The notes under the pieces were generated by a model. The model made no database searches. It worked only from the letters and a program-made list of their open reading frames with translations, and had not been told where the DNA came from. Shown here piece by piece: positions 1 to 64,000 of a stretch of DNA of 64,000 nt; within the stretch, counting starts at the first letter, position 1, and every line of letters starts with the position of its first letter. The stretch comes from a virus: positions 38,216 through 102,215 of IMG/VR virus record IMGVR_UViG_3300037419_002082; one strand, given 5' to 3'. A program made the position numbers and the translations under genes.

Positions 1-1
1 A

Positions 2-1027
2 ACAAATACTCCAGTTGCTGGTAACGGATTTTATGTAATTATTAATGCATATAGTACTTCTCCAGGTGCAGTAACTCAGACAGCAATATTGAGTGGAACA
101 GTAAATAGAATGTTTTTTAGAAGGGCATCAGGCGGAATATTTAATGCATGGTCTGAAATAGAAACAACTACTGGAGCACAAAGTAAAGCAGATACTGCAG
201 AAGCAAATGCTAAAGCAGCATCAACGCCTTCATCTCACGTTGGAACAGGTGGTAGTGCTCATGCTAACGTAGTAGCTGGTGGAGCAGCAGGTTTTATGAC
301 AGGGGCAGATAAAACAAAATTAGATGGAATTGCTACTGGTGCTAATAATTATACTCATCCAACTGGCGATGGTAATTTACATGTTCCAGCAACTGGCACT
401 TCAAATAATGCTAAAGTTCTTAAAGCAGGTTCTGCAGCAGGTTCATTATCTTGGTCTTCTGTTAATGCATCAGAAGTTGTAACAGATTCTAATAACCGTT
501 TTGTATCGGATGCTGATAAGACAAAATTAAATGGTATTGCAGCAGGTGCTGAAGTTAATCAAAATACTTTTAGTAATGTTAAAGTAGGAGCAACTACAAT
601 TGCTGCTGATACTGAAACAGATACTCTTGAATTAGTTGCAGGTACTAATGTTGTTCTTACTCCTGATGCTACAAATGATAAGGTAACAATTGCTTTATCA
701 TCTTCTGTTGAAACTACTACAGGCTCACAGGCAAAAGTAGATACAGCTATTGCTGCACTTCCAAAAATGGTAGCAGGTACTTTTGGTACCTTCTCACTTA
801 GTGCAGGTGCACAGGTTGATAAAGTTATTAATTACCCAGCAGGAAAATTCTCAGCAATACCTTCTTTGACTTATAGCATTTTCAATGCAGATGTAGAAGG
901 AGCCTATACAACGGCTTCCAGTATTATTGCTGCCCCAGATGAAACAACTGCTACCATCCGCATCAAAAATAAAGGCACAACCCTTCAATATTATATTCTT
1001 AATTGGCATGCAATAGAAATAAAATAG
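2..1027 (+). CDS. Tail fibre / receptor-binding protein, C-terminal part (5' truncated by the window)
   Basis: Frame is open from position 2. G/A/T-rich, with repeated DKTKL(D/N)GIA and ETTTG(A/S)Q fibre motifs. Lies immediately upstream of the lysis cassette. Confidence 0.8.
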   Translation, partial: TNTPVAGNGFYVIINAYSTSPGAVTQTAILSGTVNRMFFRRASGGIFNAWSEIETTTGAQSKADTAEANAKAASTPSSHVGTGGSAHANVVAGGAAGFMTGADKTKLDGIATGANNYTHPTGDGNLHVPATGTSNNAKVLKAGSAAGSLSWSSVNASEVVTDSNNRFVSDADKTKLNGIAAGAEVNQNTFSNVKVGATTIAADTETDTLELVAGTNVVLTPDATNDKVTIALSSSVETTTGSQAKVDTAIAALPKMVAGTFGTFSLSAGAQVDKVINYPAGKFSAIPSLTYSIFNADVEGAYTTASSIIAAPDETTATIRIKNKGTTLQYYILNWHAIEIK

Positions 1028-1129
1028 TTTTTATTTTAAAAATAACTCTAATAAGAGTTATTTTTTTTGTTTTTAAATGGCAAAAAATGTAAATAATTAG
1101 AATGATTTATAATCAAGGTGGTGAAGTAA

Positions 1130-1567
1130 ATGTTGTATCAAATTTTAGCATTAACTAAGCAGCAAGCATTTCTAAGCAGTTTAATTACACTGCTAGTATA
1201 TGTATATGGATTAGTTAGTACACCTCTTTTTTGGATTCTTGTATTTTTTTCGGCAATTGATTTCATTTTAGGAGTATATGCTGCTTGGAGAAGTAAAAAA
1301 TTAAATTGGGATAAGTGCTTAGATGGGATTGCTAATAAGGTTTTCATCGGCATAATTATCTTCATGTCAGCTCTAATAGATTTTGCTTTAACTTACTTTG
1401 GTATAAATACTAGAGGAATTTTTCATAATTTTATTATGGCTGCATTATTAACAAGAGAGTTGGGCAGTACAATTAAAAATGCTAATAAAGCTAAACTATG
1501 GATTCCTAAAATGATTAAGGAAGCCCATAAGAAACTATCCCAACTTAGTAAGGAGGATAAAAAATAA
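1130..1567 (+). CDS. Phage holin (toxin secretion/phage lysis holin type)
   Basis: Several hydrophobic segments, IDFILG and ELGSTIKN motifs, basic C-terminus, coupled to the endolysin gene. Confidence 0.8.
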   Translation: MLYQILALTKQQAFLSSLITLLVYVYGLVSTPLFWILVFFSAIDFILGVYAAWRSKKLNWDKCLDGIANKVFIGIIIFMSALIDFALTYFGINTRGIFHNFIMAALLTRELGSTIKNANKAKLWIPKMIKEAHKKLSQLSKEDKK

Positions 1568-2421
1568 TGGTAAAAGTTGCGTTAAGTTATGGTCATGGCG
1601 CTAACACATATGAAACTAAGCATTCAAAGTTTGTTGTAGTTAATGGAAAAGTTTATGAAGAGCATACACATAACTGGCAAGTAGGTGTACGTGTTAGAGA
1701 TATCCTAAAAGCTCATGGAGTAGAAATTTTAGAATTACAACCACCTAATGGTAATGATGTACCTCTTCAAACAAGAACAGATAAAGCAAATGCATGGAAG
1801 GCAGACTTATATTGGTCTATCCATTCAAATGCTGGTGCTGCATCTGCAAAAGGTTGGTGTGGCTTTTATTGGAAAGGTTCTGCAAGTGGAGAGAAAGCAG
1901 CAAAGTTATATGCAAAGAATGTTGCAGCACTTGGTCTTCCACTTTATTCTGGTGATGGTATTTATCCATCAGAAAAAGGAACATGGTCTGATTTCCATGA
2001 ACTAAGGGAATCACATATGCCTGCTGTATTAACAGAAAATGGTTTTATGACTAATGCTGAAGATTTTAAGTATATCTTTGAAAACAAAGATGGGTACTAT
2101 GATAAAGTAGCAGTTGCACATGCAAAAGCTATTTTAGAATATTTTGGTATTGCTTATAAAGCACCTGCTGCACCTGTAATATCAAAACCTGCTACTCCAA
2201 CTAATAAAGAGGGCTGGGTGAAAGAAGATTCTATATGGTATTTTTATAAAGATGGCGAGAAATTCAAAGGCGGCTGGTTACAAGATAAAGGTAAATGGTA
2301 TTATTTAGAGCCATCTGCTGGAAGAATGGTTGTTGGCCATCAAATAATTGGAAATAAACCATACCATTTTGAAGAATCTGGAGCACTAATTATTACAAAT
2401 GAGGACGGAGTGATTCAATAA
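1567..2421 (+). CDS. Endolysin: N-acetylmuramoyl-L-alanine amidase (Amidase_3) with C-terminal cell-wall-binding repeats
   Basis: GHG...E, SIHSNA and PAVLTENGF zinc-amidase motifs, a Pro/Ala linker, and GW..WYY repeats. Confidence 0.92.
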   Translation: MVKVALSYGHGANTYETKHSKFVVVNGKVYEEHTHNWQVGVRVRDILKAHGVEILELQPPNGNDVPLQTRTDKANAWKADLYWSIHSNAGAASAKGWCGFYWKGSASGEKAAKLYAKNVAALGLPLYSGDGIYPSEKGTWSDFHELRESHMPAVLTENGFMTNAEDFKYIFENKDGYYDKVAVAHAKAILEYFGIAYKAPAAPVISKPATPTNKEGWVKEDSIWYFYKDGEKFKGGWLQDKGKWYYLEPSAGRMVVGHQIIGNKPYHFEESGALIITNEDGVIQ

Positions 2422-2666
2422 TGGAAGCATTATTAGTTTTAATGACAGTGCTTGTTCCAATTATTATGGGCTTAGATGAAATATTGAAAACTTATATTCC
2501 TGAAAAATTCCATAAACTTATTCCAATTATTGTTGGATTAGTTCTTGCACCATTTGGAGGAACTTTTGCACCAGGATTATCAATGGCTCAAATGGTATGG
2601 GCTGGGTTTTTAGCTGGAATGGCAGCAGGTGGTTCATATAAGCCAACATTAACTAAGAAGGATTAA
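2421..2666 (+). CDS. Second holin-like membrane protein
   Basis: 81 aa with 2-3 TM segments, GFLAGMAAGGSY motif, overlaps the endolysin stop codon. Confidence 0.7.
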   Translation: MEALLVLMTVLVPIIMGLDEILKTYIPEKFHKLIPIIVGLVLAPFGGTFAPGLSMAQMVWAGFLAGMAAGGSYKPTLTKKD

Positions 2667-3031
2667 TTCCTTCTTTTTTTTTATGGAAATATTTTCTATA
2701 ACATTGTGATATCATATATAATATAATAAATATATAACTAAGTGATTAGAGGTGTAATTTATGGGGAATATTGGAAATATAATAATTATATATGATATGA
2801 AAAGAGATGATTAGCGTATGATAAATAAAAAGCAAAGTAATTATAGCGATTTATTAAATGCAATAAAAAATCATAGCATAGATGAAAATTACAAACCTAG
2901 AAAATATAATTTTGGACTTAAAGATTTTGATGAGAAAGGGAATGAAAAAAAGAGAGAGCCAAAGACTCCCTCATAGACCTGAGTGTTACGATATTAACAT
3001 AGAAATTGATTTAAAATTTATCTAGAGTATT

Positions 3032-5593
3032 TTATAGACCACATTTAAGCTGCATTCCACAGTTACTACAAGTATTACATCCTCCAGAATCAATTACTTT
3101 ACCAGCTCGGCAAGCTGGGCAAGTATCTCCAACTTCACTACCATAATTAATTTCATCTTTTGTTTCTACTTCTTCTTTTTTTGATTCCAATAGAACATTT
3201 GTTTCCTCTACTTTATTTTCTTCGTTTGTTAATGAAAGAACTTGAGAATCGCGAGAGCCATCTACATAAACTGTACCACCTTTAGCTCCGCCTTTATGAA
3301 GTCTTTCATAAACTTTTTGTACTTGTTCAACAGTATAACCTTTAGGAGCATTAACTGTTTTGCTTATAGAAGAATCAATCCAGCGCTGAATAATACACTG
3401 TACATCAGCATGAGCCTCAGGGGATAATTCCATAGAAGAAATAAACCAAGGCGGTAATGGGACTCCTTCTGATGCATCTGGATTTTCTTTATAGTAGTTA
3501 TCAAACCATTGTTGTGCAATTGGTGCTTTAACTTCAATAAACTTTCCAAGTCTTCCGCTCCTAAAATATGAGAATGAGAAATATGGTTCTAGGCCAGTTG
3601 ATACGTTAACCATAGTACCAGTAGACCCAGTAGGGGCAACAGTAAGCAAATGAGAATTTCTAATACCATGTTTTAAAACTCCTTGACGAATATGTTCTGG
3701 CATCTTTTTCATATAACCAGAATTAATAAATGCTCTTCTTTTTTCCATTGACTGTTCTATATATCCATTCATATCAATATCTAATTTATAGCCATTTGTT
3801 AAGAATGGAAATGAGCCTTTCTCTTTTGCTAATTCAATAGATGCTTCATAAGCAGCAATAGCAATAGTTTCAAATACTTTATCTACAACTTTATTTCCTT
3901 CTTCTGTGCCATAAACTAATTCGCATTGGATAAGTAAATCATGTAATCCCATAACACCTAATCCAATACGTCTTTCTCCAAGAGCTTGGATTTTATTCTC
4001 TTCCAAGAAGTAAGGAGTAGCAGATATAACATTATCTTGCATTCTAATTCCAACCTTAACTGTTTCAATTAATTTATCATAATCCACAACATTTCCATAA
4101 ACAGTTGGTGCTGTCATTTCAGCAAGGTTTACTGCAGCAAGATTACAAACTGAGAATGGGGCTAAAGGTTGTTCTCCACATGGATTAGTACAAACTACTT
4201 GTTGACCATATGCTTTTGCATTAGTCATATCATTAGCATTATCTATAAAGAAGATTCCTGGTTCTGCTGAGTAAGTAGCGGCAATGTTAATAAGATTCCA
4301 GAGTTCTTTTGCTTTAATTTTTCTATAAGTTCTAATCTTATAACCCAATCTTTCCCATTCACGTACATCTCCAATGGTATGCCACTTTTCATTATATTCT
4401 GCCATCTCCGCTTCATTATAGGAATCCGTATGAGGGAATCTTAATTCGTATTCTAAATCATTTTCTACAGCATGCATAAATTCATGAGTTAATGCAACTG
4501 AGATATTGGCACCAGTTAAAAATTCTGGGTTATGAACAGAATAAGTTCCACCATCATTTAATTTTTGTTTAGATAATTCATAGCCTTTAGTTTGGTCAAT
4601 AGTTGGTTTTTCATTTCTATTATATGCAATAATAGCTTCTTGATAAATAAGCTCTTCTGGTTTTGTTAAAGGTGTAAATTTTAATTTAGATTTTGCTAGT
4701 TGCTTAATTTGTTCATCGTTTGTATTTTCAATAATAAAACGTAATACTCGAGGATTTTGCATTTTAGAAATAATAAATTCTAATACATCTGGATGCCAAT
4801 CGGCTAACATAATCATTTGAGCACCACGGCGACTTCCACCTTGCTCTACAAGATTAGTTAAATTAGCAATATCATTTAACCAAGATACAGAACCTGATGA
4901 TTTACCATTAACACCTCTAGCTAAAGTGTTACGAGGACGTAAAGTAGAACCATTTGTTCCTACACCACCACCACGAGACATAATCTCTTGTACAATCTTA
5001 CGATGGTCAGCAATACCTTCACGACTATCTTTTGGATAAGGCATAACATAACAGTTAAAGTATGTTACATCAGTACCTGCTCCTGCTCCATATAATACAC
5101 GACCTGCTGGAACAAAATTTTCACTTACTAATTCATGATAGAATTTAGAAAACCATTCTGCTTTTTTAGATGGCGTTTCTTCTACATCAGATAAACCTTT
5201 AGCATTTCTCATAGCAATTTGCTCATAGAATAATTCTAATGGCTTTTCAATAGCATCTAAGTCGCGAACTACAATACCAGTTTCTGCTTCTTTACCTTCT
5301 AAAGGTGCACGAAATTCTTCTTCAACTTCAATAGTAATTTTTCTACCATTAATATCTTTTACCCAACCTAAGCCTTGAGCAGGGAATTTTGGGTCAGACT
5401 TTACTTGAAGAACTACAAAGTCTCCAACTTTTAAAGTAACTTTTGCAATATCTTTAAATGTATAGCGGTCTAGCATTACAAGACGTGAAACTCCTTCACG
5501 TTCAATTTTCATATCTTCTGTGATAGGAAATACATTGGGGAAGAGTTTAATATCTCGGTTTAATGATTCAATATAATTAGATGAAAAAGTCAT
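3032..5593 (-). CDS. nrdJ: Class II (adenosylcobalamin-dependent) ribonucleotide reductase
   Basis: PAGR, TYFNCYV, TNPCGEQ, VAPTG motifs and a C-terminal CxxC...CxxC cluster. No beta subunit nearby. Confidence 0.92.
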   Translation of the reverse strand: MTFSSNYIESLNRDIKLFPNVFPITEDMKIEREGVSRLVMLDRYTFKDIAKVTLKVGDFVVLQVKSDPKFPAQGLGWVKDINGRKITIEVEEEFRAPLEGKEAETGIVVRDLDAIEKPLELFYEQIAMRNAKGLSDVEETPSKKAEWFSKFYHELVSENFVPAGRVLYGAGAGTDVTYFNCYVMPYPKDSREGIADHRKIVQEIMSRGGGVGTNGSTLRPRNTLARGVNGKSSGSVSWLNDIANLTNLVEQGGSRRGAQMIMLADWHPDVLEFIISKMQNPRVLRFIIENTNDEQIKQLAKSKLKFTPLTKPEELIYQEAIIAYNRNEKPTIDQTKGYELSKQKLNDGGTYSVHNPEFLTGANISVALTHEFMHAVENDLEYELRFPHTDSYNEAEMAEYNEKWHTIGDVREWERLGYKIRTYRKIKAKELWNLINIAATYSAEPGIFFIDNANDMTNAKAYGQQVVCTNPCGEQPLAPFSVCNLAAVNLAEMTAPTVYGNVVDYDKLIETVKVGIRMQDNVISATPYFLEENKIQALGERRIGLGVMGLHDLLIQCELVYGTEEGNKVVDKVFETIAIAAYEASIELAKEKGSFPFLTNGYKLDIDMNGYIEQSMEKRRAFINSGYMKKMPEHIRQGVLKHGIRNSHLLTVAPTGSTGTMVNVSTGLEPYFSFSYFRSGRLGKFIEVKAPIAQQWFDNYYKENPDASEGVPLPPWFISSMELSPEAHADVQCIIQRWIDSSISKTVNAPKGYTVEQVQKVYERLHKGGAKGGTVYVDGSRDSQVLSLTNEENKVEETNVLLESKKEEVETKDEINYGSEVGDTCPACRAGKVIDSGGCNTCSNCGMQLKCGL

Positions 5594-5610
5594 AGTTTGC
5601 CTCCTAAGAT

Positions 5611-5648
5611 AAAACTAGCCCTCATAGGTTTTTCCTATGAAGGCTATT
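5611..5648 (-). terminator. Terminator-like hairpin between tRNA-Pro and the nrdJ RBS
   Basis: Minus strand reads AGCCTTCATAGG-AAAAA-CCTATGAGGGCT followed by AGTTTT. Confidence 0.65.
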
Positions 5649-5657
5649 AATAAAATA

Positions 5658-5731
5658 TTGGACTGACAGGACTCGAACCTGCAACCTCAACATCCCAAAT
5701 GTTGCCGTCTGCCAAATTGACTTACAGCCCA
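5658..5731 (-). tRNA. tRNA-Pro(UGG), CCA not encoded
   Basis: Cloverleaf: acceptor TGGGCTG/CAGTCCA, anticodon arm CAACA-TTTGGGA-TGTTG, T arm GCAGG-TTCGAGT-CCTGT. Confidence 0.9.
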
Positions 5732-5734
5732 AGG

Positions 5735-5858
5735 ATTACCAGTTGTGACCAGCAACTGGTAAAAGGGAAAGCACAATGATAACCAGGTATGCAATACATA
5801 ATAGGCGGCCCGTCGGCCGTAATGTGTCACCTACTGTTTCCGCAGTAGGCAACTGGAA
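5735..5858 (-). ncRNA. Putative structured RNA (multi-stem) inside the RNA cluster
   Basis: GC-rich hairpins CCTACTG/CAGTAGG, CGGCC/GGCCG and TTACCAGTTG/CAACTGGTAA in non-coding DNA. Strand inferred from neighbouring RNAs. Confidence 0.45.
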
Positions 5859-5876
5859 ATACTAAACTAAGTATAT

Positions 5877-5975
5877 CATAAATATTTGGAATCGAACCAA
5901 ACCACTTAAAATGCTAACCCTATACGTTAGCTGTTTCGGTCTCAATGGAATTCTAAGCTCACCCAGGGTATTTAT
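5877..5975 (-). ncRNA. tRNA-like element A (acceptor stem and T arm, no D stem, no anticodon arm)
   Basis: ATAAATA/TATTTAT acceptor, TTTGG-TTCGATT-CCAAA T arm, CCCTGGGTGAG loop, CTTAGAAT/ATTTTAAG helix. Confidence 0.6.
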
Positions 5976-5976
5976 G

Positions 5977-6129
5977 AGCTCTCAGCAGGAATTGAACCTA
6001 CCTTACACTATGCAAAAAGGGTTTACATTATTCGGTCAACATTCGATACTAGTCTTATTGGCGTTGCTAGATTTATACGAAGTTACTTTTCATCACCTTA
6101 CTTGCAATAGGCATCACCGGATTAAGAGC
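5977..6129 (-). ncRNA. tRNA-like element B (acceptor stem and T arm, long insert)
   Basis: GCTCTTA/TGAGAGC acceptor, GTAGG-TTCAATT-CCTGC T arm, ATCCGGTGATG loop, CTATTGCAAG/TTTGCATAG helix. Confidence 0.6.
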
Positions 6130-6197
6130 AAGATAGAAAATTAGATGGCTATGTATTTAAATATCATAACCACCTAATCAGAAAGGAGATTAATATA

Positions 6198-6238
6198 ATG
6201 ATATCATATTTTTTAGAACATATTCATATGAGTTTCAC
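6198..6238 (-). promoter_or_regulatory. GTGAAAC-N28-TATCAT promoter of the RNA cluster
   Basis: Motif on the reverse strand, directly after the primase stop. Confidence 0.6.
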
Positions 6239-6239
6239 C

Positions 6240-7313
6240 TTATTTAATCTTAGTTCTGTATTCATAGCGTTTAAGCCATTCTTCAATCGGCAATCTTTCT
6301 TCATAAAGTGAAAGCATATTTCTTTTCGATAAATCTGCGGGATCGTAACCATCTTCTATTTCTATGGCAGTAATTTTATATTCTGGATAGCAAAGATTTA
6401 CAATTGATTTTGCCAGCTTATAACCAGCTTTATCACCATCTACAAAAAGAATTAATTCATCGTCTATGAGGGAATCAATAAGCTCTTTCTGTTCATTGGA
6501 TAAGGTAGACCCATAAACACATGTTACATGTTTTAAACCTGCTTCGTAAATAGCCATTTGGTCTTTTTTACCTTCACAAAGAATAAGCTTATTTTCTTTT
6601 TGTATTTCTTCTCCAACAATATCTAATCTGCCAAGAAGTTTATTTTTGAGTAATCCTGCTCTTTTCTTCCATTTCTCTTTTGCTTTATTAGTAACATCTC
6701 TACCATCAAAGCCTAATAATTCACCTTCAGGAGAACGTTGAGGGAGGAGCCATCTTTTTTCTTTACTATCATATCCGGACTCAAATAATTCTAATGTAGA
6801 GTCTTTGAAACCTTGAGAGTCAATGAAACCAAGTTCATCTTTCTTATTCAGGAAATTTTGTAGTACTTCCTGAGTGAGTGGATTGACCCCATAGTAGAAC
6901 TCAGTATTATTCTCGATAGATTCATCTACTGAAATTTCAGTCAAAATATGGTCAATTTTTATCTTGAGTTCTTCAAGTAAAAACTCTCCATTATCTTCTA
7001 GTAGGTTTATATCTATTTCACATGCATCACATATAAATTCTACAGCATTTGTGTAAGATAGATTTTGAGCATGTTCTACAAGATTAATAATATCGCCGTC
7101 TTTTTTTCTATCATCGCATTCCCCATAGCATGTGTAAGCCATTTTAGTTGGGCTTAATACAAAAGCTGTAATGCCTTTAGAATGATGAATAGGACATGAA
7201 CTTCTAAAACCATTTGAATCTTTTGAAATACCTTGAGCTCCTAGAGATTCTAGGAGCATTTGTATTTTATCTTCTGTCATTAATTTTTTAAGTGCTACTG
7301 GTGAGTAACTCAT
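6240..7313 (-). CDS. dnaG: DNA primase (CHC2 zinc finger plus TOPRIM)
   Basis: CPIH...CYGEC zinc finger; CEGKKD and DGDKAG TOPRIM motifs. Confidence 0.9.
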   Translation of the reverse strand: MSYSPVALKKLMTEDKIQMLLESLGAQGISKDSNGFRSSCPIHHSKGITAFVLSPTKMAYTCYGECDDRKKDGDIINLVEHAQNLSYTNAVEFICDACEIDINLLEDNGEFLLEELKIKIDHILTEISVDESIENNTEFYYGVNPLTQEVLQNFLNKKDELGFIDSQGFKDSTLELFESGYDSKEKRWLLPQRSPEGELLGFDGRDVTNKAKEKWKKRAGLLKNKLLGRLDIVGEEIQKENKLILCEGKKDQMAIYEAGLKHVTCVYGSTLSNEQKELIDSLIDDELILFVDGDKAGYKLAKSIVNLCYPEYKITAIEIEDGYDPADLSKRNMLSLYEERLPIEEWLKRYEYRTKIK

Positions 7314-8701
7314 GCAGTTCCACCACCACCAATATAATCGCGTGGCTTATCCATAACTACCATAGGGTCTACATTTCCAATAGTAGCTTTAGCACCATTG
7401 AAATGAAATAATGCTTTTCTTAATTCACCTTCACGAATCTTTAAAGCACCAATTTCCATATGGTTTGGTAATTCAGATTGCGAGCCATAATAAAATTCAT
7501 CACGATATACATAAAAAATATTATGAGCATCTTGTTCTGCTTTACCAGTAGAGCGAATATCTTTCATAGTTGGTCGCTTATCATCTCTTTGTTCACAACC
7601 GCGATTAGCCTGTGATAAAGCAATCATAGCAACTTCATGATTCTTTGCCATCATACGAAGTTCTTCGGATATTTGACCAAATTCAAATTCTTCTGTAGGA
7701 ATATTTCCTTTTCTAGTACGAATTAATTGGAAATAATCTTCAAGTACTAATTGAATACCATATTTAGATTTTAAATAACTTAGTACAGAATCAATTTGAC
7801 CAATATTTAATTTAGCAGAATCAATAACAAATAATGGCCATGATTCTACTAGCTTTATGGCTTCATCTAATTGTTGCCATTCTGATTCTTCTAATTCTCC
7901 AGGTCGTTTTAATTTCTTCATTGGTATGCCAGTAACACGAGATAATAAACGCCTATAAACATCTGGAGTAGACATTTCGTGAGAAAAGAATGCAGTAGGT
8001 ATTCCATATTTTTCTGCAGCATTTTGAGCTAGATTCAATGCAGTACCTGTTTTATAATTAGATGGTCTACCAACAATATAAGTTAATGTACCTAAGGCAA
8101 TTTGATCTTGAGTCATTTTATCAAAATCACGTAGTCCAAATTGAATACCAAATTCAATGCCATTTTCTAATTGATATTGCATTGATTCTTTTAATTCTTT
8201 AAATCCAGTATGAATAGAAACTTCGACAATTAAGCCATCATTTATTTCTACTTCATTTAATCCTTTTTGGAATCCAGAGATAAAATCCCTTGCCGGTACA
8301 TCAATATTATCTAAACCATTTTTTAAAACCTGAATTACTTTTCTCTTAGTATACAAATCTCTCAATTTAAAAATATTTCTTCTTGTCATATCTATAAATT
8401 GAGCGTCATTTACCACTTCACGTTCAATCATTTTTTTATAACGATTGAGTTTTAATTGAGTTTGCGTAATATCTTTTTCATCTGTTAATTCAAGTTTATC
8501 AATAATGTAATGAGATGAAGGAATAAAATCCATGTTGTATCGACTTTCTTCTAATATTATATTGAGAATATCGAGATTATTTTGGTTAACACACTCAACA
8601 GCAGTAAAGTTTTCTTCAATTGCTACATTAAGAGCATCTCTAGACAACATGAAAAGACCAATGAGTTCTCTTTCTCGTTGGACATTAGATATTTTACCCA
8701 T
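7310..8701 (-). CDS. dnaB: Replicative DnaB-family helicase
   Basis: GRPSNYKT Walker A variant, FSHEM, DYFQLI, LSQANR, EQDA motifs. Confidence 0.9.
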   Translation of the reverse strand: MGKISNVQRERELIGLFMLSRDALNVAIEENFTAVECVNQNNLDILNIILEESRYNMDFIPSSHYIIDKLELTDEKDITQTQLKLNRYKKMIEREVVNDAQFIDMTRRNIFKLRDLYTKRKVIQVLKNGLDNIDVPARDFISGFQKGLNEVEINDGLIVEVSIHTGFKELKESMQYQLENGIEFGIQFGLRDFDKMTQDQIALGTLTYIVGRPSNYKTGTALNLAQNAAEKYGIPTAFFSHEMSTPDVYRRLLSRVTGIPMKKLKRPGELEESEWQQLDEAIKLVESWPLFVIDSAKLNIGQIDSVLSYLKSKYGIQLVLEDYFQLIRTRKGNIPTEEFEFGQISEELRMMAKNHEVAMIALSQANRGCEQRDDKRPTMKDIRSTGKAEQDAHNIFYVYRDEFYYGSQSELPNHMEIGALKIREGELRKALFHFNGAKATIGNVDPMVVMDKPRDYIGGGGTA

Positions 8702-9528
8702 TAGTTACCACCCTTCATGAATTTATTTTTATTTGTATAATTTGGAAGTTTACCAAGCTTAGGGCGATAATCTTCTAAAGAAACTATTGTAGTAATTAAA
8801 GAACGTTCTTGGAATAAAGAAACAATACGTTGTGCATACTTTTCATTAAGCATTTCTAAATTAGAATTAGTAGTAATAATCAAAGGTAGTTTTTTATAAT
8901 AGCGATGTCTCATTAATCCATCTAATTCTGTTACAGCCCAATCAGAACCATCTTTTCGATATTCTGTACCTAAATCATCTAGTACAAGAAATTGGCAATT
9001 ATAGATATGATTTTTTAATTTAACAAAGTCTTCATCATTCCAAGACTTTTTAATCATATCAAATAAATCTTTAATAGTAGTGAAATATCCGGAATAGCCT
9101 TTATCTACAAGATGCATTAATATCTTCATAGCAGATAAAGATTTACCTCTTCCAACTGGACCATTGAAGATAATACCGCGGCCATCTTCAAAATAATGCT
9201 GAGCATTATCAATATAATCTTCAATAAATGGATTAAGGAGAATAGGCATTTTACCATGTTTCTTTGGGTCAGATTCGCTTACATAATCATCGTCTTTTAG
9301 ATAAGCAGTAATTTCTTCTTCATATAATGGAAGAGATGCAAAATCAGTATCAACATTTGCATTCCTATGTTTACGTGTTTTAATTTCTTTTAACATGCAT
9401 TCACATAATCTTCCATCTTCTAAATAACCTGCATCACATTTTTGACAACCATTATATTGATTATCTTCTGTTGGTTTTAATTCACCTTCTTTTAATATGT
9501 GTTTAAGTTCTGGCTTGTATTCTTCCAT
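8701..9528 (-). CDS. Helicase loader (DnaC/IstB-like AAA+ ATPase)
   Basis: CQKC..CEC zinc site, GPVGRGKS, LVLDDLG and IITTN motifs. Start moved to MEEYKP. Confidence 0.85.
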   Translation of the reverse strand: MEEYKPELKHILKEGELKPTEDNQYNGCQKCDAGYLEDGRLCECMLKEIKTRKHRNANVDTDFASLPLYEEEITAYLKDDDYVSESDPKKHGKMPILLNPFIEDYIDNAQHYFEDGRGIIFNGPVGRGKSLSAMKILMHLVDKGYSGYFTTIKDLFDMIKKSWNDEDFVKLKNHIYNCQFLVLDDLGTEYRKDGSDWAVTELDGLMRHRYYKKLPLIITTNSNLEMLNEKYAQRIVSLFQERSLITTIVSLEDYRPKLGKLPNYTNKNKFMKGGN

Positions 9529-9572
9529 ATTTTCACCCCAATAAAAAAGATAGAGAAGCTGAATCTCTATCA

Positions 9573-9613
9573 ATTATATTTTACATGTAATTACGATTTA
9601 TAAAAGGTTTCAC
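9573..9613 (-). promoter_or_regulatory. GTGAAAC-N28-TATAAT promoter of the loader-helicase-primase operon
   Basis: Motif on the reverse strand. Confidence 0.7.
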
Positions 9614-10341
9614 ATCCAATCATCAATGTTAGTGGAATTTTGTATTGAATTTTTATAATGCGAATTTTCTTTTTTTACTTCTTTCTTCTTATTTTTATTT
9701 CTCATATCTTCCTTATACCAGTAATTATAAAATTGAGTCCAAACTGGGAATTTACACATAGGTGATATTTCTATGCATTTTTTTACATCATCGTATGTCA
9801 TACCATGATTAGCCATATAATTAGCTATAGTATCTGTAGCTTTAATTTTAAAAGACATACCTCTATTATACTGAGGATTATATAAAAAATACATTTTGGA
9901 TAAGTCTTGTATATCTAATTGTAAATCAATAAATTCTTTTACATTAGCTGGCTTTAAACTACATGGCATATAATAATCATTCTTATTTGCATCTACTTTA
10001 GAATAATCTATTTTATCTGCCCTATTAGTATTATATCCTTCTATTATAGTATTAAACTTATCTATATAGTAATTTTCTCTATGATGCATATAATTACTTA
10101 CTAATTTTTTATTTTCTATTCTATCAGTATTAATAATTTCTAATACTTTAAATTCAAAATTATTTAATCCATATTCTTCATAATCTTTTTGTAATCTTTT
10201 ATTATGTTTATTTCTTATTAATTCTTTATAATGGCCATATATTCTATTAGGTAATAATAAAGTTTGACCTACATATTTTTTATTATTAATAATATTTTCT
10301 ATTAAATAAATACTTTCTTTAATATCAAAATAACTTTTCAT
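9610..10341 (-). CDS. GIY-YIG endonuclease-domain protein
   Basis: SIYLIENIINNKKYVGQT N-terminus and the conserved R, E and GYN residues. Confidence 0.8.
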   Translation of the reverse strand: MKSYFDIKESIYLIENIINNKKYVGQTLLLPNRIYGHYKELIRNKHNKRLQKDYEEYGLNNFEFKVLEIINTDRIENKKLVSNYMHHRENYYIDKFNTIIEGYNTNRADKIDYSKVDANKNDYYMPCSLKPANVKEFIDLQLDIQDLSKMYFLYNPQYNRGMSFKIKATDTIANYMANHGMTYDDVKKCIEISPMCKFPVWTQFYNYWYKEDMRNKNKKKEVKKENSHYKNSIQNSTNIDDWM

Positions 10342-10766
10342 TAATTAAATCTCTCCTTTTTAAAATATTAGTTCTATAATATAAATATTAATCTTTTTAA
10401 TTTTCTCTGCGAGGCCAAAAACTCTTTCTAAAACCATTATATCAACATAAAAAATACAGAAAATAAAGGTTTCAAACTTTTTTTTACAATTTAAATCCTT
10501 ATTACAAAATATTACATTTTTATAAACTTTGTTTAAAAAAATATTTCATTTTTATTAAAATGGTCTTATAATAAGAATATGAATCGAAAAAAGAAAAATT
10601 TTCAGAAAATAGAGAGAAAAAAGTCGAATACATATATTAAGTCCCCATGAGAACATCGACTAAATAGAATAATAAACGACATAGATAATTTTATGTGAAA
10701 CCTTTAATTTTAGATTAATATTTTCATATAAAATTATATTATAAAGAATATTGGGGAGGAAATTTA

Positions 10767-11234
10767 ATGTCCGAATATTGGGAGAGCTGGCAATTAAATC
10801 TTTTAGACGAATATATTCTTGGTTATTCTGCTTTTAATTCGCAATGGGAATTAGCAGAAGAGCTTGGAAAGTCTTTAAATGCTGTAAAGATAAAATTAAG
10901 CAGAAGACGCCAGTCCATTCAAGAGGAAGAAAGAGAATTGACTTTTGATGAATACAAAATGTTCTTATCCAATAGGTTTGATAAGACTACAGAACAAATT
11001 GCATCTCTTATTAATTCTTCTACTCTTTTTTTGATGAACGAATTGGACGAGATTGATTCATTGGAATGTTGTGAATATTTTGAAGAAGGTTATAAAGATA
11101 GAGTACCTTCTATTGATGAAATTAATACTTTCATTAGATTGTATAAAAAAGGTAGAAATGCCTTTCAAATTGCCCACATCCTAAACCGCCCCATTGAAAA
11201 AGTACAGGAGATGATTATATCATATGAAGTCTAA
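10767..11234 (+). CDS. Multi-HTH DNA-binding protein
   Basis: HTH-like segments QWELAEELGKSLNAVKIK and AFQIAHILNRPIEKV; strong RBS. Confidence 0.5.
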   Translation: MSEYWESWQLNLLDEYILGYSAFNSQWELAEELGKSLNAVKIKLSRRRQSIQEEERELTFDEYKMFLSNRFDKTTEQIASLINSSTLFLMNELDEIDSLECCEYFEEGYKDRVPSIDEINTFIRLYKKGRNAFQIAHILNRPIEKVQEMIISYEV

Positions 11235-11664
11235 GCATATTTTTAATACAATAAGAGTGGACAAATCTATTCCGCTCCCTTATCAAAAAAGAGATACTGA
11301 TGCAGGTCATGATGTTTACGCAGCAGAAACTAAATGGATTTGGCCTTGGACTACAAGAACAGTAAAGTCTAATCATCGGATTCATATTACCGATGGATTA
11401 TTTGGACTAATCCAATCAAGAAGTGGTATTAGGAAAAGAGGATTACTTATTGATGGAGTTATTGATGAAGGGTACCAAGGAATATTTGGCCTTATTATAT
11501 CTAACGTTAATATCTTTCCTAGAAGAATTAAAGCAGGAGAAAGAGTAGCACAGATTATCTATTTGGAACCGCATAAAGTTCAGCACCATGAAGTTGATGA
11601 ATTTTCAACAGAGACTGAACGCGGTAATGATGGCGGTCTTTGGCGGAAAGAATATAAAAAGTAG
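11224..11664 (+). CDS. dut: Trimeric dUTPase
   Basis: Motifs DAGHD, SRSG, GVIDEGYQG, GERVAQ and ERG..GG. Confidence 0.88.
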   Translation: MKSKHIFNTIRVDKSIPLPYQKRDTDAGHDVYAAETKWIWPWTTRTVKSNHRIHITDGLFGLIQSRSGIRKRGLLIDGVIDEGYQGIFGLIISNVNIFPRRIKAGERVAQIIYLEPHKVQHHEVDEFSTETERGNDGGLWRKEYKK

Positions 11665-11735
11665 AAACTCTCATTTTGAGAGTTTTTTTATTTTTTATAA
11701 TATAATAGAAAGAAAAATTTTCCAGAGGTGATAAC

Positions 11736-11936
11736 ATGAAATTTATTACTAAAATTAGCTTCTTTGATAATTTATACAGAGAAATAAATAATAGTCCAGC
11801 ATTATCTATTATTGTTTGGATTTTATTTATAACTTTAACTCTAACAAACTATACAGGAATTATTGATTTAATCTTTTTAACTATAGGTTTTGTATTTTTA
11901 TTTTTAGATATTAAAAATTATAGGAGGAAATACTAA
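11736..11936 (+). CDS. Small membrane protein
   Basis: Two hydrophobic helices; RBS GAGGTG. Confidence 0.55.
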   Translation: MKFITKISFFDNLYREINNSPALSIIVWILFITLTLTNYTGIIDLIFLTIGFVFLFLDIKNYRRKY

Positions 11937-12286
11937 TGAAAAGATTGCATGATTTAGCAAAGCAATTAAAAGAAAATAATTTTGAAATGACAGAGGCAAT
12001 GAAAGAACATTTTGAGGAATTTCTTTCAATTATTGCAGAGGGCAGCAGAGTTCTTCATCCTCGTTTTGGATTAGGGACTGTTAAATCTGCTATGGGAAAT
12101 TCCTGGGTTGAAGTAGATTTTGATAGGGACAATGAAAGCTATGAACGTAAGTTAAAAGATTATGAATTAAATAAAGTTACCTATCCAGGAAGATATTTTT
12201 CATATCCAAGTAGACATACAAGAGCAGTTCATATTGCTTCCTGTCATTCAATGCATATGATTATTAAAAAAGAAATGAACCGATAA
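11936..12286 (+). CDS. Hypothetical protein with an SH3/Tudor-like segment
   Basis: GSRVLHPRFGLGTV resembles the PcrA C-terminal Tudor motif. Confidence 0.5.
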   Translation: MKRLHDLAKQLKENNFEMTEAMKEHFEEFLSIIAEGSRVLHPRFGLGTVKSAMGNSWVEVDFDRDNESYERKLKDYELNKVTYPGRYFSYPSRHTRAVHIASCHSMHMIIKKEMNR

Positions 12287-12480
12287 AAATTATTGTGAAA
12301 TCTCTCTTAATGGGAGATTTTTTTATTTTATAATAAGATAGAAATTGAAAATTTCAAAAGTTAAAAAAAGGGAGTGTATTTAATGAAATTAATTATCTTC
12401 CAATAGAAATATTAATTTTACTAGCATCTTAGAATTAACATAAGATAATGCTGGATAAAAAAAATATTGGAGGTAAAAAA

Positions 12481-13335
12481 ATGAAAAAATTATTATCATT
12501 ACTTTTAGTATTAATGTTGGCTCTGCCATTTACTACACAAGCATCAGATTTGGGTTACATGAGACAAACGGCTTCAAACTATGATTCTGTCACTTTTAAG
12601 GTAGACACATCAAAGTTAGGTGGAAATATTGGGTCTATAAAAATCTCTGTTAACGGAGTATTAAATCAAGATTTAACAAGTCCAGGAACAGATACATTCA
12701 CAATAAGTGATTTATCACCTAGCACCACTTATACGGTGGATGTAGATATGACTAAAGCAGGCGGATATGGTACTCATGTATATGATGAAGATACTTATAC
12801 GACTGATGCTGTGTTGACAGAAACAAACGAAGCAACTGAGCCTACTTCACCTGCTCCACAAGAATTTGATTACACAACGGGTTCACTATTAGGAGATAGC
12901 CCAAATAACCATACAGCAACGGCTGATGCAGATGGTTATAAGCGTACTTCGGGATGGGATTATGTAGGAGCATTTGATTGGAATACTTCATTAGGAACAG
13001 GAAATCAGTTAACTCAAAGCGCACCGAAACTCAAGTATATTGAAAGTACAGGTGGCAGTTTCCGTATTGATGTAACAAATCATGCGTTCCATCACTTCCT
13101 ATACTCATCTTCAACAGCGTCTATGTTAATTCAGCTTTATGAATATGACCCTACTGGTGGCGATGATTATGTTGGATATTGGAAAATTCCGGCATCTTCT
13201 ACAGTGACACATTTAGATATTAGTAACGCCGATGCTTATAAAGATGGTGTTAATGGTCGTGCTGAATTCTACATCAAAACTAGCACAAACTACGCAACTA
13301 CAATTACGCCATTAGTTTTCAATTTCTACGATTGA
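12481..13335 (+). CDS. Secreted protein with a fibronectin type III-like domain
   Basis: Sec signal MKKLLSLLLVLMLALPFTTQA; FN3 motif TFTISDLSPSTTYTVDV; T/P linker. Confidence 0.7.
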   Translation: MKKLLSLLLVLMLALPFTTQASDLGYMRQTASNYDSVTFKVDTSKLGGNIGSIKISVNGVLNQDLTSPGTDTFTISDLSPSTTYTVDVDMTKAGGYGTHVYDEDTYTTDAVLTETNEATEPTSPAPQEFDYTTGSLLGDSPNNHTATADADGYKRTSGWDYVGAFDWNTSLGTGNQLTQSAPKLKYIESTGGSFRIDVTNHAFHHFLYSSSTASMLIQLYEYDPTGGDDYVGYWKIPASSTVTHLDISNADAYKDGVNGRAEFYIKTSTNYATTITPLVFNFYD

Positions 13336-13359
13336 TTTGAAAGCTTAATAATATATTAT

Positions 13360-13400
13360 GTGAAACCATCTCTTATAGAGGTGGTTTTTTCTTTTATAAT
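13360..13400 (+). promoter_or_regulatory. GTGAAAC-N28-TATAAT promoter of the glycosyltransferase/heptose operon
   Basis: Member of a motif family with about 20 copies at fixed 27/28-bp spacing. Confidence 0.7.
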
Positions 13401-13580
13401 GAAATCATATTAAATAGAAAGAAGTGATTATATGGAAATTAAAATATCTAAAGATGAAGTATTTAATGCAATAAAAGAAGATTTAAAAAAAAGAGGTTTA
13501 AATTTTGATAGTGCTATTATTTCCATGAATAACTTAGGTGGAGCTAATATTATTTTAATTAAAGATGGGAGAAAAATATA

Positions 13581-14759
13581 ATGGCAAACATCCTTTATTA
13601 CCCACAAATGAGTATGTATGACAAACAAACTAAAGAATTACTCCCAGCTGCAGACGGTAATATTAACATGATGCGTAATACTATATTGGAATGGAAAAAA
13701 TATCGTCCTGATGATGTATTTTATATTTTATTACCATCTGAATTAAACTTCAGTGATAAACTAGCAAAGATTTTACCACCAGGAACTAATAATGCTGCTC
13801 CATTATTTTATGATTCTTATGTAGTATCTGCTAGAATTAATCGCTTTAACTTTCCAATGAATGAAATTTCTTCTATATTAAAGAATATCAAAATTGATTT
13901 ACTTATCAATGATGTCATTGAGTTAACTGGTAATTTTAAACAAATGTTTAGAATTGAATTTAATGACTCACCAAAGATTATTTCTAATATTCGCCATATA
14001 GATGATGTACTAAATACTTCATATATGTTTAGAGTATTAGATGGTATTATTCAATCTGATTTAGTAACAATACTTTCAAGTACAATGCATAGTAAATTAG
14101 AATTACAACTTAGAGAAATGATTGGTGCTTGTAAGAATATTTTGGATAAGGTAAAAGTATTTGAGCCATCTATTTCTGAAGCAGAATTATTCAAATATTC
14201 AATGAACGCTAAACAAAAAGATTTAAATAAAGTAATTATTACTTTCCCAGGCAGATTATCTATTGGAGAAGAAAGAAGAACTAACTGGGATAAATTTACA
14301 AGCGCTATTTGGAAATTAAGGCAGAAAAGACAAGATTTTGAAGTTTATTTTACTGACCCAAATAATGCTTTAGATATTGGTACAGAAGTATCTCAGTGGA
14401 CTAAAACTATTCCAAAAGATAGAAATACTTTTTTAAATCTCCTTAATAAAACAGATATTATTGTTTCATTAATGGATATTGAAGGTTTTGGTGGTATTAG
14501 TATTCGTGAAGGATTATTAATGGATTGTATGCCTATTATTCCTATGGCTCATGAATATAAGAAGATGGCACCAGAACATTATTTAGGATATATATATGAT
14601 GCAGAAGTAAATCAATTAGTAGATGCTTTAGAGTGGGCAATATATAAAGTAAAAAATAGAGAAAAACCTTATGATTATAGAGCTTATGGCAAGCAATTTA
14701 CTGTTGAAGAGCAGTTTAAAAAGTTACTACCTAAAGTGGAGGAAGTTTTAAATGGCTGA
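13581..14759 (+). CDS. GT-B fold glycosyltransferase (GT4-like)
   Basis: FPGRL and EGFGGISIREG donor-binding motifs; coupled to gmhA. Confidence 0.8.
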   Translation: MANILYYPQMSMYDKQTKELLPAADGNINMMRNTILEWKKYRPDDVFYILLPSELNFSDKLAKILPPGTNNAAPLFYDSYVVSARINRFNFPMNEISSILKNIKIDLLINDVIELTGNFKQMFRIEFNDSPKIISNIRHIDDVLNTSYMFRVLDGIIQSDLVTILSSTMHSKLELQLREMIGACKNILDKVKVFEPSISEAELFKYSMNAKQKDLNKVIITFPGRLSIGEERRTNWDKFTSAIWKLRQKRQDFEVYFTDPNNALDIGTEVSQWTKTIPKDRNTFLNLLNKTDIIVSLMDIEGFGGISIREGLLMDCMPIIPMAHEYKKMAPEHYLGYIYDAEVNQLVDALEWAIYKVKNREKPYDYRAYGKQFTVEEQFKKLLPKVEEVLNG

Positions 14760-15339
14760 TTTTACTATGAATCTATTCCAATTACATGATTTAATAGGAA
14801 AGGTTGCTGGTTTAAAAGATGAAATTGAAAAAGCTGCTGAAGTCCTTGCCGAATGTGTTGCATATGGTGGTACTATCTACGTTATGGGTAATGGTGGTTC
14901 TGCCGCTGACGCTAATCATTTCTCTGGTGAAATTTTGGGGAGATTTAAGCGAGAGCGTAAAGGTCTCGGCTGCGTTTCTCTTTCTGCTGATAATGCTACT
15001 ATTACTGCTATTGCTAATGATTATGGGTTCGAGTATATTTTTGTTCGTCAGCTAGAAGGATTATTTGACCCATTAAAAGATGTAGTGTTTTCTATGACTA
15101 CATCAGGAAATTCTCTCAATATTATTAAAGCATTAGATTATGTAGCAAAAGTTAGCGGTAAATCAGTAAATCTTCTTGGAAGAGATGGCGGAAAGATAGC
15201 AGGGCAACCACAAGAAAATGAAATAAACATTATTATCCCAGCTCAAGATTCTGACCGCATCCAAGAGATGCATAAATTTATTCTTCATTATTTTGCTGAA
15301 GTTATTGAGGAGAGGTATTGCGAATTAAAATTAAATTAA
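14752..15339 (+). CDS. gmhA: Sedoheptulose-7-phosphate isomerase
   Basis: GNGGSAADANH, TAIANDYG, TSGNS and RIQEMH motifs. Confidence 0.95.
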   Translation: MADFTMNLFQLHDLIGKVAGLKDEIEKAAEVLAECVAYGGTIYVMGNGGSAADANHFSGEILGRFKRERKGLGCVSLSADNATITAIANDYGFEYIFVRQLEGLFDPLKDVVFSMTTSGNSLNIIKALDYVAKVSGKSVNLLGRDGGKIAGQPQENEINIIIPAQDSDRIQEMHKFILHYFAEVIEERYCELKLN

Positions 15340-15696
15340 GAATGGAGTGTTAGTATGCTAGGAGTAATTAAACAAGCAACAGAAAGTTCTGAAATGTGGC
15401 AATGGGCTTTCGCGCATCCTTATCTTTATACTTTAATTAAAATTGGTACACCTTCTTTTTATGCTATAGTCTTATATTTAGGCTTTAGAATAATTTCTAC
15501 AGTAATGGGAGGAAATAAACGTAGATGGAATTAAGAGACGGCGATATTTATGAACAGATTAATAGTAAATTAAAATTTACTTTAAAACAAGAGACTCCAG
15601 TTACTTGGAGTCTTAGTCTTGACAACCCTAGTAAAATCATTTACCCTGAAGTGTATATGATTAGTTTATTGGAGAAGAACTTTAGGAAGGTGGAAA

Positions 15697-16215
15697 ATGA
15701 ATAAAGCTATTTTCTTAGATAGAGACGGAGTCATTAATAAAAACACAGACTATGTAAATTGTATAGAAGATTTTCATATACTACCAAAAGTTAGAGATGC
15801 TTTAATGTTATTTAAACAAGCAGGATATAGAATCTTTGTTGTTACTAATCAAGGTGGCATTGAAAAAGGATTTTTAACAGAAGAAGATTTATATGAAATG
15901 CATGATTATATGATGAAAGAATTACCGGAAATAGAGGATTATAGATTTTGTCCTAGCTATGAATCATTTGGCAGAAAGCCTAATCCAGGTATGATTTATG
16001 ATTTAGCATCAGCACATGAAATTCATACTGGGAAATCCTGGATGATTGGTGATATGTTTTCAGATATTGAAGCAGGAATAAATGCTGGTTGTAAAACTGC
16101 TTTAGTAATAAATAGAATCCAAGAATCAGTTAAAGCATCAGGTAAAGCTAATGTTATGGGTGATAGTTTATATCAAGTTGCAATTATGATATTAGAATTG
16201 GAGGGTTATTTATGA
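15697..16215 (+). CDS. gmhB: D,D-heptose-1,7-bisphosphate phosphatase (HAD)
   Basis: FLDRDGVIN, VTNQGG, RKPNPGM and MIGD..SD motifs. Confidence 0.92.
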   Translation: MNKAIFLDRDGVINKNTDYVNCIEDFHILPKVRDALMLFKQAGYRIFVVTNQGGIEKGFLTEEDLYEMHDYMMKELPEIEDYRFCPSYESFGRKPNPGMIYDLASAHEIHTGKSWMIGDMFSDIEAGINAGCKTALVINRIQESVKASGKANVMGDSLYQVAIMILELEGYL

Positions 16216-16382
16216 GATACGAAAATATTCTTTATAATGAAGTAATTTATCATTTAGAAGAAAAGTGGGGTAGAAAATTAAATGACCACGAAAAACATGT
16301 TCTAATTGAAGGCTATCAGTTTGGCAGAAAAGTAGAAGCAGAAAACGAAATTAAAATGTTTTATGATACTAGAAGGGATTAA
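16212..16382 (+). CDS. Small hypothetical protein (56 aa, not in the ORF track)
   Basis: ATGA overlap with the gmhB stop, GGAGG RBS, followed by a terminator. Confidence 0.5.
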   Translation: MRYENILYNEVIYHLEEKWGRKLNDHEKHVLIEGYQFGRKVEAENEIKMFYDTRRD

Positions 16383-16400
16383 CCCTTCTTTTTTTTCTGT

Positions 16401-16440
16401 GTGAAACCTTTCATTTTAGTGTTATTTAAAAATATATAAT
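16401..16440 (+). promoter_or_regulatory. GTGAAAC-N27-TATAAT promoter upstream of hldA
   Basis: Motif and spacing counted by hand. Confidence 0.7.
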
Positions 16441-16462
16441 TAGAATATGAAAAGATTAAAAG

Positions 16463-17425
16463 ATGAATGGAGAGATGTTAATGTTAGATTTTTCAGATTT
16501 AAAAGTTCTTGTTCTAGGTGATGTAGCACTTGATATAGTAACAGAAGGGCCAAGCTATAGACAATCACCAGAGGCACCAGTTCCTGTTATATCTAATCCA
16601 ACCACTACTTATTCTTTAGGAATGGCAGCTAATGTGGCATTAAATCTTCATAGACTTGGTGCCAATTTAGCTTTCTCATTTAATATTGGAGAAGACGAAA
16701 AAGGAGAATTATTTGGAAAATTATTAGATTCCAATTTTTCTGGAGTTCATCATACTAGAACTGGTAAAAAAGATTATTTTACAACTGTAAAGCAAAGAAT
16801 AGTTGCTAATAATCAACAAGTTGCACGAATTGATTTTGAAGATAGCTTAACTGTTGATAAATTAGATGGATTTATTAAATCTATTGAAAGAAGAGTAAAT
16901 AGAGGCGCTTATTATGATTTAATTATCATTTCAGATTATAATAAGGGAATTATTACTAAGGAATCTTGGGAGATTCTAGAACCTCTATTATGGCAATTAT
17001 CTAAAAGATTCTTCGTTGATACTAAAAAGAAAGACGTTCTTAATTATTATGAAGGAATGTATATATTCCCTAATAAAAAAGAGATGCAAGAAATCATGGA
17101 TTATAATAATTGTAATACTCGTAATGAATTACGTAAAGAAATGGATTTAGATTTCCTTGTAGAAACTGCAAGCGAAGAGGGGGCTTACCTTTATAAAGAT
17201 GATGGCAAGATTTATCATTGTGAGCCATTTAAAGCTAATGTAGTAGATGTTACTGGCTGTGGAGATACTTTTGTAGCAGCATTTGCTTTATACTATACAA
17301 AGTATATGGATAAGAAAGCTGCATTAGGATTTGCTAATTATTGTTGTTCTAAGGTAATTGAAAGAAAAGGTACTACTCCAGTATTATTAAGTGAGGTGCT
17401 TGATTTTGAAGCTCAAAGCATTTAG
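16463..17425 (+). CDS. hldA: Heptose-7-phosphate kinase (HldE/RfaE domain I, PfkB family)
   Basis: GDVALD, SPEAPVPV, GMAANVA, SDYNKG and DVTGCGDT motifs. True start is probably a few codons downstream. Confidence 0.92.
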   Translation: MNGEMLMLDFSDLKVLVLGDVALDIVTEGPSYRQSPEAPVPVISNPTTTYSLGMAANVALNLHRLGANLAFSFNIGEDEKGELFGKLLDSNFSGVHHTRTGKKDYFTTVKQRIVANNQQVARIDFEDSLTVDKLDGFIKSIERRVNRGAYYDLIIISDYNKGIITKESWEILEPLLWQLSKRFFVDTKKKDVLNYYEGMYIFPNKKEMQEIMDYNNCNTRNELRKEMDLDFLVETASEEGAYLYKDDGKIYHCEPFKANVVDVTGCGDTFVAAFALYYTKYMDKKAALGFANYCCSKVIERKGTTPVLLSEVLDFEAQSI

Positions 17426-17918
17426 TCATGAATATTTTAAAGCATTAAAGGAAATTAGAAAAAAACGTATTATTTTTTTTAATGGCTGCTTTGATATTAT
17501 TCACCCAGGTCATTTGGCATTAATTAATAAAGCATTATCAAATAAAAACTTAACTAATAATGCTGTAGTTATTTGTGGTATTAATTCTGATGAATCTGCA
17601 AAGTCACAAAAGAAAAGTCATCCATTAGTAAATAATGAAACTAGTAGGGCAGAAATGCTATTAGCTCTTGGTGTAGACCATGTAATTATATTTGACGATG
17701 CTACTCCAAAGAATGTTATTATGAGTTTAATGCCAGACTTAGTAATAACAACTTCGGAATACTCAAGCAGATTTGGCAACTGTGAAGATTTAGATTTCTG
17801 TAGGGGACATGATATAGATGTTATTTCTATTGCAACTATTGCAGGTTATTCTACATCTAGTATTTACAGAAAAATCGAAGAACAAGTCAAAGCTAAAGTA
17901 AGGGAGAGCTTACAATGA
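17391..17918 (+). CDS. hldC: Heptose-1-phosphate nucleotidyltransferase (HldE/RfaE domain II)
   Basis: NGCFDIIHPGH, GINSDES and GYSTS motifs. Confidence 0.9.
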   Translation: MRCLILKLKAFSHEYFKALKEIRKKRIIFFNGCFDIIHPGHLALINKALSNKNLTNNAVVICGINSDESAKSQKKSHPLVNNETSRAEMLLALGVDHVIIFDDATPKNVIMSLMPDLVITTSEYSSRFGNCEDLDFCRGHDIDVISIATIAGYSTSSIYRKIEEQVKAKVRESLQ

Positions 17919-18457
17919 TATTAAAGCACAAGCTATTTGCCATTGACTTTGATGGAACAATTGCTTATGATGCATATCCAGGAGTGGGAGAACTCATTCC
18001 TGGAGCAAAGGAAACAATGATTAAAATCAAAGAACTTGGTGGTAAGATAGCAATTTGGACTTGCAGAACAGACCAATGGGCTCAGGATGCTAAAGATTTC
18101 TTGGATAAGAATGGCATTCCATATGATAAATTTAATAAGCCTTTTGATGAACATGTAAATCTTTATGGAGGAGACAATTCTCGTAAAGTATTTGCTGATG
18201 TATACATTGATGATAGAAGTATTCATTTTGGCGGCAAAACTGTAGACTGGTATTTACTACAGGATATGATTTTTGGTTATGATAAATGGAAAGTTGGAGA
18301 TACAATAGAGTGCTTAGAAGATTGTTGGGGAAATTTTAAAAAAGGCGAAAGGTTTGAAATAACTGCATTAAAAGAAGATGCAGATTTTATTTCTTTTGGA
18401 CCTATAGGTGGAGCAGGTTATTGGGATACTCAAGAATATTTTAAGAAGGTGAATTAA
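17915..18457 (+). CDS. HAD-family phosphatase
   Basis: AIDFDGT, IWTCR and K..ADVYIDDR motifs. Confidence 0.8.
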   Translation: MILKHKLFAIDFDGTIAYDAYPGVGELIPGAKETMIKIKELGGKIAIWTCRTDQWAQDAKDFLDKNGIPYDKFNKPFDEHVNLYGGDNSRKVFADVYIDDRSIHFGGKTVDWYLLQDMIFGYDKWKVGDTIECLEDCWGNFKKGERFEITALKEDADFISFGPIGGAGYWDTQEYFKKVN

Positions 18458-18688
18458 ATGAGTAGTAGTTCTGGAGTAAATAGGAATGAAATTAATTACA
18501 ATGAAAAAACAAAATATGTTTTAACAAAAGAGGAAGAAGGCTTTGTTTATAGTCAAATTAGTTATAGAAAAATCTTTTTTGAACAAGAAATTCAAAAGGC
18601 AGCAGGGATTTCAGACATTAAAAGAATAAAAGAATGTGTTAGAGCATTAGATATGATTGAAACTATTCAAAAAAAATTGTTAGGGTGA
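18458..18688 (+). CDS. Hypothetical protein
   Basis: In-operon ORF with an RBS. Confidence 0.5.
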   Translation: MSSSSGVNRNEINYNEKTKYVLTKEEEGFVYSQISYRKIFFEQEIQKAAGISDIKRIKECVRALDMIETIQKKLLG

Positions 18689-18692
18689 TAAT

Positions 18693-19682
18693 ATGTTCTT
18701 AATATTTGAATCGCCAAATAAATCTGGAAAAACAACTTTGGCAAGAATGATTGCAGATTATTTGAATATTCAATATGTAAAATTAAACAATATTAATGTA
18801 GTAGAAGATACAGCAATTAAAGATGGTATATCTATTTCTACACATTCGCAATTAGAAACTATTACTCAGCTACATGAGAAAGGGGTGATGAAAGATGTTG
18901 TCTTGGATAGATTCCACGTTTCGGAATTTGTGTATAAAAATCTACTTGGAAGAACCTATGATATTTCATACATTGATGATATTGAGAAACGATTGTCAAA
19001 ATACAATGATATTCTTTTGGTACGTTGTAGAACATCTCTTCCAGTATTAAAAGATAGATGGTATGATGAAAAACTTATTCCAACTCAAAAAGTAACGGAA
19101 GAATCTAGATTATATAATTACTTCTATACAAAGACAAAACTACCAGTAATTGAAATAGATACAGATGGTTCTGTAGAAAAAGCATTTGCAGAATTAGTAT
19201 CTAAATTAGAGTTACATGGAGTATCTCAAAAGTATTTCAGACAAAGAAGAATTACACATGACCAAGCTATGATGAATGTTGCTAAAATTATGGCAAAGAG
19301 AAGTCCATGCTTAACTAGACAAGTTGGTTGTGTAATGACAGAAGATGGCTTTGTAGTTGGAGTAGGATATAATGGTCCACCATCAGGATTAAAGCATGAC
19401 CAAGTAGATATTAGAAAAGCAAAAGGATTTAAATCTGGAGAAGGATTAGATTTTAGTAGAGATGTTCATGCAGAACAAAATGCTATGCAGCAGTCCGGTG
19501 TTAGAAGTAAAAGAGCAGGTAAATTGGAACTATTCACGACAGCATCACCTTGTATACATTGCATGAGGCAATGTATTCAAATTGGTATTGAGAGAATAGT
19601 TTATATTGAAAAATATAATCAACCTCTTGCTTGGGAAATGGCAGAAGAAGCAGGTATAGAAATGATTCAATATGAAGAATAG
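18693..19682 (+). CDS. Fusion of a dNMP kinase (N-terminal) and a dCMP deaminase (C-terminal)
   Basis: P-loop ESPNKSGKTT and LDRFH in the N-terminal half; VGYNG, HAEQNA and SPCIHC zinc-deaminase motifs in the C-terminal half. Confidence 0.88.
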   Translation: MFLIFESPNKSGKTTLARMIADYLNIQYVKLNNINVVEDTAIKDGISISTHSQLETITQLHEKGVMKDVVLDRFHVSEFVYKNLLGRTYDISYIDDIEKRLSKYNDILLVRCRTSLPVLKDRWYDEKLIPTQKVTEESRLYNYFYTKTKLPVIEIDTDGSVEKAFAELVSKLELHGVSQKYFRQRRITHDQAMMNVAKIMAKRSPCLTRQVGCVMTEDGFVVGVGYNGPPSGLKHDQVDIRKAKGFKSGEGLDFSRDVHAEQNAMQQSGVRSKRAGKLELFTTASPCIHCMRQCIQIGIERIVYIEKYNQPLAWEMAEEAGIEMIQYEE

Positions 19683-19706
19683 AAACTCTCTATTCTTCTT
19701 TTTTTT

Positions 19707-19751
19707 GTGAAACTGATAAAAAAATGGGTATAAAAAATGATATTCTATAAT
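19707..19751 (+). promoter_or_regulatory. GTGAAAC-class promoter upstream of the TS homolog
   Basis: GTGAAAC-N27-TATTCT, with an overlapping TATAAT. Confidence 0.6.
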
Positions 19752-19783
19752 AGAAGAAAATAATTAAAAAAGAGGGTATAAAT

Positions 19784-20770
19784 ATGGATGCTTATATTTC
19801 ATTAGAAAAAGCTTTACAAGGTACACTAGTTGATGTATGTGAAAAAGGAATTGTTACTTCTCCTAGAGGAAGGCAATCCAAAGAATTAATTGGTCATGGT
19901 TATGTTTTAACTAATCCAAGAGCTAGAATTATCGGATTAGCAGCAAGAAATTTAAATCCATTTTATTTGGTAGGAAATCTATTATGGGTTTTACGTCAAT
20001 CAAATAAATTGGAAGTTATTAATTATTATAACCCACGAGGCTCAATGTTCAGTGATGATGGTGAAATTCTTCGTGGCGCTTATGGTAAACGTATTTTTGA
20101 TTTTGATGGTATTAATCAATGGAAACAATGTTATAATGAATTAAAAGTAGACCCTGATTCACGTAGAGCTATTGTTTCTATTCATTTACCACAGCATGAT
20201 TGGACAGGTTCATTAGATACACCATGTACAGCGGATTTTCAATTCTTATTAAGAGATAATAAACTTCACATGGTAAATCATATGAGAAGTCAATCTGCTG
20301 CATTTGTTCAGCCATATGATGTATTCTTAATGACTATGATTCAAGAATTAATGGCTAATGAATTAGGAGTAGAATTAGGAATTTACAAACATATTTGTAA
20401 CTCATATCATTATTTTACTAATGAACAAGATATGGTAGATGCAATTATTGAAAGTGAAGATTATACACCATCTATGCAGCATATGGTTGGAGGAATGGCA
20501 GAAGTAAAACTTCTTTTAACTTTTGAAGCTTTAGCAAGAAAAGTAACAATTGAATTGGCACAACAAGGTTTACTAACAGATATTAAATATCTAGAAAGAG
20601 AATTGGATAAATTAGGTTTACCAACTTTCTGGAATAATATTGGAGAAGTACTAATTGCTAAAGCTATTAATCTGCTAGATGGTAATAATGGTGCTACTTA
20701 TTTAGATTATGTGCGAAATAGCATAAATAACGGTAATCCATTTAAAAAATTATTGCTTCAATTACATTAA
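19784..20770 (+). CDS. Thymidylate-synthase homolog, cytosine-type (dCMP hydroxymethylase-like)
   Basis: AYGKR, PDSRRA, catalytic TPC and MRSQS...PYD, with Asp where ThyA has Asn. A canonical thyA is present elsewhere in the window. Confidence 0.8.
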   Translation: MDAYISLEKALQGTLVDVCEKGIVTSPRGRQSKELIGHGYVLTNPRARIIGLAARNLNPFYLVGNLLWVLRQSNKLEVINYYNPRGSMFSDDGEILRGAYGKRIFDFDGINQWKQCYNELKVDPDSRRAIVSIHLPQHDWTGSLDTPCTADFQFLLRDNKLHMVNHMRSQSAAFVQPYDVFLMTMIQELMANELGVELGIYKHICNSYHYFTNEQDMVDAIIESEDYTPSMQHMVGGMAEVKLLLTFEALARKVTIELAQQGLLTDIKYLERELDKLGLPTFWNNIGEVLIAKAINLLDGNNGATYLDYVRNSINNGNPFKKLLLQLH

Positions 20771-20864
20771 TAAAAGAGGGAGTTTCGACTCCCTTTTAAT
20801 TTAAACTATATTGAGAATGATTCTCATTTATATACTAATAACATTTAACCAGGAGGGAGTTGAT

Positions 20865-21479
20865 ATGAAAAAACTCACTAAAAAGCAAGTTAAACTATTA
20901 GAAGATAATTTACCCTTTGTAACGTATGTTGCAAAAAGATATTTTAGCAAGACAGACTTTGATAAAAATAGGGATATAATTCAAGAAGGAATTTTTGCTA
21001 TGGCTAAAGCTTTACCTAAGTATGACCCAGAAAAAGGAAAAATTACAACCTATTTATTTCCAACTTTAGATGGCCATTTAAAAAGGTATGTTCGTTATCA
21101 AGATAGATTAATTCCTATTCCGCATCAGAAGCATTTAAAACAGGAAACTATGGCTAAAGCAGAACAAGCTAAAAATGTATACTCTTTAGATTTGGAATAC
21201 AAAGGAAGTGGAAATCAAGATAAGGAGCCGTATACTTTAATGCATGTTATTCCAGATAAGAAAACTGAAGAAATGGATGAAAAAATTATAAATAAAATAG
21301 TTTTAATTGATGGTATTAAAACTCAGTTAGATTGGAGAGAAAAAGTAATTATTACTTATCGCTTCTATTTTGACCTTGACCAGACACAAATTGGTAAATT
21401 AATGGGAATATCACAGGTGCACACACATAGAATAATTAGTAAGGCTTTAGTTAAGCTAAAAAATTATATTACAAAGTAA
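20865..21479 (+). CDS. Sigma-70 family factor, SigF/SigG/SigB-like
   Basis: Region 2 NLPFVTYVAKRY...DIIQEG...YDPEKG and region 4 QTQIGKLMGISQVH. Confidence 0.88.
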   Translation: MKKLTKKQVKLLEDNLPFVTYVAKRYFSKTDFDKNRDIIQEGIFAMAKALPKYDPEKGKITTYLFPTLDGHLKRYVRYQDRLIPIPHQKHLKQETMAKAEQAKNVYSLDLEYKGSGNQDKEPYTLMHVIPDKKTEEMDEKIINKIVLIDGIKTQLDWREKVIITYRFYFDLDQTQIGKLMGISQVHTHRIISKALVKLKNYITK

Positions 21480-21555
21480 GAAACCTTTCAATCCCATATA
21501 GAACTTTTGTTATATAATAAAAATAAAAGATTATATTATGAATAGAGGTTATTAT

Positions 21556-22098
21556 ATGGACATCACGGTAGTTAATCCTATTCCACAAAATGATATAGAT
21601 GAAATTTTATCTAGTTATAATAAAGGTTTTAATGGATTAAAAGTAATTGGTCAAGGTTACAGTGCCCAAGTTTTAAAATATAAAAATTATGCTATAAAAG
21701 CCTATGAAGATGAAGGCTTTAGTGACGGTGAAATATTAGAAAACTTTCAGGATAATGATTTATTTCCAAAATTATATTTCTACAATGAATATTTTATGGT
21801 TACAGAATTTCTAAGTATAATTCCAGCATATCAATATTTTGAAAGAAATATTGGAATAGAACATGATGCAGAAGAAATATTCAAATATTGTTGGCAAAAG
21901 GGCTTTAAAATTCAAGATATCCATGATGAAAATGTTGTTGTAACATTAGATGATAAATTAAAAATAATTGATGTTGGAATGTTTAAAAGAATATATGGCA
22001 ATCCATCATTAGGTCAAATTATTAAAGAATCTAGTACAGATTTTATTGAGTTAGGAAATATAATAGAGCATATTAAAAGGCCACCTATAGCTATTTAA
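21556..22098 (+). CDS. Ser/Thr protein kinase-like protein
   Basis: IGQGYSA Gly loop, AIK, DIHDENV catalytic loop and IIDVG motif. Confidence 0.8.
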   Translation: MDITVVNPIPQNDIDEILSSYNKGFNGLKVIGQGYSAQVLKYKNYAIKAYEDEGFSDGEILENFQDNDLFPKLYFYNEYFMVTEFLSIIPAYQYFERNIGIEHDAEEIFKYCWQKGFKIQDIHDENVVVTLDDKLKIIDVGMFKRIYGNPSLGQIIKESSTDFIELGNIIEHIKRPPIAI

Positions 22099-22139
22099 GT
22101 GAAACTTCAGTTTTCTGAAGTTTTTCTTTGTTATATAAT
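22099..22139 (+). promoter_or_regulatory. GTGAAAC-N28-TATAAT promoter upstream of dnaE
   Basis: Motif and spacing. Confidence 0.7.
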
Positions 22140-22173
22140 ATATTATATGAAGAAATTAGAAAGAAGGGATAGA

Positions 22174-22365
22174 ATGGATTTAAAAAAGCTAAGTTATAAA
22201 TGCAGAGATAAAATTGCTGATAATTTTATTATTTTTCACGAAATTTTTGAAAATAAAGATTTATCAAATGAAAGTAAACTTAATTTAATGAAAATGCTCA
22301 AAAATGGTATAATTGTTGAATTAGAAGAAATGGAAGATTATATAATAGAGGAGATGAATAAATGA
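22174..22365 (+). CDS. Hypothetical protein
   Basis: RBS and ATG at 22174; overlaps the dnaE start. Confidence 0.5.
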   Translation: MDLKKLSYKCRDKIADNFIIFHEIFENKDLSNESKLNLMKMLKNGIIVELEEMEDYIIEEMNK

Positions 22366-25300
22366 TACATCTTCGTATGCATGACCATTATTCAATAAAA
22401 CGTGCATTCGGTACTCCAAGAGATTATTTATTAAAAGCAGAAGAACTTGGATTAAAGTATTTATCAATTACTAATTATGGTAATGACCATGCATATCCTT
22501 ATTATCGTTCTGAATTAAATTACCTTAATTCTCATGGCCATAATATTGACATTCAATTCCTTTATGGAGTAGAGTTTTATATTACTCAGGATATGACAGC
22601 AAAAGGGCGTCCTAATTTTGATGATATAAACTATGGTAATGATACTGTTATTTTTATGGCAAAAAATAATGAAGGTTATGTAGAATTACTTAAAATTTTA
22701 TCTGATGCCAATTTATCAGAACATTATTTTACCGTTCCAAGAATAGACTTTGATTATCTTACAGAAATTAATTCAGAAAATTTAGTTTGTATTGTACCGA
22801 TAGATTTTGGGACTATTCCAAAATTACTATTAGCGAATGAAGATGCTTATGCCAAAGATTTATTAGGCCTTTTCAAAGGAGTATTTGGGGAAGATTTATA
22901 CTTTGAAATTTCTGCCAATGTATCTCCTGTTAATAAAATTCTTAATGCTAAAATGATAGAATTAGCAATGGAGAATAATATTAAATGTATAGCATCAGCT
23001 AATGTACATTATCCTAGTAAAGAAGATAAGAAAGTACATGATGTAGTATTAGCATTTGGTCAAAAGAAAACTTTTGCTGAAAATGATTTATATTCACTCG
23101 GTACTGATGATAATTATCTAAGAGATAGAGAATCAGTGGAACGAGGTTTACATGAGAATGGAGTCAATGAAATTCTAATAGAAGAATTCATTCTAAATAC
23201 TGAAAGAATTGCTGCTAAATGTTCATTTGATTTAGAAATAGCACCTATGAGCTTACCTAATACAGATGTTATTTTACCAGAAGAATATAAAGGTAAACCT
23301 GTTGAATATTTTCAATATTTAATAGAAAAAGGTTGGAATGAATTAATAGTTCCACGTATAGATTCAGGAGAATGGGACGAAATTAAATCCGAAGATATTC
23401 CTACCTATATTGAACGTAAAGAATACGAATTTGATATGATAAAAAATATCTTTACAATTAAAGACCCTAACCATCCTATGAAAAATGGTTTTGTTGATTA
23501 CTTCTTAATAGTATCGGATTATACTAAGTGGGCTAAAGGAATAGACAGAAGGATAATGAAAGATTTTCCTATAATTGAAGTCGGGCCTGCGCGAGGAAGT
23601 GTATCCGGTTCGCTTATTGGGCACTTAACTAGAATGTCAACAGTCGATCCGCTACCTTGGGGACTTACCTTTGAGCGATTCATAAATCCGGAAAGAATTA
23701 GTTGGCCGGACGTGGATTTAGATTTTGACCCCGATTTTGCTTGGGGTGTAGAACGTTATCTCATAGAAACTTATGGATACGACCATGTTGCCCATATCCT
23801 AACATTCCAAACTGCAGCTAGTAAAAAGACTTTTGAGGCTGTTTCAAAAGTAATGACTGGTAGCTATGGAAAATATAAAGAAAAAGTTAAAAGAGAAAAA
23901 TGGGTTTCTGAAAATCAATTAAAGAAATTAGTACCAATGGATGCTAAAGAAGCAAGAGAAATCCAAAACTTAATTGATTCCAATTATAGCCTAAAAGATT
24001 TAATTGACCCAAATAGCAATTGTACTATTGATGAATTACACGAAAAATCACAGCTATCAGCTTATAAAGAAATGTTTGAAATAGCTGCTAAAATGGAAGG
24101 TTTAATAACTTCTACTGGTTCTCATCCAGGAGCTGTTATTATAACAGAAAAACCTATTTACAATTATACTTCCCGAGTAAACACAGCAAAATATGATGAT
24201 GGTTATCCATTAGTTACAACTTCTTATGAGAAATACGCATTAGAAGAAGTAAACACAATGAAATTTGACTTATTGAGATTAAGAGAATTAACAATTGTAA
24301 AAGCTTGTTTAGGATTTATAGAAGAATCAACTGGAGTAAAGGTTGATTTAGACAGAATAAATCCATTTGACATTGAATCAAATAAAAAGATTTTGCAGCT
24401 TATGAAAGATGGAGACCTTGATGGAGTATTTCAATTTTCATCACACCTTTATAAATCTATTATAGAAGAAGTACTTTCTGGAATAGAAAGTCGTGGAGAT
24501 GAAGTTGTTGCTAAAGATTTATTTAATATTATTGTAGCTCTTGAAGCTTTAGGGCGACCAGGTCCATTAGAAGGTGGAATGGTTCCAACATTTGCAGCAG
24601 GTCTTGCAGACCCAGATAGTGTAGAAGAAATACACCCAGTAGTTGATAAAATTCTTTCAGAAACATATGGAAATATGTTATATCAGGAACAATTGATGTT
24701 TATACTACGATTTATGGGTGGATTTTCATTAGGTCAAGCAGATATGGTTCGACGAGGTATTGCATCTGGTAAACTAGAAAAAATTGAAGAACAACGTGGT
24801 GCATTTATAGAAGGTGTAGAAAGGGTTCAGTTAGAAGAAAATCCTAACACTACTCCAGAAGAAATGGCATCATTAATTGAATTAGCACATCATATTTTTG
24901 ACTTAATGGCAAAATGGGCAGGATACGGATTTAATAAAGCGCACTCAGTTGGTTATGGATTTTTAACATTACGTGGTGCTTATTTAAAAGCTAATTATAA
25001 ATCGCACTTTATGGCAGCTCTTATGTCAGCACAGAAAGATGAAAATAAACTTACTGGATATATAGATGAAATAAGAGCCAGAGGTATTCAAGTGCTTCCA
25101 CCTAAAATAAATAAATCTTTAAAAGGATTTACAGTAGTTGGAGAAGACATTTTATTTGGACTCCATGCCATCAAAGGTGTAGGAGCTGCAGCAATAGAAA
25201 AAATAATTTCTAATTATCCTTATAATGGTATTATGGATTTTATTTTGAAAGCTGGAAATAAAACAGTATTACCACCATTAATTAAAGCAGGATATTTTGA

Positions 25301-25952
25301 AGAGGATAAAAAATTCCTTTTAAAATATTGGGAAGTAATGGTTGAAATTAAAAATTGTAAAACTAAAGCTGAGGAGTCATTAGTTGATTATCTCTTAGAA
25401 AATGGTATAAATCAGGATAACCAGATGGACATAGGAAAACGATTTGAAAATATCATATATGAGAAATCATTAAAAAAGAGAAATCCAAAGACTGTAGCAG
25501 AATGCAAAGCTTTAATTCATAGGGAAGAATATTCACATCTTGAATTACTTACTATGGAAAAAGATGTTCTTGGATTATATTTATCTGAAAGCCCATTAGA
25601 TAAATTTAGAGATATTATTGTAAGCCAAACAACTTTATGTAATAATATCAAAGAGCATAAAATGAATGAAGAATTTTATGTAGTGGGTATGGTTTTAGAA
25701 ACTCCTCCAAAGAGAAAAGATAAAAATGGTAATTATATGGCATTCTTGAAATTACAAATGTATGATGGAATACTAGATGTACCAGTCTTTGCAGGAGCTT
25801 ATGAAAAATATCACCCTAGATTAACAGAAGGAAGAATTTTAATTGCTAAGGCTAAAAAGATTAGAGGTGGAGTTACTCTAAATAGTATTGCAGACTTGGC
25901 AGAGAAAGAACAGGAATTTAGAGAATATTTTGGGGTGGGGATAGCAAAATGA
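22362..25952 (+). CDS. dnaE: DNA polymerase III alpha subunit (family C)
   Basis: PHP domain, GPARGS, FERFINPER, PDVDLDF, KFDLL, GFNKAH and a C-terminal OB fold. Confidence 0.96.
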   Translation: MIHLRMHDHYSIKRAFGTPRDYLLKAEELGLKYLSITNYGNDHAYPYYRSELNYLNSHGHNIDIQFLYGVEFYITQDMTAKGRPNFDDINYGNDTVIFMAKNNEGYVELLKILSDANLSEHYFTVPRIDFDYLTEINSENLVCIVPIDFGTIPKLLLANEDAYAKDLLGLFKGVFGEDLYFEISANVSPVNKILNAKMIELAMENNIKCIASANVHYPSKEDKKVHDVVLAFGQKKTFAENDLYSLGTDDNYLRDRESVERGLHENGVNEILIEEFILNTERIAAKCSFDLEIAPMSLPNTDVILPEEYKGKPVEYFQYLIEKGWNELIVPRIDSGEWDEIKSEDIPTYIERKEYEFDMIKNIFTIKDPNHPMKNGFVDYFLIVSDYTKWAKGIDRRIMKDFPIIEVGPARGSVSGSLIGHLTRMSTVDPLPWGLTFERFINPERISWPDVDLDFDPDFAWGVERYLIETYGYDHVAHILTFQTAASKKTFEAVSKVMTGSYGKYKEKVKREKWVSENQLKKLVPMDAKEAREIQNLIDSNYSLKDLIDPNSNCTIDELHEKSQLSAYKEMFEIAAKMEGLITSTGSHPGAVIITEKPIYNYTSRVNTAKYDDGYPLVTTSYEKYALEEVNTMKFDLLRLRELTIVKACLGFIEESTGVKVDLDRINPFDIESNKKILQLMKDGDLDGVFQFSSHLYKSIIEEVLSGIESRGDEVVAKDLFNIIVALEALGRPGPLEGGMVPTFAAGLADPDSVEEIHPVVDKILSETYGNMLYQEQLMFILRFMGGFSLGQADMVRRGIASGKLEKIEEQRGAFIEGVERVQLEENPNTTPEEMASLIELAHHIFDLMAKWAGYGFNKAHSVGYGFLTLRGAYLKANYKSHFMAALMSAQKDENKLTGYIDEIRARGIQVLPPKINKSLKGFTVVGEDILFGLHAIKGVGAAAIEKIISNYPYNGIMDFILKAGNKTVLPPLIKAGYFEEDKKFLLKYWEVMVEIKNCKTKAEESLVDYLLENGINQDNQMDIGKRFENIIYEKSLKKRNPKTVAECKALIHREEYSHLELLTMEKDVLGLYLSESPLDKFRDIIVSQTTLCNNIKEHKMNEEFYVVGMVLETPPKRKDKNGNYMAFLKLQMYDGILDVPVFAGAYEKYHPRLTEGRILIAKAKKIRGGVTLNSIADLAEKEQEFREYFGVGIAK

Positions 25953-26442
25953 GTGATTGGGTAGGAAGACTATTAATTACACTTATAATTCTACTCTTTA
26001 TTGGAGCAGGAATTACATTTGACATTTGGAAATGGCATAAGACAGAAGAAGTTATAGGCCATAAAATGGGATACTGGGAGTATCATTTCCTATTTGGAGG
26101 AGGGAGTAAAAGAAAATGATTCCATATGAATTTGATTTTCTTGTAAAAAATGGCACTGGTATAATATTTCATGCAATATTAGATTTAGAAATGGAAAACT
26201 ATGATATTTCTTGGAGTAGTGGTAAATGTAAGTACTCTGTTAAAGAAGTATTACATTTCTTATCAACAGGACAATGGAGGCAAATATATAATGGGTAAGG
26301 AACTGGTCACAATTACTAAAAGAGAATATGAAAGATTAACAGAGGCAGAGAATAAATTAGAATGCTTATATGCTGCTGGAGTAGATAATTGGATTGGATA
26401 TAGTGAAGCAATGTCAATGTTAAATGAGGAGGAGGAAGAATA

Positions 26443-26592
26443 ATGGATTATTGTGAATATTGTGATGAACCAACTGAAATTTGCGAATGTGATAGATGCG
26501 ATGATTGTAATGAAGTAATTGATGATTGTCAATGTGAATTTTGTGGTGAATGCGAAGGCAATATAGATTATAATGGATGTACATGTGATTAA
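26443..26592 (+). CDS. Cys-rich acidic microprotein (49 aa, not in the ORF track)
   Basis: MDYCEYCDEPTEICECDRCDDCNEVIDDCQCEFCGECEGNIDYNGCTCD; GGAGG RBS and TAATG overlap. Confidence 0.65.
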   Translation: MDYCEYCDEPTEICECDRCDDCNEVIDDCQCEFCGECEGNIDYNGCTCD

Positions 26593-26831
26593 ATCCTCCT
26601 AAATTAAATACTGTGAAACCGTATCCTTTTGATACTTATTATTTGATATAATAGGTATTAGAAGGATATTTTTTTTATACTTGGAGGAATGTAATATGAA
26701 ACAACAACGATATGTACCTAAGAATAGATTAGCTTGCTGGATGGATTACAAGACAATGACTTATTATGAAAGAGATTTACGTAATGGTAAAATTGTTTAC
26801 GTCCGGAAGTTTCCTAAGGACGTGAAATAAT

Positions 26832-27767
26832 ATGCCAGTTAAATTATCTTTTAGTAAAATTTCTGCTTATGTAGACTGTCCAAGAAAGTTTTTCCTATCT
26901 TATATTTGTAATATGGGAACAGGCTCTTCTCCACATATGAGTAATGGTTCTGCTATCCATAAGTGCTGTGAAGATTTTCCAGATTGGTCAAAAGACGACC
27001 AGACTTTAGAAAGTTTAATTCAGTATTATTATAAAGTATTGCCTGAAAATGATAAGGAAAATTTAGTTCATGAATCTATTGATGGTGAATTAATTATTAA
27101 TCCAGTGTTTGAACAAAAGGCAATTAAAGCATTACACCAATTCTATTATGATTATACTGAAAATAAATTTCAGCATGTAGAATCTGGACGATATGCTTTC
27201 CAAGGTCCAAACAGAGATAATCCAATCCCCGTAATTAAACTGCGAGAACAATGGTTTAATTTTAAAACAAAAGATGGTCATGAAATTCGTGGAGTTATTG
27301 ATAGGGTTGATGAAGAAATTGGCGGAGAACATATTGTTGATTATAAATCTGGTCAATCAAGAACTCCATATAAATCATTACAAGACCCACTAGATATTAA
27401 ATCTCTACAATTATCTATGTATTCTCTAGTACGATATAAAGAGACAGGAAAGATTCCTGTTAAAACTTCTTTCTTTTATCTTGAACCTGCTAAAGGTAAG
27501 AAAGTAGAAAAAGGGGAATATCGTACTGCTCCACAAAGAACATTAGAAGAATTGGAAAGAGTAGAGAATTTTCTAAATGGCATGGGAAATGAAATTGAAT
27601 CTGCCTTGGAGAAGAAAGATTTTCCTATGGGAGATGCACCAAATTGCTTCTTCTGTGATTTTAAAGATAAATGCGAAATCCTTGCTGAGTCTGAATTAAC
27701 AGAATTAAGAAATTCCTTTGAAATTGAAAAGGAAAAGCAAGTGGATATTGATTTATCTGACTGGTAA
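26832..27767 (+). CDS. PD-(D/E)XK nuclease, Cas4/RecB-like with an Fe-S cysteine set
   Basis: DCPR...H, RGVIDRVD, IVDYKS, QLSMY and CFFC...C motifs. Confidence 0.88.
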   Translation: MPVKLSFSKISAYVDCPRKFFLSYICNMGTGSSPHMSNGSAIHKCCEDFPDWSKDDQTLESLIQYYYKVLPENDKENLVHESIDGELIINPVFEQKAIKALHQFYYDYTENKFQHVESGRYAFQGPNRDNPIPVIKLREQWFNFKTKDGHEIRGVIDRVDEEIGGEHIVDYKSGQSRTPYKSLQDPLDIKSLQLSMYSLVRYKETGKIPVKTSFFYLEPAKGKKVEKGEYRTAPQRTLEELERVENFLNGMGNEIESALEKKDFPMGDAPNCFFCDFKDKCEILAESELTELRNSFEIEKEKQVDIDLSDW

Positions 27768-27788
27768 AAATAACATTAAAAAAAATTA

Positions 27789-27828
27789 GTGAAACTTATC
27801 TAAAATGTTCTTTTAGAGATGATATAAT
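27789..27828 (+). promoter_or_regulatory. GTGAAAC-N27-TATAAT promoter upstream of HU
   Basis: Motif and spacing. Confidence 0.7.
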
Positions 27829-28031
27829 AAAAACAGATTAAGAGATGAGAGAATATTCTGAATATTCAGAACAGAATATTAAAATACATCTCGGGGGTAA
27901 AATTCATTCATTGGTCATGGGGGAATGAACAAGGTAGATGAGGATTGGTTTTAGGCTACCATTAATAATATGCTCCATATAGAGCACCAAATAAAATTTC
28001 ATAGGGCATAGACCCTTAGGAGGAATATAAA

Positions 28032-28325
28032 ATGTCAAAAGTTATGAAAACAGAAGATTACGTAGTGAGTGTATCAAAAGCATTAGGAGTTACTAAAAAA
28101 GCAGCACGCGAAGTTATTAAAGAATTCCTTGCTCAATTTGCTGAAAATACTTCAAATGGTATTGGTTCTGCATTTAGCGGCCTTGGTAAAACTGAAATCC
28201 GTGATGTTGAAGCTTCTGTAAAGCGTAATCCTAAAACTGGTGAACAAGTTGAAGTTGAAGCTCACCAAAAGCCAAAATTCCAGTTCTCTGGTAAAGTTCG
28301 TAATGCTCTTCGTGGCCTAGAATAA
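28032..28325 (+). CDS. HU/TF1-like DNA-binding protein
   Basis: GLGK...RNPKTGE...PKF motifs. Confidence 0.9.
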   Translation: MSKVMKTEDYVVSVSKALGVTKKAAREVIKEFLAQFAENTSNGIGSAFSGLGKTEIRDVEASVKRNPKTGEQVEVEAHQKPKFQFSGKVRNALRGLE

Positions 28326-28326
28326 A

Positions 28327-28923
28327 ATGCCGAAAGGCAAATTAATTGTCTTTGAGGGGGCAGATAATCTGGGAAAAACAACCCAGATTGATGCTCTCTT
28401 CTCTTACCTAAGAAAGAAGAATATAAATGTTATGAAAACTAGAGAACCCGGTGCAACTAATTTAGGGTCTAAAATAAGGGAAATTCTTCTTAATAGTACA
28501 GAGAAAATACCTCCAAAGGCACAATTACTCCTTTTCCAGGCAGATAGAAATATTCACTCAGAAAATATCCTTAAACCTTATTTGGAGAAGGGATATATTA
28601 TCCTTTGCGATAGATTCTATCTATCCACTTTAGTTTATCAACATAAACTAAATGGAACATCTGAAAATGCTGTATATGATTTAAATGCATTCTCAACTGA
28701 TTATTTAGTTCCGGATAAAGTATTTGTATTTCATGGTACAATGCTTACAGACGAAGCTCGTGATGAGTATGAAAAACATACTGTGAATAAAAATCACGAG
28801 AAATTAAATAATTATTATATTGAATATGGGATGGTTTTGCCAAACCATATTTTAATAAATGCTAATAGAAGTAAAGAGGTTATCTTTGATGAACTTCTTA
28901 CTTATATAGAGGAATGGATTTAA
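28327..28923 (+). CDS. tmk: Thymidylate kinase
   Basis: FEGADNLGKTT, TREPG, ADR and CDRF..ST..YQ motifs. Confidence 0.92.
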   Translation: MPKGKLIVFEGADNLGKTTQIDALFSYLRKKNINVMKTREPGATNLGSKIREILLNSTEKIPPKAQLLLFQADRNIHSENILKPYLEKGYIILCDRFYLSTLVYQHKLNGTSENAVYDLNAFSTDYLVPDKVFVFHGTMLTDEARDEYEKHTVNKNHEKLNNYYIEYGMVLPNHILINANRSKEVIFDELLTYIEEWI

Positions 28924-29278
28924 TACCTTCATAAAAAACAAATATACCGGAGGTATAATAAAATGGCTCTTAATGGACCTAATAACGAAATTAAAGATAA
29001 TGAATTTAATGACCTGGTTCAAAAAGGTTGGTTGGTTGTAGGTACTGGTGCTAATGCAGGACTTTATCAATTAACAACTAAAGGTTTAGCAGAATATGAC
29101 CGTTTAGTTCGTTCATTATCTGGTAAAGCTCAAGTTTTAGTTGGTCTTAAGTTAGCATCTAATGCTTTCACAGCACCAGCTACTATTAAAGGCTTTATGC
29201 AACAATAATTATGAGAAAAATGGCTCCCCTATGTGGGAGCTATTTTTATATCAAGAGGAATGGAATTTAATACCTTCA
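28908..29278 (+). repeat. Direct repeat AGAGGAATGGA(A)TTTAATACCTTCA at 28908 and 29254, flanking one gene and a terminator
   Basis: 24/25-bp match read directly from the sequence. Confidence 0.8.
28963..29208 (+). CDS. Small protein with a winged-helix-like wing motif
   Basis: DLVQKGWL...YQLTTKG; RBS GGAGG; own terminator at about 29222-29247. Confidence 0.55.
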   Translation: MALNGPNNEIKDNEFNDLVQKGWLVVGTGANAGLYQLTTKGLAEYDRLVRSLSGKAQVLVGLKLASNAFTAPATIKGFMQQ

Positions 29279-29304
29279 CCAAGACATAATAAAAGGTGAA
29301 TGGT

Positions 29305-29934
29305 ATGAAAATTCTTGATTTATTTAGTGGTACACAAAGTATTGCTTCAGTTTTTAAAAAAAATGGATGGGAAACCTTTACATTAGATTTTAATCCTATT
29401 TTCGTAAATACAGATTGGCAAGTAGATATTTTACAAGTAACAGCCCAGGATATTTTGGATAAGTTTGGTAGACCAGATTTTATATGGGCATCTCCTCCAT
29501 GTACTACATTCTCTGTTGCTAGTATTGGAAAACACTGGAATAAAAATAATACACCTAAAACAGAAGAAGCAAAGATAGGTTTAAAAATACTTGAAAAAAC
29601 AATAGAATTAATTCATGAATTAAAACCTAAGTATTTCTTCATTGAAAATCCTATGGGAAAAATGAGGAAAATACCTATTATGGATCAATTTGTAAGGCAT
29701 ACAGTTACTTATTGTCAATACGGTGATAAAAGAATGAAGCCTACAGATATTTGGACTAATCATCCTAATCCAAATTTTAAGCCTATGTGTAAGAAAGGAA
29801 TGCCTTGCCATGAAGCAGCCCCAAGAGGAAGTCAAACAGGTACACAAGGATTAGAAAATGCTATTGAGAAAGCAAAAATACCAAAGAAACTATGTGAACA
29901 CATATATAAACTATGTTCGGAGGAAATGGAATGA
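29305..29934 (+). CDS. Short DNA cytosine-C5 methyltransferase
   Basis: LDLFSG (motif I), ASPPC (motif IV) and IENP (motif VI). Confidence 0.82.
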
Positions 29935-30761
29935 AACAATATTTAGATTTATGCCAACACATCTTGGATAAGGGAATTATAAAAGACGATAGAACTGGAA
30001 CAGGGACTATCTCAATTTTTGGCTACCAAATGAGATTTGATTTACAAGAAGGTTTTCCAATTCTAACTACAAAAACAGTACCTTTCCGTTTAGTAGCAGA
30101 AGAACTATTATGGTTCCTTCGTGGAAGTACAAATGTATTTGAATTACAAGAAAAGAAAGTAGGCATTTGGGATGCAGATTATAAAAGATGGGTAAATAAT
30201 GGACATCCTGATAATGGAGACTTAGGCCCTATCTATGGTAAACAATGGCGTAGTTGGGATATTGGAGATGAATGGCCTCATTCTATTGACCAAATTTCAA
30301 ATGTTATTGCAGAAATTAAATCTAATCCAGACAGTAGAAGATTGCTTGTATCTGCATGGAATGTAGGAGAAATAGATAAAATGGGATTGCCTCCTTGTCA
30401 TTATGCTTTTCAATTTTATGTAGCAGATGGTAAATTATCTTGTATGTGGCAGCAACGTTCAGTAGATACATTTTTAGGTTTACCATTTAATATTGCATCA
30501 TATGCCCTATTAACTCATATGGTGGCTAAAGAATGTAATTTAGAAGTAGGGGAATTGATTTTTACTGGTGGGGATGTTCATATTTATAAAAATCATCTAG
30601 ACCAAATCAATCTTCAATTAACAAGAGAGCCTCATAAATTACCCAAGTTAATTATTAAAAATAATCCTAGAGATATTTTCTCTTATAAATATGAAGACTT
30701 TGAACTGGAAGGTTATGAGCCAGACGGTCCAATCAAGGGAGATGTTTCAGTTGGCTCTTAG
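29931..30761 (+). CDS. thyA: Thymidylate synthase (canonical)
   Basis: DRTGTG, EELLWF, LPPCH, QRSVD.FLGLPFN and DVHIY motifs. Confidence 0.96.
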
Positions 30762-31239
30762 TATTATTGTAGCAATGGATAAACAAGGTCTTATTGGAAA
30801 AGGTAATGAATTGCCATGGCATTTGCCAGAGGATTTACGATATTTTAAAAAGACTACAAGCGGTAAAGTAGTTGTAATGGGAAGAAAAACTTTTGAATCT
30901 ATTGGAAAGCCTCTTCCAAATAGACATAATGTTGTATTTACAAGAGATAAACAAAAATATGATTTTAATAAAGACTTATTAACATATCAAACAGTAGAGT
31001 CTATTATTGAATGGTCAAATGAAGGTATGGATATTTTCATAATTGGTGGCTCGCAAATTTATGGACAATTTTATCCTTACTGTGATAATCTTTACATCAC
31101 TTATGTAAATGATATTTATGAAGGTGATACTAAATTTCCTATTCCTTTAAGCCAAATTAATGAAGATTTTGAAATACTTTCTAGAAAGTTTGGTAAGGAT
31201 AAAAACATTGAATTTTTAGTAATGGGGAGGAAGGCATGA
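30751..31239 (+). CDS. folA: Dihydrofolate reductase
   Basis: [19 protein letters not shown] and IIGG motifs. TTG start at 30751. Confidence 0.94.
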
Positions 31240-31544
31240 AAATTAAACTAGTTATTGGAGAAGATAAATTTATTTTTGCTTCACTTGAAGAATTATTTAA
31301 TTTCTTGAATCAATATACTACTGAGAAATTAATAGATTGTAATTGTGCAGAGTTAGAATATTTTATTTTAGTGGAGGAATAAGATGATATTTTTAGCTTG
31401 GTTTTCTTTATTACTTTATACTTTTAGTGTAGCAGCAAATTTAGTAAAAGATATACAAAAAGATTTAAATCCATTAGCAATTGCATTAAACCTAGCAATC
31501 CAATCTTGTATTATTTGGTGCTTAATAACATTGGTATTGATACT

Positions 31545-32066
31545 ATGATACTAAGTGGATGGGATGTTGCTAGCTATAAAACAGGAGTATTTTTCCTAGA
31601 CTTAGAAACTCTTAAATATAAATCTATTCTAATTGACATTAGAAGTAATGATTTATATGTAAGATTAAGAGCTTTTAAAGAAAGAACGGCAAAACTATTA
31701 AGTACCTATAATCCGGATTTATTAATTGTTGAATCCACGTATCTGGATGAATGGAGAAAACATAAAAATACTAAAAAAAGAGGGAATGTAAACACTCTAA
31801 AGATTTTAGAAAAATTCCATGGTGTCCTTCTAGCTAACACTGAAGATTACATGGATATACACTACATGTCGCCCAGCGAACATAAAGAAGCGCTAACTGG
31901 GATTGGAAATGCTTCTAAGCAATCTACAATTTGGATGGTTCAAAAAAAATTAGGTTTAGTAAATATAGATGACAACCAGGGAGATGCAGCCGCACTGGTT
32001 TTGGCTTACCTTGTAAAACGGCAGCAGTGGGATTTATTGGAGAAGATAAAAAATATGTATGAGTGA
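31545..32066 (+). CDS. ruvC: RuvC-like Holliday junction resolvase
   Basis: GWDVA..TG, LIVE, G.GNASK and DNQGDA motifs. Confidence 0.82.
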   Translation: MILSGWDVASYKTGVFFLDLETLKYKSILIDIRSNDLYVRLRAFKERTAKLLSTYNPDLLIVESTYLDEWRKHKNTKKRGNVNTLKILEKFHGVLLANTEDYMDIHYMSPSEHKEALTGIGNASKQSTIWMVQKKLGLVNIDDNQGDAAALVLAYLVKRQQWDLLEKIKNMYE

Positions 32067-32214
32067 GGGATAAAATGACAATTGTAATACCTAGTTGGTT
32101 ATTGTGGATGTTAGCTGGAGCAATTACTATTCCATTAGGCATATACATTATTTGGAATTTAATTGGAATGATTATAATTTGGTGGGCATTTAAAAGAGGC
32201 TAATTTTCGGAGGA

Positions 32215-32973
32215 ATGGAGATGCACTATCTTGAATCTAGTTATAAAGGTGATGAAGATTTAAATATATTATTGCTAAATGATTTGCATTTAGGTTCACC
32301 TTGGGCTAATCTTGATTTATTAAATGATTGTATTAACTTTGCTAAAAAGAATGAACATAATACAAGAATATTGATGAATGGAGATTATATTGAAGGTACA
32401 TTAAAAACTAGTAAAGGCGAAATACATGAACAACTTTATTCGCCTAAAATCCAAGCAGATAAGGTAGTAGAATTACTTTATCCAGTAAGACATTTAATTG
32501 AAGCAATAACAGAGGGAAACCATGATGCTAGAGTTGAAAAAGCTACTTCCTTTGACCCTGCTGAAATTATTGCTAAAGATTTAGGAATTAAAGATAAATA
32601 TATGGACGTAAGAGGTATTGTAGGATTTTCATTCAATAAATTATATTATTCAATTGATATGCATCATGGTGTAGGTGGTGGTTCTACATTAGCTGCAGTT
32701 GAAAATAATATGAAAAAGTTATGGAAATCTGATGCAGATATTATGTACTGTGGACATTGGCATAAAGAAATGTCAAAGCCAATTAAACGCTTCTCTATAA
32801 ATAAGAGGCATAAAAAAATAGTGGAAGAAAAAAAATGGTTAATATGCGGGAATACGATTGTAGATACAGCAAAATATGCAGCTAGGGGAGGATATGAAGA
32901 ATCTTTTCCTTCTCAAGCAATACTAACTTTAAGCAGTAAGAAAAAAGATATTAACGTTAATTGGATAAGATAA
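32215..32973 (+). CDS. Calcineurin-like metallophosphoesterase
   Basis: DLHLG, NGD, GNHD, HHG and GHWH motifs. Confidence 0.88.
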   Translation: MEMHYLESSYKGDEDLNILLLNDLHLGSPWANLDLLNDCINFAKKNEHNTRILMNGDYIEGTLKTSKGEIHEQLYSPKIQADKVVELLYPVRHLIEAITEGNHDARVEKATSFDPAEIIAKDLGIKDKYMDVRGIVGFSFNKLYYSIDMHHGVGGGSTLAAVENNMKKLWKSDADIMYCGHWHKEMSKPIKRFSINKRHKKIVEEKKWLICGNTIVDTAKYAARGGYEESFPSQAILTLSSKKKDINVNWIR

Positions 32974-33049
32974 ATGTGAAACCTATAAATTTAAGAGCTC
33001 CTTTCTTCTATATAATTAGATTATATTAAGAAGAAGGGAGTCTTTTTAT

Positions 33050-34204
33050 TTGGCTGATTTTATGATTTCTCAGGAAGATTGGTCATTGCATAGAAAAGGA
33101 TATGAAGACCAACAGAGGCATCAGGAAAAAATTAAAGAAGTAATGAAAGAAAATTTAGCAGATTTAATTTCACAAGAAGAAATTATAATGGGTAAAGGCG
33201 ATGATAAAGTTAGAATACCCATTAAAAAATTAAATGAGTACAAAATAATTTATAATAGCAATAAAATGAATCATACTGGAATGGGTAATGGCGATAGTGA
33301 AATTGGTGATGTAGTTGCTAGAGAACCAGGTGAAGGTAAGAAAGGTTCTGGTAAAGGACAAGGTGCTGGAGATAAACCTGGAGAAGACTGGTACGAAGCA
33401 GAATTTTCTGTAGAAGAGCTCCAAAAAGAACTTTTCCAAGAATTAGAATTACCTAATCTTGAAAAAAAACAAGCAGGAATAATGGAAAGCCAATCCTATG
33501 AATTTAATGATATTGGCAGAATTGGTATTACAGGAAATATTCATAAGAAAAAAACTTTAATGGCAGCTTTTAAAAGAAATGCTGTTAGAGGTAAATCTTC
33601 TTTCTATCCAATAAAACCTGAAGATTTAAGGTACAGAACTTGGAATGATATTCCAAAACCAGATACTAGGGCATTAATTATTATGATGATGGATACTTCT
33701 GGTTCTATGGGGATTTGGGAGAAATACATGGCGCGCAGCTTCTTCTTTTGGACTAAAAGATTTTTAGATACAAAATATGAAAAAGTGGAAGTAGAATTTA
33801 TTGCTCACCATACAGATGCATATGTTACTAATGAACATAATTTTTTCCATAAAGGTGATGCCGGCGGAACAATTTGTTCATCTGCTCATAGAAAGGCATT
33901 ACAATTAATTAATGAGAAATATCCTCCTTCTCAATATAATATTTATTTATTTCATGCTTCTGATGGAGATAATTTAACATCAGATAATGCTAGATGTGTT
34001 AGATATACTGAGGAACTTATGGAGAAGGCAAATATGTTCGGTTATATTGAAGTAAATCAGTATGACAGGCATTCAACTTTAAGGAGTGCTTATAAATATA
34101 TTAAAAATAAAAAATTCCGACAGTGTATTATAAAAGAAAGATACGATGTTTATGAATCATTAAAATCTATGTTTAGAAAGGAAGAGATTAAAAATGGAAT
34201 TTAA
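33050..34204 (+). CDS. yhbH: Sporulation protein YhbH / YeaH (DUF444, vWA domain)
   Basis: [33 protein letters not shown] and SDGDN motifs. Confidence 0.9.
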
Positions 34205-34490
34205 AAAGAAGGTAAATAAACACAAAGAATTAGCTTTAGAGGTAATGGAATTAAATGAAGAGTCACGCAATAATGATTGGGTTTTAATTTTTGATGCCTT
34301 ATCTCTATCTGGTGTTAGTATTGATACAGATACTATTGTAAGAATTAAAAAATCTGGTGTTAATGTTCATACTCTTGTAAGGGAGCGTAGAAAGATTCAA
34401 AGCACTGGATTATTTCTTCCTACTAATCCAGAAGTAGAAAAAAGAAGAAGATTAAGGGCTGCAGATTATGCAGAACATTACTCCAATTAA
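34194..34490 (+). CDS. Hypothetical phage protein
   Basis: In-operon ORF; RERRKIQ..GLFLPT motif. Confidence 0.55.
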
Positions 34491-34494
34491 AATG

Positions 34495-34534
34495 GTGAAA
34501 CTCATCCTAAATGTTAAACAGTATTTGATATAAT
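34495..34534 (+). promoter_or_regulatory. GTGAAAC-N27-TATAAT promoter upstream of SSB
   Basis: Motif and spacing. Confidence 0.7.
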
Positions 34535-34582
34535 AATACTTGAGATTAATATTCTCGAATTTATTAAAAAGGTGGAATTTAG

Positions 34583-35236
34583 ATGTCTTTAAGTAAAATG
34601 ATGACTCGTATCGTATTAATTGGTAAATTAAAATCTTATGAATATAAAACAGAGCCTTTCGCTGTTGGTAAAGGAGTTTTAGATTTAGGCGGTGGAAAAA
34701 CTGCTCAGTTTACAATCTTTAATTCTAGTGCTAATGCTCAGAATCAACATACAAAAGCAGCTGATTTCGATAGAATGTTTAGACCACAAAGCGAAGATTA
34801 TCCAGGAGATTTTGTTTTCGTAACTGGTCAAGATAATCGAACTTATAGTTCTGAAAAAGACCGTTATTATGAAAATGTTAATGTATGGGATTTCCGAGCT
34901 GCAGAAGAAGATGAAAAAGCACGTTGGGTATTTGTTTACATTGCTGATGTAAAAGAATTAACTGATTCTGTTGCTACTTTATCTTTCCTAAATTACAAAG
35001 ATGAAGAAACTTTATTCCCTATCAATATTGACAAGGCTAAAATTGATGGTGGAGTTTTAGAGGTTGGAGCCCGAGTTAAAGTTAAAGGTGAAGTTTTCTC
35101 TGGTATGAAAATGGACTTCTATGGTGATGGTGAATTTGTTACTGAACGTAATGGCGTAGAATTTAAAATTCTTCATTCAGCATCAGAAATGGAAGAAGAA
35201 AACACACCTGCTGAAGATAGCGGAATGTGGGATTAA
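34583..35236 (+). CDS. Single-stranded DNA-binding protein (OB folds)
   Basis: Beta-rich sequence, acidic aromatic tail EDSGMWD, adjacent to the Sak4-like ATPase. Confidence 0.65.
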   Translation: MSLSKMMTRIVLIGKLKSYEYKTEPFAVGKGVLDLGGGKTAQFTIFNSSANAQNQHTKAADFDRMFRPQSEDYPGDFVFVTGQDNRTYSSEKDRYYENVNVWDFRAAEEDEKARWVFVYIADVKELTDSVATLSFLNYKDEETLFPINIDKAKIDGGVLEVGARVKVKGEVFSGMKMDFYGDGEFVTERNGVEFKILHSASEMEEENTPAEDSGMWD

Positions 35237-35295
35237 TTCAATAGAGGGTAGATTATTCTACCCTTTTTAAAATCTATTATAAAGGAATGATATAA

Positions 35296-36153
35296 TTGGC
35301 AGAGAAAGATTTAAAAACTACTGAAGAAAAACCAATGAGTGATGCAGAAATTATTGATGCATTCTTTGATGAAATTCCGGAGAAAGAACCTATCGTTGTT
35401 GGAATAGGCGGACCTGCTGGCTTTGGTAAAACCCATTTCATTAATACTTTTCCTAATCCAGTAATTGGTGATACTGAAGGCCGTGCACAAATTGTTATGA
35501 AGAAATTTAAAGGTGCTAGACACCGTAAAGTTACAAAAGATATGAAAACTATCCGACAAACTATTTCAGTAATTGCTAAAAATCTTTGTCAAGATTCTTC
35601 TCAACGTAGCAATTGGACATATGCTCTTGATTCTGCATCTGACTGGCAGCAAATGGCAGAGTTAGAATATCTAACAGAAGCTAAAAAAGAGAAAGTATAT
35701 CCACTAGTTTTATGGGCTAAAGTTTATGAAAAAATGGACCAAGTATTTGATAAAGTCCGTGAACTTGGTTTAAATATGATTGTGACACAACAAGTTAAGG
35801 AAATTTATCGTAATGAAAAACCAACTGGTGAATTTGCACCTGCTGGATATAAGAAAATTCCTTATCGTGTTGATGTTCATTTACTACTCCGAAAAGGTAT
35901 TGAAGTTGATGGTGAACTTTATTACCCGGAGGTTGTAGTGGCAGAAGTTTTAAAAGACTGCTGGCATAAACCTGAAGAAACTAAACCGTATTTGATTGAT
36001 GTAACTTATGATGGTATTTTTGCTGAATTAAAAAATTACAAACATCCATCTCCTGGTGATAAAGATGCAGCAGCTAAACTCATTCTTAAGGAATTAGAGA
36101 AAAAGACTGGCATTCCTATTGCTAAGGCAAAAGCTGAAAATAAAGAAGCTTAA
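35296..36153 (+). CDS. Sak4-like (AAA_24) recombination ATPase
   Basis: GPAGFGKT, DTEG and LDS motifs; next to the SSB gene. Confidence 0.72.
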   Translation: MAEKDLKTTEEKPMSDAEIIDAFFDEIPEKEPIVVGIGGPAGFGKTHFINTFPNPVIGDTEGRAQIVMKKFKGARHRKVTKDMKTIRQTISVIAKNLCQDSSQRSNWTYALDSASDWQQMAELEYLTEAKKEKVYPLVLWAKVYEKMDQVFDKVRELGLNMIVTQQVKEIYRNEKPTGEFAPAGYKKIPYRVDVHLLLRKGIEVDGELYYPEVVVAEVLKDCWHKPEETKPYLIDVTYDGIFAELKNYKHPSPGDKDAAAKLILKELEKKTGIPIAKAKAENKEA

Positions 36154-36200
36154 TATAAGGGAAGGGATTATTTCCCTTCTTTATTTTATGAGGTGATATT

Positions 36201-36707
36201 ATGGCACGAAAAAGTAAAGATGCTACATCTATTATTCAGCCTACAGAGGCAGAGTTAAATCTTTACAATCAGTTAATTAAAGATTTAACAGAAGAGCAAT
36301 TAGATGAATTTGCAAATGAATTTTATGATGCAGTACAAAAGGAAGAGATTAACATTTCTTTTCCAAGATTTATTATTGATAAGCTAATTCGTCCAGTTAA
36401 GCCTGGCGATACAATTTCTTTTGCAGATGAAAATAATAGCATTCAGTATTTATTCTGTTTAGTTAGAAAAGATATTGAAACTAAAACGTATTTATTATTC
36501 TCTTTAGTGGATAAGGAAACAGAATCATTAAGGACAGACCAAGTTTATCTATTTGCTGTTATGGGATACGATGAGAATGGTATAGAGGAGATAGATATAG
36601 TTCCTGCATCAGAAGAAGCTGAACGTATTTTAGATTTAATAGAGGGTGATTCAAATGTTCAAATGGTTAGCGGCGATATTCAAGAAGAAGAAACCGGAAG
36701 TAATTAA
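36201..36707 (+). CDS. Acidic hypothetical protein
   Basis: ORF with RBS GAGGTG. Confidence 0.55.
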   Translation: MARKSKDATSIIQPTEAELNLYNQLIKDLTEEQLDEFANEFYDAVQKEEINISFPRFIIDKLIRPVKPGDTISFADENNSIQYLFCLVRKDIETKTYLLFSLVDKETESLRTDQVYLFAVMGYDENGIEEIDIVPASEEAERILDLIEGDSNVQMVSGDIQEEETGSN

Positions 36708-36954
36708 TCCTTGCTCCACTTGTGTATGGTGGGCTGCTGAGGAAGAAAATTTAGTAAATCATCATAAGGACCCAGAAATGAGGTTCTGCGATAAACATAA
36801 ATTATTTACACATCAGGATATTACTTGTCCTGAATATTTGGAAGAGAAATTTGAAGCAACTGAAAACTCAGTTCAAACTGAGGAAATTGATATTAATCAT
36901 GATTTAAGTATAGAAAAGAGTGAAGAGAATGACCCAAGTAGTCAGCAGAAATAA
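36655..36954 (+). CDS. Hypothetical zinc-binding protein
   Basis: CSTC...C.KH...C pattern. Confidence 0.5.
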   Translation: MFKWLAAIFKKKKPEVINPCSTCVWWAAEEENLVNHHKDPEMRFCDKHKLFTHQDITCPEYLEEKFEATENSVQTEEIDINHDLSIEKSEENDPSSQQK

Positions 36955-37393
36955 TCCGGAATATATTAGAATTCTTGAATTAATTAGTAAAATAACGGAA
37001 GAATGGGGCGAGACTGTAAGTGATATTAATATGTATCATGCAGAGCCCAAATTAGATTACCATTTAAATGAAGCAATAAGAAATTTAGAGGGGATTCATT
37101 CCCCTCTTCATGAGTTACAAGGCCTATTAGAAGTCGTGAAACTCAAAAAGAATGTTGAAAAATAAATTATATAATATAAATAGAAGAAAGGAGAATCAAA
37201 GTGAAAAATTATAAAGTGGAAGAACTAAATTATACTGATACAGACCGATTAATTGAAGCGCTTACTTATTATCTAGGCACAAGAGAAGGTAAAATTGGAA
37301 CATATAATTTAGAATTACTTCGTAAGCTTGAAAGAAATAAACGAATTCTATTTGATACTCCAGATGAAACTACAATGGAAAGTGGGAATATTA

Positions 37394-37987
37394 ATGGCTA
37401 AGTATTATATTTTTGGTGATGTTGAAACAACTGGATTGAGTGAGCAAACAGAACGTATGACAGAAATTGCATTGGTAAAAACAGACCATGAATTTAACAT
37501 CATTGATAAATTCCAAATGTTAATTAATCCAGAGCGAGTAATCTCTGCTAAAATTACAGAACTTACTGGTATTACAGAAGAAATGATTGCGGATGAACCT
37601 AAATATGATGAAGCATATGCTCTTATCCAAGAATGGTGGAATAAAGATATTGGAGTAGGAGATGAAATTATCTTTTGCGCTCATAATGCTCCATTTGACA
37701 TTAAATTTATTAATTATGGTTCTACTCTTACTTTAGGTAAAAATATTATCCATAATTTTATTGATACTGTTTCTCTTGCTAGAGAATTATATCCATTCTG
37801 GCGAAATCATAAGTTAGAAACTCTTGCTAAGAAATTTGGTATTGTAAATGAAAATCATCACCGAGCTATGAATGATACAATGGTATTATACTATGCCGGT
37901 GTTCGACTCATTAAAGAGGCATACGAAGCTAATGATTTTAATCCGGTAAATTTCCGGACTACTAAAAAATTACATTATGGGAAGTGA
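37394..37987 (+). CDS. dnaQ: DnaQ-like 3'-5' exonuclease (DEDDh)
   Basis: DVETTG, AHNAPFD and HRAMND motifs. Confidence 0.92.
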   Translation: MAKYYIFGDVETTGLSEQTERMTEIALVKTDHEFNIIDKFQMLINPERVISAKITELTGITEEMIADEPKYDEAYALIQEWWNKDIGVGDEIIFCAHNAPFDIKFINYGSTLTLGKNIIHNFIDTVSLARELYPFWRNHKLETLAKKFGIVNENHHRAMNDTMVLYYAGVRLIKEAYEANDFNPVNFRTTKKLHYGK

Positions 37988-38758
37988 GGAATTTGGAAAA
38001 GAAAATTGCTAAGATTCAAAAGAAAACAAATAAAGTCTTTGCAGTATTTCAAAAGATGATTGCAAAACTTGAGAAATATAATGCAAAGATTGAAAAAATG
38101 CTGCATAAATCTTCTTCCTTATTGGAAGAGAAACGAAAAGAGCTGTTAGAATTAGAAGCAGAAGTAAATAACCACCTTGAACATGGTTATACTGCTATTG
38201 ATGCTAATATTGAACAGATTAAAACACTTAAAAAACTTATTGGAAAGGCTGATGAATAATGTCTGAAAAGAAAAAAGTATTTGAAGTAGTATTAACAACT
38301 GGTAAATCTGCAAGAGCTTTAAAAAGGCTAGCAGAAAAATATAATATAATGAAACAAGGTATTGGGTCTTCTCCACTAGGGAAAATGAGAAGCCGTCAAG
38401 AACGTAAAGCTATGGCAAAATCTCTTAAGGTACCATTTCAACCTAGATATAATGGAGAATTTACACAAATGAAATTCTCTTTAATTACCGCTAAAAATAA
38501 AAAATATACTAAACTAGTTTTGGCGGTGAAATAATGAAGTTTGATATTTATACTAATCTTAGTGAAACAACAAAAACTGATGATAATACAACATCAGAAA
38601 AATCTACTAGAAAGAGTTATCGAAATCTTACATTAGAAGAAGCGAAAACTAAAGTAGATGAATTCTTTAAGTCTATTCCAGAAAATGCAACAAATGTATA
38701 TTTTGAAATGCATAAATCCTATGATGAACAAATGGATGCTGCATTACAATCAATTTAA
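37984..38758 (+). CDS. Three small hypothetical genes (37984-38259, 38259-38534, 38534-38758)
   Basis: Translationally coupled ORFs; the first is coiled-coil-like and the second is basic. Confidence 0.5.
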
Positions 38759-38896
38759 TTATAATAAAAGAGGTGGAGATATCTTCACCTTTTTTCTTTA
38801 TATATAAGAAACTTTTTATTTTTTATGTGATATTATGTTATATAATAAGAATATGAAAAAGATTATAGATAAATAAGAAATGGAGAGATGTTGTAG

Positions 38897-39976
38897 ATGA
38901 TATTTCATGAATTAGTAGGAAAAATATATCCACAGAGAGCCAAGGGTGTTGAGGCAGATAAAATTCCTTGGGATAATAAAAATTATCAATTTCAGGTAAA
39001 AGAAGATGGTGACAGAAGACTATTATATTTTACTAAAGATAAAGTTATTAATACATCAAGAAGTAAAGGCGCTGATACTGGATTTCCTGTAGATAAAACG
39101 GATAATGTTCCTCATATTAAAGATTTAAATATTCCAGAACTTGAAGGTACAATTATTGATTGTGAATTCATTCATAATAGAGGCTTTCAAGATGGTGTTA
39201 GAAAGATTATGGGTTGTCTTCCTGAAAAAGCTATTCAAAGACAAGAAGATTGGGGATTAATTGAAGTTTATATATTTGATATAATTGCATATAAAGGCCA
39301 ATTTCTTGTAGATAAGCCATTAAGAGAAAGAATGATTTTCCTAATAAATGCATTTCAAACATATTTTAAAGATATTCCATTTATCCATCTAGTAAAAACT
39401 GTAACAGGTTCTAAAGAAGAACTTATCCAACAATTTGAAGAATTAGTTGCTAATGGTGGAGAAGGTTTTGTTGCAAAAGATATTAATTCCAAATATCGTC
39501 TGTCAACTGAAAAATGCCAATCCCCTCTCAAGAATGCTTGGATTAAGGTTAAGAGAGAATTTAATGGTGATTTTGTTGTAATGGGGTTTGATGAACCTTC
39601 TTATTATTATACTGGAGAGCATTTAGACACGCATGAATATTGGGTAGATAAAGATGGCCATAGAGTAAACCCTACAATTGGCAGAATGCTTGATAATTCC
39701 ACTCCAGTAACTGAATACTGGTATAAAGGTTGGATTGGCGGCATTATCTTTGGAGAATATGAAGATGGAATTTTAAGGTCAAGAGGAACATGCTCAGGTA
39801 TGACGAAAGAATTAAGAGCAGAACTTTCTAATAATAAGGAATTATATATTGGAAAAGTAATCGAAGTCGACGGAATGGAACGCACTAAAGATAAAGCAAT
39901 TCGTCAACCAGTATTTAAGCGATTTAGAGATGATAAACTTCCTGAAGACTGCCAATACGAAAATCAGAAAGGGTGA
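38897..39976 (+). CDS. ATP-dependent DNA ligase
   Basis: KEDGDR adenylation motif, DCE, FDI, EGFVAK, WIKVK and R.PVFKRFRDDK motifs. Confidence 0.92.
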   Translation: MIFHELVGKIYPQRAKGVEADKIPWDNKNYQFQVKEDGDRRLLYFTKDKVINTSRSKGADTGFPVDKTDNVPHIKDLNIPELEGTIIDCEFIHNRGFQDGVRKIMGCLPEKAIQRQEDWGLIEVYIFDIIAYKGQFLVDKPLRERMIFLINAFQTYFKDIPFIHLVKTVTGSKEELIQQFEELVANGGEGFVAKDINSKYRLSTEKCQSPLKNAWIKVKREFNGDFVVMGFDEPSYYYTGEHLDTHEYWVDKDGHRVNPTIGRMLDNSTPVTEYWYKGWIGGIIFGEYEDGILRSRGTCSGMTKELRAELSNNKELYIGKVIEVDGMERTKDKAIRQPVFKRFRDDKLPEDCQYENQKG

Positions 39977-39980
39977 GTAA

Positions 39981-40271
39981 ATGATACAATTAATAAAAAG
40001 CAATTCGTATGATAGAAAAGTATTAATAGGCCGCCCAAATCTCACATTAAAAAATATCACATGTGGTAATATTACATGTAATAAACGAGATAAATTTAAA
40101 AAGTACAAGGAAGATTTATATATGTGCGAATGCGGTTATCTAGCCATTGGCGATTTTGAAATTGAAGCAACACATAAAATTAAATTCTTTTGTACAACTA
40201 AATCTTGTCCTGAAAGCAAATCTAAAATGGATAAAAATTGCCTTAAGTGTCAATTTATTGGGGAGCGATGA
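39981..40271 (+). CDS. Cys-rich zinc-ribbon protein, paralog 1
   Basis: C..C, CECG and CP.SK.KMDK.CLKC. Confidence 0.6.
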   Translation: MIQLIKSNSYDRKVLIGRPNLTLKNITCGNITCNKRDKFKKYKEDLYMCECGYLAIGDFEIEATHKIKFFCTTKSCPESKSKMDKNCLKCQFIGER

Positions 40272-40657
40272 AAATGGTTAACAAACCTGATATGATTGAA
40301 GAAGCTGCAAGAAAAAGGGCGAAGAATTTCTATTACTCTTCACCCCAAATTAAAACAGTAAAATTAGTCAATAAGAATACAAAAGAACCAATTAAATGTC
40401 CTGAATGTGAAAATCAGCAATTTAAATTCTATCAAAAATTAGGTGGAATTATCCTAAGTTATTATCGAAATAGGGTAATGAAAAATAATCCTATCAAACA
40501 TGTTTATATTTGTAAATGCGGTATTAGATTAATTCTTCCGGAAGAAGATTTTGAATATGCTAAAATTAAATACGGCTGTTCTGCTGGGAAATGCCCCTTC
40601 TCCAAAACTAAAATGGATAAAGATTGCTTAAAGTGTAAATATATTTACGAAAAGTAA
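40268..40657 (+). CDS. Cys-rich zinc-ribbon protein, paralog 2
   Basis: CPEC, CKCG and CPFSKTKMDKDCLKC. Confidence 0.6.
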   Translation: MKMVNKPDMIEEAARKRAKNFYYSSPQIKTVKLVNKNTKEPIKCPECENQQFKFYQKLGGIILSYYRNRVMKNNPIKHVYICKCGIRLILPEEDFEYAKIKYGCSAGKCPFSKTKMDKDCLKCKYIYEK

Positions 40658-40985
40658 AATATTTGAAATTATGTATCAATAGTGGCTAATGTGTGATATA
40701 ATGAAAAATAAAAGGGAGTTTTAAATATGAATTTATGGATTAGTATTCAATTAACAATTTTATTTTTCGTTTTATTACCATTATGCCACTATTGGGTATT
40801 TATTAAAGACCCAAAGGAGAATGAGGATGGACAATCAAAAACTGCTAAATATAATGCTAGGAATAAAAAATGATTTAAAATCTGCATATACTTGCTATGC
40901 TTCTAATAATAAAGATACCCATATAAAGGCAGCAAATGGTAAAATAGATGTACTAATAGAATTATTAAAGAAATGAGGAAATGTA

Positions 40986-41789
40986 ATGCCTGAAGGACCG
41001 GAAGTTCTGACGACAGTAAAAGATTTAAAAGAAGTAGTTGGACAATCAGTGTCATTTAATAAGCTATTAGATGATAGAGTTTTTAAAACTCCATTCTATA
41101 ATATGGCTGGTAAAGACATTGTTATTGAAAGCATTAATGCTTATGGAAAATATATTGTAATTAAATTTAGTAAATATGCTATGATAGTTCATTTAGGCAT
41201 GGCAGGAAAATTAATTATAGACGATGGAAAGTATGAAATGCCTAAGCATTGTTCTTGGTTTATTCATTTAACTAATGGAAAGCAATTAAGATATGTTGAT
41301 TTCCGCTACTTTGGTAATACATGGCATATGAGTTATGAAGATTGCATGAAATATATTCACTCCCATGTTGGACCAGAAATATTTGATATAAATGCAGAAA
41401 CATTTATTATGCTAACAAAGCAGCCTAAATATCGCAATAAGATTTTAAAAGACCAGCTAATGAATCAAAAATACATTGCTGGAGTAGGAAATATTTATGC
41501 TTCAGAAATATGCTATGAGGCATTTATAAGCCCACATAAACTTATCCATGAATTAACAGATAAGCAAATTGAGCATATATTTTATGCTACTAAAAAAGTA
41601 TTAGAAAGAGCAATTAAAAATAATGGAACTACATTCCGAGATTATAGAAATGCTAAAAACCAAAAAGGTAATAATCAGCATTTCTTAAAAGCATATAAAC
41701 AACTAGAATGCAAACGTTGTAATACACCTATGACAAAAGAAAAAATTAAGGATAGAATGACATATTGGTGCTCTAGTTGCCAAAAATAA
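40986..41789 (+). CDS. mutM: Fpg/Nei-family DNA glycosylase/AP lyase
   Basis: MPEGPEV N-terminus, HLGMAG, D.R.FG, AGVGNIYASE (H2TH) and a C-terminal zinc finger. Confidence 0.93.
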   Translation: MPEGPEVLTTVKDLKEVVGQSVSFNKLLDDRVFKTPFYNMAGKDIVIESINAYGKYIVIKFSKYAMIVHLGMAGKLIIDDGKYEMPKHCSWFIHLTNGKQLRYVDFRYFGNTWHMSYEDCMKYIHSHVGPEIFDINAETFIMLTKQPKYRNKILKDQLMNQKYIAGVGNIYASEICYEAFISPHKLIHELTDKQIEHIFYATKKVLERAIKNNGTTFRDYRNAKNQKGNNQHFLKAYKQLECKRCNTPMTKEKIKDRMTYWCSSCQK

Positions 41790-41803
41790 GAGGTGAAAGG
41801 ATA

Positions 41804-42139
41804 ATGGAAAAAGGTCAAGTAATCAAAACAACTAATGGCATAAAAATTGGTGATTGGATTTATTTAAAAGAAAATACAGGTTTTTTTTATAAAGGTTATG
41901 TAACTAGAATACTTGGCCAGACAGAATTGAGCATGTTTTGCATAGGCTATTGGGACAAGAAAAAGAAATATTTAACGGAATATAAAGAATATGGTAGAGT
42001 TTCTACTAATACCTATAGCTATCAAGTTTTAAAAGAAAAAGAAAACTTAATTATGCATCACATTGAAGATAAAAGACATTTAATTGATTTAGCATTAATG
42101 ACTGGAGATAAAGATTGGTTTGGGGAGTTGGTAAATTAA
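41804..42139 (+). CDS. IDEAL-domain protein
   Basis: C-terminal LIDLALMTGDKDWF.EL. Confidence 0.75.
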   Translation: MEKGQVIKTTNGIKIGDWIYLKENTGFFYKGYVTRILGQTELSMFCIGYWDKKKKYLTEYKEYGRVSTNTYSYQVLKEKENLIMHHIEDKRHLIDLALMTGDKDWFGELVN

Positions 42140-42534
42140 TGAAAAAGAAAATTGCATTATTTATTTTAGGTGTTATGTCCATTATTTCTATGGTGGGCTG
42201 TACTTCTGAAGCTGATACGGTTTCTGAAAACTTATCAAAATCGGCAGATTCTTTTCAAGTACAAAGAAGAATTATATTCTACAATGCAATTACAGATAAA
42301 TACATGTTTACTGTCGAAGGTCTATGTTCACTTAATACTGATAGTGTAAAGAAATTAACTGTTACTTGTAAAGTTGGAGAAAGTCAATACAAGAAGCATT
42401 ATCTTGGATTAGCTGATAATGTAACCTACTTTGCAGAACAGACAGATGCTAAGTATGAAGATGCCTACCATTACAAAGTGTTATTCCGCCCAGAAGAAAT
42501 TATTCCAGATATTGACCTTCAAACAAGCAAATAA
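42139..42534 (+). CDS. Phage lipoprotein
   Basis: Basic N-terminus, hydrophobic stretch and lipobox MVGC. Confidence 0.8.
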   Translation: MKKKIALFILGVMSIISMVGCTSEADTVSENLSKSADSFQVQRRIIFYNAITDKYMFTVEGLCSLNTDSVKKLTVTCKVGESQYKKHYLGLADNVTYFAEQTDAKYEDAYHYKVLFRPEEIIPDIDLQTSK

Positions 42535-42588
42535 GAATATAAAAGAGAGCCATTACGGCTCTCTTTCTTTTTGTGGTGATTACAATGT

Positions 42589-42888
42589 TTAATGCTGAAG
42601 GTTGTTCTGTAAAGCATCGTTTAAATCATTCTGAGCTTCCTGAGAATACTCTTGGAAGTTCAAATTTGTTTGGTTAGTAGCTTGACCAGCGAGTTGTTGT
42701 TGGGCCATTTCAATAAGTCGCTTAGTCATTGCTCCACCAACCATACCATTAATTCTAGATGGAAGTGCGCCTTTATCTATGTTATCGTAGTCTTGAATTC
42801 CTAATTCTGCTGCAATCTCAAGTTTCATTTGATTTAAAGCATCAGATACACCAGGAACCACTAATTTGTTAGAACGACGATTTGCCAT
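42589..42888 (-). CDS. Alpha/beta-type small acid-soluble spore protein with a Q/N-rich extension
   Basis: NKLVVPG..AL.QMKLEIA.ELG and SR.NG.VGG.MTKRL..AQQQL motifs. Confidence 0.92.
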   Translation of the reverse strand: MANRRSNKLVVPGVSDALNQMKLEIAAELGIQDYDNIDKGALPSRINGMVGGAMTKRLIEMAQQQLAGQATNQTNLNFQEYSQEAQNDLNDALQNNLQH

Positions 42889-43118
42889 ATATAAATCACT
42901 CCTTCTAATTTAATGGGAATCATTTAGGGATTTAAAATAAATCTCTATTTGATTCTTTTATATTATATCTCGATAGTTAAAATGTTATTACCCCTCAAAA
43001 TTTTCTATTTTTAGAAAAATTTATATAAGTGTTAAACAAATGTTTCTATTTTGTTTATCATGGTAATATAATAATATTAAGAAAATTAAATAAATTATAT
43101 GAAGAAAGGAGAAATAAG

Positions 43119-43397
43119 ATGAGTAATTATCAATTTGTAAATGTTAGATTTAATTTGGATAAGGATGAAGAAAAAACATTATTTAATAAATTAAATCCAA
43201 AAAATAGGGCAGGAAATATTAAAATTATATTAAAACAGTTCTTTCTATTGAATGATGAAAATCTAATGAAGAAAGTCGAATTAAAAGAGATTATTCGTGA
43301 AATTATGGATAATGAGATGGACATAAGAAAAGAGAAAAAGATTCAGCCATCAGTTAATAAGAATAAAAAGATAACTATAATTAAGGGAGATGAATAA
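43119..43397 (+). CDS. Ribbon-helix-helix-like DNA-binding protein (ParR-like)
   Basis: VNVRF strand followed by two helices (NRAGNIKIIL); first gene of the 43.1-47.3 kb operon. Confidence 0.45.
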   Translation: MSNYQFVNVRFNLDKDEEKTLFNKLNPKNRAGNIKIILKQFFLLNDENLMKKVELKEIIREIMDNEMDIRKEKKIQPSVNKNKKITIIKGDE

Positions 43398-43399
43398 CA

Positions 43400-44830
43400 A
43401 ATGGGTTTTGCAGCTAGAAAGCTTCTCCAAATGGGTATTAAAGTTGTGAAAGAATCTCCAGATTTTGGCAATCCAATTACAGTTGATACTACAGAATTTG
43501 CAGTAACTATTGGAAAAGGCGCATTTCATATTTTAAAGGAAGTGTTATTCTAATGTGGGGCAGCCTATCCAGAGCAGATGATTTAATTGCAATAGTCAAA
43601 GGAACAACATCCCTCAAAGAACTCGTATCCCTTCGCACCTATTTATCTAATCCAGAAAACACTGCATTATTGAGAGATGGCACAGTCCATCAAGCTCTAT
43701 TAGAAATCCCAAAACAAATTCATAAAGTTGTAGCAGCTGACCCTCTTAAAGTATTATCCGAAATTGCAGAGTTTATATTTTAACATCAAGAGGAGAGATG
43801 ATTATGCCTTATGGTAAAATGGCAGAATTTTTATTTAAACGTATTGGCGGTAAATTAGAAAAAATGGAAGGTGTTAGCAGCCATGAAGAAATGGCAGATA
43901 TTATGGAAGATTTAGATGATTATTTAAGCACACTTAAAGAAATAGTAATGGAGGTAATTAAGCCATGAGAGTTTGGTATATGAAAAAATTGTTAAAGTAC
44001 CTAAATCTCAATTTCAAAAGCGTTACTAATGGCGATACAACAATCTGGGTTATGAAAGATAAAGCTGTTGCATTATTTGATAATGATGGTTTAGAAATTC
44101 TATGGGATATTTTTAAAGAAGGAGTGTTGAGGCCATAATGATTAAAACAATTATTATCGGATGCTACATTTGCCATAAGATTTATTGGAAAAGAACACAT
44201 AAAGAGAGAACTATTAAATGGACTAAATTCTTTCCAGAGGTAAAAGAGAATGCAAATTAAATTCTTTCTATATATATTAATGAAGAAAAAAGAAAAACAG
44301 CCAATTGAATCTGAAATGGAACAATTATTAAAAGATACAAATTATACTCCATTAGAGGAGTGGAAGCATAATGTTCAGGATTCTAAGGACAATAGTAAAG
44401 ACGGCATCGAAAGAGATGGCGAAGAACCGGAAGTTATCACCTGGAGACTACCAATATGAGGCACTAATCCCCAAATTTAACCCTAATGCAAAATTATTCC
44501 AAAACTCCAATTTTCCACAATTGAGGGGCTCAGATGAATTATGGCCCCTTGTAAAATCCGCTATTAAAAATAAAAACAAAGAAAATGCAATGAAGATTGT
44601 AGAACATATTAAATACTTTGATGTAGGAAAAATTAATAGTTATGGCATAATATTAAAAACACTAAAAAAAGCCTTTAGGGAAATAGACGTCACAGATTTG
44701 CTTTAGGAGGCTTATTATGATTAGCTTTATAATTTCTGTTTTAGGCTTTGCAGCCGGAATTTATCAAGGTTATCAATGGGGATTTGTTAAAGGATATCAG
44801 CAAAAGGAAGACGATGACAAAAAAATTGAA
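43400..44830 (+). CDS. Run of about 7 small hypothetical genes (for example 43553-43783 and 44371-44706)
   Basis: Closely coupled short ORFs with RBSs and amphipathic helices; several are under 60 aa. Confidence 0.45.
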
Positions 44831-44847
44831 TCATGGAGGTAAACAAC

Positions 44848-45036
44848 ATGTTTGGTGAAATCATCTTAGTATCCGGAGTGGTTCTATTTTCTTCTATCGT
44901 TGAAAAAATTCTAGAGGAAATGGGAAAGGAAAGTACAGCAACATATGTTGGATTAGCAACTAAATGCGGTTTAGGAATTTATGCTATAAAACAGATAAAT
45001 GAAGTAGTAAAAGAAGCTGTAAAAGATTTTATGTGA
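44848..45036 (+). CDS. SpoIIIAC/AD-like small membrane protein
   Basis: Helix-EKILEEMGKE-helix pattern resembling SpoIIIAC. Confidence 0.45.
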   Translation: MFGEIILVSGVVLFSSIVEKILEEMGKESTATYVGLATKCGLGIYAIKQINEVVKEAVKDFM

Positions 45037-45049
45037 GAGGGGTATACAA

Positions 45050-46510
45050 ATGGATTTGTTTGACATCTTAGTTGATGCAGCATTAGAGGGTTGGGATGAA
45101 GGTAAAGAAGTTTTTGGAAAGTCATGGAAGTATATTGGAGCAGCGGCATCTTCACTAACCGCTGTTTCCCTTTCTAAAAATATTTTAAGGCAAAAATTTT
45201 ACTGGGAGTATTTAGATTATATAATGCCAGATATTTATCCAGCAAAAGATTTAACAAAGCATGTTTGGATTAGTGGAGCTATGGGCTCTGGTAAATCTAA
45301 TAAGCTTAGACGTATATTTGTAAATTCATTTGTCAAAAAAGGTTGGGGAGGAATTTACATTGATACTCACGGCACTGCTGATATTATCCTACAATCTATA
45401 CCGCCGAATCGTTGGAAAGATGTAATTTATATTGCACCTTGGATGGGAAAAGTATATGGTATTAATGTATTACAAAGGCACTCTGATGAGCCAGGAGAAA
45501 TAGATAAAATAGCAGAAGATGTTGTAGATGTATTCAGCAAAATGTATCCTAGAGCATGGGGAGATAAAATTGCTAATTGTATAAGATTTGCAACAAAGGC
45601 AGTTTTAATAGCAGAAGAAAGCGTTCCAGAGTATAATAATCCAACTTTAATGGATGTTTATAAAATGTTAAAAGACCCAATATTTAGGGAATATATTAAG
45701 GATAAAGTAGATAATGAGATAATTAGTGATTTTTTTGAGGCTTTAAAAGCAACTACTGCAGTAGATAAACTTTCTAATCCATTATCTTCTGAAAATGTAA
45801 TGTTGTTTCTATGCCAGAAAGATGGTATAAATATTTTAGAGGCAATGAATCAAAAGAAAATTATTATTGCAAATTTAGATAATAATCACTTATCCAATAA
45901 CGGTAATTTATTGGCAGCAATGTTAATCTCTACAATAGCAAAATGCGCAGCAAAAAGAAAAGAAGATAATGAAAAAGAGAGCCCATACTTTGCATTAGCT
46001 ATGGATGAATTTCATGAATATGCCAATAAACATATAGCAACTATAATATCTCAAATGAGAAAAAAGCATGTATGTGTATTGTTAGCAAATCAATATAGAG
46101 ACCAAACTCCACAAAAAGAAATTCAATCCGCAATATCAATGTGTCAATTTAAATTTATCCATGCTCCAGCTCAAGCAGATATAAAATATGTAGTTAGAGA
46201 ATATAGAACATTTTTGGAGGAGGATGAAATAGTAAAAATGCCTTTCTTCCATTGCATTCAAGATGAGCATAAAACTGGAAAGGAAAGAAAGCCTTATATT
46301 GCACCTACTCCAAAATTTAGAGGAGATTATGATTGGGAATATGTACACAAATTAAAGTTTGCATCATTACACTTTGCACCTTATAGATATAAACTAATTG
46401 CAGAAATAAATAAAATAAAAGAAGTAAAAACAATAGATAAAGATGATACAATCCCAACTGGTGAAATAATATTACCTGAAGGCGGTTTGCCATATGAACC
46501 CGAATTTTGA
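45050..46510 (+). CDS. VirD4/TraD/HerA-like coupling ATPase
   Basis: HVWISGAMGSGKS, IDTHG, AMDEFH and RKK...LLANQY..Q motifs. Confidence 0.8.
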   Translation: MDLFDILVDAALEGWDEGKEVFGKSWKYIGAAASSLTAVSLSKNILRQKFYWEYLDYIMPDIYPAKDLTKHVWISGAMGSGKSNKLRRIFVNSFVKKGWGGIYIDTHGTADIILQSIPPNRWKDVIYIAPWMGKVYGINVLQRHSDEPGEIDKIAEDVVDVFSKMYPRAWGDKIANCIRFATKAVLIAEESVPEYNNPTLMDVYKMLKDPIFREYIKDKVDNEIISDFFEALKATTAVDKLSNPLSSENVMLFLCQKDGINILEAMNQKKIIIANLDNNHLSNNGNLLAAMLISTIAKCAAKRKEDNEKESPYFALAMDEFHEYANKHIATIISQMRKKHVCVLLANQYRDQTPQKEIQSAISMCQFKFIHAPAQADIKYVVREYRTFLEEDEIVKMPFFHCIQDEHKTGKERKPYIAPTPKFRGDYDWEYVHKLKFASLHFAPYRYKLIAEINKIKEVKTIDKDDTIPTGEIILPEGGLPYEPEF

Positions 46511-47306
46511 TGGCATTGTTTGGTTAGCAGGCCATTTTGGTATTGTTATTAGAGAACAAGTAGAAGAATTAATATATCGCAATAAATATTCTTTTATATC
46601 TGCAAATAGAACATTATCTAAATTGGAAAAAGAATTAAGGTTATTAAAAAGAGTTGACCGCGGTAAAAGAAAAACAGATGGATATAAACTTACAAATGAT
46701 GGTGCCAAATACTTTAGAAGGCATTTTGGATACGAACCAAAGATGTATAATTCTGGAGATAAATTGAATCACTCAATTAATATCCTCAATTTCTACGTCC
46801 ATATAATAAACGATATGAAGATAAAGGGTTTGATTCAAAATGAATATAATATAATAGAAGAAAAAAGAAAAATTGTATATAGAGTTCAAAAGCAATTAAA
46901 GTTTGTAGATAAAAAAGACAATATAAAAATTGTAGAACCTGATGCATTTTTAATTTATTATCGTTTTCAAGGAAATAGAGCTAGGATATGTTGGGTGGAG
47001 ATTGAAAACTCAGAAAGAAAGGCTGTCTATGTTGCCAAGAAGACACTAGATAATTATGAGAATTATTTCCTATCTGGAGAATGGAAGAAAGAATCATGGC
47101 AGCCTAAAGCTGTTAAAGTATTTCCATATATATTAATAGTTGCATATTCTGATTTTAAAGCAAGAGAATTAATTAAGGAATTTAAAAAGAGGCAGAAAAT
47201 AGAACATATACAGTATTTCTTTAGTGATTATAGAACTTTAAAAGAAAATGGAATATCTGGAGAAGTATGGAAAAATATTAATGGACAGAAGATTTCTATT
47301 TTTTAA
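46494..47306 (+). CDS. Replication-relaxation (Replic_Relax) family protein
   Basis: N-terminal wHTH (YKLTNDG), H, EPDA, WVEIE and FP.IL motifs; follows the ATPase. Confidence 0.75.
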   Translation: MNPNFDGIVWLAGHFGIVIREQVEELIYRNKYSFISANRTLSKLEKELRLLKRVDRGKRKTDGYKLTNDGAKYFRRHFGYEPKMYNSGDKLNHSINILNFYVHIINDMKIKGLIQNEYNIIEEKRKIVYRVQKQLKFVDKKDNIKIVEPDAFLIYYRFQGNRARICWVEIENSERKAVYVAKKTLDNYENYFLSGEWKKESWQPKAVKVFPYILIVAYSDFKARELIKEFKKRQKIEHIQYFFSDYRTLKENGISGEVWKNINGQKISIF

Positions 47307-47392
47307 GAAATCTTCTTTTTTTTGTATTATAATGTTATATAATAAGATTATGAAATCATTATATGAAGAAATAAATTTAAGGAGGAAATAAA

Positions 47393-47530
47393 ATGCCGCA
47401 ATGGTTACAAGATGGATTAAGAAAAGGTTTTAGGGAAAAAAATATATTTGTAATTAGAGCACATCAAATTGCGTGGAAAAAAATATTAGAACATAAAACA
47501 AAAAGAAAAGGGTGGGAGTGGAAATTATGA
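47393..47530 (+). CDS. cmpA: CmpA-like sporulation microprotein (45 aa, not in the ORF track)
   Basis: MPQWLQDGLRKGFREKNIFVIRAHQIAW aligns without gaps to B. subtilis CmpA as recalled (MPNWLKKQMQKAFLEKDNYQIKLLNQCW); AAGGAGG RBS. Confidence 0.65.
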   Translation: MPQWLQDGLRKGFREKNIFVIRAHQIAWKKILEHKTKRKGWEWKL

Positions 47531-48366
47531 TTGAAGTACCATACTTAGATGAATATCTAAAACATATGAAAAATATTAAATTAGCTAGTAAATACACATT
47601 AACAAATTATCCAATTCACTTGAGAGATTTTTTTGAGTTTAGCGAAGGAAGATTTAATGTTACTGCTCCAACAATTAATAATAAGTATGTTTCTTATTTA
47701 ATTGAAACTAAAAAGTTTGCTAGAACTACAATTAATGCTAAACTATCTGCATTACGTTCTTATTTCCATTTCCTATTTGACGAAGAAATAATTGATAGAA
47801 ATATTGCAGAAAAGATTAATTTAATTGAGGAAGAGGAAAAAGAACAAAAAAATGTTTTATCTCAAAAACAAGTATTTGCTTTCTTGGATAAGGTAGATGA
47901 TGTAAGGGATAGAGCATTATTAGAAACTCTTTATTCTACAGGAATCCGCGAAGGAGAATTATCCAATTTAAATATTGAACATATTAATTTTGAAAATGGA
48001 TTAATTACAATATTAAAAGGTAAAGGTAAACGTGGTGGTAAGACAAGAGTAATTCCAATTAGTAAGACTGCATTAAAATGGATTAAAGCCCATATTGGTG
48101 CTAGAAAATCTGGTCCATTATTTTTAAATAATCGTGCTGAAAGATTAGGAGAGAGAAGTATTTATAATATTGTTACAAAACATTTTCCTTGTTCACCGCA
48201 TGATTTAAGACATTCATTTGCTACTCACATGATAAAGAAAACTGGAAACATGAAAGGTGTTTCACAAATGCTAGGCCATAGCAGTACTAGAATGACAGAG
48301 CAAATTTATACTCATTTAGATGCAGATGATTTAAAAGATATTTATGGAACAAATATGGATAGATAA
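47527..48366 (+). CDS. XerC/D-like tyrosine recombinase
   Basis: TGIREGEL, KGK..KTR, HDLRHSFAT, LGH and IYTH catalytic residues; SAM-like N-terminal domain. Confidence 0.92.
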   Translation: MIEVPYLDEYLKHMKNIKLASKYTLTNYPIHLRDFFEFSEGRFNVTAPTINNKYVSYLIETKKFARTTINAKLSALRSYFHFLFDEEIIDRNIAEKINLIEEEEKEQKNVLSQKQVFAFLDKVDDVRDRALLETLYSTGIREGELSNLNIEHINFENGLITILKGKGKRGGKTRVIPISKTALKWIKAHIGARKSGPLFLNNRAERLGERSIYNIVTKHFPCSPHDLRHSFATHMIKKTGNMKGVSQMLGHSSTRMTEQIYTHLDADDLKDIYGTNMDR

Positions 48367-48441
48367 AAATTTTAAACAAATTGTTTTTACTTCAGTTTCT
48401 CTTTGTAATATAATAAGATTATAGAAATAAGAGAAAGAGAG

Positions 48442-48780
48442 GTGATAATCTTGAAGAAAGAATTAAAAAAATTCTTGGATAAAGAAGATACTCGGTTGCT
48501 TTATGATTTTAGATGGGCGCCTAATAGTGGTAATGAATTTTTAGAGTTTATGAAATTAGTTAGGGAAGAATTAAATTACACACCAGAATATGATTTTATC
48601 CGCATGATTAATCATAAAACTGGTGAAGTAAAACAATGTGATGCTACAGAAGAAGGTTATAACGCTTTATGTACTATACTTACATTTGATGAACCCTATT
48701 TAGAAAGTGTTAAGTTTGAAGGTAATAAAAATTATGTTGAAAGATTAAATAAGTTAAAACAAAATTTTCAAGAAATATGA
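48442..48780 (+). CDS. Hypothetical protein
   Basis: ORF with a promoter and RBS. Confidence 0.5.
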   Translation: MIILKKELKKFLDKEDTRLLYDFRWAPNSGNEFLEFMKLVREELNYTPEYDFIRMINHKTGEVKQCDATEEGYNALCTILTFDEPYLESVKFEGNKNYVERLNKLKQNFQEI

Positions 48781-48868
48781 AATAAGTGTATTAAGATGGC
48801 CGATTTGGTGATATAATATTATCAGATAAGAAAAAATAATAAGTTTTAATTCTAAGGAGGAATTTATA

Positions 48869-49702
48869 ATGGCAAAGAAAAATGCTAATAAAGAAATCGA
48901 AAAGGATTTATTTGCTGCACCGGTTGAAAATAAAATTGAGGAGGAAGTTAAAATGGAAGAAATTAAAAATACTGAGGTAGTTGCTCCGGTTGAAGAAGAA
49001 AAAGAAATGGAAATGGAACTTGATGGCAGCGAAATGGAAATGGAACTTGATGGTGAAGAAATCCAAAATGATATGGAAGAATTAGTCGCTGAGAAAGTTA
49101 AAAAAGAAGAAAAGGAAAATAAAGAGCAAAAATCTAAAAGAGGTCCTAAACCTGGTAATAAGAAAGAAGATGCATCTCCTGAAGGTGAAACTAAACCTGA
49201 AAAGAAAGAAAAGGCTTTAAACCTTGCTGATAAAAATATTGTTCAACGGGAAATCAAAAAAGGTCGCTTGGCTGCTCCACAAGGAAGAATTGAAAAAACT
49301 GAAGCTGGCGATTATATTATGAAATTAGCTCCAGGAGTAATCTTCCCACAAGATGCCAAAGGTAATTTCCTAGATGTTGATAAAATTGCCAAAATGAACG
49401 ACGGTAAATACGTATTAACAATGGCAGCAGCAACCGGTTTAAATACTGATAAATTCAAGGCCGTTCATGAAAATGGTGAAGAGGTTGAACATGATTATGT
49501 AAGAGTTGAACTTCATAAACCTGGCCGAGATAAAGATGTTGTTGAATTATTCACAGTAACAGAAGCTAAAAACTATTTGAAAATTCAAGATGCTAAGTCC
49601 GCTAAAAAAGCTGAAGAGCAAAAGAAGAAAGAAGAAAAGGCTGTTAAAGAAAAGGCTGAAAAAGAAGCAAAAGAAAAGAAAGAAGCAGAACAAACAGCTT
49701 AA
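48869..49702 (+). CDS. Highly charged (E/K-rich) protein
   Basis: Strong RBS, 27-bp tandem duplication encoding EMEMELDG, AT-hook-like KRGPKP, followed by a terminator. Confidence 0.7.
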   Translation: MAKKNANKEIEKDLFAAPVENKIEEEVKMEEIKNTEVVAPVEEEKEMEMELDGSEMEMELDGEEIQNDMEELVAEKVKKEEKENKEQKSKRGPKPGNKKEDASPEGETKPEKKEKALNLADKNIVQREIKKGRLAAPQGRIEKTEAGDYIMKLAPGVIFPQDAKGNFLDVDKIAKMNDGKYVLTMAAATGLNTDKFKAVHENGEEVEHDYVRVELHKPGRDKDVVELFTVTEAKNYLKIQDAKSAKKAEEQKKKEEKAVKEKAEKEAKEKKEAEQTA

Positions 49703-49759
49703 TATGAAAGAGGGGTTAGGCGAAAGTCTAGCCTCTTTTCTATAAGGAGGGAATACAAC

Positions 49760-50488
49760 ATGGCTTTCAACATAACAATAAATAAAGATGAAAAAGAAAA
49801 GTTTTTAAAAATTATGGCATTATATCCGGATTATATGTATGTTAATGGTATAGCAGATGAAGAACATTATAATCTAATATTTCTTGGAGAAGATATTGAA
49901 AAGGATTGTCTACTTCAAGAAGCTTTAATGGAACATTTAGATACAGTAACTATTGAAGAAAACGTCGGAGGGTAATATGTTAGATTGGTTGGCAAATATA
50001 GCTATTGTAGTTTTTGGTATTTTGGTTATTATTTTAGGTGTACTATTCTTTTATATGGGAGGGTTTTTGGGGATATGAGCGAAATGGAATTTATTGAATT
50101 TAGCGATAAGAAAATTGTCGGTGCATATGAAAAGCCACTTACAGAAAGTGATGTAGATGCTATCATTAGTACTGCCTTAGAAGGTGGCATTGGTTATTGG
50201 GCAAGATTAGATACATCTACTCCAGGTTGGGAAGATAAGCCAGATAATAATTTTACTTCTGAATGGGTAACAAAAATGCTTCTTGAAGGTAGAGAAGTAA
50301 AATTTGAAGATGCAGAAGATGAAGAAGAAGATTGCAGTGAATGGGTTTTAACATTAGAAAAATTAATTAAAGGAATTAATTTAAATACTAAAAATCGTGA
50401 TTGGGATTGTGATATAGATAACGGCGATGCTACAACAATGGATTGCATAATTCAATATGCTCTATTTGGAGAAGTAGTATATGGATAA
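49760..50488 (+). CDS. Two or three small acidic hypothetical genes (49760-49975, 50075-50488)
   Basis: ORFs with RBSs; ALEGGIGYW...IIQYALFGEVVYG. Confidence 0.55.
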
Positions 50489-50508
50489 AAAGAGGGCTAA
50501 TGCCCTCT

Positions 50509-50865
50509 TTATTTGCGTTCAGGAATTAATTTTAAAAGTGCTAATCCAAGGTCTGCTGTATGAGTCATAGTATGATGATTAGGGCAAAGAACAGATAAAT
50601 TAGTAGACCTGCTATCTTTGGATAAGTCATGTCCATCCCAAAATAAAAATCCATTTCGTTTTGCTTCTTCCAGAAATTGTGTAATATCTTGTTTCTGTTT
50701 TACCATTTTACGTAAAGTATTTTCATAATAAGTGTGTTTGTTATAATCTACATGATGCACTTCTACTAAAGAGAATCCACAAATTTCACATTTATTACCG
50801 TAGGAATTTAGTCCTATATCTCTGTAATTATCTTCCAATTGTAACACCTCCTTTTTTATTATCAT
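50509..50865 (-). CDS. HNH endonuclease
   Basis: CEICG...EVHH...NLSVLCPNHH. Confidence 0.8.
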   Translation of the reverse strand: MIIKKEVLQLEDNYRDIGLNSYGNKCEICGFSLVEVHHVDYNKHTYYENTLRKMVKQKQDITQFLEEAKRNGFLFWDGHDLSKDSRSTNLSVLCPNHHTMTHTADLGLALLKLIPERK

Positions 50866-51286
50866 TTAATATTTTTTGTAAAATATTCTTTTATAAAATA
50901 TTTGATAATTTTCTATCATAGTATTATAATAATAATATGATTAATAAAGATTAATTTTAATCTTTGTTAAGCATAAATCATCTCTCAATATGTTCGGACT
51001 TTGGGGATTCACACTAGGTGAGTCCCATTTTTTTTGTTTAAAAATAATTTTAATATTTGTTTTGAAAATGTTTCTAATGGTAATATAATAAGATTAAGAA
51101 ATAAATATTAAATTAAGGGAGATGGGTTAGAATGATTAAAGAAATTCTTCAAAGATATTTGGATAGGGTGGCCCCTCTAGTGGACATGAAAGAAGAAGAA
51201 AAATTAGCTGAAGAGTATCTTGAGTTATTTTCAAGAGGTTCAGAAAATGCCGATTTAAATAAAGAAATAAAAAGGGAGAGTGTAGT

Positions 51287-51652
51287 ATGAATACAGAAGT
51301 TAATAAACCTAAAACCGGTGGATTAATATTTTTAATAGTAATAGTGCTTATTATTATAGGTTCATGTAATATGATGACTAGTGGGCCATCTGATTCAGAA
51401 ATAAGAATTGCTGTAGAAGATGCTATTCAACCTAACTTATATAATCCAAGTGGAGCAGAATTTAGTGGAAGTAGTGATACTACTATAAATGAAAAAGAAG
51501 ATGGAGTTTATATTGTACATGGTTATGTAGAAAGTACTAATGCATTTGGTGCACCAATTAGAAATAATTATCGTGCCACTGTAACAGATGATGATGGCGA
51601 TTTAGATGTATATTTTGAATTACAAAATGCTATAACAGGCGAATGGGAATAA
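51287..51652 (+). CDS. Membrane-anchored hypothetical protein
   Basis: N-terminal TM helix; L.NP..AEF and V.G.V.S.NAFGA motifs. Confidence 0.65.
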   Translation: MNTEVNKPKTGGLIFLIVIVLIIIGSCNMMTSGPSDSEIRIAVEDAIQPNLYNPSGAEFSGSSDTTINEKEDGVYIVHGYVESTNAFGAPIRNNYRATVTDDDGDLDVYFELQNAITGEWE

Positions 51653-51654
51653 GC

Positions 51655-51775
51655 ATTTTAAATTTAGATTTTCAATCCCGGGTTCAGTTTTGAATCCGGG
51701 TTTTATTTTGTCTTTTTAAATTACAGTTGCTATTTCAGATTTAGTTTTCATTTTGGATTTGGATTTTAATTCAGA
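51655..51775. repeat. Degenerate 6-bp-periodic T-tract array (left copy)
   Basis: Units such as ATTTAG, TTTTCA, TTTTGG, ATTTGG, ATTTTA. Confidence 0.55.
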
Positions 51776-51896
51776 AAATTAAATATGAAAAGAGACTCCA
51801 GTCATGATTCTGGAGTCCCTAGAGTAACCCTATTGGATTTTAAATTATCTTCTCGATATCTTATATTAGATTAATTTAAAATAAACAGAAGGATAT

Positions 51897-52715
51897 TTAA
51901 ATTGAATCCGAATAACCATAAGGTTTAGGACTACAATCTACAGCGGAATCATTTGCATAGTCTACATTTACATAATATTGTTTAGGTTTAATAAAATGAT
52001 ACCACAAATGTGTTTCACCTCTTTTTACTACTGATACACTATGAAGCTCATACCCTTGCTGTAAAATTTCATTTACTTGCTCTTCTTTTGGGTCAATCAA
52101 TTTTTTATAAGTACTCATTTCCATCACTCCTTTTTGGGTAAAACTGTCGAGTCAAAATTTGCAACGTGTTTGCCGCCCACGACGACTTCCGGGTAAAACT
52201 GCTGAGGTACTTTTTGCAACGCGTTAGTGTATATCTACCCACCCGTGCATGCAAGTGCAATTGTTAAATGTATCGTTCTTTCCTGCAAAGGAAATCTGTG
52301 GAAGGCTTGTCTCCTAAAATGCGTACCATAGTTGTTTGTTGTGGATTATACAGTACTGTTAACCCAAAACATGCTTCTGGAATTTGGTAACTCATTTCTA
52401 GGTAAAGTTCTGTTATACCTTTTGTATTGACGGAAAGATATTTAGGTGGAATGTTTTGTTTCCTTAATTCTGCAATTTCTTTATGGATAAGTTTAGTAAT
52501 ATCCATACTTACACCTCTTTGTAAGTAGTTGTAACTTGGATAATTTTTGCATTTACTTCTTCTTCCAACCACTTACAAACATCTCCTAATCCAATACTGC
52601 ATGCATCATTTATATCTTTGGATAAGCTTAGTTTATATGCACTTGGATATATTGCACTAACATACATATTTCCAACTTTAGCAATATATTTTGTATTATC
52701 TTTCACAATTATCAC
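51897..52715 (-). CDS. Three small minus-strand hypothetical genes (51897-52124, 52264-52506, 52509-52715)
   Basis: RBSs present; GTGAAAC-class promoter at about 52765. Confidence 0.5.
52136..52225 (+). repeat. Two copies of GGGTAAAACTGYYGAG-N13-CGYGTT, 55 bp apart
   Basis: Copies start at 52136 and 52191 within a GC-rich intergenic patch. Confidence 0.8.
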
Positions 52716-52789
52716 CTCATAATAATTATATCATAGTATGTAGCTAGGAATTTCTAGAGTTTCATTTTCTTCTTATTATATAGATGATT

Positions 52790-53010
52790 TAAGATCAATA
52801 ATTTCTACCCAATTTGTTACACTTAGTGTTACAATAGTGGAACAATAATCAAACATATTTATATAATGTCTCCATATTTAAATATCTAGGTCTTATATTG
52901 GAACACCAGTGGAAATTAAATATTGAAAGATGAATCATTATAAATCTAATTTCATTTAAATAACAATGTTGAAACCTTAAATTTTAGAATCAATTTCTTC
53001 TTATATAATA
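52790..53010 (+). repeat. ~230-bp intergenic repeat, copy 1
   Basis: ACACTTAGTGTT..AGTGGAACA...GGAACACCAGTGGAAAT...ATCTAA...AATGTT. Confidence 0.7.
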
Positions 53011-53270
53011 GAAGAAAAAAGAAATTAAATAAATGATTTTAATTTGATTCATTTGGTTATATAATAAGAATATCAAAAAGAAAGAGAGATGATTTATAGA
53101 AATGAAAAAATCAGAGATTCAAGTAAAAATCTTTGAGTATCAAGAAAAAATTTCTAAGTATCAATCTTTATTAAGGAGAGGTCATTCCAATCCATCAGAA
53201 TTAAGAAATGCAGTTATTGATTATCGTATTGAAATTAAAAAGTTAGAAAAATTATTGGAGGTATGCTAAA

Positions 53271-53543
53271 ATGAATTTAAATATTCCTAAAAAAGGCGCT
53301 AATAAAAAAGGTGAGGAGTTATTCAATCACCAAGTAAGATTAACTGGAGAAAAAACTATTAAATTTGCAAGAGTTAGAGAAGTTCTTGGTGGTTATAGTG
53401 CAGCAGAATTATTAGAAATTTTGGTTGATATGGCAATTGAACAATATAATGATGGAACTAATCCTAATCCAGATTTACTTCCTAAAGGTTTAGAATTACC
53501 AAAGCCTGAAATTAAAGAAGAGGAGGCTGAACAAAATGCTTAA
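53271..53543 (+). CDS. RHH-like small DNA-binding protein
   Basis: HQVRL strand followed by two helices (SAAELLEILVD). Confidence 0.45.
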   Translation: MNLNIPKKGANKKGEELFNHQVRLTGEKTIKFARVREVLGGYSAAELLEILVDMAIEQYNDGTNPNPDLLPKGLELPKPEIKEEEAEQNA

Positions 53544-54066
53544 AGCCGGAATTGAAATTATTTCCACTGGAGAGATTACTTGGATTCCTATTCCAAATGG
53601 AGATTTAAGTTCTGCAATTTCAGATTTTACAGAAGGAAAAGATTGGGAATGTACTTATATAACTGGGGTTAAAGAAAACGGTATTACAATGTTTCCTAAT
53701 AACAATTTTTATAAATGTAATCTTCACGATTTTAATCAAATGTTACTTCAAGCAAACGATTTTCAATATACAGATGAAAATCTTGCAGTATTAAATCTTA
53801 TGTTAGAACATTGTAATTATGATTGTGATGATGTAGTAACGTATTATGAAGGGGATTGTTTTAAGGTTTACAGAGGCGTAGTAGATATGGGTCAAGTTGC
53901 ATATGAATATTTAGAGCAGAGTGAATGGATATGGTATACATCACTAAAAAATAATGAATTGCTTGGTTACTTTGACTTTAAATCTTATGGAGAAGAAATA
54001 CTTGGAGCAGAAAATACTTGGTTACAAGATAAAAATTATAAAATCATAGTGGAGGTGTATGAATAA
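53536..54066 (+). CDS. ardA: ArdA-like antirestriction protein
   Basis: Acidic; C-terminal DMGQVAYEYLE...LLGYFDFKSYGEEI resembles the ArdA YFDYE.YGRD motif. Confidence 0.7.
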   Translation: MLKAGIEIISTGEITWIPIPNGDLSSAISDFTEGKDWECTYITGVKENGITMFPNNNFYKCNLHDFNQMLLQANDFQYTDENLAVLNLMLEHCNYDCDDVVTYYEGDCFKVYRGVVDMGQVAYEYLEQSEWIWYTSLKNNELLGYFDFKSYGEEILGAENTWLQDKNYKIIVEVYE

Positions 54067-57000
54067 TGGAAGTTAAAGCAATTAATTCTGTTAGTTATCC
54101 TCTTATTGTAGAAGTTTTTGATGCAAGTGATGAAAACATTAAAGCTAGAGCAGGTTCCGCTTTAAAAGATTCAAAAGAGTATGTTGGTAATAAAAAACCT
54201 AGACAATATAAAGTGTACTATGACCCAAAAAAAGAAGACTATTACTTCAAGATTTATAATCGCAAATTTTATATGAACGATACATTGAGGGTTTAACACC
54301 CTCTTTTTTTTAAGTTTCAAATATGTTTTTATATGGATTATAATTGTATTATAATAATAATAGATAAATAAAAGAAAGAAGGGATAAATTCATGGCAGAG
54401 TTTTGGGATAAAGAGAAATTGGTTAAGGAAGTAGAAATTAATGACAAAAACAAAATTGTCATTAAGAAAGTAAGTAAAAGTAAAAATGAATATGTTGATG
54501 TTAGAAAATGGTATTTAGATACTAAATCTGGTGAATGGAAACCAGGTAAAGGTATTGCTGTTCCTGATGATTTAGTTGATGAAATTGCAGATATTATGAT
54601 GGAATCGGGTGGAATTAAATTATAATTGAATTTGTATCTATTCTGTAATATAATTATCTTATTCTAAATAAAGAAAGAGGTTGATATTGTGGCACTGCAT
54701 CAAGGAGAAAAAACTATGTTTCGTGTCTTAATTACCCAATTTAATCCAGATGGTTCTATTAAAGAAGTTAATGGAGTTAAACAAATTGGTGGCGTTGTTT
54801 TCGATAGAATAGGTGAAGCATTAGGTCATGTTTACGATGAATCTAAATATGATGCTAGTTATAATCGTAAAAAAGAGAATTATGTTGAAGATTGGTATAG
54901 GAGTGAAAAATAATGTCAAGTAGAATTGTTAAGAAAATACGTAAAGCTACAAATAAAAGTGCAAAAATTGCTTCTTTATCCGCAATCCAAATTCAAAAGT
55001 TAAAAGAATACGAAAACGAAATGGGAGTGATTTTAATTGCCTATGAAAAATCAAAAGAAATTTCCAGATAAAGACATTTTGGAACTATTCCAAGAATTTG
55101 AGGAGAATGGTTATGTTGAACATATCTGTCCTGATTGTGGAAGTGAATGTCTTCCATCGGAAATTGATAGTCAAACTGCCTATTGCGAGAATTGCGAAGA
55201 AACGAAAACATTCAAACCAGTGATATAATTCACTGGTTTTTTATTTTGTTTTATTTTCTTTATCTATGTATTATAATATAAATATAATATAAATAGAGGG
55301 GTGATAAAAATGAAAATTCATGGAAATAAAGGAAAAGTAATGTCAGATGAACAAAAAGAATTATTAAGTAAATTGGCAAAGGATAGAGTAAAAAATCCCG
55401 AATATAAAAAGAAACTTTTAGAATGGGCAAAAAAAGGTAGACAAAATAGAGTATATGGAGAAGATTTTAAAAGAAAAATGAGTATACTCCATAAAGGTAA
55501 AATTATTCCAGAACATCAAAGAAAAATAAATTCAGAAGTACAAAAGAAAATTATGTCTGGAGAAGGAAACAGACAATGTAAAATAAAAATAGAACATGCA
55601 AAAATAATAAAAGAATTGATTTTAAAGTATGTAAATAAATCAGTATCTATGAAAGAATTAGATATTTTTGTTTCGGAGGATTTTAGTAATAATTATGGAA
55701 TAGAAATAAAACCAAGAAGTGTATTTGAAATAAGAAAAGGACATCATTATTCTTGTAAGGAAATTGGATGTTTAAAAGACTGGATAAAAAAATAATATGA
55801 AATATATTGATAATTGTAATCATTTAGTTATATAATAGAAAATGAAGAAAGAAAGAAATTTCTTCATAAAAAATTATATATGGAAAGAGGGATTGGAATG
55901 GTAAATGTTCCGAAAAGAAAATCTCAGTATTTGGATGCAGCACCTACATTGGATAAAGTGGAAGAATTAATTAAAATTCAAAAGTTTATAGGTGATGTGA
56001 AAATTGAAGATGTCAAAGTAACGATCTTACAATGGGGAGATAAACTAGAAAGAACACTTAAAGATTTTCCACCAGACCATTTAGATGGAGAAGAATCCGC
56101 AATAGAATATGTAGACAATCTTCTTTATACAATGGAATTAAATCCACCTGAAGAAGTAATTCTTACTCTTCCAAATGGAAATGAATTATATGTAACAGAT
56201 AATTCAGAATACAATAATATTTTGGATGAGTGTATTGATGTATCAGATAAACTAAATGATTGTATTGATTCTCTTCGCTCCGGAAATAAATTAGATGAAA
56301 CGCAAGAATCTTTTCTAAAAATGCATAATATATTAGAATAGATTAATGGAGAGAAGATGTTTAAAACATCTTCTTTTTTTTGTTATATAATAGTAATATA
56401 ATAAATATATGAAAAAATTATATAGAAATGAGATGATTTAGTTGAAAAAGATTTTAGTTAAAAAAGAAGAAAAATGGACAGTAATTTATCCGATTCTAGT
56501 TTGCAGTTTAGCTTGGTTAGTATGTTGGGGAATCTTTAAATAATGGGTCGTTATCGTTCATTCTATGGAGGAAAGAATACTGGAATAGGAATTGGAATAT
56601 TTTTTCTAGTTATTGTATTTTTCCCAATTGTCGGTGGATTCTTTGGATTTTTAAATTGGTTTATTGAACATATAGTATGGTTTATAGTTCTTGCAGTAAT
56701 ATTATTCTTTGTTAAAGTTGGATTAGATGTTTGGTTACAAGAAGAAGAAGGAGATGAGTAATATGAGTCAGTATCCAAATAAAAAAATAGATGCAGTTGA
56801 AATTATTGCGGATTTAGAAGGATTTGTAGAAAAATTTAGGGATTTATATGAAGATGCAAGAAATTTAGCAGATAGTTTAAAGATGGTGGATTTAAATAGA
56901 GAATCAGAACAAATGAAATTATATCTTGTAAATAGAATGGAATCATTCTTGGAAGGAAGAGAAATGTTTAAATTTGAGAATTTAGAAAAAGAATTAAAAG

Positions 57001-60000
57001 AAATTCTTGTAGAAGGAGATGAATAATATGAAAGTAAAAGTTAAATTGGAAATTAGAAGATATGTTGAGGAAATATATTGGATAGATGAGGAAGTAGAAA
57101 TTCCAGAAGGAACAGAAGATATTGAGGAATATTTGCAATATGGTGGAGTAAAATATGATGAAGATAATTCACAAATAACAATACAAGAAGAAGAATTTAA
57201 AATTGAAAAATTGGAGGTAGTGGAATGAAAAAAGTTCGTATTAGTAGTAGAGGACATATGATTGTAGAAATTTATTATGATGCAGGGATTGAAATTGAAG
57301 TTCCAGAAGATATGGACGAATCAGAAGTAGAAGAATTTGTAAATAATAATGAAGATTTAAAAGAACAATTTAATAATGCAGTTAGGGAACAATTACAATC
57401 TATACATGATGATTTAACAGAAAAATTTGGTAGCGATGGATATGATGAAGAAGGTGGATACGATGAAATTTGGGTAGAGGAAATTAATGGAGAAGATGGA
57501 GATGAGTAATCATCTTCTTTTTTTTGTTTAAAAATATCATATCTAGAATTATCATATATTGTTTACACTAAGTGTTCCGAAAGTGGAACAATAGTGGAAC
57601 ATTTCTTCTCCAAAAGATCAATGTTTCATATATGAGTGATTCTATCGGAACACAGGTGGAAATTAGATTTAATTTCATGAATGATATATCATCTAAATTG
57701 ATTTAAATTTAAATGTTTAAAATCTATTTTATATGTCTTATAATTGTATTATAATAAAAGAAAAAAGAAAGAGATGATTATATGAAATTGTTAGTTATTG
57801 AAGAAATTGAATTGTTTCATAAAGATGGATTTAATTTAATTGTTCCAGAAAACTCTATTATTGAAGGAAGATTTAATGGTGATGTTTGGGAATTAGAATA
57901 TAATGGAATAGAATATTGGCAATATAATTATTCAATTGAAGATTCTATTTGTCCAGTAAATGAAGAAACAATTTATGAGAAGGAGGTAAAATAATGATGT
58001 TTAATCCAATTAAATTAGAAAAACCAACAGTTTCATTTGGTGGAGTTACTTCTTATTCTTTAAATGAAACTCCAGAAGAGATTCAAAACTTAGAAAAAGG
58101 TTATTACTCAGTAGATGGTTTTGAGTTTAGAGTTGAAAAAGAAATATATAGTAATGTACCATATGAAAATATCCTTTTTCCAATGAGCCAAAAAGGTAAT
58201 CCAATTATGAGATGGATTGATGCTAAATGGGAAAAAGAACAGTACGAAAAAGATTGGGCAGAAGCAATAGAAATTAATGAATGGATTAATGATTTAAATA
58301 ATCCACTTATTTTTGGAGAAGACGGTAAAGCTCATTTAAAGAAATGGAATGGAAAAGAAATTTACATTGAAAAAAGTGAAATCTTCGATGGCATCTATGA
58401 TGTTTTCGTTGATAACAAACCATATATAGATTTATGGGAACATGAAGATGGGTATTCTTGTCATGATGGTTATGAATTTTACAGGAAATCTTCTAATCCA
58501 AAAATAGCAATTGGGAATATGTTAGAGTCTTGTTTCCCTAGTTCTGATGGTTACGAACAAAGTTGTTCAAGTTGCGGCGATGGAGGTTGCTTCCATTGCG
58601 AACCACATAGATTTATTTAGAAGAGATAACACTCTTCTTTTTTTTGTTTTTATTAGTTATATAATTGTATTATAATAAGATTATCAAATATTAAAGAAAG
58701 AGGGATATTAAATGTTGTTAAGTAAATATGAAGAATGTACAACTTGTGATGGCTATGGTACTGTTGAAGATGTTGCAAATGATTCTCTTTTTGAATGCTC
58801 GGTTTGCCATGGTCGTGGAGAAATTGAAATTCTTATTGGAGAAGATGAAATAGTTTATGTTAATGTCTATGAAATTACAAGAGAATACGGTGGTCCTGAA
58901 GAAGGTGGATGGTGGTATAATAGATTAAGATGTCTTGAAACTTATCCAGTAAGAAATAAAAATTCCGAATTAATGCAAGAACAACTTGAAAAAGATTATG
59001 CACATATTAAACAGGGTAATATTTATTCCGTATTAGGTGGAACAGAGCTTAATGTATATATTGAAGAAAGACCAAAACAATCAGAGACAAAGGAGCGACC
59101 ACATTATGAATAAAATAATTTGCAGTAATTGTGGTAAACAGGAAAATCAAAAAGCATCAATGGATGGAGTATGTGTAAAGTGTTGGAATAGAAAAACTAA
59201 ATTAGTAAGAGTAAAATAATGGAGAAGAGTTTTAAACTCTTCTTTTTTTTTGTTTATTTTTCTAGAGATTAAAGATCATTAAATTTCACACTAAAATGTT
59301 AACAAAAGTCTACAAAAGTGGAACGATTTTGGAACATATCTTATCCATAATAGATAATGTTAGAAATTATAGTAAAATATCGGAACACAGGTGTAAATTA
59401 TCTTTTTATTTTCTTATCATATATCATCTAAATTGATTTAAATTCCAATGTTTTAAATCTCTTTTATATGTATTATAATTGTATTATAATATAAATATCT
59501 TAATGAAAGAGAGATGATTATATGGAGATTCAATCTGTAGTATGGAGAGATTTAAAATCCAGTGAGCAGATTAAAATTTTCAATGGTAAGATGCTATTAG
59601 AATTAGAAGAATATCTTGGAAATGATGATTTTCACATTATTGGTGTTATGAACGATGGAGTAGAAAAAATTGTTATTAATTTAACTGGTTATCGTGAGCA
59701 TTTAGAAAATAATCTTGGTGTTGGTTATTCAAGTTATTATGATGAAGACCAAGAAATGAGAATATATTTTGCAGATAAAGAAGATTTAGATAAGGTATTT
59801 ACTGCAGTAAAATCTATATTTCAATTACATGGTTTTAATGTTCATCAAGTAAAATCAACTTGCATTGATTTAGAAGATTTTTCAGTTAATATTAGAGTGG
59901 AGGTTTTAGTAATGCCTAAATGCCCAGTATGCAAACAAAATGATCTTTTGGAAGAGGGAGCAAATGCTTTATCTAGAAAAGATAATGAAACAGAAATTTG

Positions 60001-61757
60001 TAGTGATTGTGGTAGAAAAGAAGCAATGGAAGAACTTGCAGCATATGAAAAAGAATTGCAAGATTTATAGAAGAGTTTTAAACTCTTCTTTTTTTTGTTT
60101 GATAAAAGATTCTAATGGGATTATAATAAGAATATGAAATTAAATCATAAATAATTAATTGGAGATGATTTTAGTGGTAGAAGAAAAAATTGATTGGATG
60201 TTATTAGAAGATTTAAATATGTCAGTTTATCATGAAATGCAAAGTAATAGATTGGTTGTTGAAGTAATTAATTATTTAAGTCAAAAGTATATGCAAAGAT
60301 ATAATCTTCCTAAATTTTATGTTGTTGAAGCAGTAAATGAATATATTGAAGCAGAAAGAAAAATGAAAATATGTGAAGCAACAAATCATGGGAATGGTCG
60401 CTATATTGTAAGTGATGATTATGGTGGTCCGGAATCAGGTTATATGGGTTATCATTGTAAAAAATGTGGTTTCTCTGCTGGAAGACAATTATATTAGGAG
60501 GTAGTATTTATGGAAAAGAAAATATTTAATTTAGCAACTCATATTCCACAAAATTTAACGGTTTACGAATTCCTAACAGAATTAAATGAAAAGCAACTAA
60601 AAGAAATGAAAGAAATGATTGCAGAAGTTGAATTAAATTTAAAAAGAGCTTTGTATTTTCGTGAAGGTTTAGATGATTTAATAGAAGAGCAAACATATTA
60701 TCGTTGGGAATTTAATGAATGTTATGATGAAGGTGGAGAAAATCTCTGGTATGTATGTAAAGATTATCTTCATGAAGGGCATGGAATAATTCTTAATAGG
60801 TATATTCCAGAAAATACATGGACTATTCAATTTCAATCCTTGTTATTAAAATATGATAAATATCCTGGAGACACAAGGCATTATCTTAAAATAGATGAAT
60901 ACGTTATTAATGAAGAAGATGTTAATGCAGCAGTAATACATGCAGAGAAATATATTAAAGAACATAAAGAAGAATTGGAGAGAATATAATGCGATGGCTT
61001 TATTGGATTAGAACATTTAAAAGCAACGAAGATTTTGAAGGACATGAGGATAGGTTCCAAACAATAGAGGAATTAGAAGATGCAATTAAAAAAGTAAATA
61101 ATCTTTTATATGAAGGTAAAATTGTTGATTTTGAAGTTTGTGATTATTAGAATCCTTATGGATTCTTTTTTTTGTCAGATCAATTGTTACACAGGTGGAA
61201 ATGAAATTAATAATCTAATATCTCTATTCATCTAAATTCCATTAAAATCAAATGTTTTATTTCTATTTTCAATGTTTTATAATTGTATTATAATAAGATT
61301 ATGAAATTGATAAATAAATAGGGAGATGATTTAATGGAGGTTCTATTCCAAGAATTTGCAATGGTAATTGTTTCTACAATGATTGCATTAGGATTAAGGA
61401 AAAGAGTTTAATCTCTTTTCTTTTTTTTTGTTTGAAATATGATTCTCTAGGGATTATAATAATAATATAGAAATAAATCATAAATAATTAATTGGAGATG
61501 ATATTGTGAATAAGAAATATTATTGTTCATTTGAAAGAAAAGTTACAGAAAAGGTAATTGAAAGAGCATGGACTGATAGTCCTGATGCTAATTCTGATGG
61601 TTACATTGATTATCTTAAAAGTAAATTAGGAGAATATGATTCAATTGCAGCAGCACAATTTGATTCTTATGAAGAAGCAGAAAAATATTACTCATTAAGA
61701 TATCCAAGAGCTTGGAAGGAAGATGATATTAAAATTGGTGTTAGGAGGATTAAATAA
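54066..61757 (+). CDS. Array of small early-type hypothetical genes (54066, 54689, 55037, 55898, 56543, 56754, 57019, 57225, 57782, 57994, 58712, 59522, 60159, 60510, 61506 and shorter ORFs)
   Basis: Short, mostly acidic or zinc-finger ORFs in 1-4 gene units, each with a promoter, RBS and terminator. Confidence 0.6.
54392..54625 (+). CDS. PC4/YdbC-family ssDNA-binding protein
   Basis: YVDVRKWY...WKPGKGIAV. Confidence 0.85.
   Translation: MAEFWDKEKLVKEVEINDKNKIVIKKVSKSKNEYVDVRKWYLDTKSGEWKPGKGIAVPDDLVDEIADIMMESGGIKL
55301..55795 (+). CDS. NUMOD3-repeat DNA-binding protein (no nuclease domain evident)
   Basis: KGKVMSDEQKELLS and KRKMSILHKGKIIPEHQRK repeats. Confidence 0.6.
   Translation: MIKMKIHGNKGKVMSDEQKELLSKLAKDRVKNPEYKKKLLEWAKKGRQNRVYGEDFKRKMSILHKGKIIPEHQRKINSEVQKKIMSGEGNRQCKIKIEHAKIIKELILKYVNKSVSMKELDIFVSEDFSNNYGIEIKPRSVFEIRKGHHYSCKEIGCLKDWIKK
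57555..57785 (+). repeat. ~230-bp intergenic repeat, copy 2
   Basis: ACACTAAGTGTTCCGAAAGTGGAACA...TCGGAACACAGGTGGAAAT...CATCTAAATTGATTTAAATT...TATAATTGTATTATAAT. Confidence 0.8.
59280..59525 (+). repeat. ~230-bp intergenic repeat, copy 3
   Basis: AAAGTGGAAC...TCGGAACACAGGTG...CATCTAAATTGATTTAAATT...TATAATTGTATTATAAT...GAGATGATTATATG. Confidence 0.8.
60069..60127 (+). promoter_or_regulatory. Terminator fused to a sigma-A-type promoter (TTGATA-N17-TATAAT), representative of the early cassettes
   Basis: AGAAGAG-TTTTAAA-CTCTTCT plus U-tract, immediately followed by TGTTTGATA-N17-TATAAT. Confidence 0.7.
61178..61300 (+). repeat. Internally deleted copy 4 of the intergenic repeat
   Basis: GATCAATTGTTACACAGGTGGAAAT...CATCTAAATT...TATAATTGTATTATAAT. 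Confidence 0.65.
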
Positions 61758-61964
61758 TGGGATATATTGGGAGTATTTACGAAAAGTTGGATAAATTGGA
61801 AAAGAGAATTGATGCACTAAATCATATTCTAAGCACTGAAGATGATGAAACAGAAAGAAAAGAAATTGAAGAGGAATTGGATAAAGTATACACTGAATAT
61901 CATAAATTAATGGACTCTTAGGAGTTCTTTTTTTTGGATTAAAAAATAACAAAAAAAGGAGAGA

Positions 61965-62375
61965 TTACTCCCCTTCGTAAAATGATTTAGGAACCCAAGA
62001 ACCGTCTTCTGCTTTAACCATATCTTCTGTTTTAACAGTTTTAGGTTCTTCAATTGGATAAGAATAAATTACTTTAACATTTTCAATATCATCTGCAACA
62101 CCTTCATTAAATGTAACTTCAATCTTATCTCCAATTTTCATATAAGGAAGAGTTCCATCTTGGATAAGAAATATTCCTGCATTATCAGGAGTTCCTTTTC
62201 CGATAATAGTACCGGTAATTTCTTTTTCAAATATGTTAGTAATTTCATATTTGAATTTTGTATCTGGGTGATGAACAATAATTTGAGGAACATCTTCTAC
62301 TTGTGGAACATCAGGAACTCCTAATAGAGTGGAAACTCCTAAAATAACTTCTGAAAATAATTCTCCTAATCTCAT
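61965..62375 (-). CDS. Hypothetical protein
   Basis: Likely start MRLGE. The longer ORF-track N-terminus is a translation of the 6-bp repeat and promoter DNA. Confidence 0.55.
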   Translation of the reverse strand: MRLGELFSEVILGVSTLLGVPDVPQVEDVPQIIVHHPDTKFKYEITNIFEKEITGTIIGKGTPDNAGIFLIQDGTLPYMKIGDKIEVTFNEGVADDIENVKVIYSYPIEEPKTVKTEDMVKAEDGSWVPKSFYEGE

Positions 62376-62445
62376 AATTATCCCCATTTCATATTTAATT
62401 TTTAATTTCATATTCTTATTATATAACCTGAATTTAAATTTGGAA

Positions 62446-62540
62446 ATCAATTTTCGTTTTCGATTTTGATTTTTGTTTTTCAATTTGGATTTTGTTTTAG
62501 ATTTTAGTTTTGGATTTAGTTTTAAGATTTTGTTTTAGAT
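62446..62540. repeat. 6-bp-periodic T-tract array (right copy)
   Basis: GTTTTC, GATTTT, GATTTT...TTAGAT, TTTAGT, TTTGGA, TTTAGT. Confidence 0.65.
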
Positions 62541-62898
62541 AATGATAATTCAAAGAGAATTTAGAAAACATAAAGATAATTGAGATTAATATGTTACATA
62601 TGTGGAATTATATGGATTTATCATGATATCTAGATATAAATGATTAAGATGAAAACAATAGTAACAAGAGTGTATACCCTAGAATCTCACTGAATTAGAG
62701 GAATCTAATTAATCAGGAGATATGCTTGGAGTGTTTTATGGGTAAAATATGAGACACTGACTCTACTCCAAAATCGAGAGGAATCATCAAACTGAATCCT
62801 TTCTGGAGAAGGCTTGTCTACCATTAAATGTTCAATGCAAATCAACTGCTTGTCCACATCAACACAAAAAAGGGCTCGTCCCCACCTACCGGACGAAC

Positions 62899-62976
62899 CT
62901 GCAAAACTGTCAACCTCACTGACCCAGCAGGTCGCGGGCCCGGGCAAAACTGTCGAGCTGACAAAGCTTCCGCGTT
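62899..62976 (+). repeat. GGGCAAAACTGTCGAG-N13-CGCGTT (62942) plus a partial copy (62899)
   Basis: Same motif and spacing as 52136/52191, within a GC-rich patch. Confidence 0.8.
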
Positions 62977-63023
62977 TACGTGTGTTACGAGCATTGTGAA
63001 CTATTTCACAAGCCCAACACTTT

Positions 63024-63260
63024 CTGAATATTATGAATATTCTGACTATTCAGAAAAGTTTGAATATTCTGACAATTCAGACTCGTTTGAATATTATGAA
63101 TATTCTAAAAATTTCAAATTATCAGACAATTCTGAATAATCAGACTTGTTTAAATCTTTTGAATTTTCTGACAATTACGATCATTTTCTGAATTTTCAGA
63201 ATATTCATAATTATTAGACAATTCATAATATTCATAATTATATTAAATTATCAGAATAAT
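63024..63260. repeat. 9-bp tandem array, consensus TGAATATTC, degenerating towards 64000
   Basis: TGAATATTA TGAATATTC TGACTATTC AGAAAAGTT TGAATATTC TGACAATTC... Confidence 0.85.
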
Positions 63261-64000
63261 TTTTCTTTTATGAAAATTTAAGATTTCTCTTGATTTTTTT
63301 ATTTTCTTCATTATGAGACCGAATCATGAATTTTTCAAGAAACTAAAATAATTCAGAATATTCAAACAATTTATGAATAATTATTCATGAAAATGAATAT
63401 TCATCAATCATGAATTTTTATTCATTTTATGAATAATTTTTGAATGAAAAATGATGAGAATTATTATCAATTAGAATTGATATATCTGAGGGGAACAGAA
63501 TGATATCTAGAATCAATTTTAAATCAATCATGATATTTTATATTAGAAATGATTTTATTCGATTTTAGATGATTCTAGAGAGATTATAGAAAGATGATTC
63601 AATGAAATATCAATGAATCTTGAATAAATAATGAATGATTCTTTTTTCTTCTATTATATAAGATCAATTATCATTATCAGATAATTCAGAATTATATGAA
63701 TAGATCGAATTATCAGAATATTTATAATATTTAGAATTGTCTGATAATTTATTCAATCAAGATCTGGATATTTTCTGAATTGTCAGAATATTCTGATTAT
63801 TATATCTGAATTTATGATCTTTCTTTTTTTTGAATTATTTCTCATTGATATCTGAATGAATCTGGATTAAAATCAAGAATGAAAAAAAAATCATTAAATT
63901 TGAATATTCTTCTTGAAATCTGAGAAAGATATCTCTATAATAAGAATTAAGATAATAATTAAAAATTAAATAATTAAATAATCATCATCAGAATATTTTC

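Follow-up and report, generated by a model that had tools for sequence, protein, structure and literature searches.

A soil phage gene block predicted to couple a heptose pathway with cytosine modification

Results

The window, the whole stretch of 64,000 nucleotides analysed here, comes from the genome of an uncultured soil phage of roughly 140-kb. At positions 13581-20770, all the genes named in the original prediction were found, co-oriented on the + strand: a GT-B glycosyltransferase (GT), GmhA, GmhB, HldA- and HldC-type halves of HldE, a HAD phosphatase (HAD2), a kinase-deaminase fusion and a second thymidylate synthase (TS) homolog (Table 1). The canonical tmk, thyA and folA genes are separate, as had also been claimed. 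The block sits in the early/replication module, which also holds Pol III alpha, dUTPase, RNR, ThyA and Tmk, away from the structural genes (G000, 14-39 kb).

Table 1. Features of the block and of the neighbouring nucleotide genes
Feature	Position	Strand	Evidence or remark
Trimeric dUTPase-family protein	11224..11664	+	PF00692 1.2e-21; 2 kb upstream; supporting nucleotide enzyme
Promoter-like site, TGAAAC box/TATAAT	13361..13400	+	Pattern search; overlaps terminator-like hairpin (13362-13388); transcription unit 1 begins here
Soluble GT-B (GT4/GT5-like) glycosyltransferase; predicted heptosyltransferase	13581..14759	+	Fold
GmhA-like sedoheptulose-7-P isomerase	14752..15339	+	NF010546 2e-49, TIGR00441 5.6e-43; 8-nt overlap with GT stop
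Two 59-aa ORFs, no assigned function	15355..15704	+	No counterpart in relative L003
GmhB-like heptose-1,7-bisphosphate 7-phosphatase (HAD-IIIA)	15697..16215	+	NF006506 1.3e-36; 73% identity to L003
Terminator-like hairpin, then TGAAAC/TATAAT promoter-like site	16371..16440	+	Start of unit 2
HldA-type D-beta-D-heptose-7-P 1-kinase (PfkB)	16463..17425	+	HldE domain I, TIGR02198 4.4e-65
HldC-type heptose-1-P adenylyltransferase, cytidylyltransferase-like fold	17391..17918	+	HldE domain II, TIGR02199 4.2e-25; phrog_7878
BT0820-type HAD phosphatase (HAD2)	17915..18457	+	NF046079 8.9e-23; DxDGT motif intact
76-aa ORF (o76), no assigned function	18458..18688	+	Missing in L003
P-loop nucleotide kinase fused to dCMP/dCTP deaminase	18693..19682	+	PF00383 3e-17, phrog_761 3e-9
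Terminator-like hairpin closing unit 2	19674..19698	+	Hairpin search
Cytosine-type TS homolog, Q168/V173 clade, predicted 5-hydroxy-dCMP synthase-like	19784..20770	+	PF00303 3e-18
Canonical tmk, small C5-MTase-like ORF, thyA, folA, separate from block	28327..31239	+	Homology; tmk 28327-28923, thyA 29913-30761, folA 30691-31239

The pattern TGAAAC-N25-30-TAnAAT is present in 13 copies where 1.2 would be expected, with strict copies at 13361 (5' of the GT), 16402 (5' of HldA) and 22100 (5' of Pol III), so the claim that the block uses the promoters of the replication genes holds in part. By these promoter- and terminator-like sites, the GT and the TS homolog belong to separate transcription units. 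Unit 2 is bounded by terminator-like hairpins and the TGAAAC promoter-like sites common to replication genes, and it runs HldA, HldC, HAD2, o76 and kinase-deaminase; its stop and start codons overlap or abut, which together with the consensus sites makes it probable that sugar and nucleotide genes are co-transcribed.

The entire block is syntenic in the relative L003 at 38-73% protein identity (~50% overall), and the gene set is kept together in relatives down to ~41-50% identity. Homologs of the GT, TS and HldA occur all three on metagenomic contigs of 71734, 56796 and 25593, and in pairs on contigs of 108298, 103750, 51705, 61775, 106796, 109723, 25696, 99715, 66081, 74042 and 47446. The co-occurrence of heptose genes and TS homolog that was proposed as a check is thus found in L003 and on ~14 further long metagenomic contigs, where co-location was deduced from the identical size of each homolog's longest contig. 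Since all of these come from one phage lineage, the co-occurrence may reflect shared ancestry and not functional linkage.

The best PDB match of the GmhA-like protein is C. jejuni GmhA (1tk9, 5.5e-42), that of the HldA-type protein is B. cenocepacia HldA (4e84, 2e-32, with the next PfkB kinase at 5.6e-9), and the HldC-type protein matches 5x9q at 1.3e-11. All NCBIfam scores in the block, those of the heptose enzymes included, are below the curated equivalog cut-offs, and the proteins are therefore divergent family members. The reported lack of an SDR epimerase of the HldD type was upheld when the search was extended to 102 kb, and the D,D form of the heptose is expected for this reason. The ADP-heptose donor is not normally supplied by a Gram-positive host. 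Such a host had been taken as given; nearly all terminase relatives are from phages of Bacillus, Staphylococcus, Enterococcus and Listeria, in agreement with that claim, and we infer, rather than observe, that the host is probably a member of the Bacillota.

The GT had no Pfam match, no TM segment and no signal peptide. The best PDB matches (Foldseek) of its AlphaFold (AF2) model (pLDDT 88.7) were glycogen synthase, PglA, BshA and MshA, with E values of 1e-11 to 1e-10; its viral matches include GTs of SP-15, RL2RES and T4-like phages, and its 38 homologs are all metagenomic. GT4-like enzymes are usually retaining with alpha-linked donors, and ADP-heptose is beta-linked; this mismatch, and fold neighbours that are generic GT4/GT5 enzymes, count against the proposed heptosylation of DNA. 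No sequence relation was detectable to RB69p050 (gp50) or RL38J1 gp215, candidate DNA glycosyltransferases that were assigned from predicted structures (PMC13326640). These two GTs, assigned to 5hoC systems, are as acidic as the phage GT (pI 6.2).

The TS homolog carries E58N, L143D, D169S, N177D and Y209F. The aspartate at the E. coli N177 position confirms what had been read at the pyrimidine-specificity position, and L143D and N177D are common to hydroxymethylases. E58 and D169 are conserved in T4 gp42, in 112 of 126 related loci and in phage G gp319, which scores best of all matches from cultured phages (E 7e-41); the clade of the phage protein, by contrast, has N and S throughout, plus G173V. 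The TS homolog forms one clade (IQ-TREE, UFBoot 98) with RB69 gp48 and RL38J1 gp216, which are verified flavin-dependent 5-hydroxy-dCMP synthases (PMC13326640). Q168, V173 and F209 are common to the TS homolog and RB69 gp48. The best folds for its AF2 model (pLDDT 95) were MilA and HY126 AfhB, MilA being the top match in both sequence and fold (3.5e-37; TM 0.85) and the closest solved structure. MilA is a nucleoside-antibiotic enzyme that acts on CMP in mildiomycin biosynthesis. Because the TS homolog groups with verified 5-hydroxy-dCMP synthases, 5-hydroxycytosine is the likelier acceptor, and by sequence a 5-hydroxy-dC route appears likelier than the 5-hydroxymethyl-dC made by a T4-like TS that had been suggested, given the loss of E58 and D169 and the clade membership. 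The product is uncertain, since residue 169 is Ser and not the Asn (D169N) that is diagnostic for 5hodCMP synthases.

The fusion protein matches a dCTP-deaminase model at 3e-29 (PADLOC), with intact GKT, HAE and PCxxC motifs. Its kinase N-domain resembles kinases beside TS homologs in the L066 locus, phage G and RL38J1, and its deaminase C-domain matches phage G gp317 (2e-27). Of 126 loci without heptose genes, 40 have a HAD2 homolog immediately 3' of the TS homolog, and the L066 context is TAGT, radical SAM, kinase, TS and HAD2; the kinase and HAD2 types also occur in further cytosine-hypermodification clusters. Both proteins are present as predicted, but since they are found repeatedly next to cytosine-type TS homologs where heptose genes are missing, we reassign them to the nucleotide arm, where HAD2 is probably a nucleotide-side phosphatase.

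The small C5-MTase-like ORF has intact motifs I, IV and VI, and GATC is extremely depleted in the phage sequence, which suggests that some cytosines may remain unmodified; the GATC argument is weakened by a like depletion in RB69 and T4 regions. No MazG-type dCTPase was found in the searched 71% of the genome. A search of this record for TET-like genes was negative, a result of little weight as the control search was equally empty.

Discussion

Our analysis favours a two-armed DNA hypermodification, in which a C5-modified dC would be made before replication and heptosylated on the DNA with a phage-made donor, and we give this reading a probability of roughly 0.55. The core idea of the original prediction stands as the best explanation on account of conserved synteny and operon structure, while its T4/hmC route, its role for HAD2 and the kinase, and its novelty are revised. 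An ADP-heptose pathway, a GT and cytosine-nucleotide enzymes in one block make heptosylation of cytosine probable, and GT-B, ThyS and dCMP deaminase together are a recognised pre-replicative hypermodification signature (bioRxiv 10.1101/2023.12.21.572611). The TS homolog would oxidise dCMP at C5 in a flavin-type reaction like that of RB69 gp48 and HY126 AfhB, most likely to 5-hydroxy-dCMP and less likely to 5-hydroxymethyl-dCMP. Phosphorylation of the modified dCMP would fall to the P-loop kinase domain in the fusion protein, and incorporation of the base into DNA to the NDP kinase of the host and the phage's Pol III alpha. Canonical dC nucleotides would be diverted by the deaminase domain, dUTPase and HAD2 to dUMP, and from there to dTMP by the separate ThyA/FolA/Tmk set. 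In the sugar arm, the GmhA-, HldA-, GmhB- and HldC-type enzymes, identified by homology, would make the heptose donor, predicted in the D,D form without an epimerase step, and the soluble GT-B, for which DNA is the predicted acceptor, would attach the heptose to the modified cytosine through its C5 oxygen.

It is possible, if rather doubtful, that the block serves two separate functions, with the cytosine-nucleotide set on one side and the GT and ADP-heptose pathway glycosylating another target on the other. The base might then be modified but unglycosylated, and the sugar directed to virion proteins, host teichoic acid, the S-layer or another cytoplasmic target, wall glycosylation serving for receptor masking or superinfection exclusion. 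Heptose genes are indeed known phage auxiliary genes (phrog_14703, phrog_8133 and phrog_7878), of 80 viral loci with an HldA-like gene 51 have HldC as its neighbour but only 1 a TS homolog no more than 10 kb away, and ~65% of phage GT contigs are without a nearby base-modifying enzyme (Pyle et al., bioRxiv 10.1101/2023.12.21.572611). The separate transcription units of the GT and TS homolog and a GT that is not basic point the same way, but GTs assigned to 5hoC systems are equally acidic, and the lack of a signal peptide or TM segment in the GT tells against this reading. A division of the block is further opposed by HldA and HldC lying within the HAD2/kinase-deaminase unit, by the whole set staying together across relatives and by its position in the replication module, remote from structural genes.

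Glycosylated DNA with other details, either a folate-made 5hmC of the MilA/T4-like kind or a donor other than ADP-D,D-heptose (a different nucleotide carrier or related phosphosugar), seems unlikely. MilA as best match, the residues shared with hydroxymethylases, the scores under equivalog cut-offs and the fact that the sole published heptosylated DNA base is heptosyl-5hmC (bioRxiv 10.1101/2023.12.21.572611) would fit it, but the E58/D169 pair is replaced and G173V added, the clade joins verified hydroxylases and not E/D/G-type proteins, and the HldA match is specific among PfkB kinases. The MilA analogy and a GT acceptor that is itself a prediction also bring to mind a soluble small molecule, such as a cytosine nucleotide or nucleoside carrying heptose, or ADP-heptose as an anti-host effector. 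We regard this as highly improbable in a lytic-phage replication module, where the kinase, deaminase and HAD2 companions are typical of DNA hypermodification clusters and no further tailoring or export genes were found.

Among known systems, the proposed hypermodification comes closest to that of the phages RB69, DLP3 and HY126, which make arabinosyl-5hoC (Afh genes; Lee et al., NAR 2026, PMC13326640); this system has a TS-homolog dCMP C5-oxygenase of the same clade, an adjacent nucleotide kinase and GT-B glycosyltransferases. Its UDP-arabinose route is likewise phage encoded in four steps by an isomerase (SIS), an anomeric kinase, a distal phosphatase (HAD) and a nucleotidyltransferase. In contrast to the phage here, the sugar is arabinose (UDP-Araf), made with a KdsD-type isomerase, an APH-type kinase and an RmlA-type transferase, the hosts are Gram-negative, TS residue 169 is N instead of S, and the GTs (in sequence) and HAD phosphatases are unrelated to those of our phage. 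The glucosyl-5hmC system of T4, with gp42, gp1, gp56, cd and alpha/beta-GT, shares the TS-homolog dCMP modifier, dNMP kinase, dCMP deaminase and post-replicative GT-B; however, gp42 retains E58, D169 and G173 and uses folate, the donor is host UDP-glucose, and T4 has a dedicated dCTPase, which was not found in the searched 71% of the genome here. Bacillus phage G (gp309-gp319) has a similar layout, with kinase-like gp315, dCMP deaminase gp317, cytosine-type TS gp319 extended at its C terminus, a glucosyltransferase and a set of genes for NDP-sugar synthesis, but its TS is of the canonical E/D/G/D (hydroxymethylase) type, its sugar genes are of the glucose-1-P thymidylyltransferase type and not for heptose, and its kinase and deaminase are encoded separately.

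Bacteria make ADP-L-glycero-beta-D-manno-heptose for the LPS core with the four enzyme families seen here and HldD, and the HldA/HldC split of the phage matches that in Burkholderia. The phage genes differ from that pathway in being phage-encoded and divergent and in lacking HldD and a GT9 heptosyltransferase, in place of which there is a GT4/GT5-like enzyme. Heptose on DNA has a precedent, which makes the original claim of novelty too strong: heptosyl- and di-heptosyl-5hmC were made in E. coli expressing the metagenomic phage cluster "contig 53" (Pyle et al., bioRxiv 10.1101/2023.12.21.572611). There too, a phage GT-B adds either one heptose or two to DNA cytosine that is oxygenated at C5, and a cytidylyltransferase-fold enzyme is required. 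Unlike the pre-replicative TS homolog here, contig 53 forms 5hmC after replication with a methyltransferase and 5mYOX/TET, and it draws on E. coli metabolites; it has a HAD/APH bifunctional enzyme and no GmhA, HldA or GmhB, whereas our phage has all four heptose-activation enzymes. We found no published account in which a self-contained heptose pathway of four enzymes is coupled to a TS of the D169S clade. If the proposed pathway is true, heptosylation would shield the phage genome against restriction and other nucleic-acid-targeting defences.

Results

Gene content and setting of the block. The block lies in a replication and nucleotide module that also encodes RNR, DnaB, primase, dUTPase, a sigma factor, Pol III alpha, Tmk, ThyA and FolA, and ORF and family searches recovered at it every gene that had been named in the original prediction. 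The record is 102 kb long with a CheckV completeness of 71%, the window being its final 64 kb. The structural part of the record, with terminase, T4-type portal, prohead protease and tail genes, occupies the first 38 kb. The relatives of the large terminase are almost only phages of Bacillus, Staphylococcus, Enterococcus, Listeria and Lactobacillus, and this, together with a G+C content of about 30%, makes a host in the Bacillota likely. Near-identical DNA is present in sequencing runs from soil and rhizosphere metagenomes, some of which are perhaps the source sample, and none of the runs listed with matching sequence was an RNA run. A megablast search of the block against phage records found no cultured phage that was close at the DNA level.

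Features of the block and its surroundings, in window coordinates unless stated otherwise
Feature	Coordinates	Strand	Description
GT (glycosyltransferase ORF)	13581-14759	+	392 aa; predicted GT-B by AlphaFold-model fold match
C5-cytosine-methyltransferase-like ORF	29296-29934	+	212 aa; DLFSG, PPCTTFS and ENP motifs (I, IV, VI)
Putative transcription unit 1			GT, GmhA, two small ORFs, GmhB, one small ORF
Putative transcription unit 2			HldA, HldC, HAD2 (BT0820-type HAD phosphatase), o76 (76-aa ORF), kinase-deaminase
Putative transcription unit 3			TS (thymidylate synthase) homolog
TGAAAC copy before GT	13361
TGAAAC copy before HldA	16402
TGAAAC copy before Pol III alpha	22100
Terminator-like hairpins	13362-88; 16371-89; 19674-98
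TGAAAC box on 5' arm of terminator-like hairpin, then T-run, then TATAAT	13361-13400; 22100-22139; 12297-12321
Sigma-70 family, whole record (G000)	4595-6692	-
Sigma-70 family, window	20811-21479	+

Transcription units. Thirteen copies of TGAAAC-N25-30-TAnAAT were counted in the window, where 1.2 would be expected, and the promoter-like and terminator-like sites (see table) suggest a division of the block into three transcription units. In the second of these, the genes for sugar activation and those for nucleotide metabolism are joined by overlapping or abutting stops and starts, and nothing else within the block ties the two arms of the system together as strongly as this predicted unit. Several TGAAAC boxes are embedded in terminator-like hairpins, and the motif may act as a combined terminator/promoter unit instead of an upstream promoter element alone. 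Sigma-70-family proteins number at least three in this phage, and the position of one of their genes directly 3' of the TS homolog fits a phage-specific promoter class.

Conservation. The metagenome scan with GT gave one useful locus, L003, a relative in which the entire block is found in the same order, followed by the genes of the sigma factor and of Pol III alpha, with proteins 38 to 73% identical to those of the window. Homolog lists comprised 38 clusters for GT, about 50 for the close clade of the TS homolog and 37 for HldA. Homologs of all three were on longest contigs of equal size (71734, 56796 and 25593 bp), and pairs of them matched on eleven further longest contigs of 25 to 110 kb; co-occurrence on these long contigs rests on the identical sizes of the longest contigs. 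The original prediction depended on the genes being found together in related phages, and they are, both in the synteny of L003 and on the size-matched contigs. All of these cases come from one lineage, so common descent contributes to the pattern.

Predicted heptose pathway. By family and structure searches, all four ADP-heptose families are present, namely the GmhA isomerase, the HldA/HldE-I kinase, the GmhB phosphatase and the HldC/HldE-II adenylyltransferase, and for each ORF both the best family and the best structure were those of the corresponding heptose enzyme. The best PDB matches were 1tk9 for GmhA (5.5e-42), Burkholderia HldA 4e84 for the kinase (2e-32, the next being a PfkB kinase at 5.6e-9) and 5x9q for the HldC-type nucleotidyltransferase (1.3e-11), and GmhB matched NF006506 (1e-36). 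All four missed their NCBIfam equivalog cut-offs (168 bits against 276 for GmhA, 126 against 178 for GmhB, 220 against 345 for the kinase and 88 against 181.5 for the transferase), so they are divergent phage versions of the heptose enzymes. No PF01370 match indicative of an HldD-type epimerase, the enzyme that makes the L,D-heptose of LPS, was found in the 102-kb record (71% complete). Pairs of HldA and HldC are common in viral contigs (51 of 80 loci), but few of the same 80 loci have GmhA (4), GmhB (2) or a TS homolog (1) nearby.

Glycosyltransferase. The GT ORF had no Pfam match, and its predicted structure (pLDDT 88.7, built with 33 homologs) points clearly to a GT-B enzyme. A structure search placed it nearest to the solved folds of glycogen synthase, which is an ADP/UDP-glucose enzyme, PglA, BshA, MshA and PimA, and the nearest viral models include the glycosyltransferases of Bacillus phage SP-15, Rhizobium phage RL2RES and several T4-like phages. 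The combination expected of a phage DNA glycosyltransferase, a GT-A or GT-B fold with a base-modifying TS homolog or 5mYOX nearby, was found, with the predicted GT-B fold accompanied by a TS homolog 5 kb downstream in a conserved block. Sequence searches with GT gave no meaningful match in the PDB, no tblastn match in 50,697 phage records and no locus in IMG/VR, whether it was used as a single sequence or as an alignment, and hhalign indicated no relation to RB69 gp50 (RB69p050) or RL38J1 gp215 (probability <2%). Those two proteins were assigned to DNA glycosylation from predicted structures (PMC13326640). No further GT1 or GT2 enzyme, or any second glycosyltransferase, was found in the 102-kb record. 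The pI of GT is 6.2, compared to 9.05 for the T4 beta-glucosyltransferase; net charge was dropped as a sign of DNA binding since RB69p050 and RL38J1_215 are equally acidic.

TS homolog. In E. coli ThyA numbering the TS homolog has the signature E58N, L143D, C146, C168Q, D169S, G173V, N177D and Y209F, which is constant in all homologs at 46 to 100% identity. The TS fold, the catalytic Cys146 and N177D are present as in 5-hydroxy-dCMP synthases, and the hydroxymethylase-type traits L143D and N177D (D145 and D179 of the window protein) are there as well. Glu58, Asp169 and Gly173 of the hydroxymethylases are lost, being replaced by N, S and V across the whole clade of the window protein; T4 gp42 and phage G gp319 retain all three, as do 112 of the 126 more distant loci. 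In hydroxymethylases Glu58 and Asp169 act in folate binding and catalysis, and the absence of these two folate-side carboxylates speaks against a hydroxymethylase reaction of the classical kind.

RB69 gp48, DLP3 gp80 and RL38J1 gp216 are flavin-dependent 5-hydroxy-dCMP synthases for which D169N was proposed as a marker (Lee et al., PMC13326640). This marker is absent here, with Ser at the position in the window protein and in all homologs at 46 to 100% identity, compared to Asn in RB69 gp48 and RL38J1 gp216. At the signature positions RB69 gp48 has E, Q, N, V, D and F and RL38J1 gp216 has F, Q, N, V, D and Y, so that Q168 and V173 are common to the three proteins and F209 is shared with RB69 too. 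In an IQ-TREE phylogeny (LG+G4, 52 sequences) all Q168/V173 proteins formed one clade (UFBoot 98), within which the D169S subclade containing the window protein (UFBoot 77) was sister to the D169N subclade with RB69 gp48 and RL38J1 gp216; FastTree with 162 sequences gave the same grouping (0.975). The modeled fold is nearest to MilA (TM 0.85), including a C-terminal helical extension of about 100 residues, and the modeled core superposes on HY126 AfhB with an rmsd of 2.0 A.

Two observations concern TS homologs elsewhere. In a Mucilaginibacter MAG (L013:8634-10921), a D169S-type TS homolog abuts the stop of an upstream guanylate-kinase-like/SAM-methyltransferase fusion (8634-9962), next to a gene for a type I restriction R-subunit N-terminal domain, and the C5 oxygen in that system may be O-methylated instead of glycosylated. 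The TS homologs of Nitrosopumilus genomes (L010, L016 and L017) and of loci L011 and L012 have Q168, N169 or D169, and L173 or V173; the thaumarchaeal proteins fall inside the 5-hydroxy-dCMP synthase clade, which hints at 5-hydroxycytosine-type chemistry in archaeal viruses or proviruses.

Kinase-deaminase fusion and HAD2. The fusion has intact P-loop, HAE and PCxxC motifs, and its layout of an N-terminal P-loop kinase-like domain and a C-terminal zinc deaminase is that of anti-phage dCTP deaminases of the DcdV type. It matched the PADLOC dCTP-deaminase model at 3.2e-29 and scored 92 bits against NF041025 (cut-off 400), with the best stretch covering only the deaminase core (residues 244-319). 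The fusion may deplete dCTP besides dCMP and could thereby replace the dCTPase that was not found; MazG gave no match in the record, which is 71% complete. Its kinase domain resembles a small kinase of the viral locus L066 (7e-8), phage G gp315 (3e-7) and, weakly, RL38J1_214, and between its deaminase domain and phage G gp317 there is a match at 2e-27.

In 40 of 126 loci a HAD2 homolog lies a few hundred bases 3' of a canonical cytosine-type TS homolog, and heptose genes are present in none of them. L066:7059-11304 has the order TET-associated-type glycosyltransferase, radical SAM/SPASM, small P-loop kinase, canonical cytosine-type TS homolog, small ORF and BT0820-type HAD2 homolog, and such a cluster recurs in about 39 similar IMG/VR loci. 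The kinase and HAD2, whose homologs recur beside TS homologs in the absence of heptose genes, therefore belong to a recurrent cytosine-modification toolkit, and for the HAD2 phosphatase a role on the nucleotide side is likelier than one in sugar metabolism. An AfhF-type phosphatase was ruled out for HAD2, which has no similarity to RB69 gp51 (the AfhF analogue).

Putative cytosine methyltransferase and GATC sites. The C5-cytosine-methyltransferase-like ORF is located between tmk and thyA, overlaps the thyA start, is far shorter than usual DNA C5-methyltransferases and had no match in the PDB. If every cytosine were C5-substituted, this ORF would be left without a substrate, and cytosine replacement may be partial. 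GATC occurs 16 times in the record against about 250 expected (O/E 0.06, z -17.8), with 11 of the 16 sites in the last 11 kb of the window, and is absent from L003 (0 against 20 expected); GAATTC, ATCGAT and TTCGAA are likewise depleted. The pattern points to a GATC-specific nuclease as a selective force of long standing. We do not regard the depletion as decisive evidence against modification, since regions of RB69 and T4 are also GATC-poor, and the cytosines of these two phages are fully modified. A search for Tet_JBP gave no match in the record, nor in any genome of the control search.

Discussion

The best available reading of the block is that it directs the heptosylation of a C5-modified cytosine in DNA, with this base as the candidate acceptor of GT, and we give it a probability of roughly 0.55. 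The closest known system is the arabinosyl-5-hydroxycytosine pathway of RB69, DLP3 and HY126, in which a TS-homolog hydroxylase, a nucleotide kinase and GT-B transferases are accompanied by a phage-encoded donor pathway of a SIS isomerase, an anomeric kinase, a HAD phosphatase and a nucleotidyltransferase. The donor pathway in the window follows the same logic but is built from heptose enzyme families. The original prediction was right about the gene content, while its T4 model has to give way to a heptose analogue of the arabinosyl-5-hydroxycytosine systems, as indicated by the clade and the residues of the TS homolog. The product of this enzyme is probably 5-hydroxy-dCMP; 5-hydroxymethyl-dCMP, the product that the T4 model would call for, is unlikely, and so is any other product. 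A point against heptosylation is the donor, as GT4-like enzymes are typically retaining with alpha-linked donors and the beta-linked ADP-heptose would be an awkward fit for a GT4-like GT.

Heptose on DNA is not wholly new. When Pyle et al. expressed genes for a HAD/APH enzyme, a cytidylyltransferase and a GT-B enzyme from a metagenomic phage contig in E. coli, the products were mono- and di-heptosyl-5hmC (449 and 641 u), and they report an association of GT-B enzymes with ThyS and with dCMP deaminase (bioRxiv 10.1101/2023.12.21.572611). Their heptosyl-5hmC is a precedent for heptose on DNA, but their cluster is post-replicative and dependent on host metabolites. Our searches of the literature on phage heptose and hypermodification turned up no phage in which a full ADP-heptose pathway is linked to a TS homolog.

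Other large phages have related gene sets. In phage G (L008, gp309-gp319), a cytosine-type TS homolog that is extended at its C-terminus shares a 9-kb stretch with genes for a dCMP deaminase, a kinase-like protein and an 'alpha glucosyl transferase' and with a glucose-1-P thymidylyltransferase/HAD set, which points to glycosylated 5hmC in this cultured Bacillus phage. An unrelated large phage (L166:4714-18586 of the 143-kb IMGVR_UViG_3300012953_000015) has UDP-glucose dehydrogenase, GT2, sulfotransferase, NDP-sugar epimerase/dehydratase, HldC-like and HldA-like genes, a glycosylase of the Fpg/Nei type and a second GT2-like gene, the whole set lying directly 5' of the genes for Pol III alpha, a dUTPase and a canonical TS homolog of the dCMP-hydroxymethylase type, and may represent another sugar-rich cytosine modification.

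In its most specific form, the proposal is that phages of this soil clade have heptosyl-5-hydroxycytosine in their virion DNA, formed through the D169S branch of TS homologs by an extended or altered flavin-type hydroxylase chemistry, and that the ADP-D,D-heptose would be made wholly by the phage because the Gram-positive host would lack it. This version is tentative and rather doubtful as a whole. To our knowledge, heptosyl-5-hydroxycytosine has not yet been reported from any natural DNA. If the proposal is true, heptose would be added to the sugars known from phage cytosines, among them glucose, arabinose and galactose, this would be the first phage with a complete ADP-heptose pathway feeding DNA modification, and the published D169N marker for 5-hydroxycytosine synthases would miss a sister D169S clade. 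GT and the TS homolog would then be candidate DNA-labeling tools, and, ADP-heptose being an innate-immune agonist in animals, the pathway enzymes could be a compact, LPS-independent source of the D,D-isomer. The D169S clade is widespread in soil and rhizosphere metagenomes, with about 50 protein clusters. Heptosylated DNA would probably resist many restriction enzymes, and the modified DNA could also hamper the preparation of sequencing libraries, so that phages of this clade may be under-counted.
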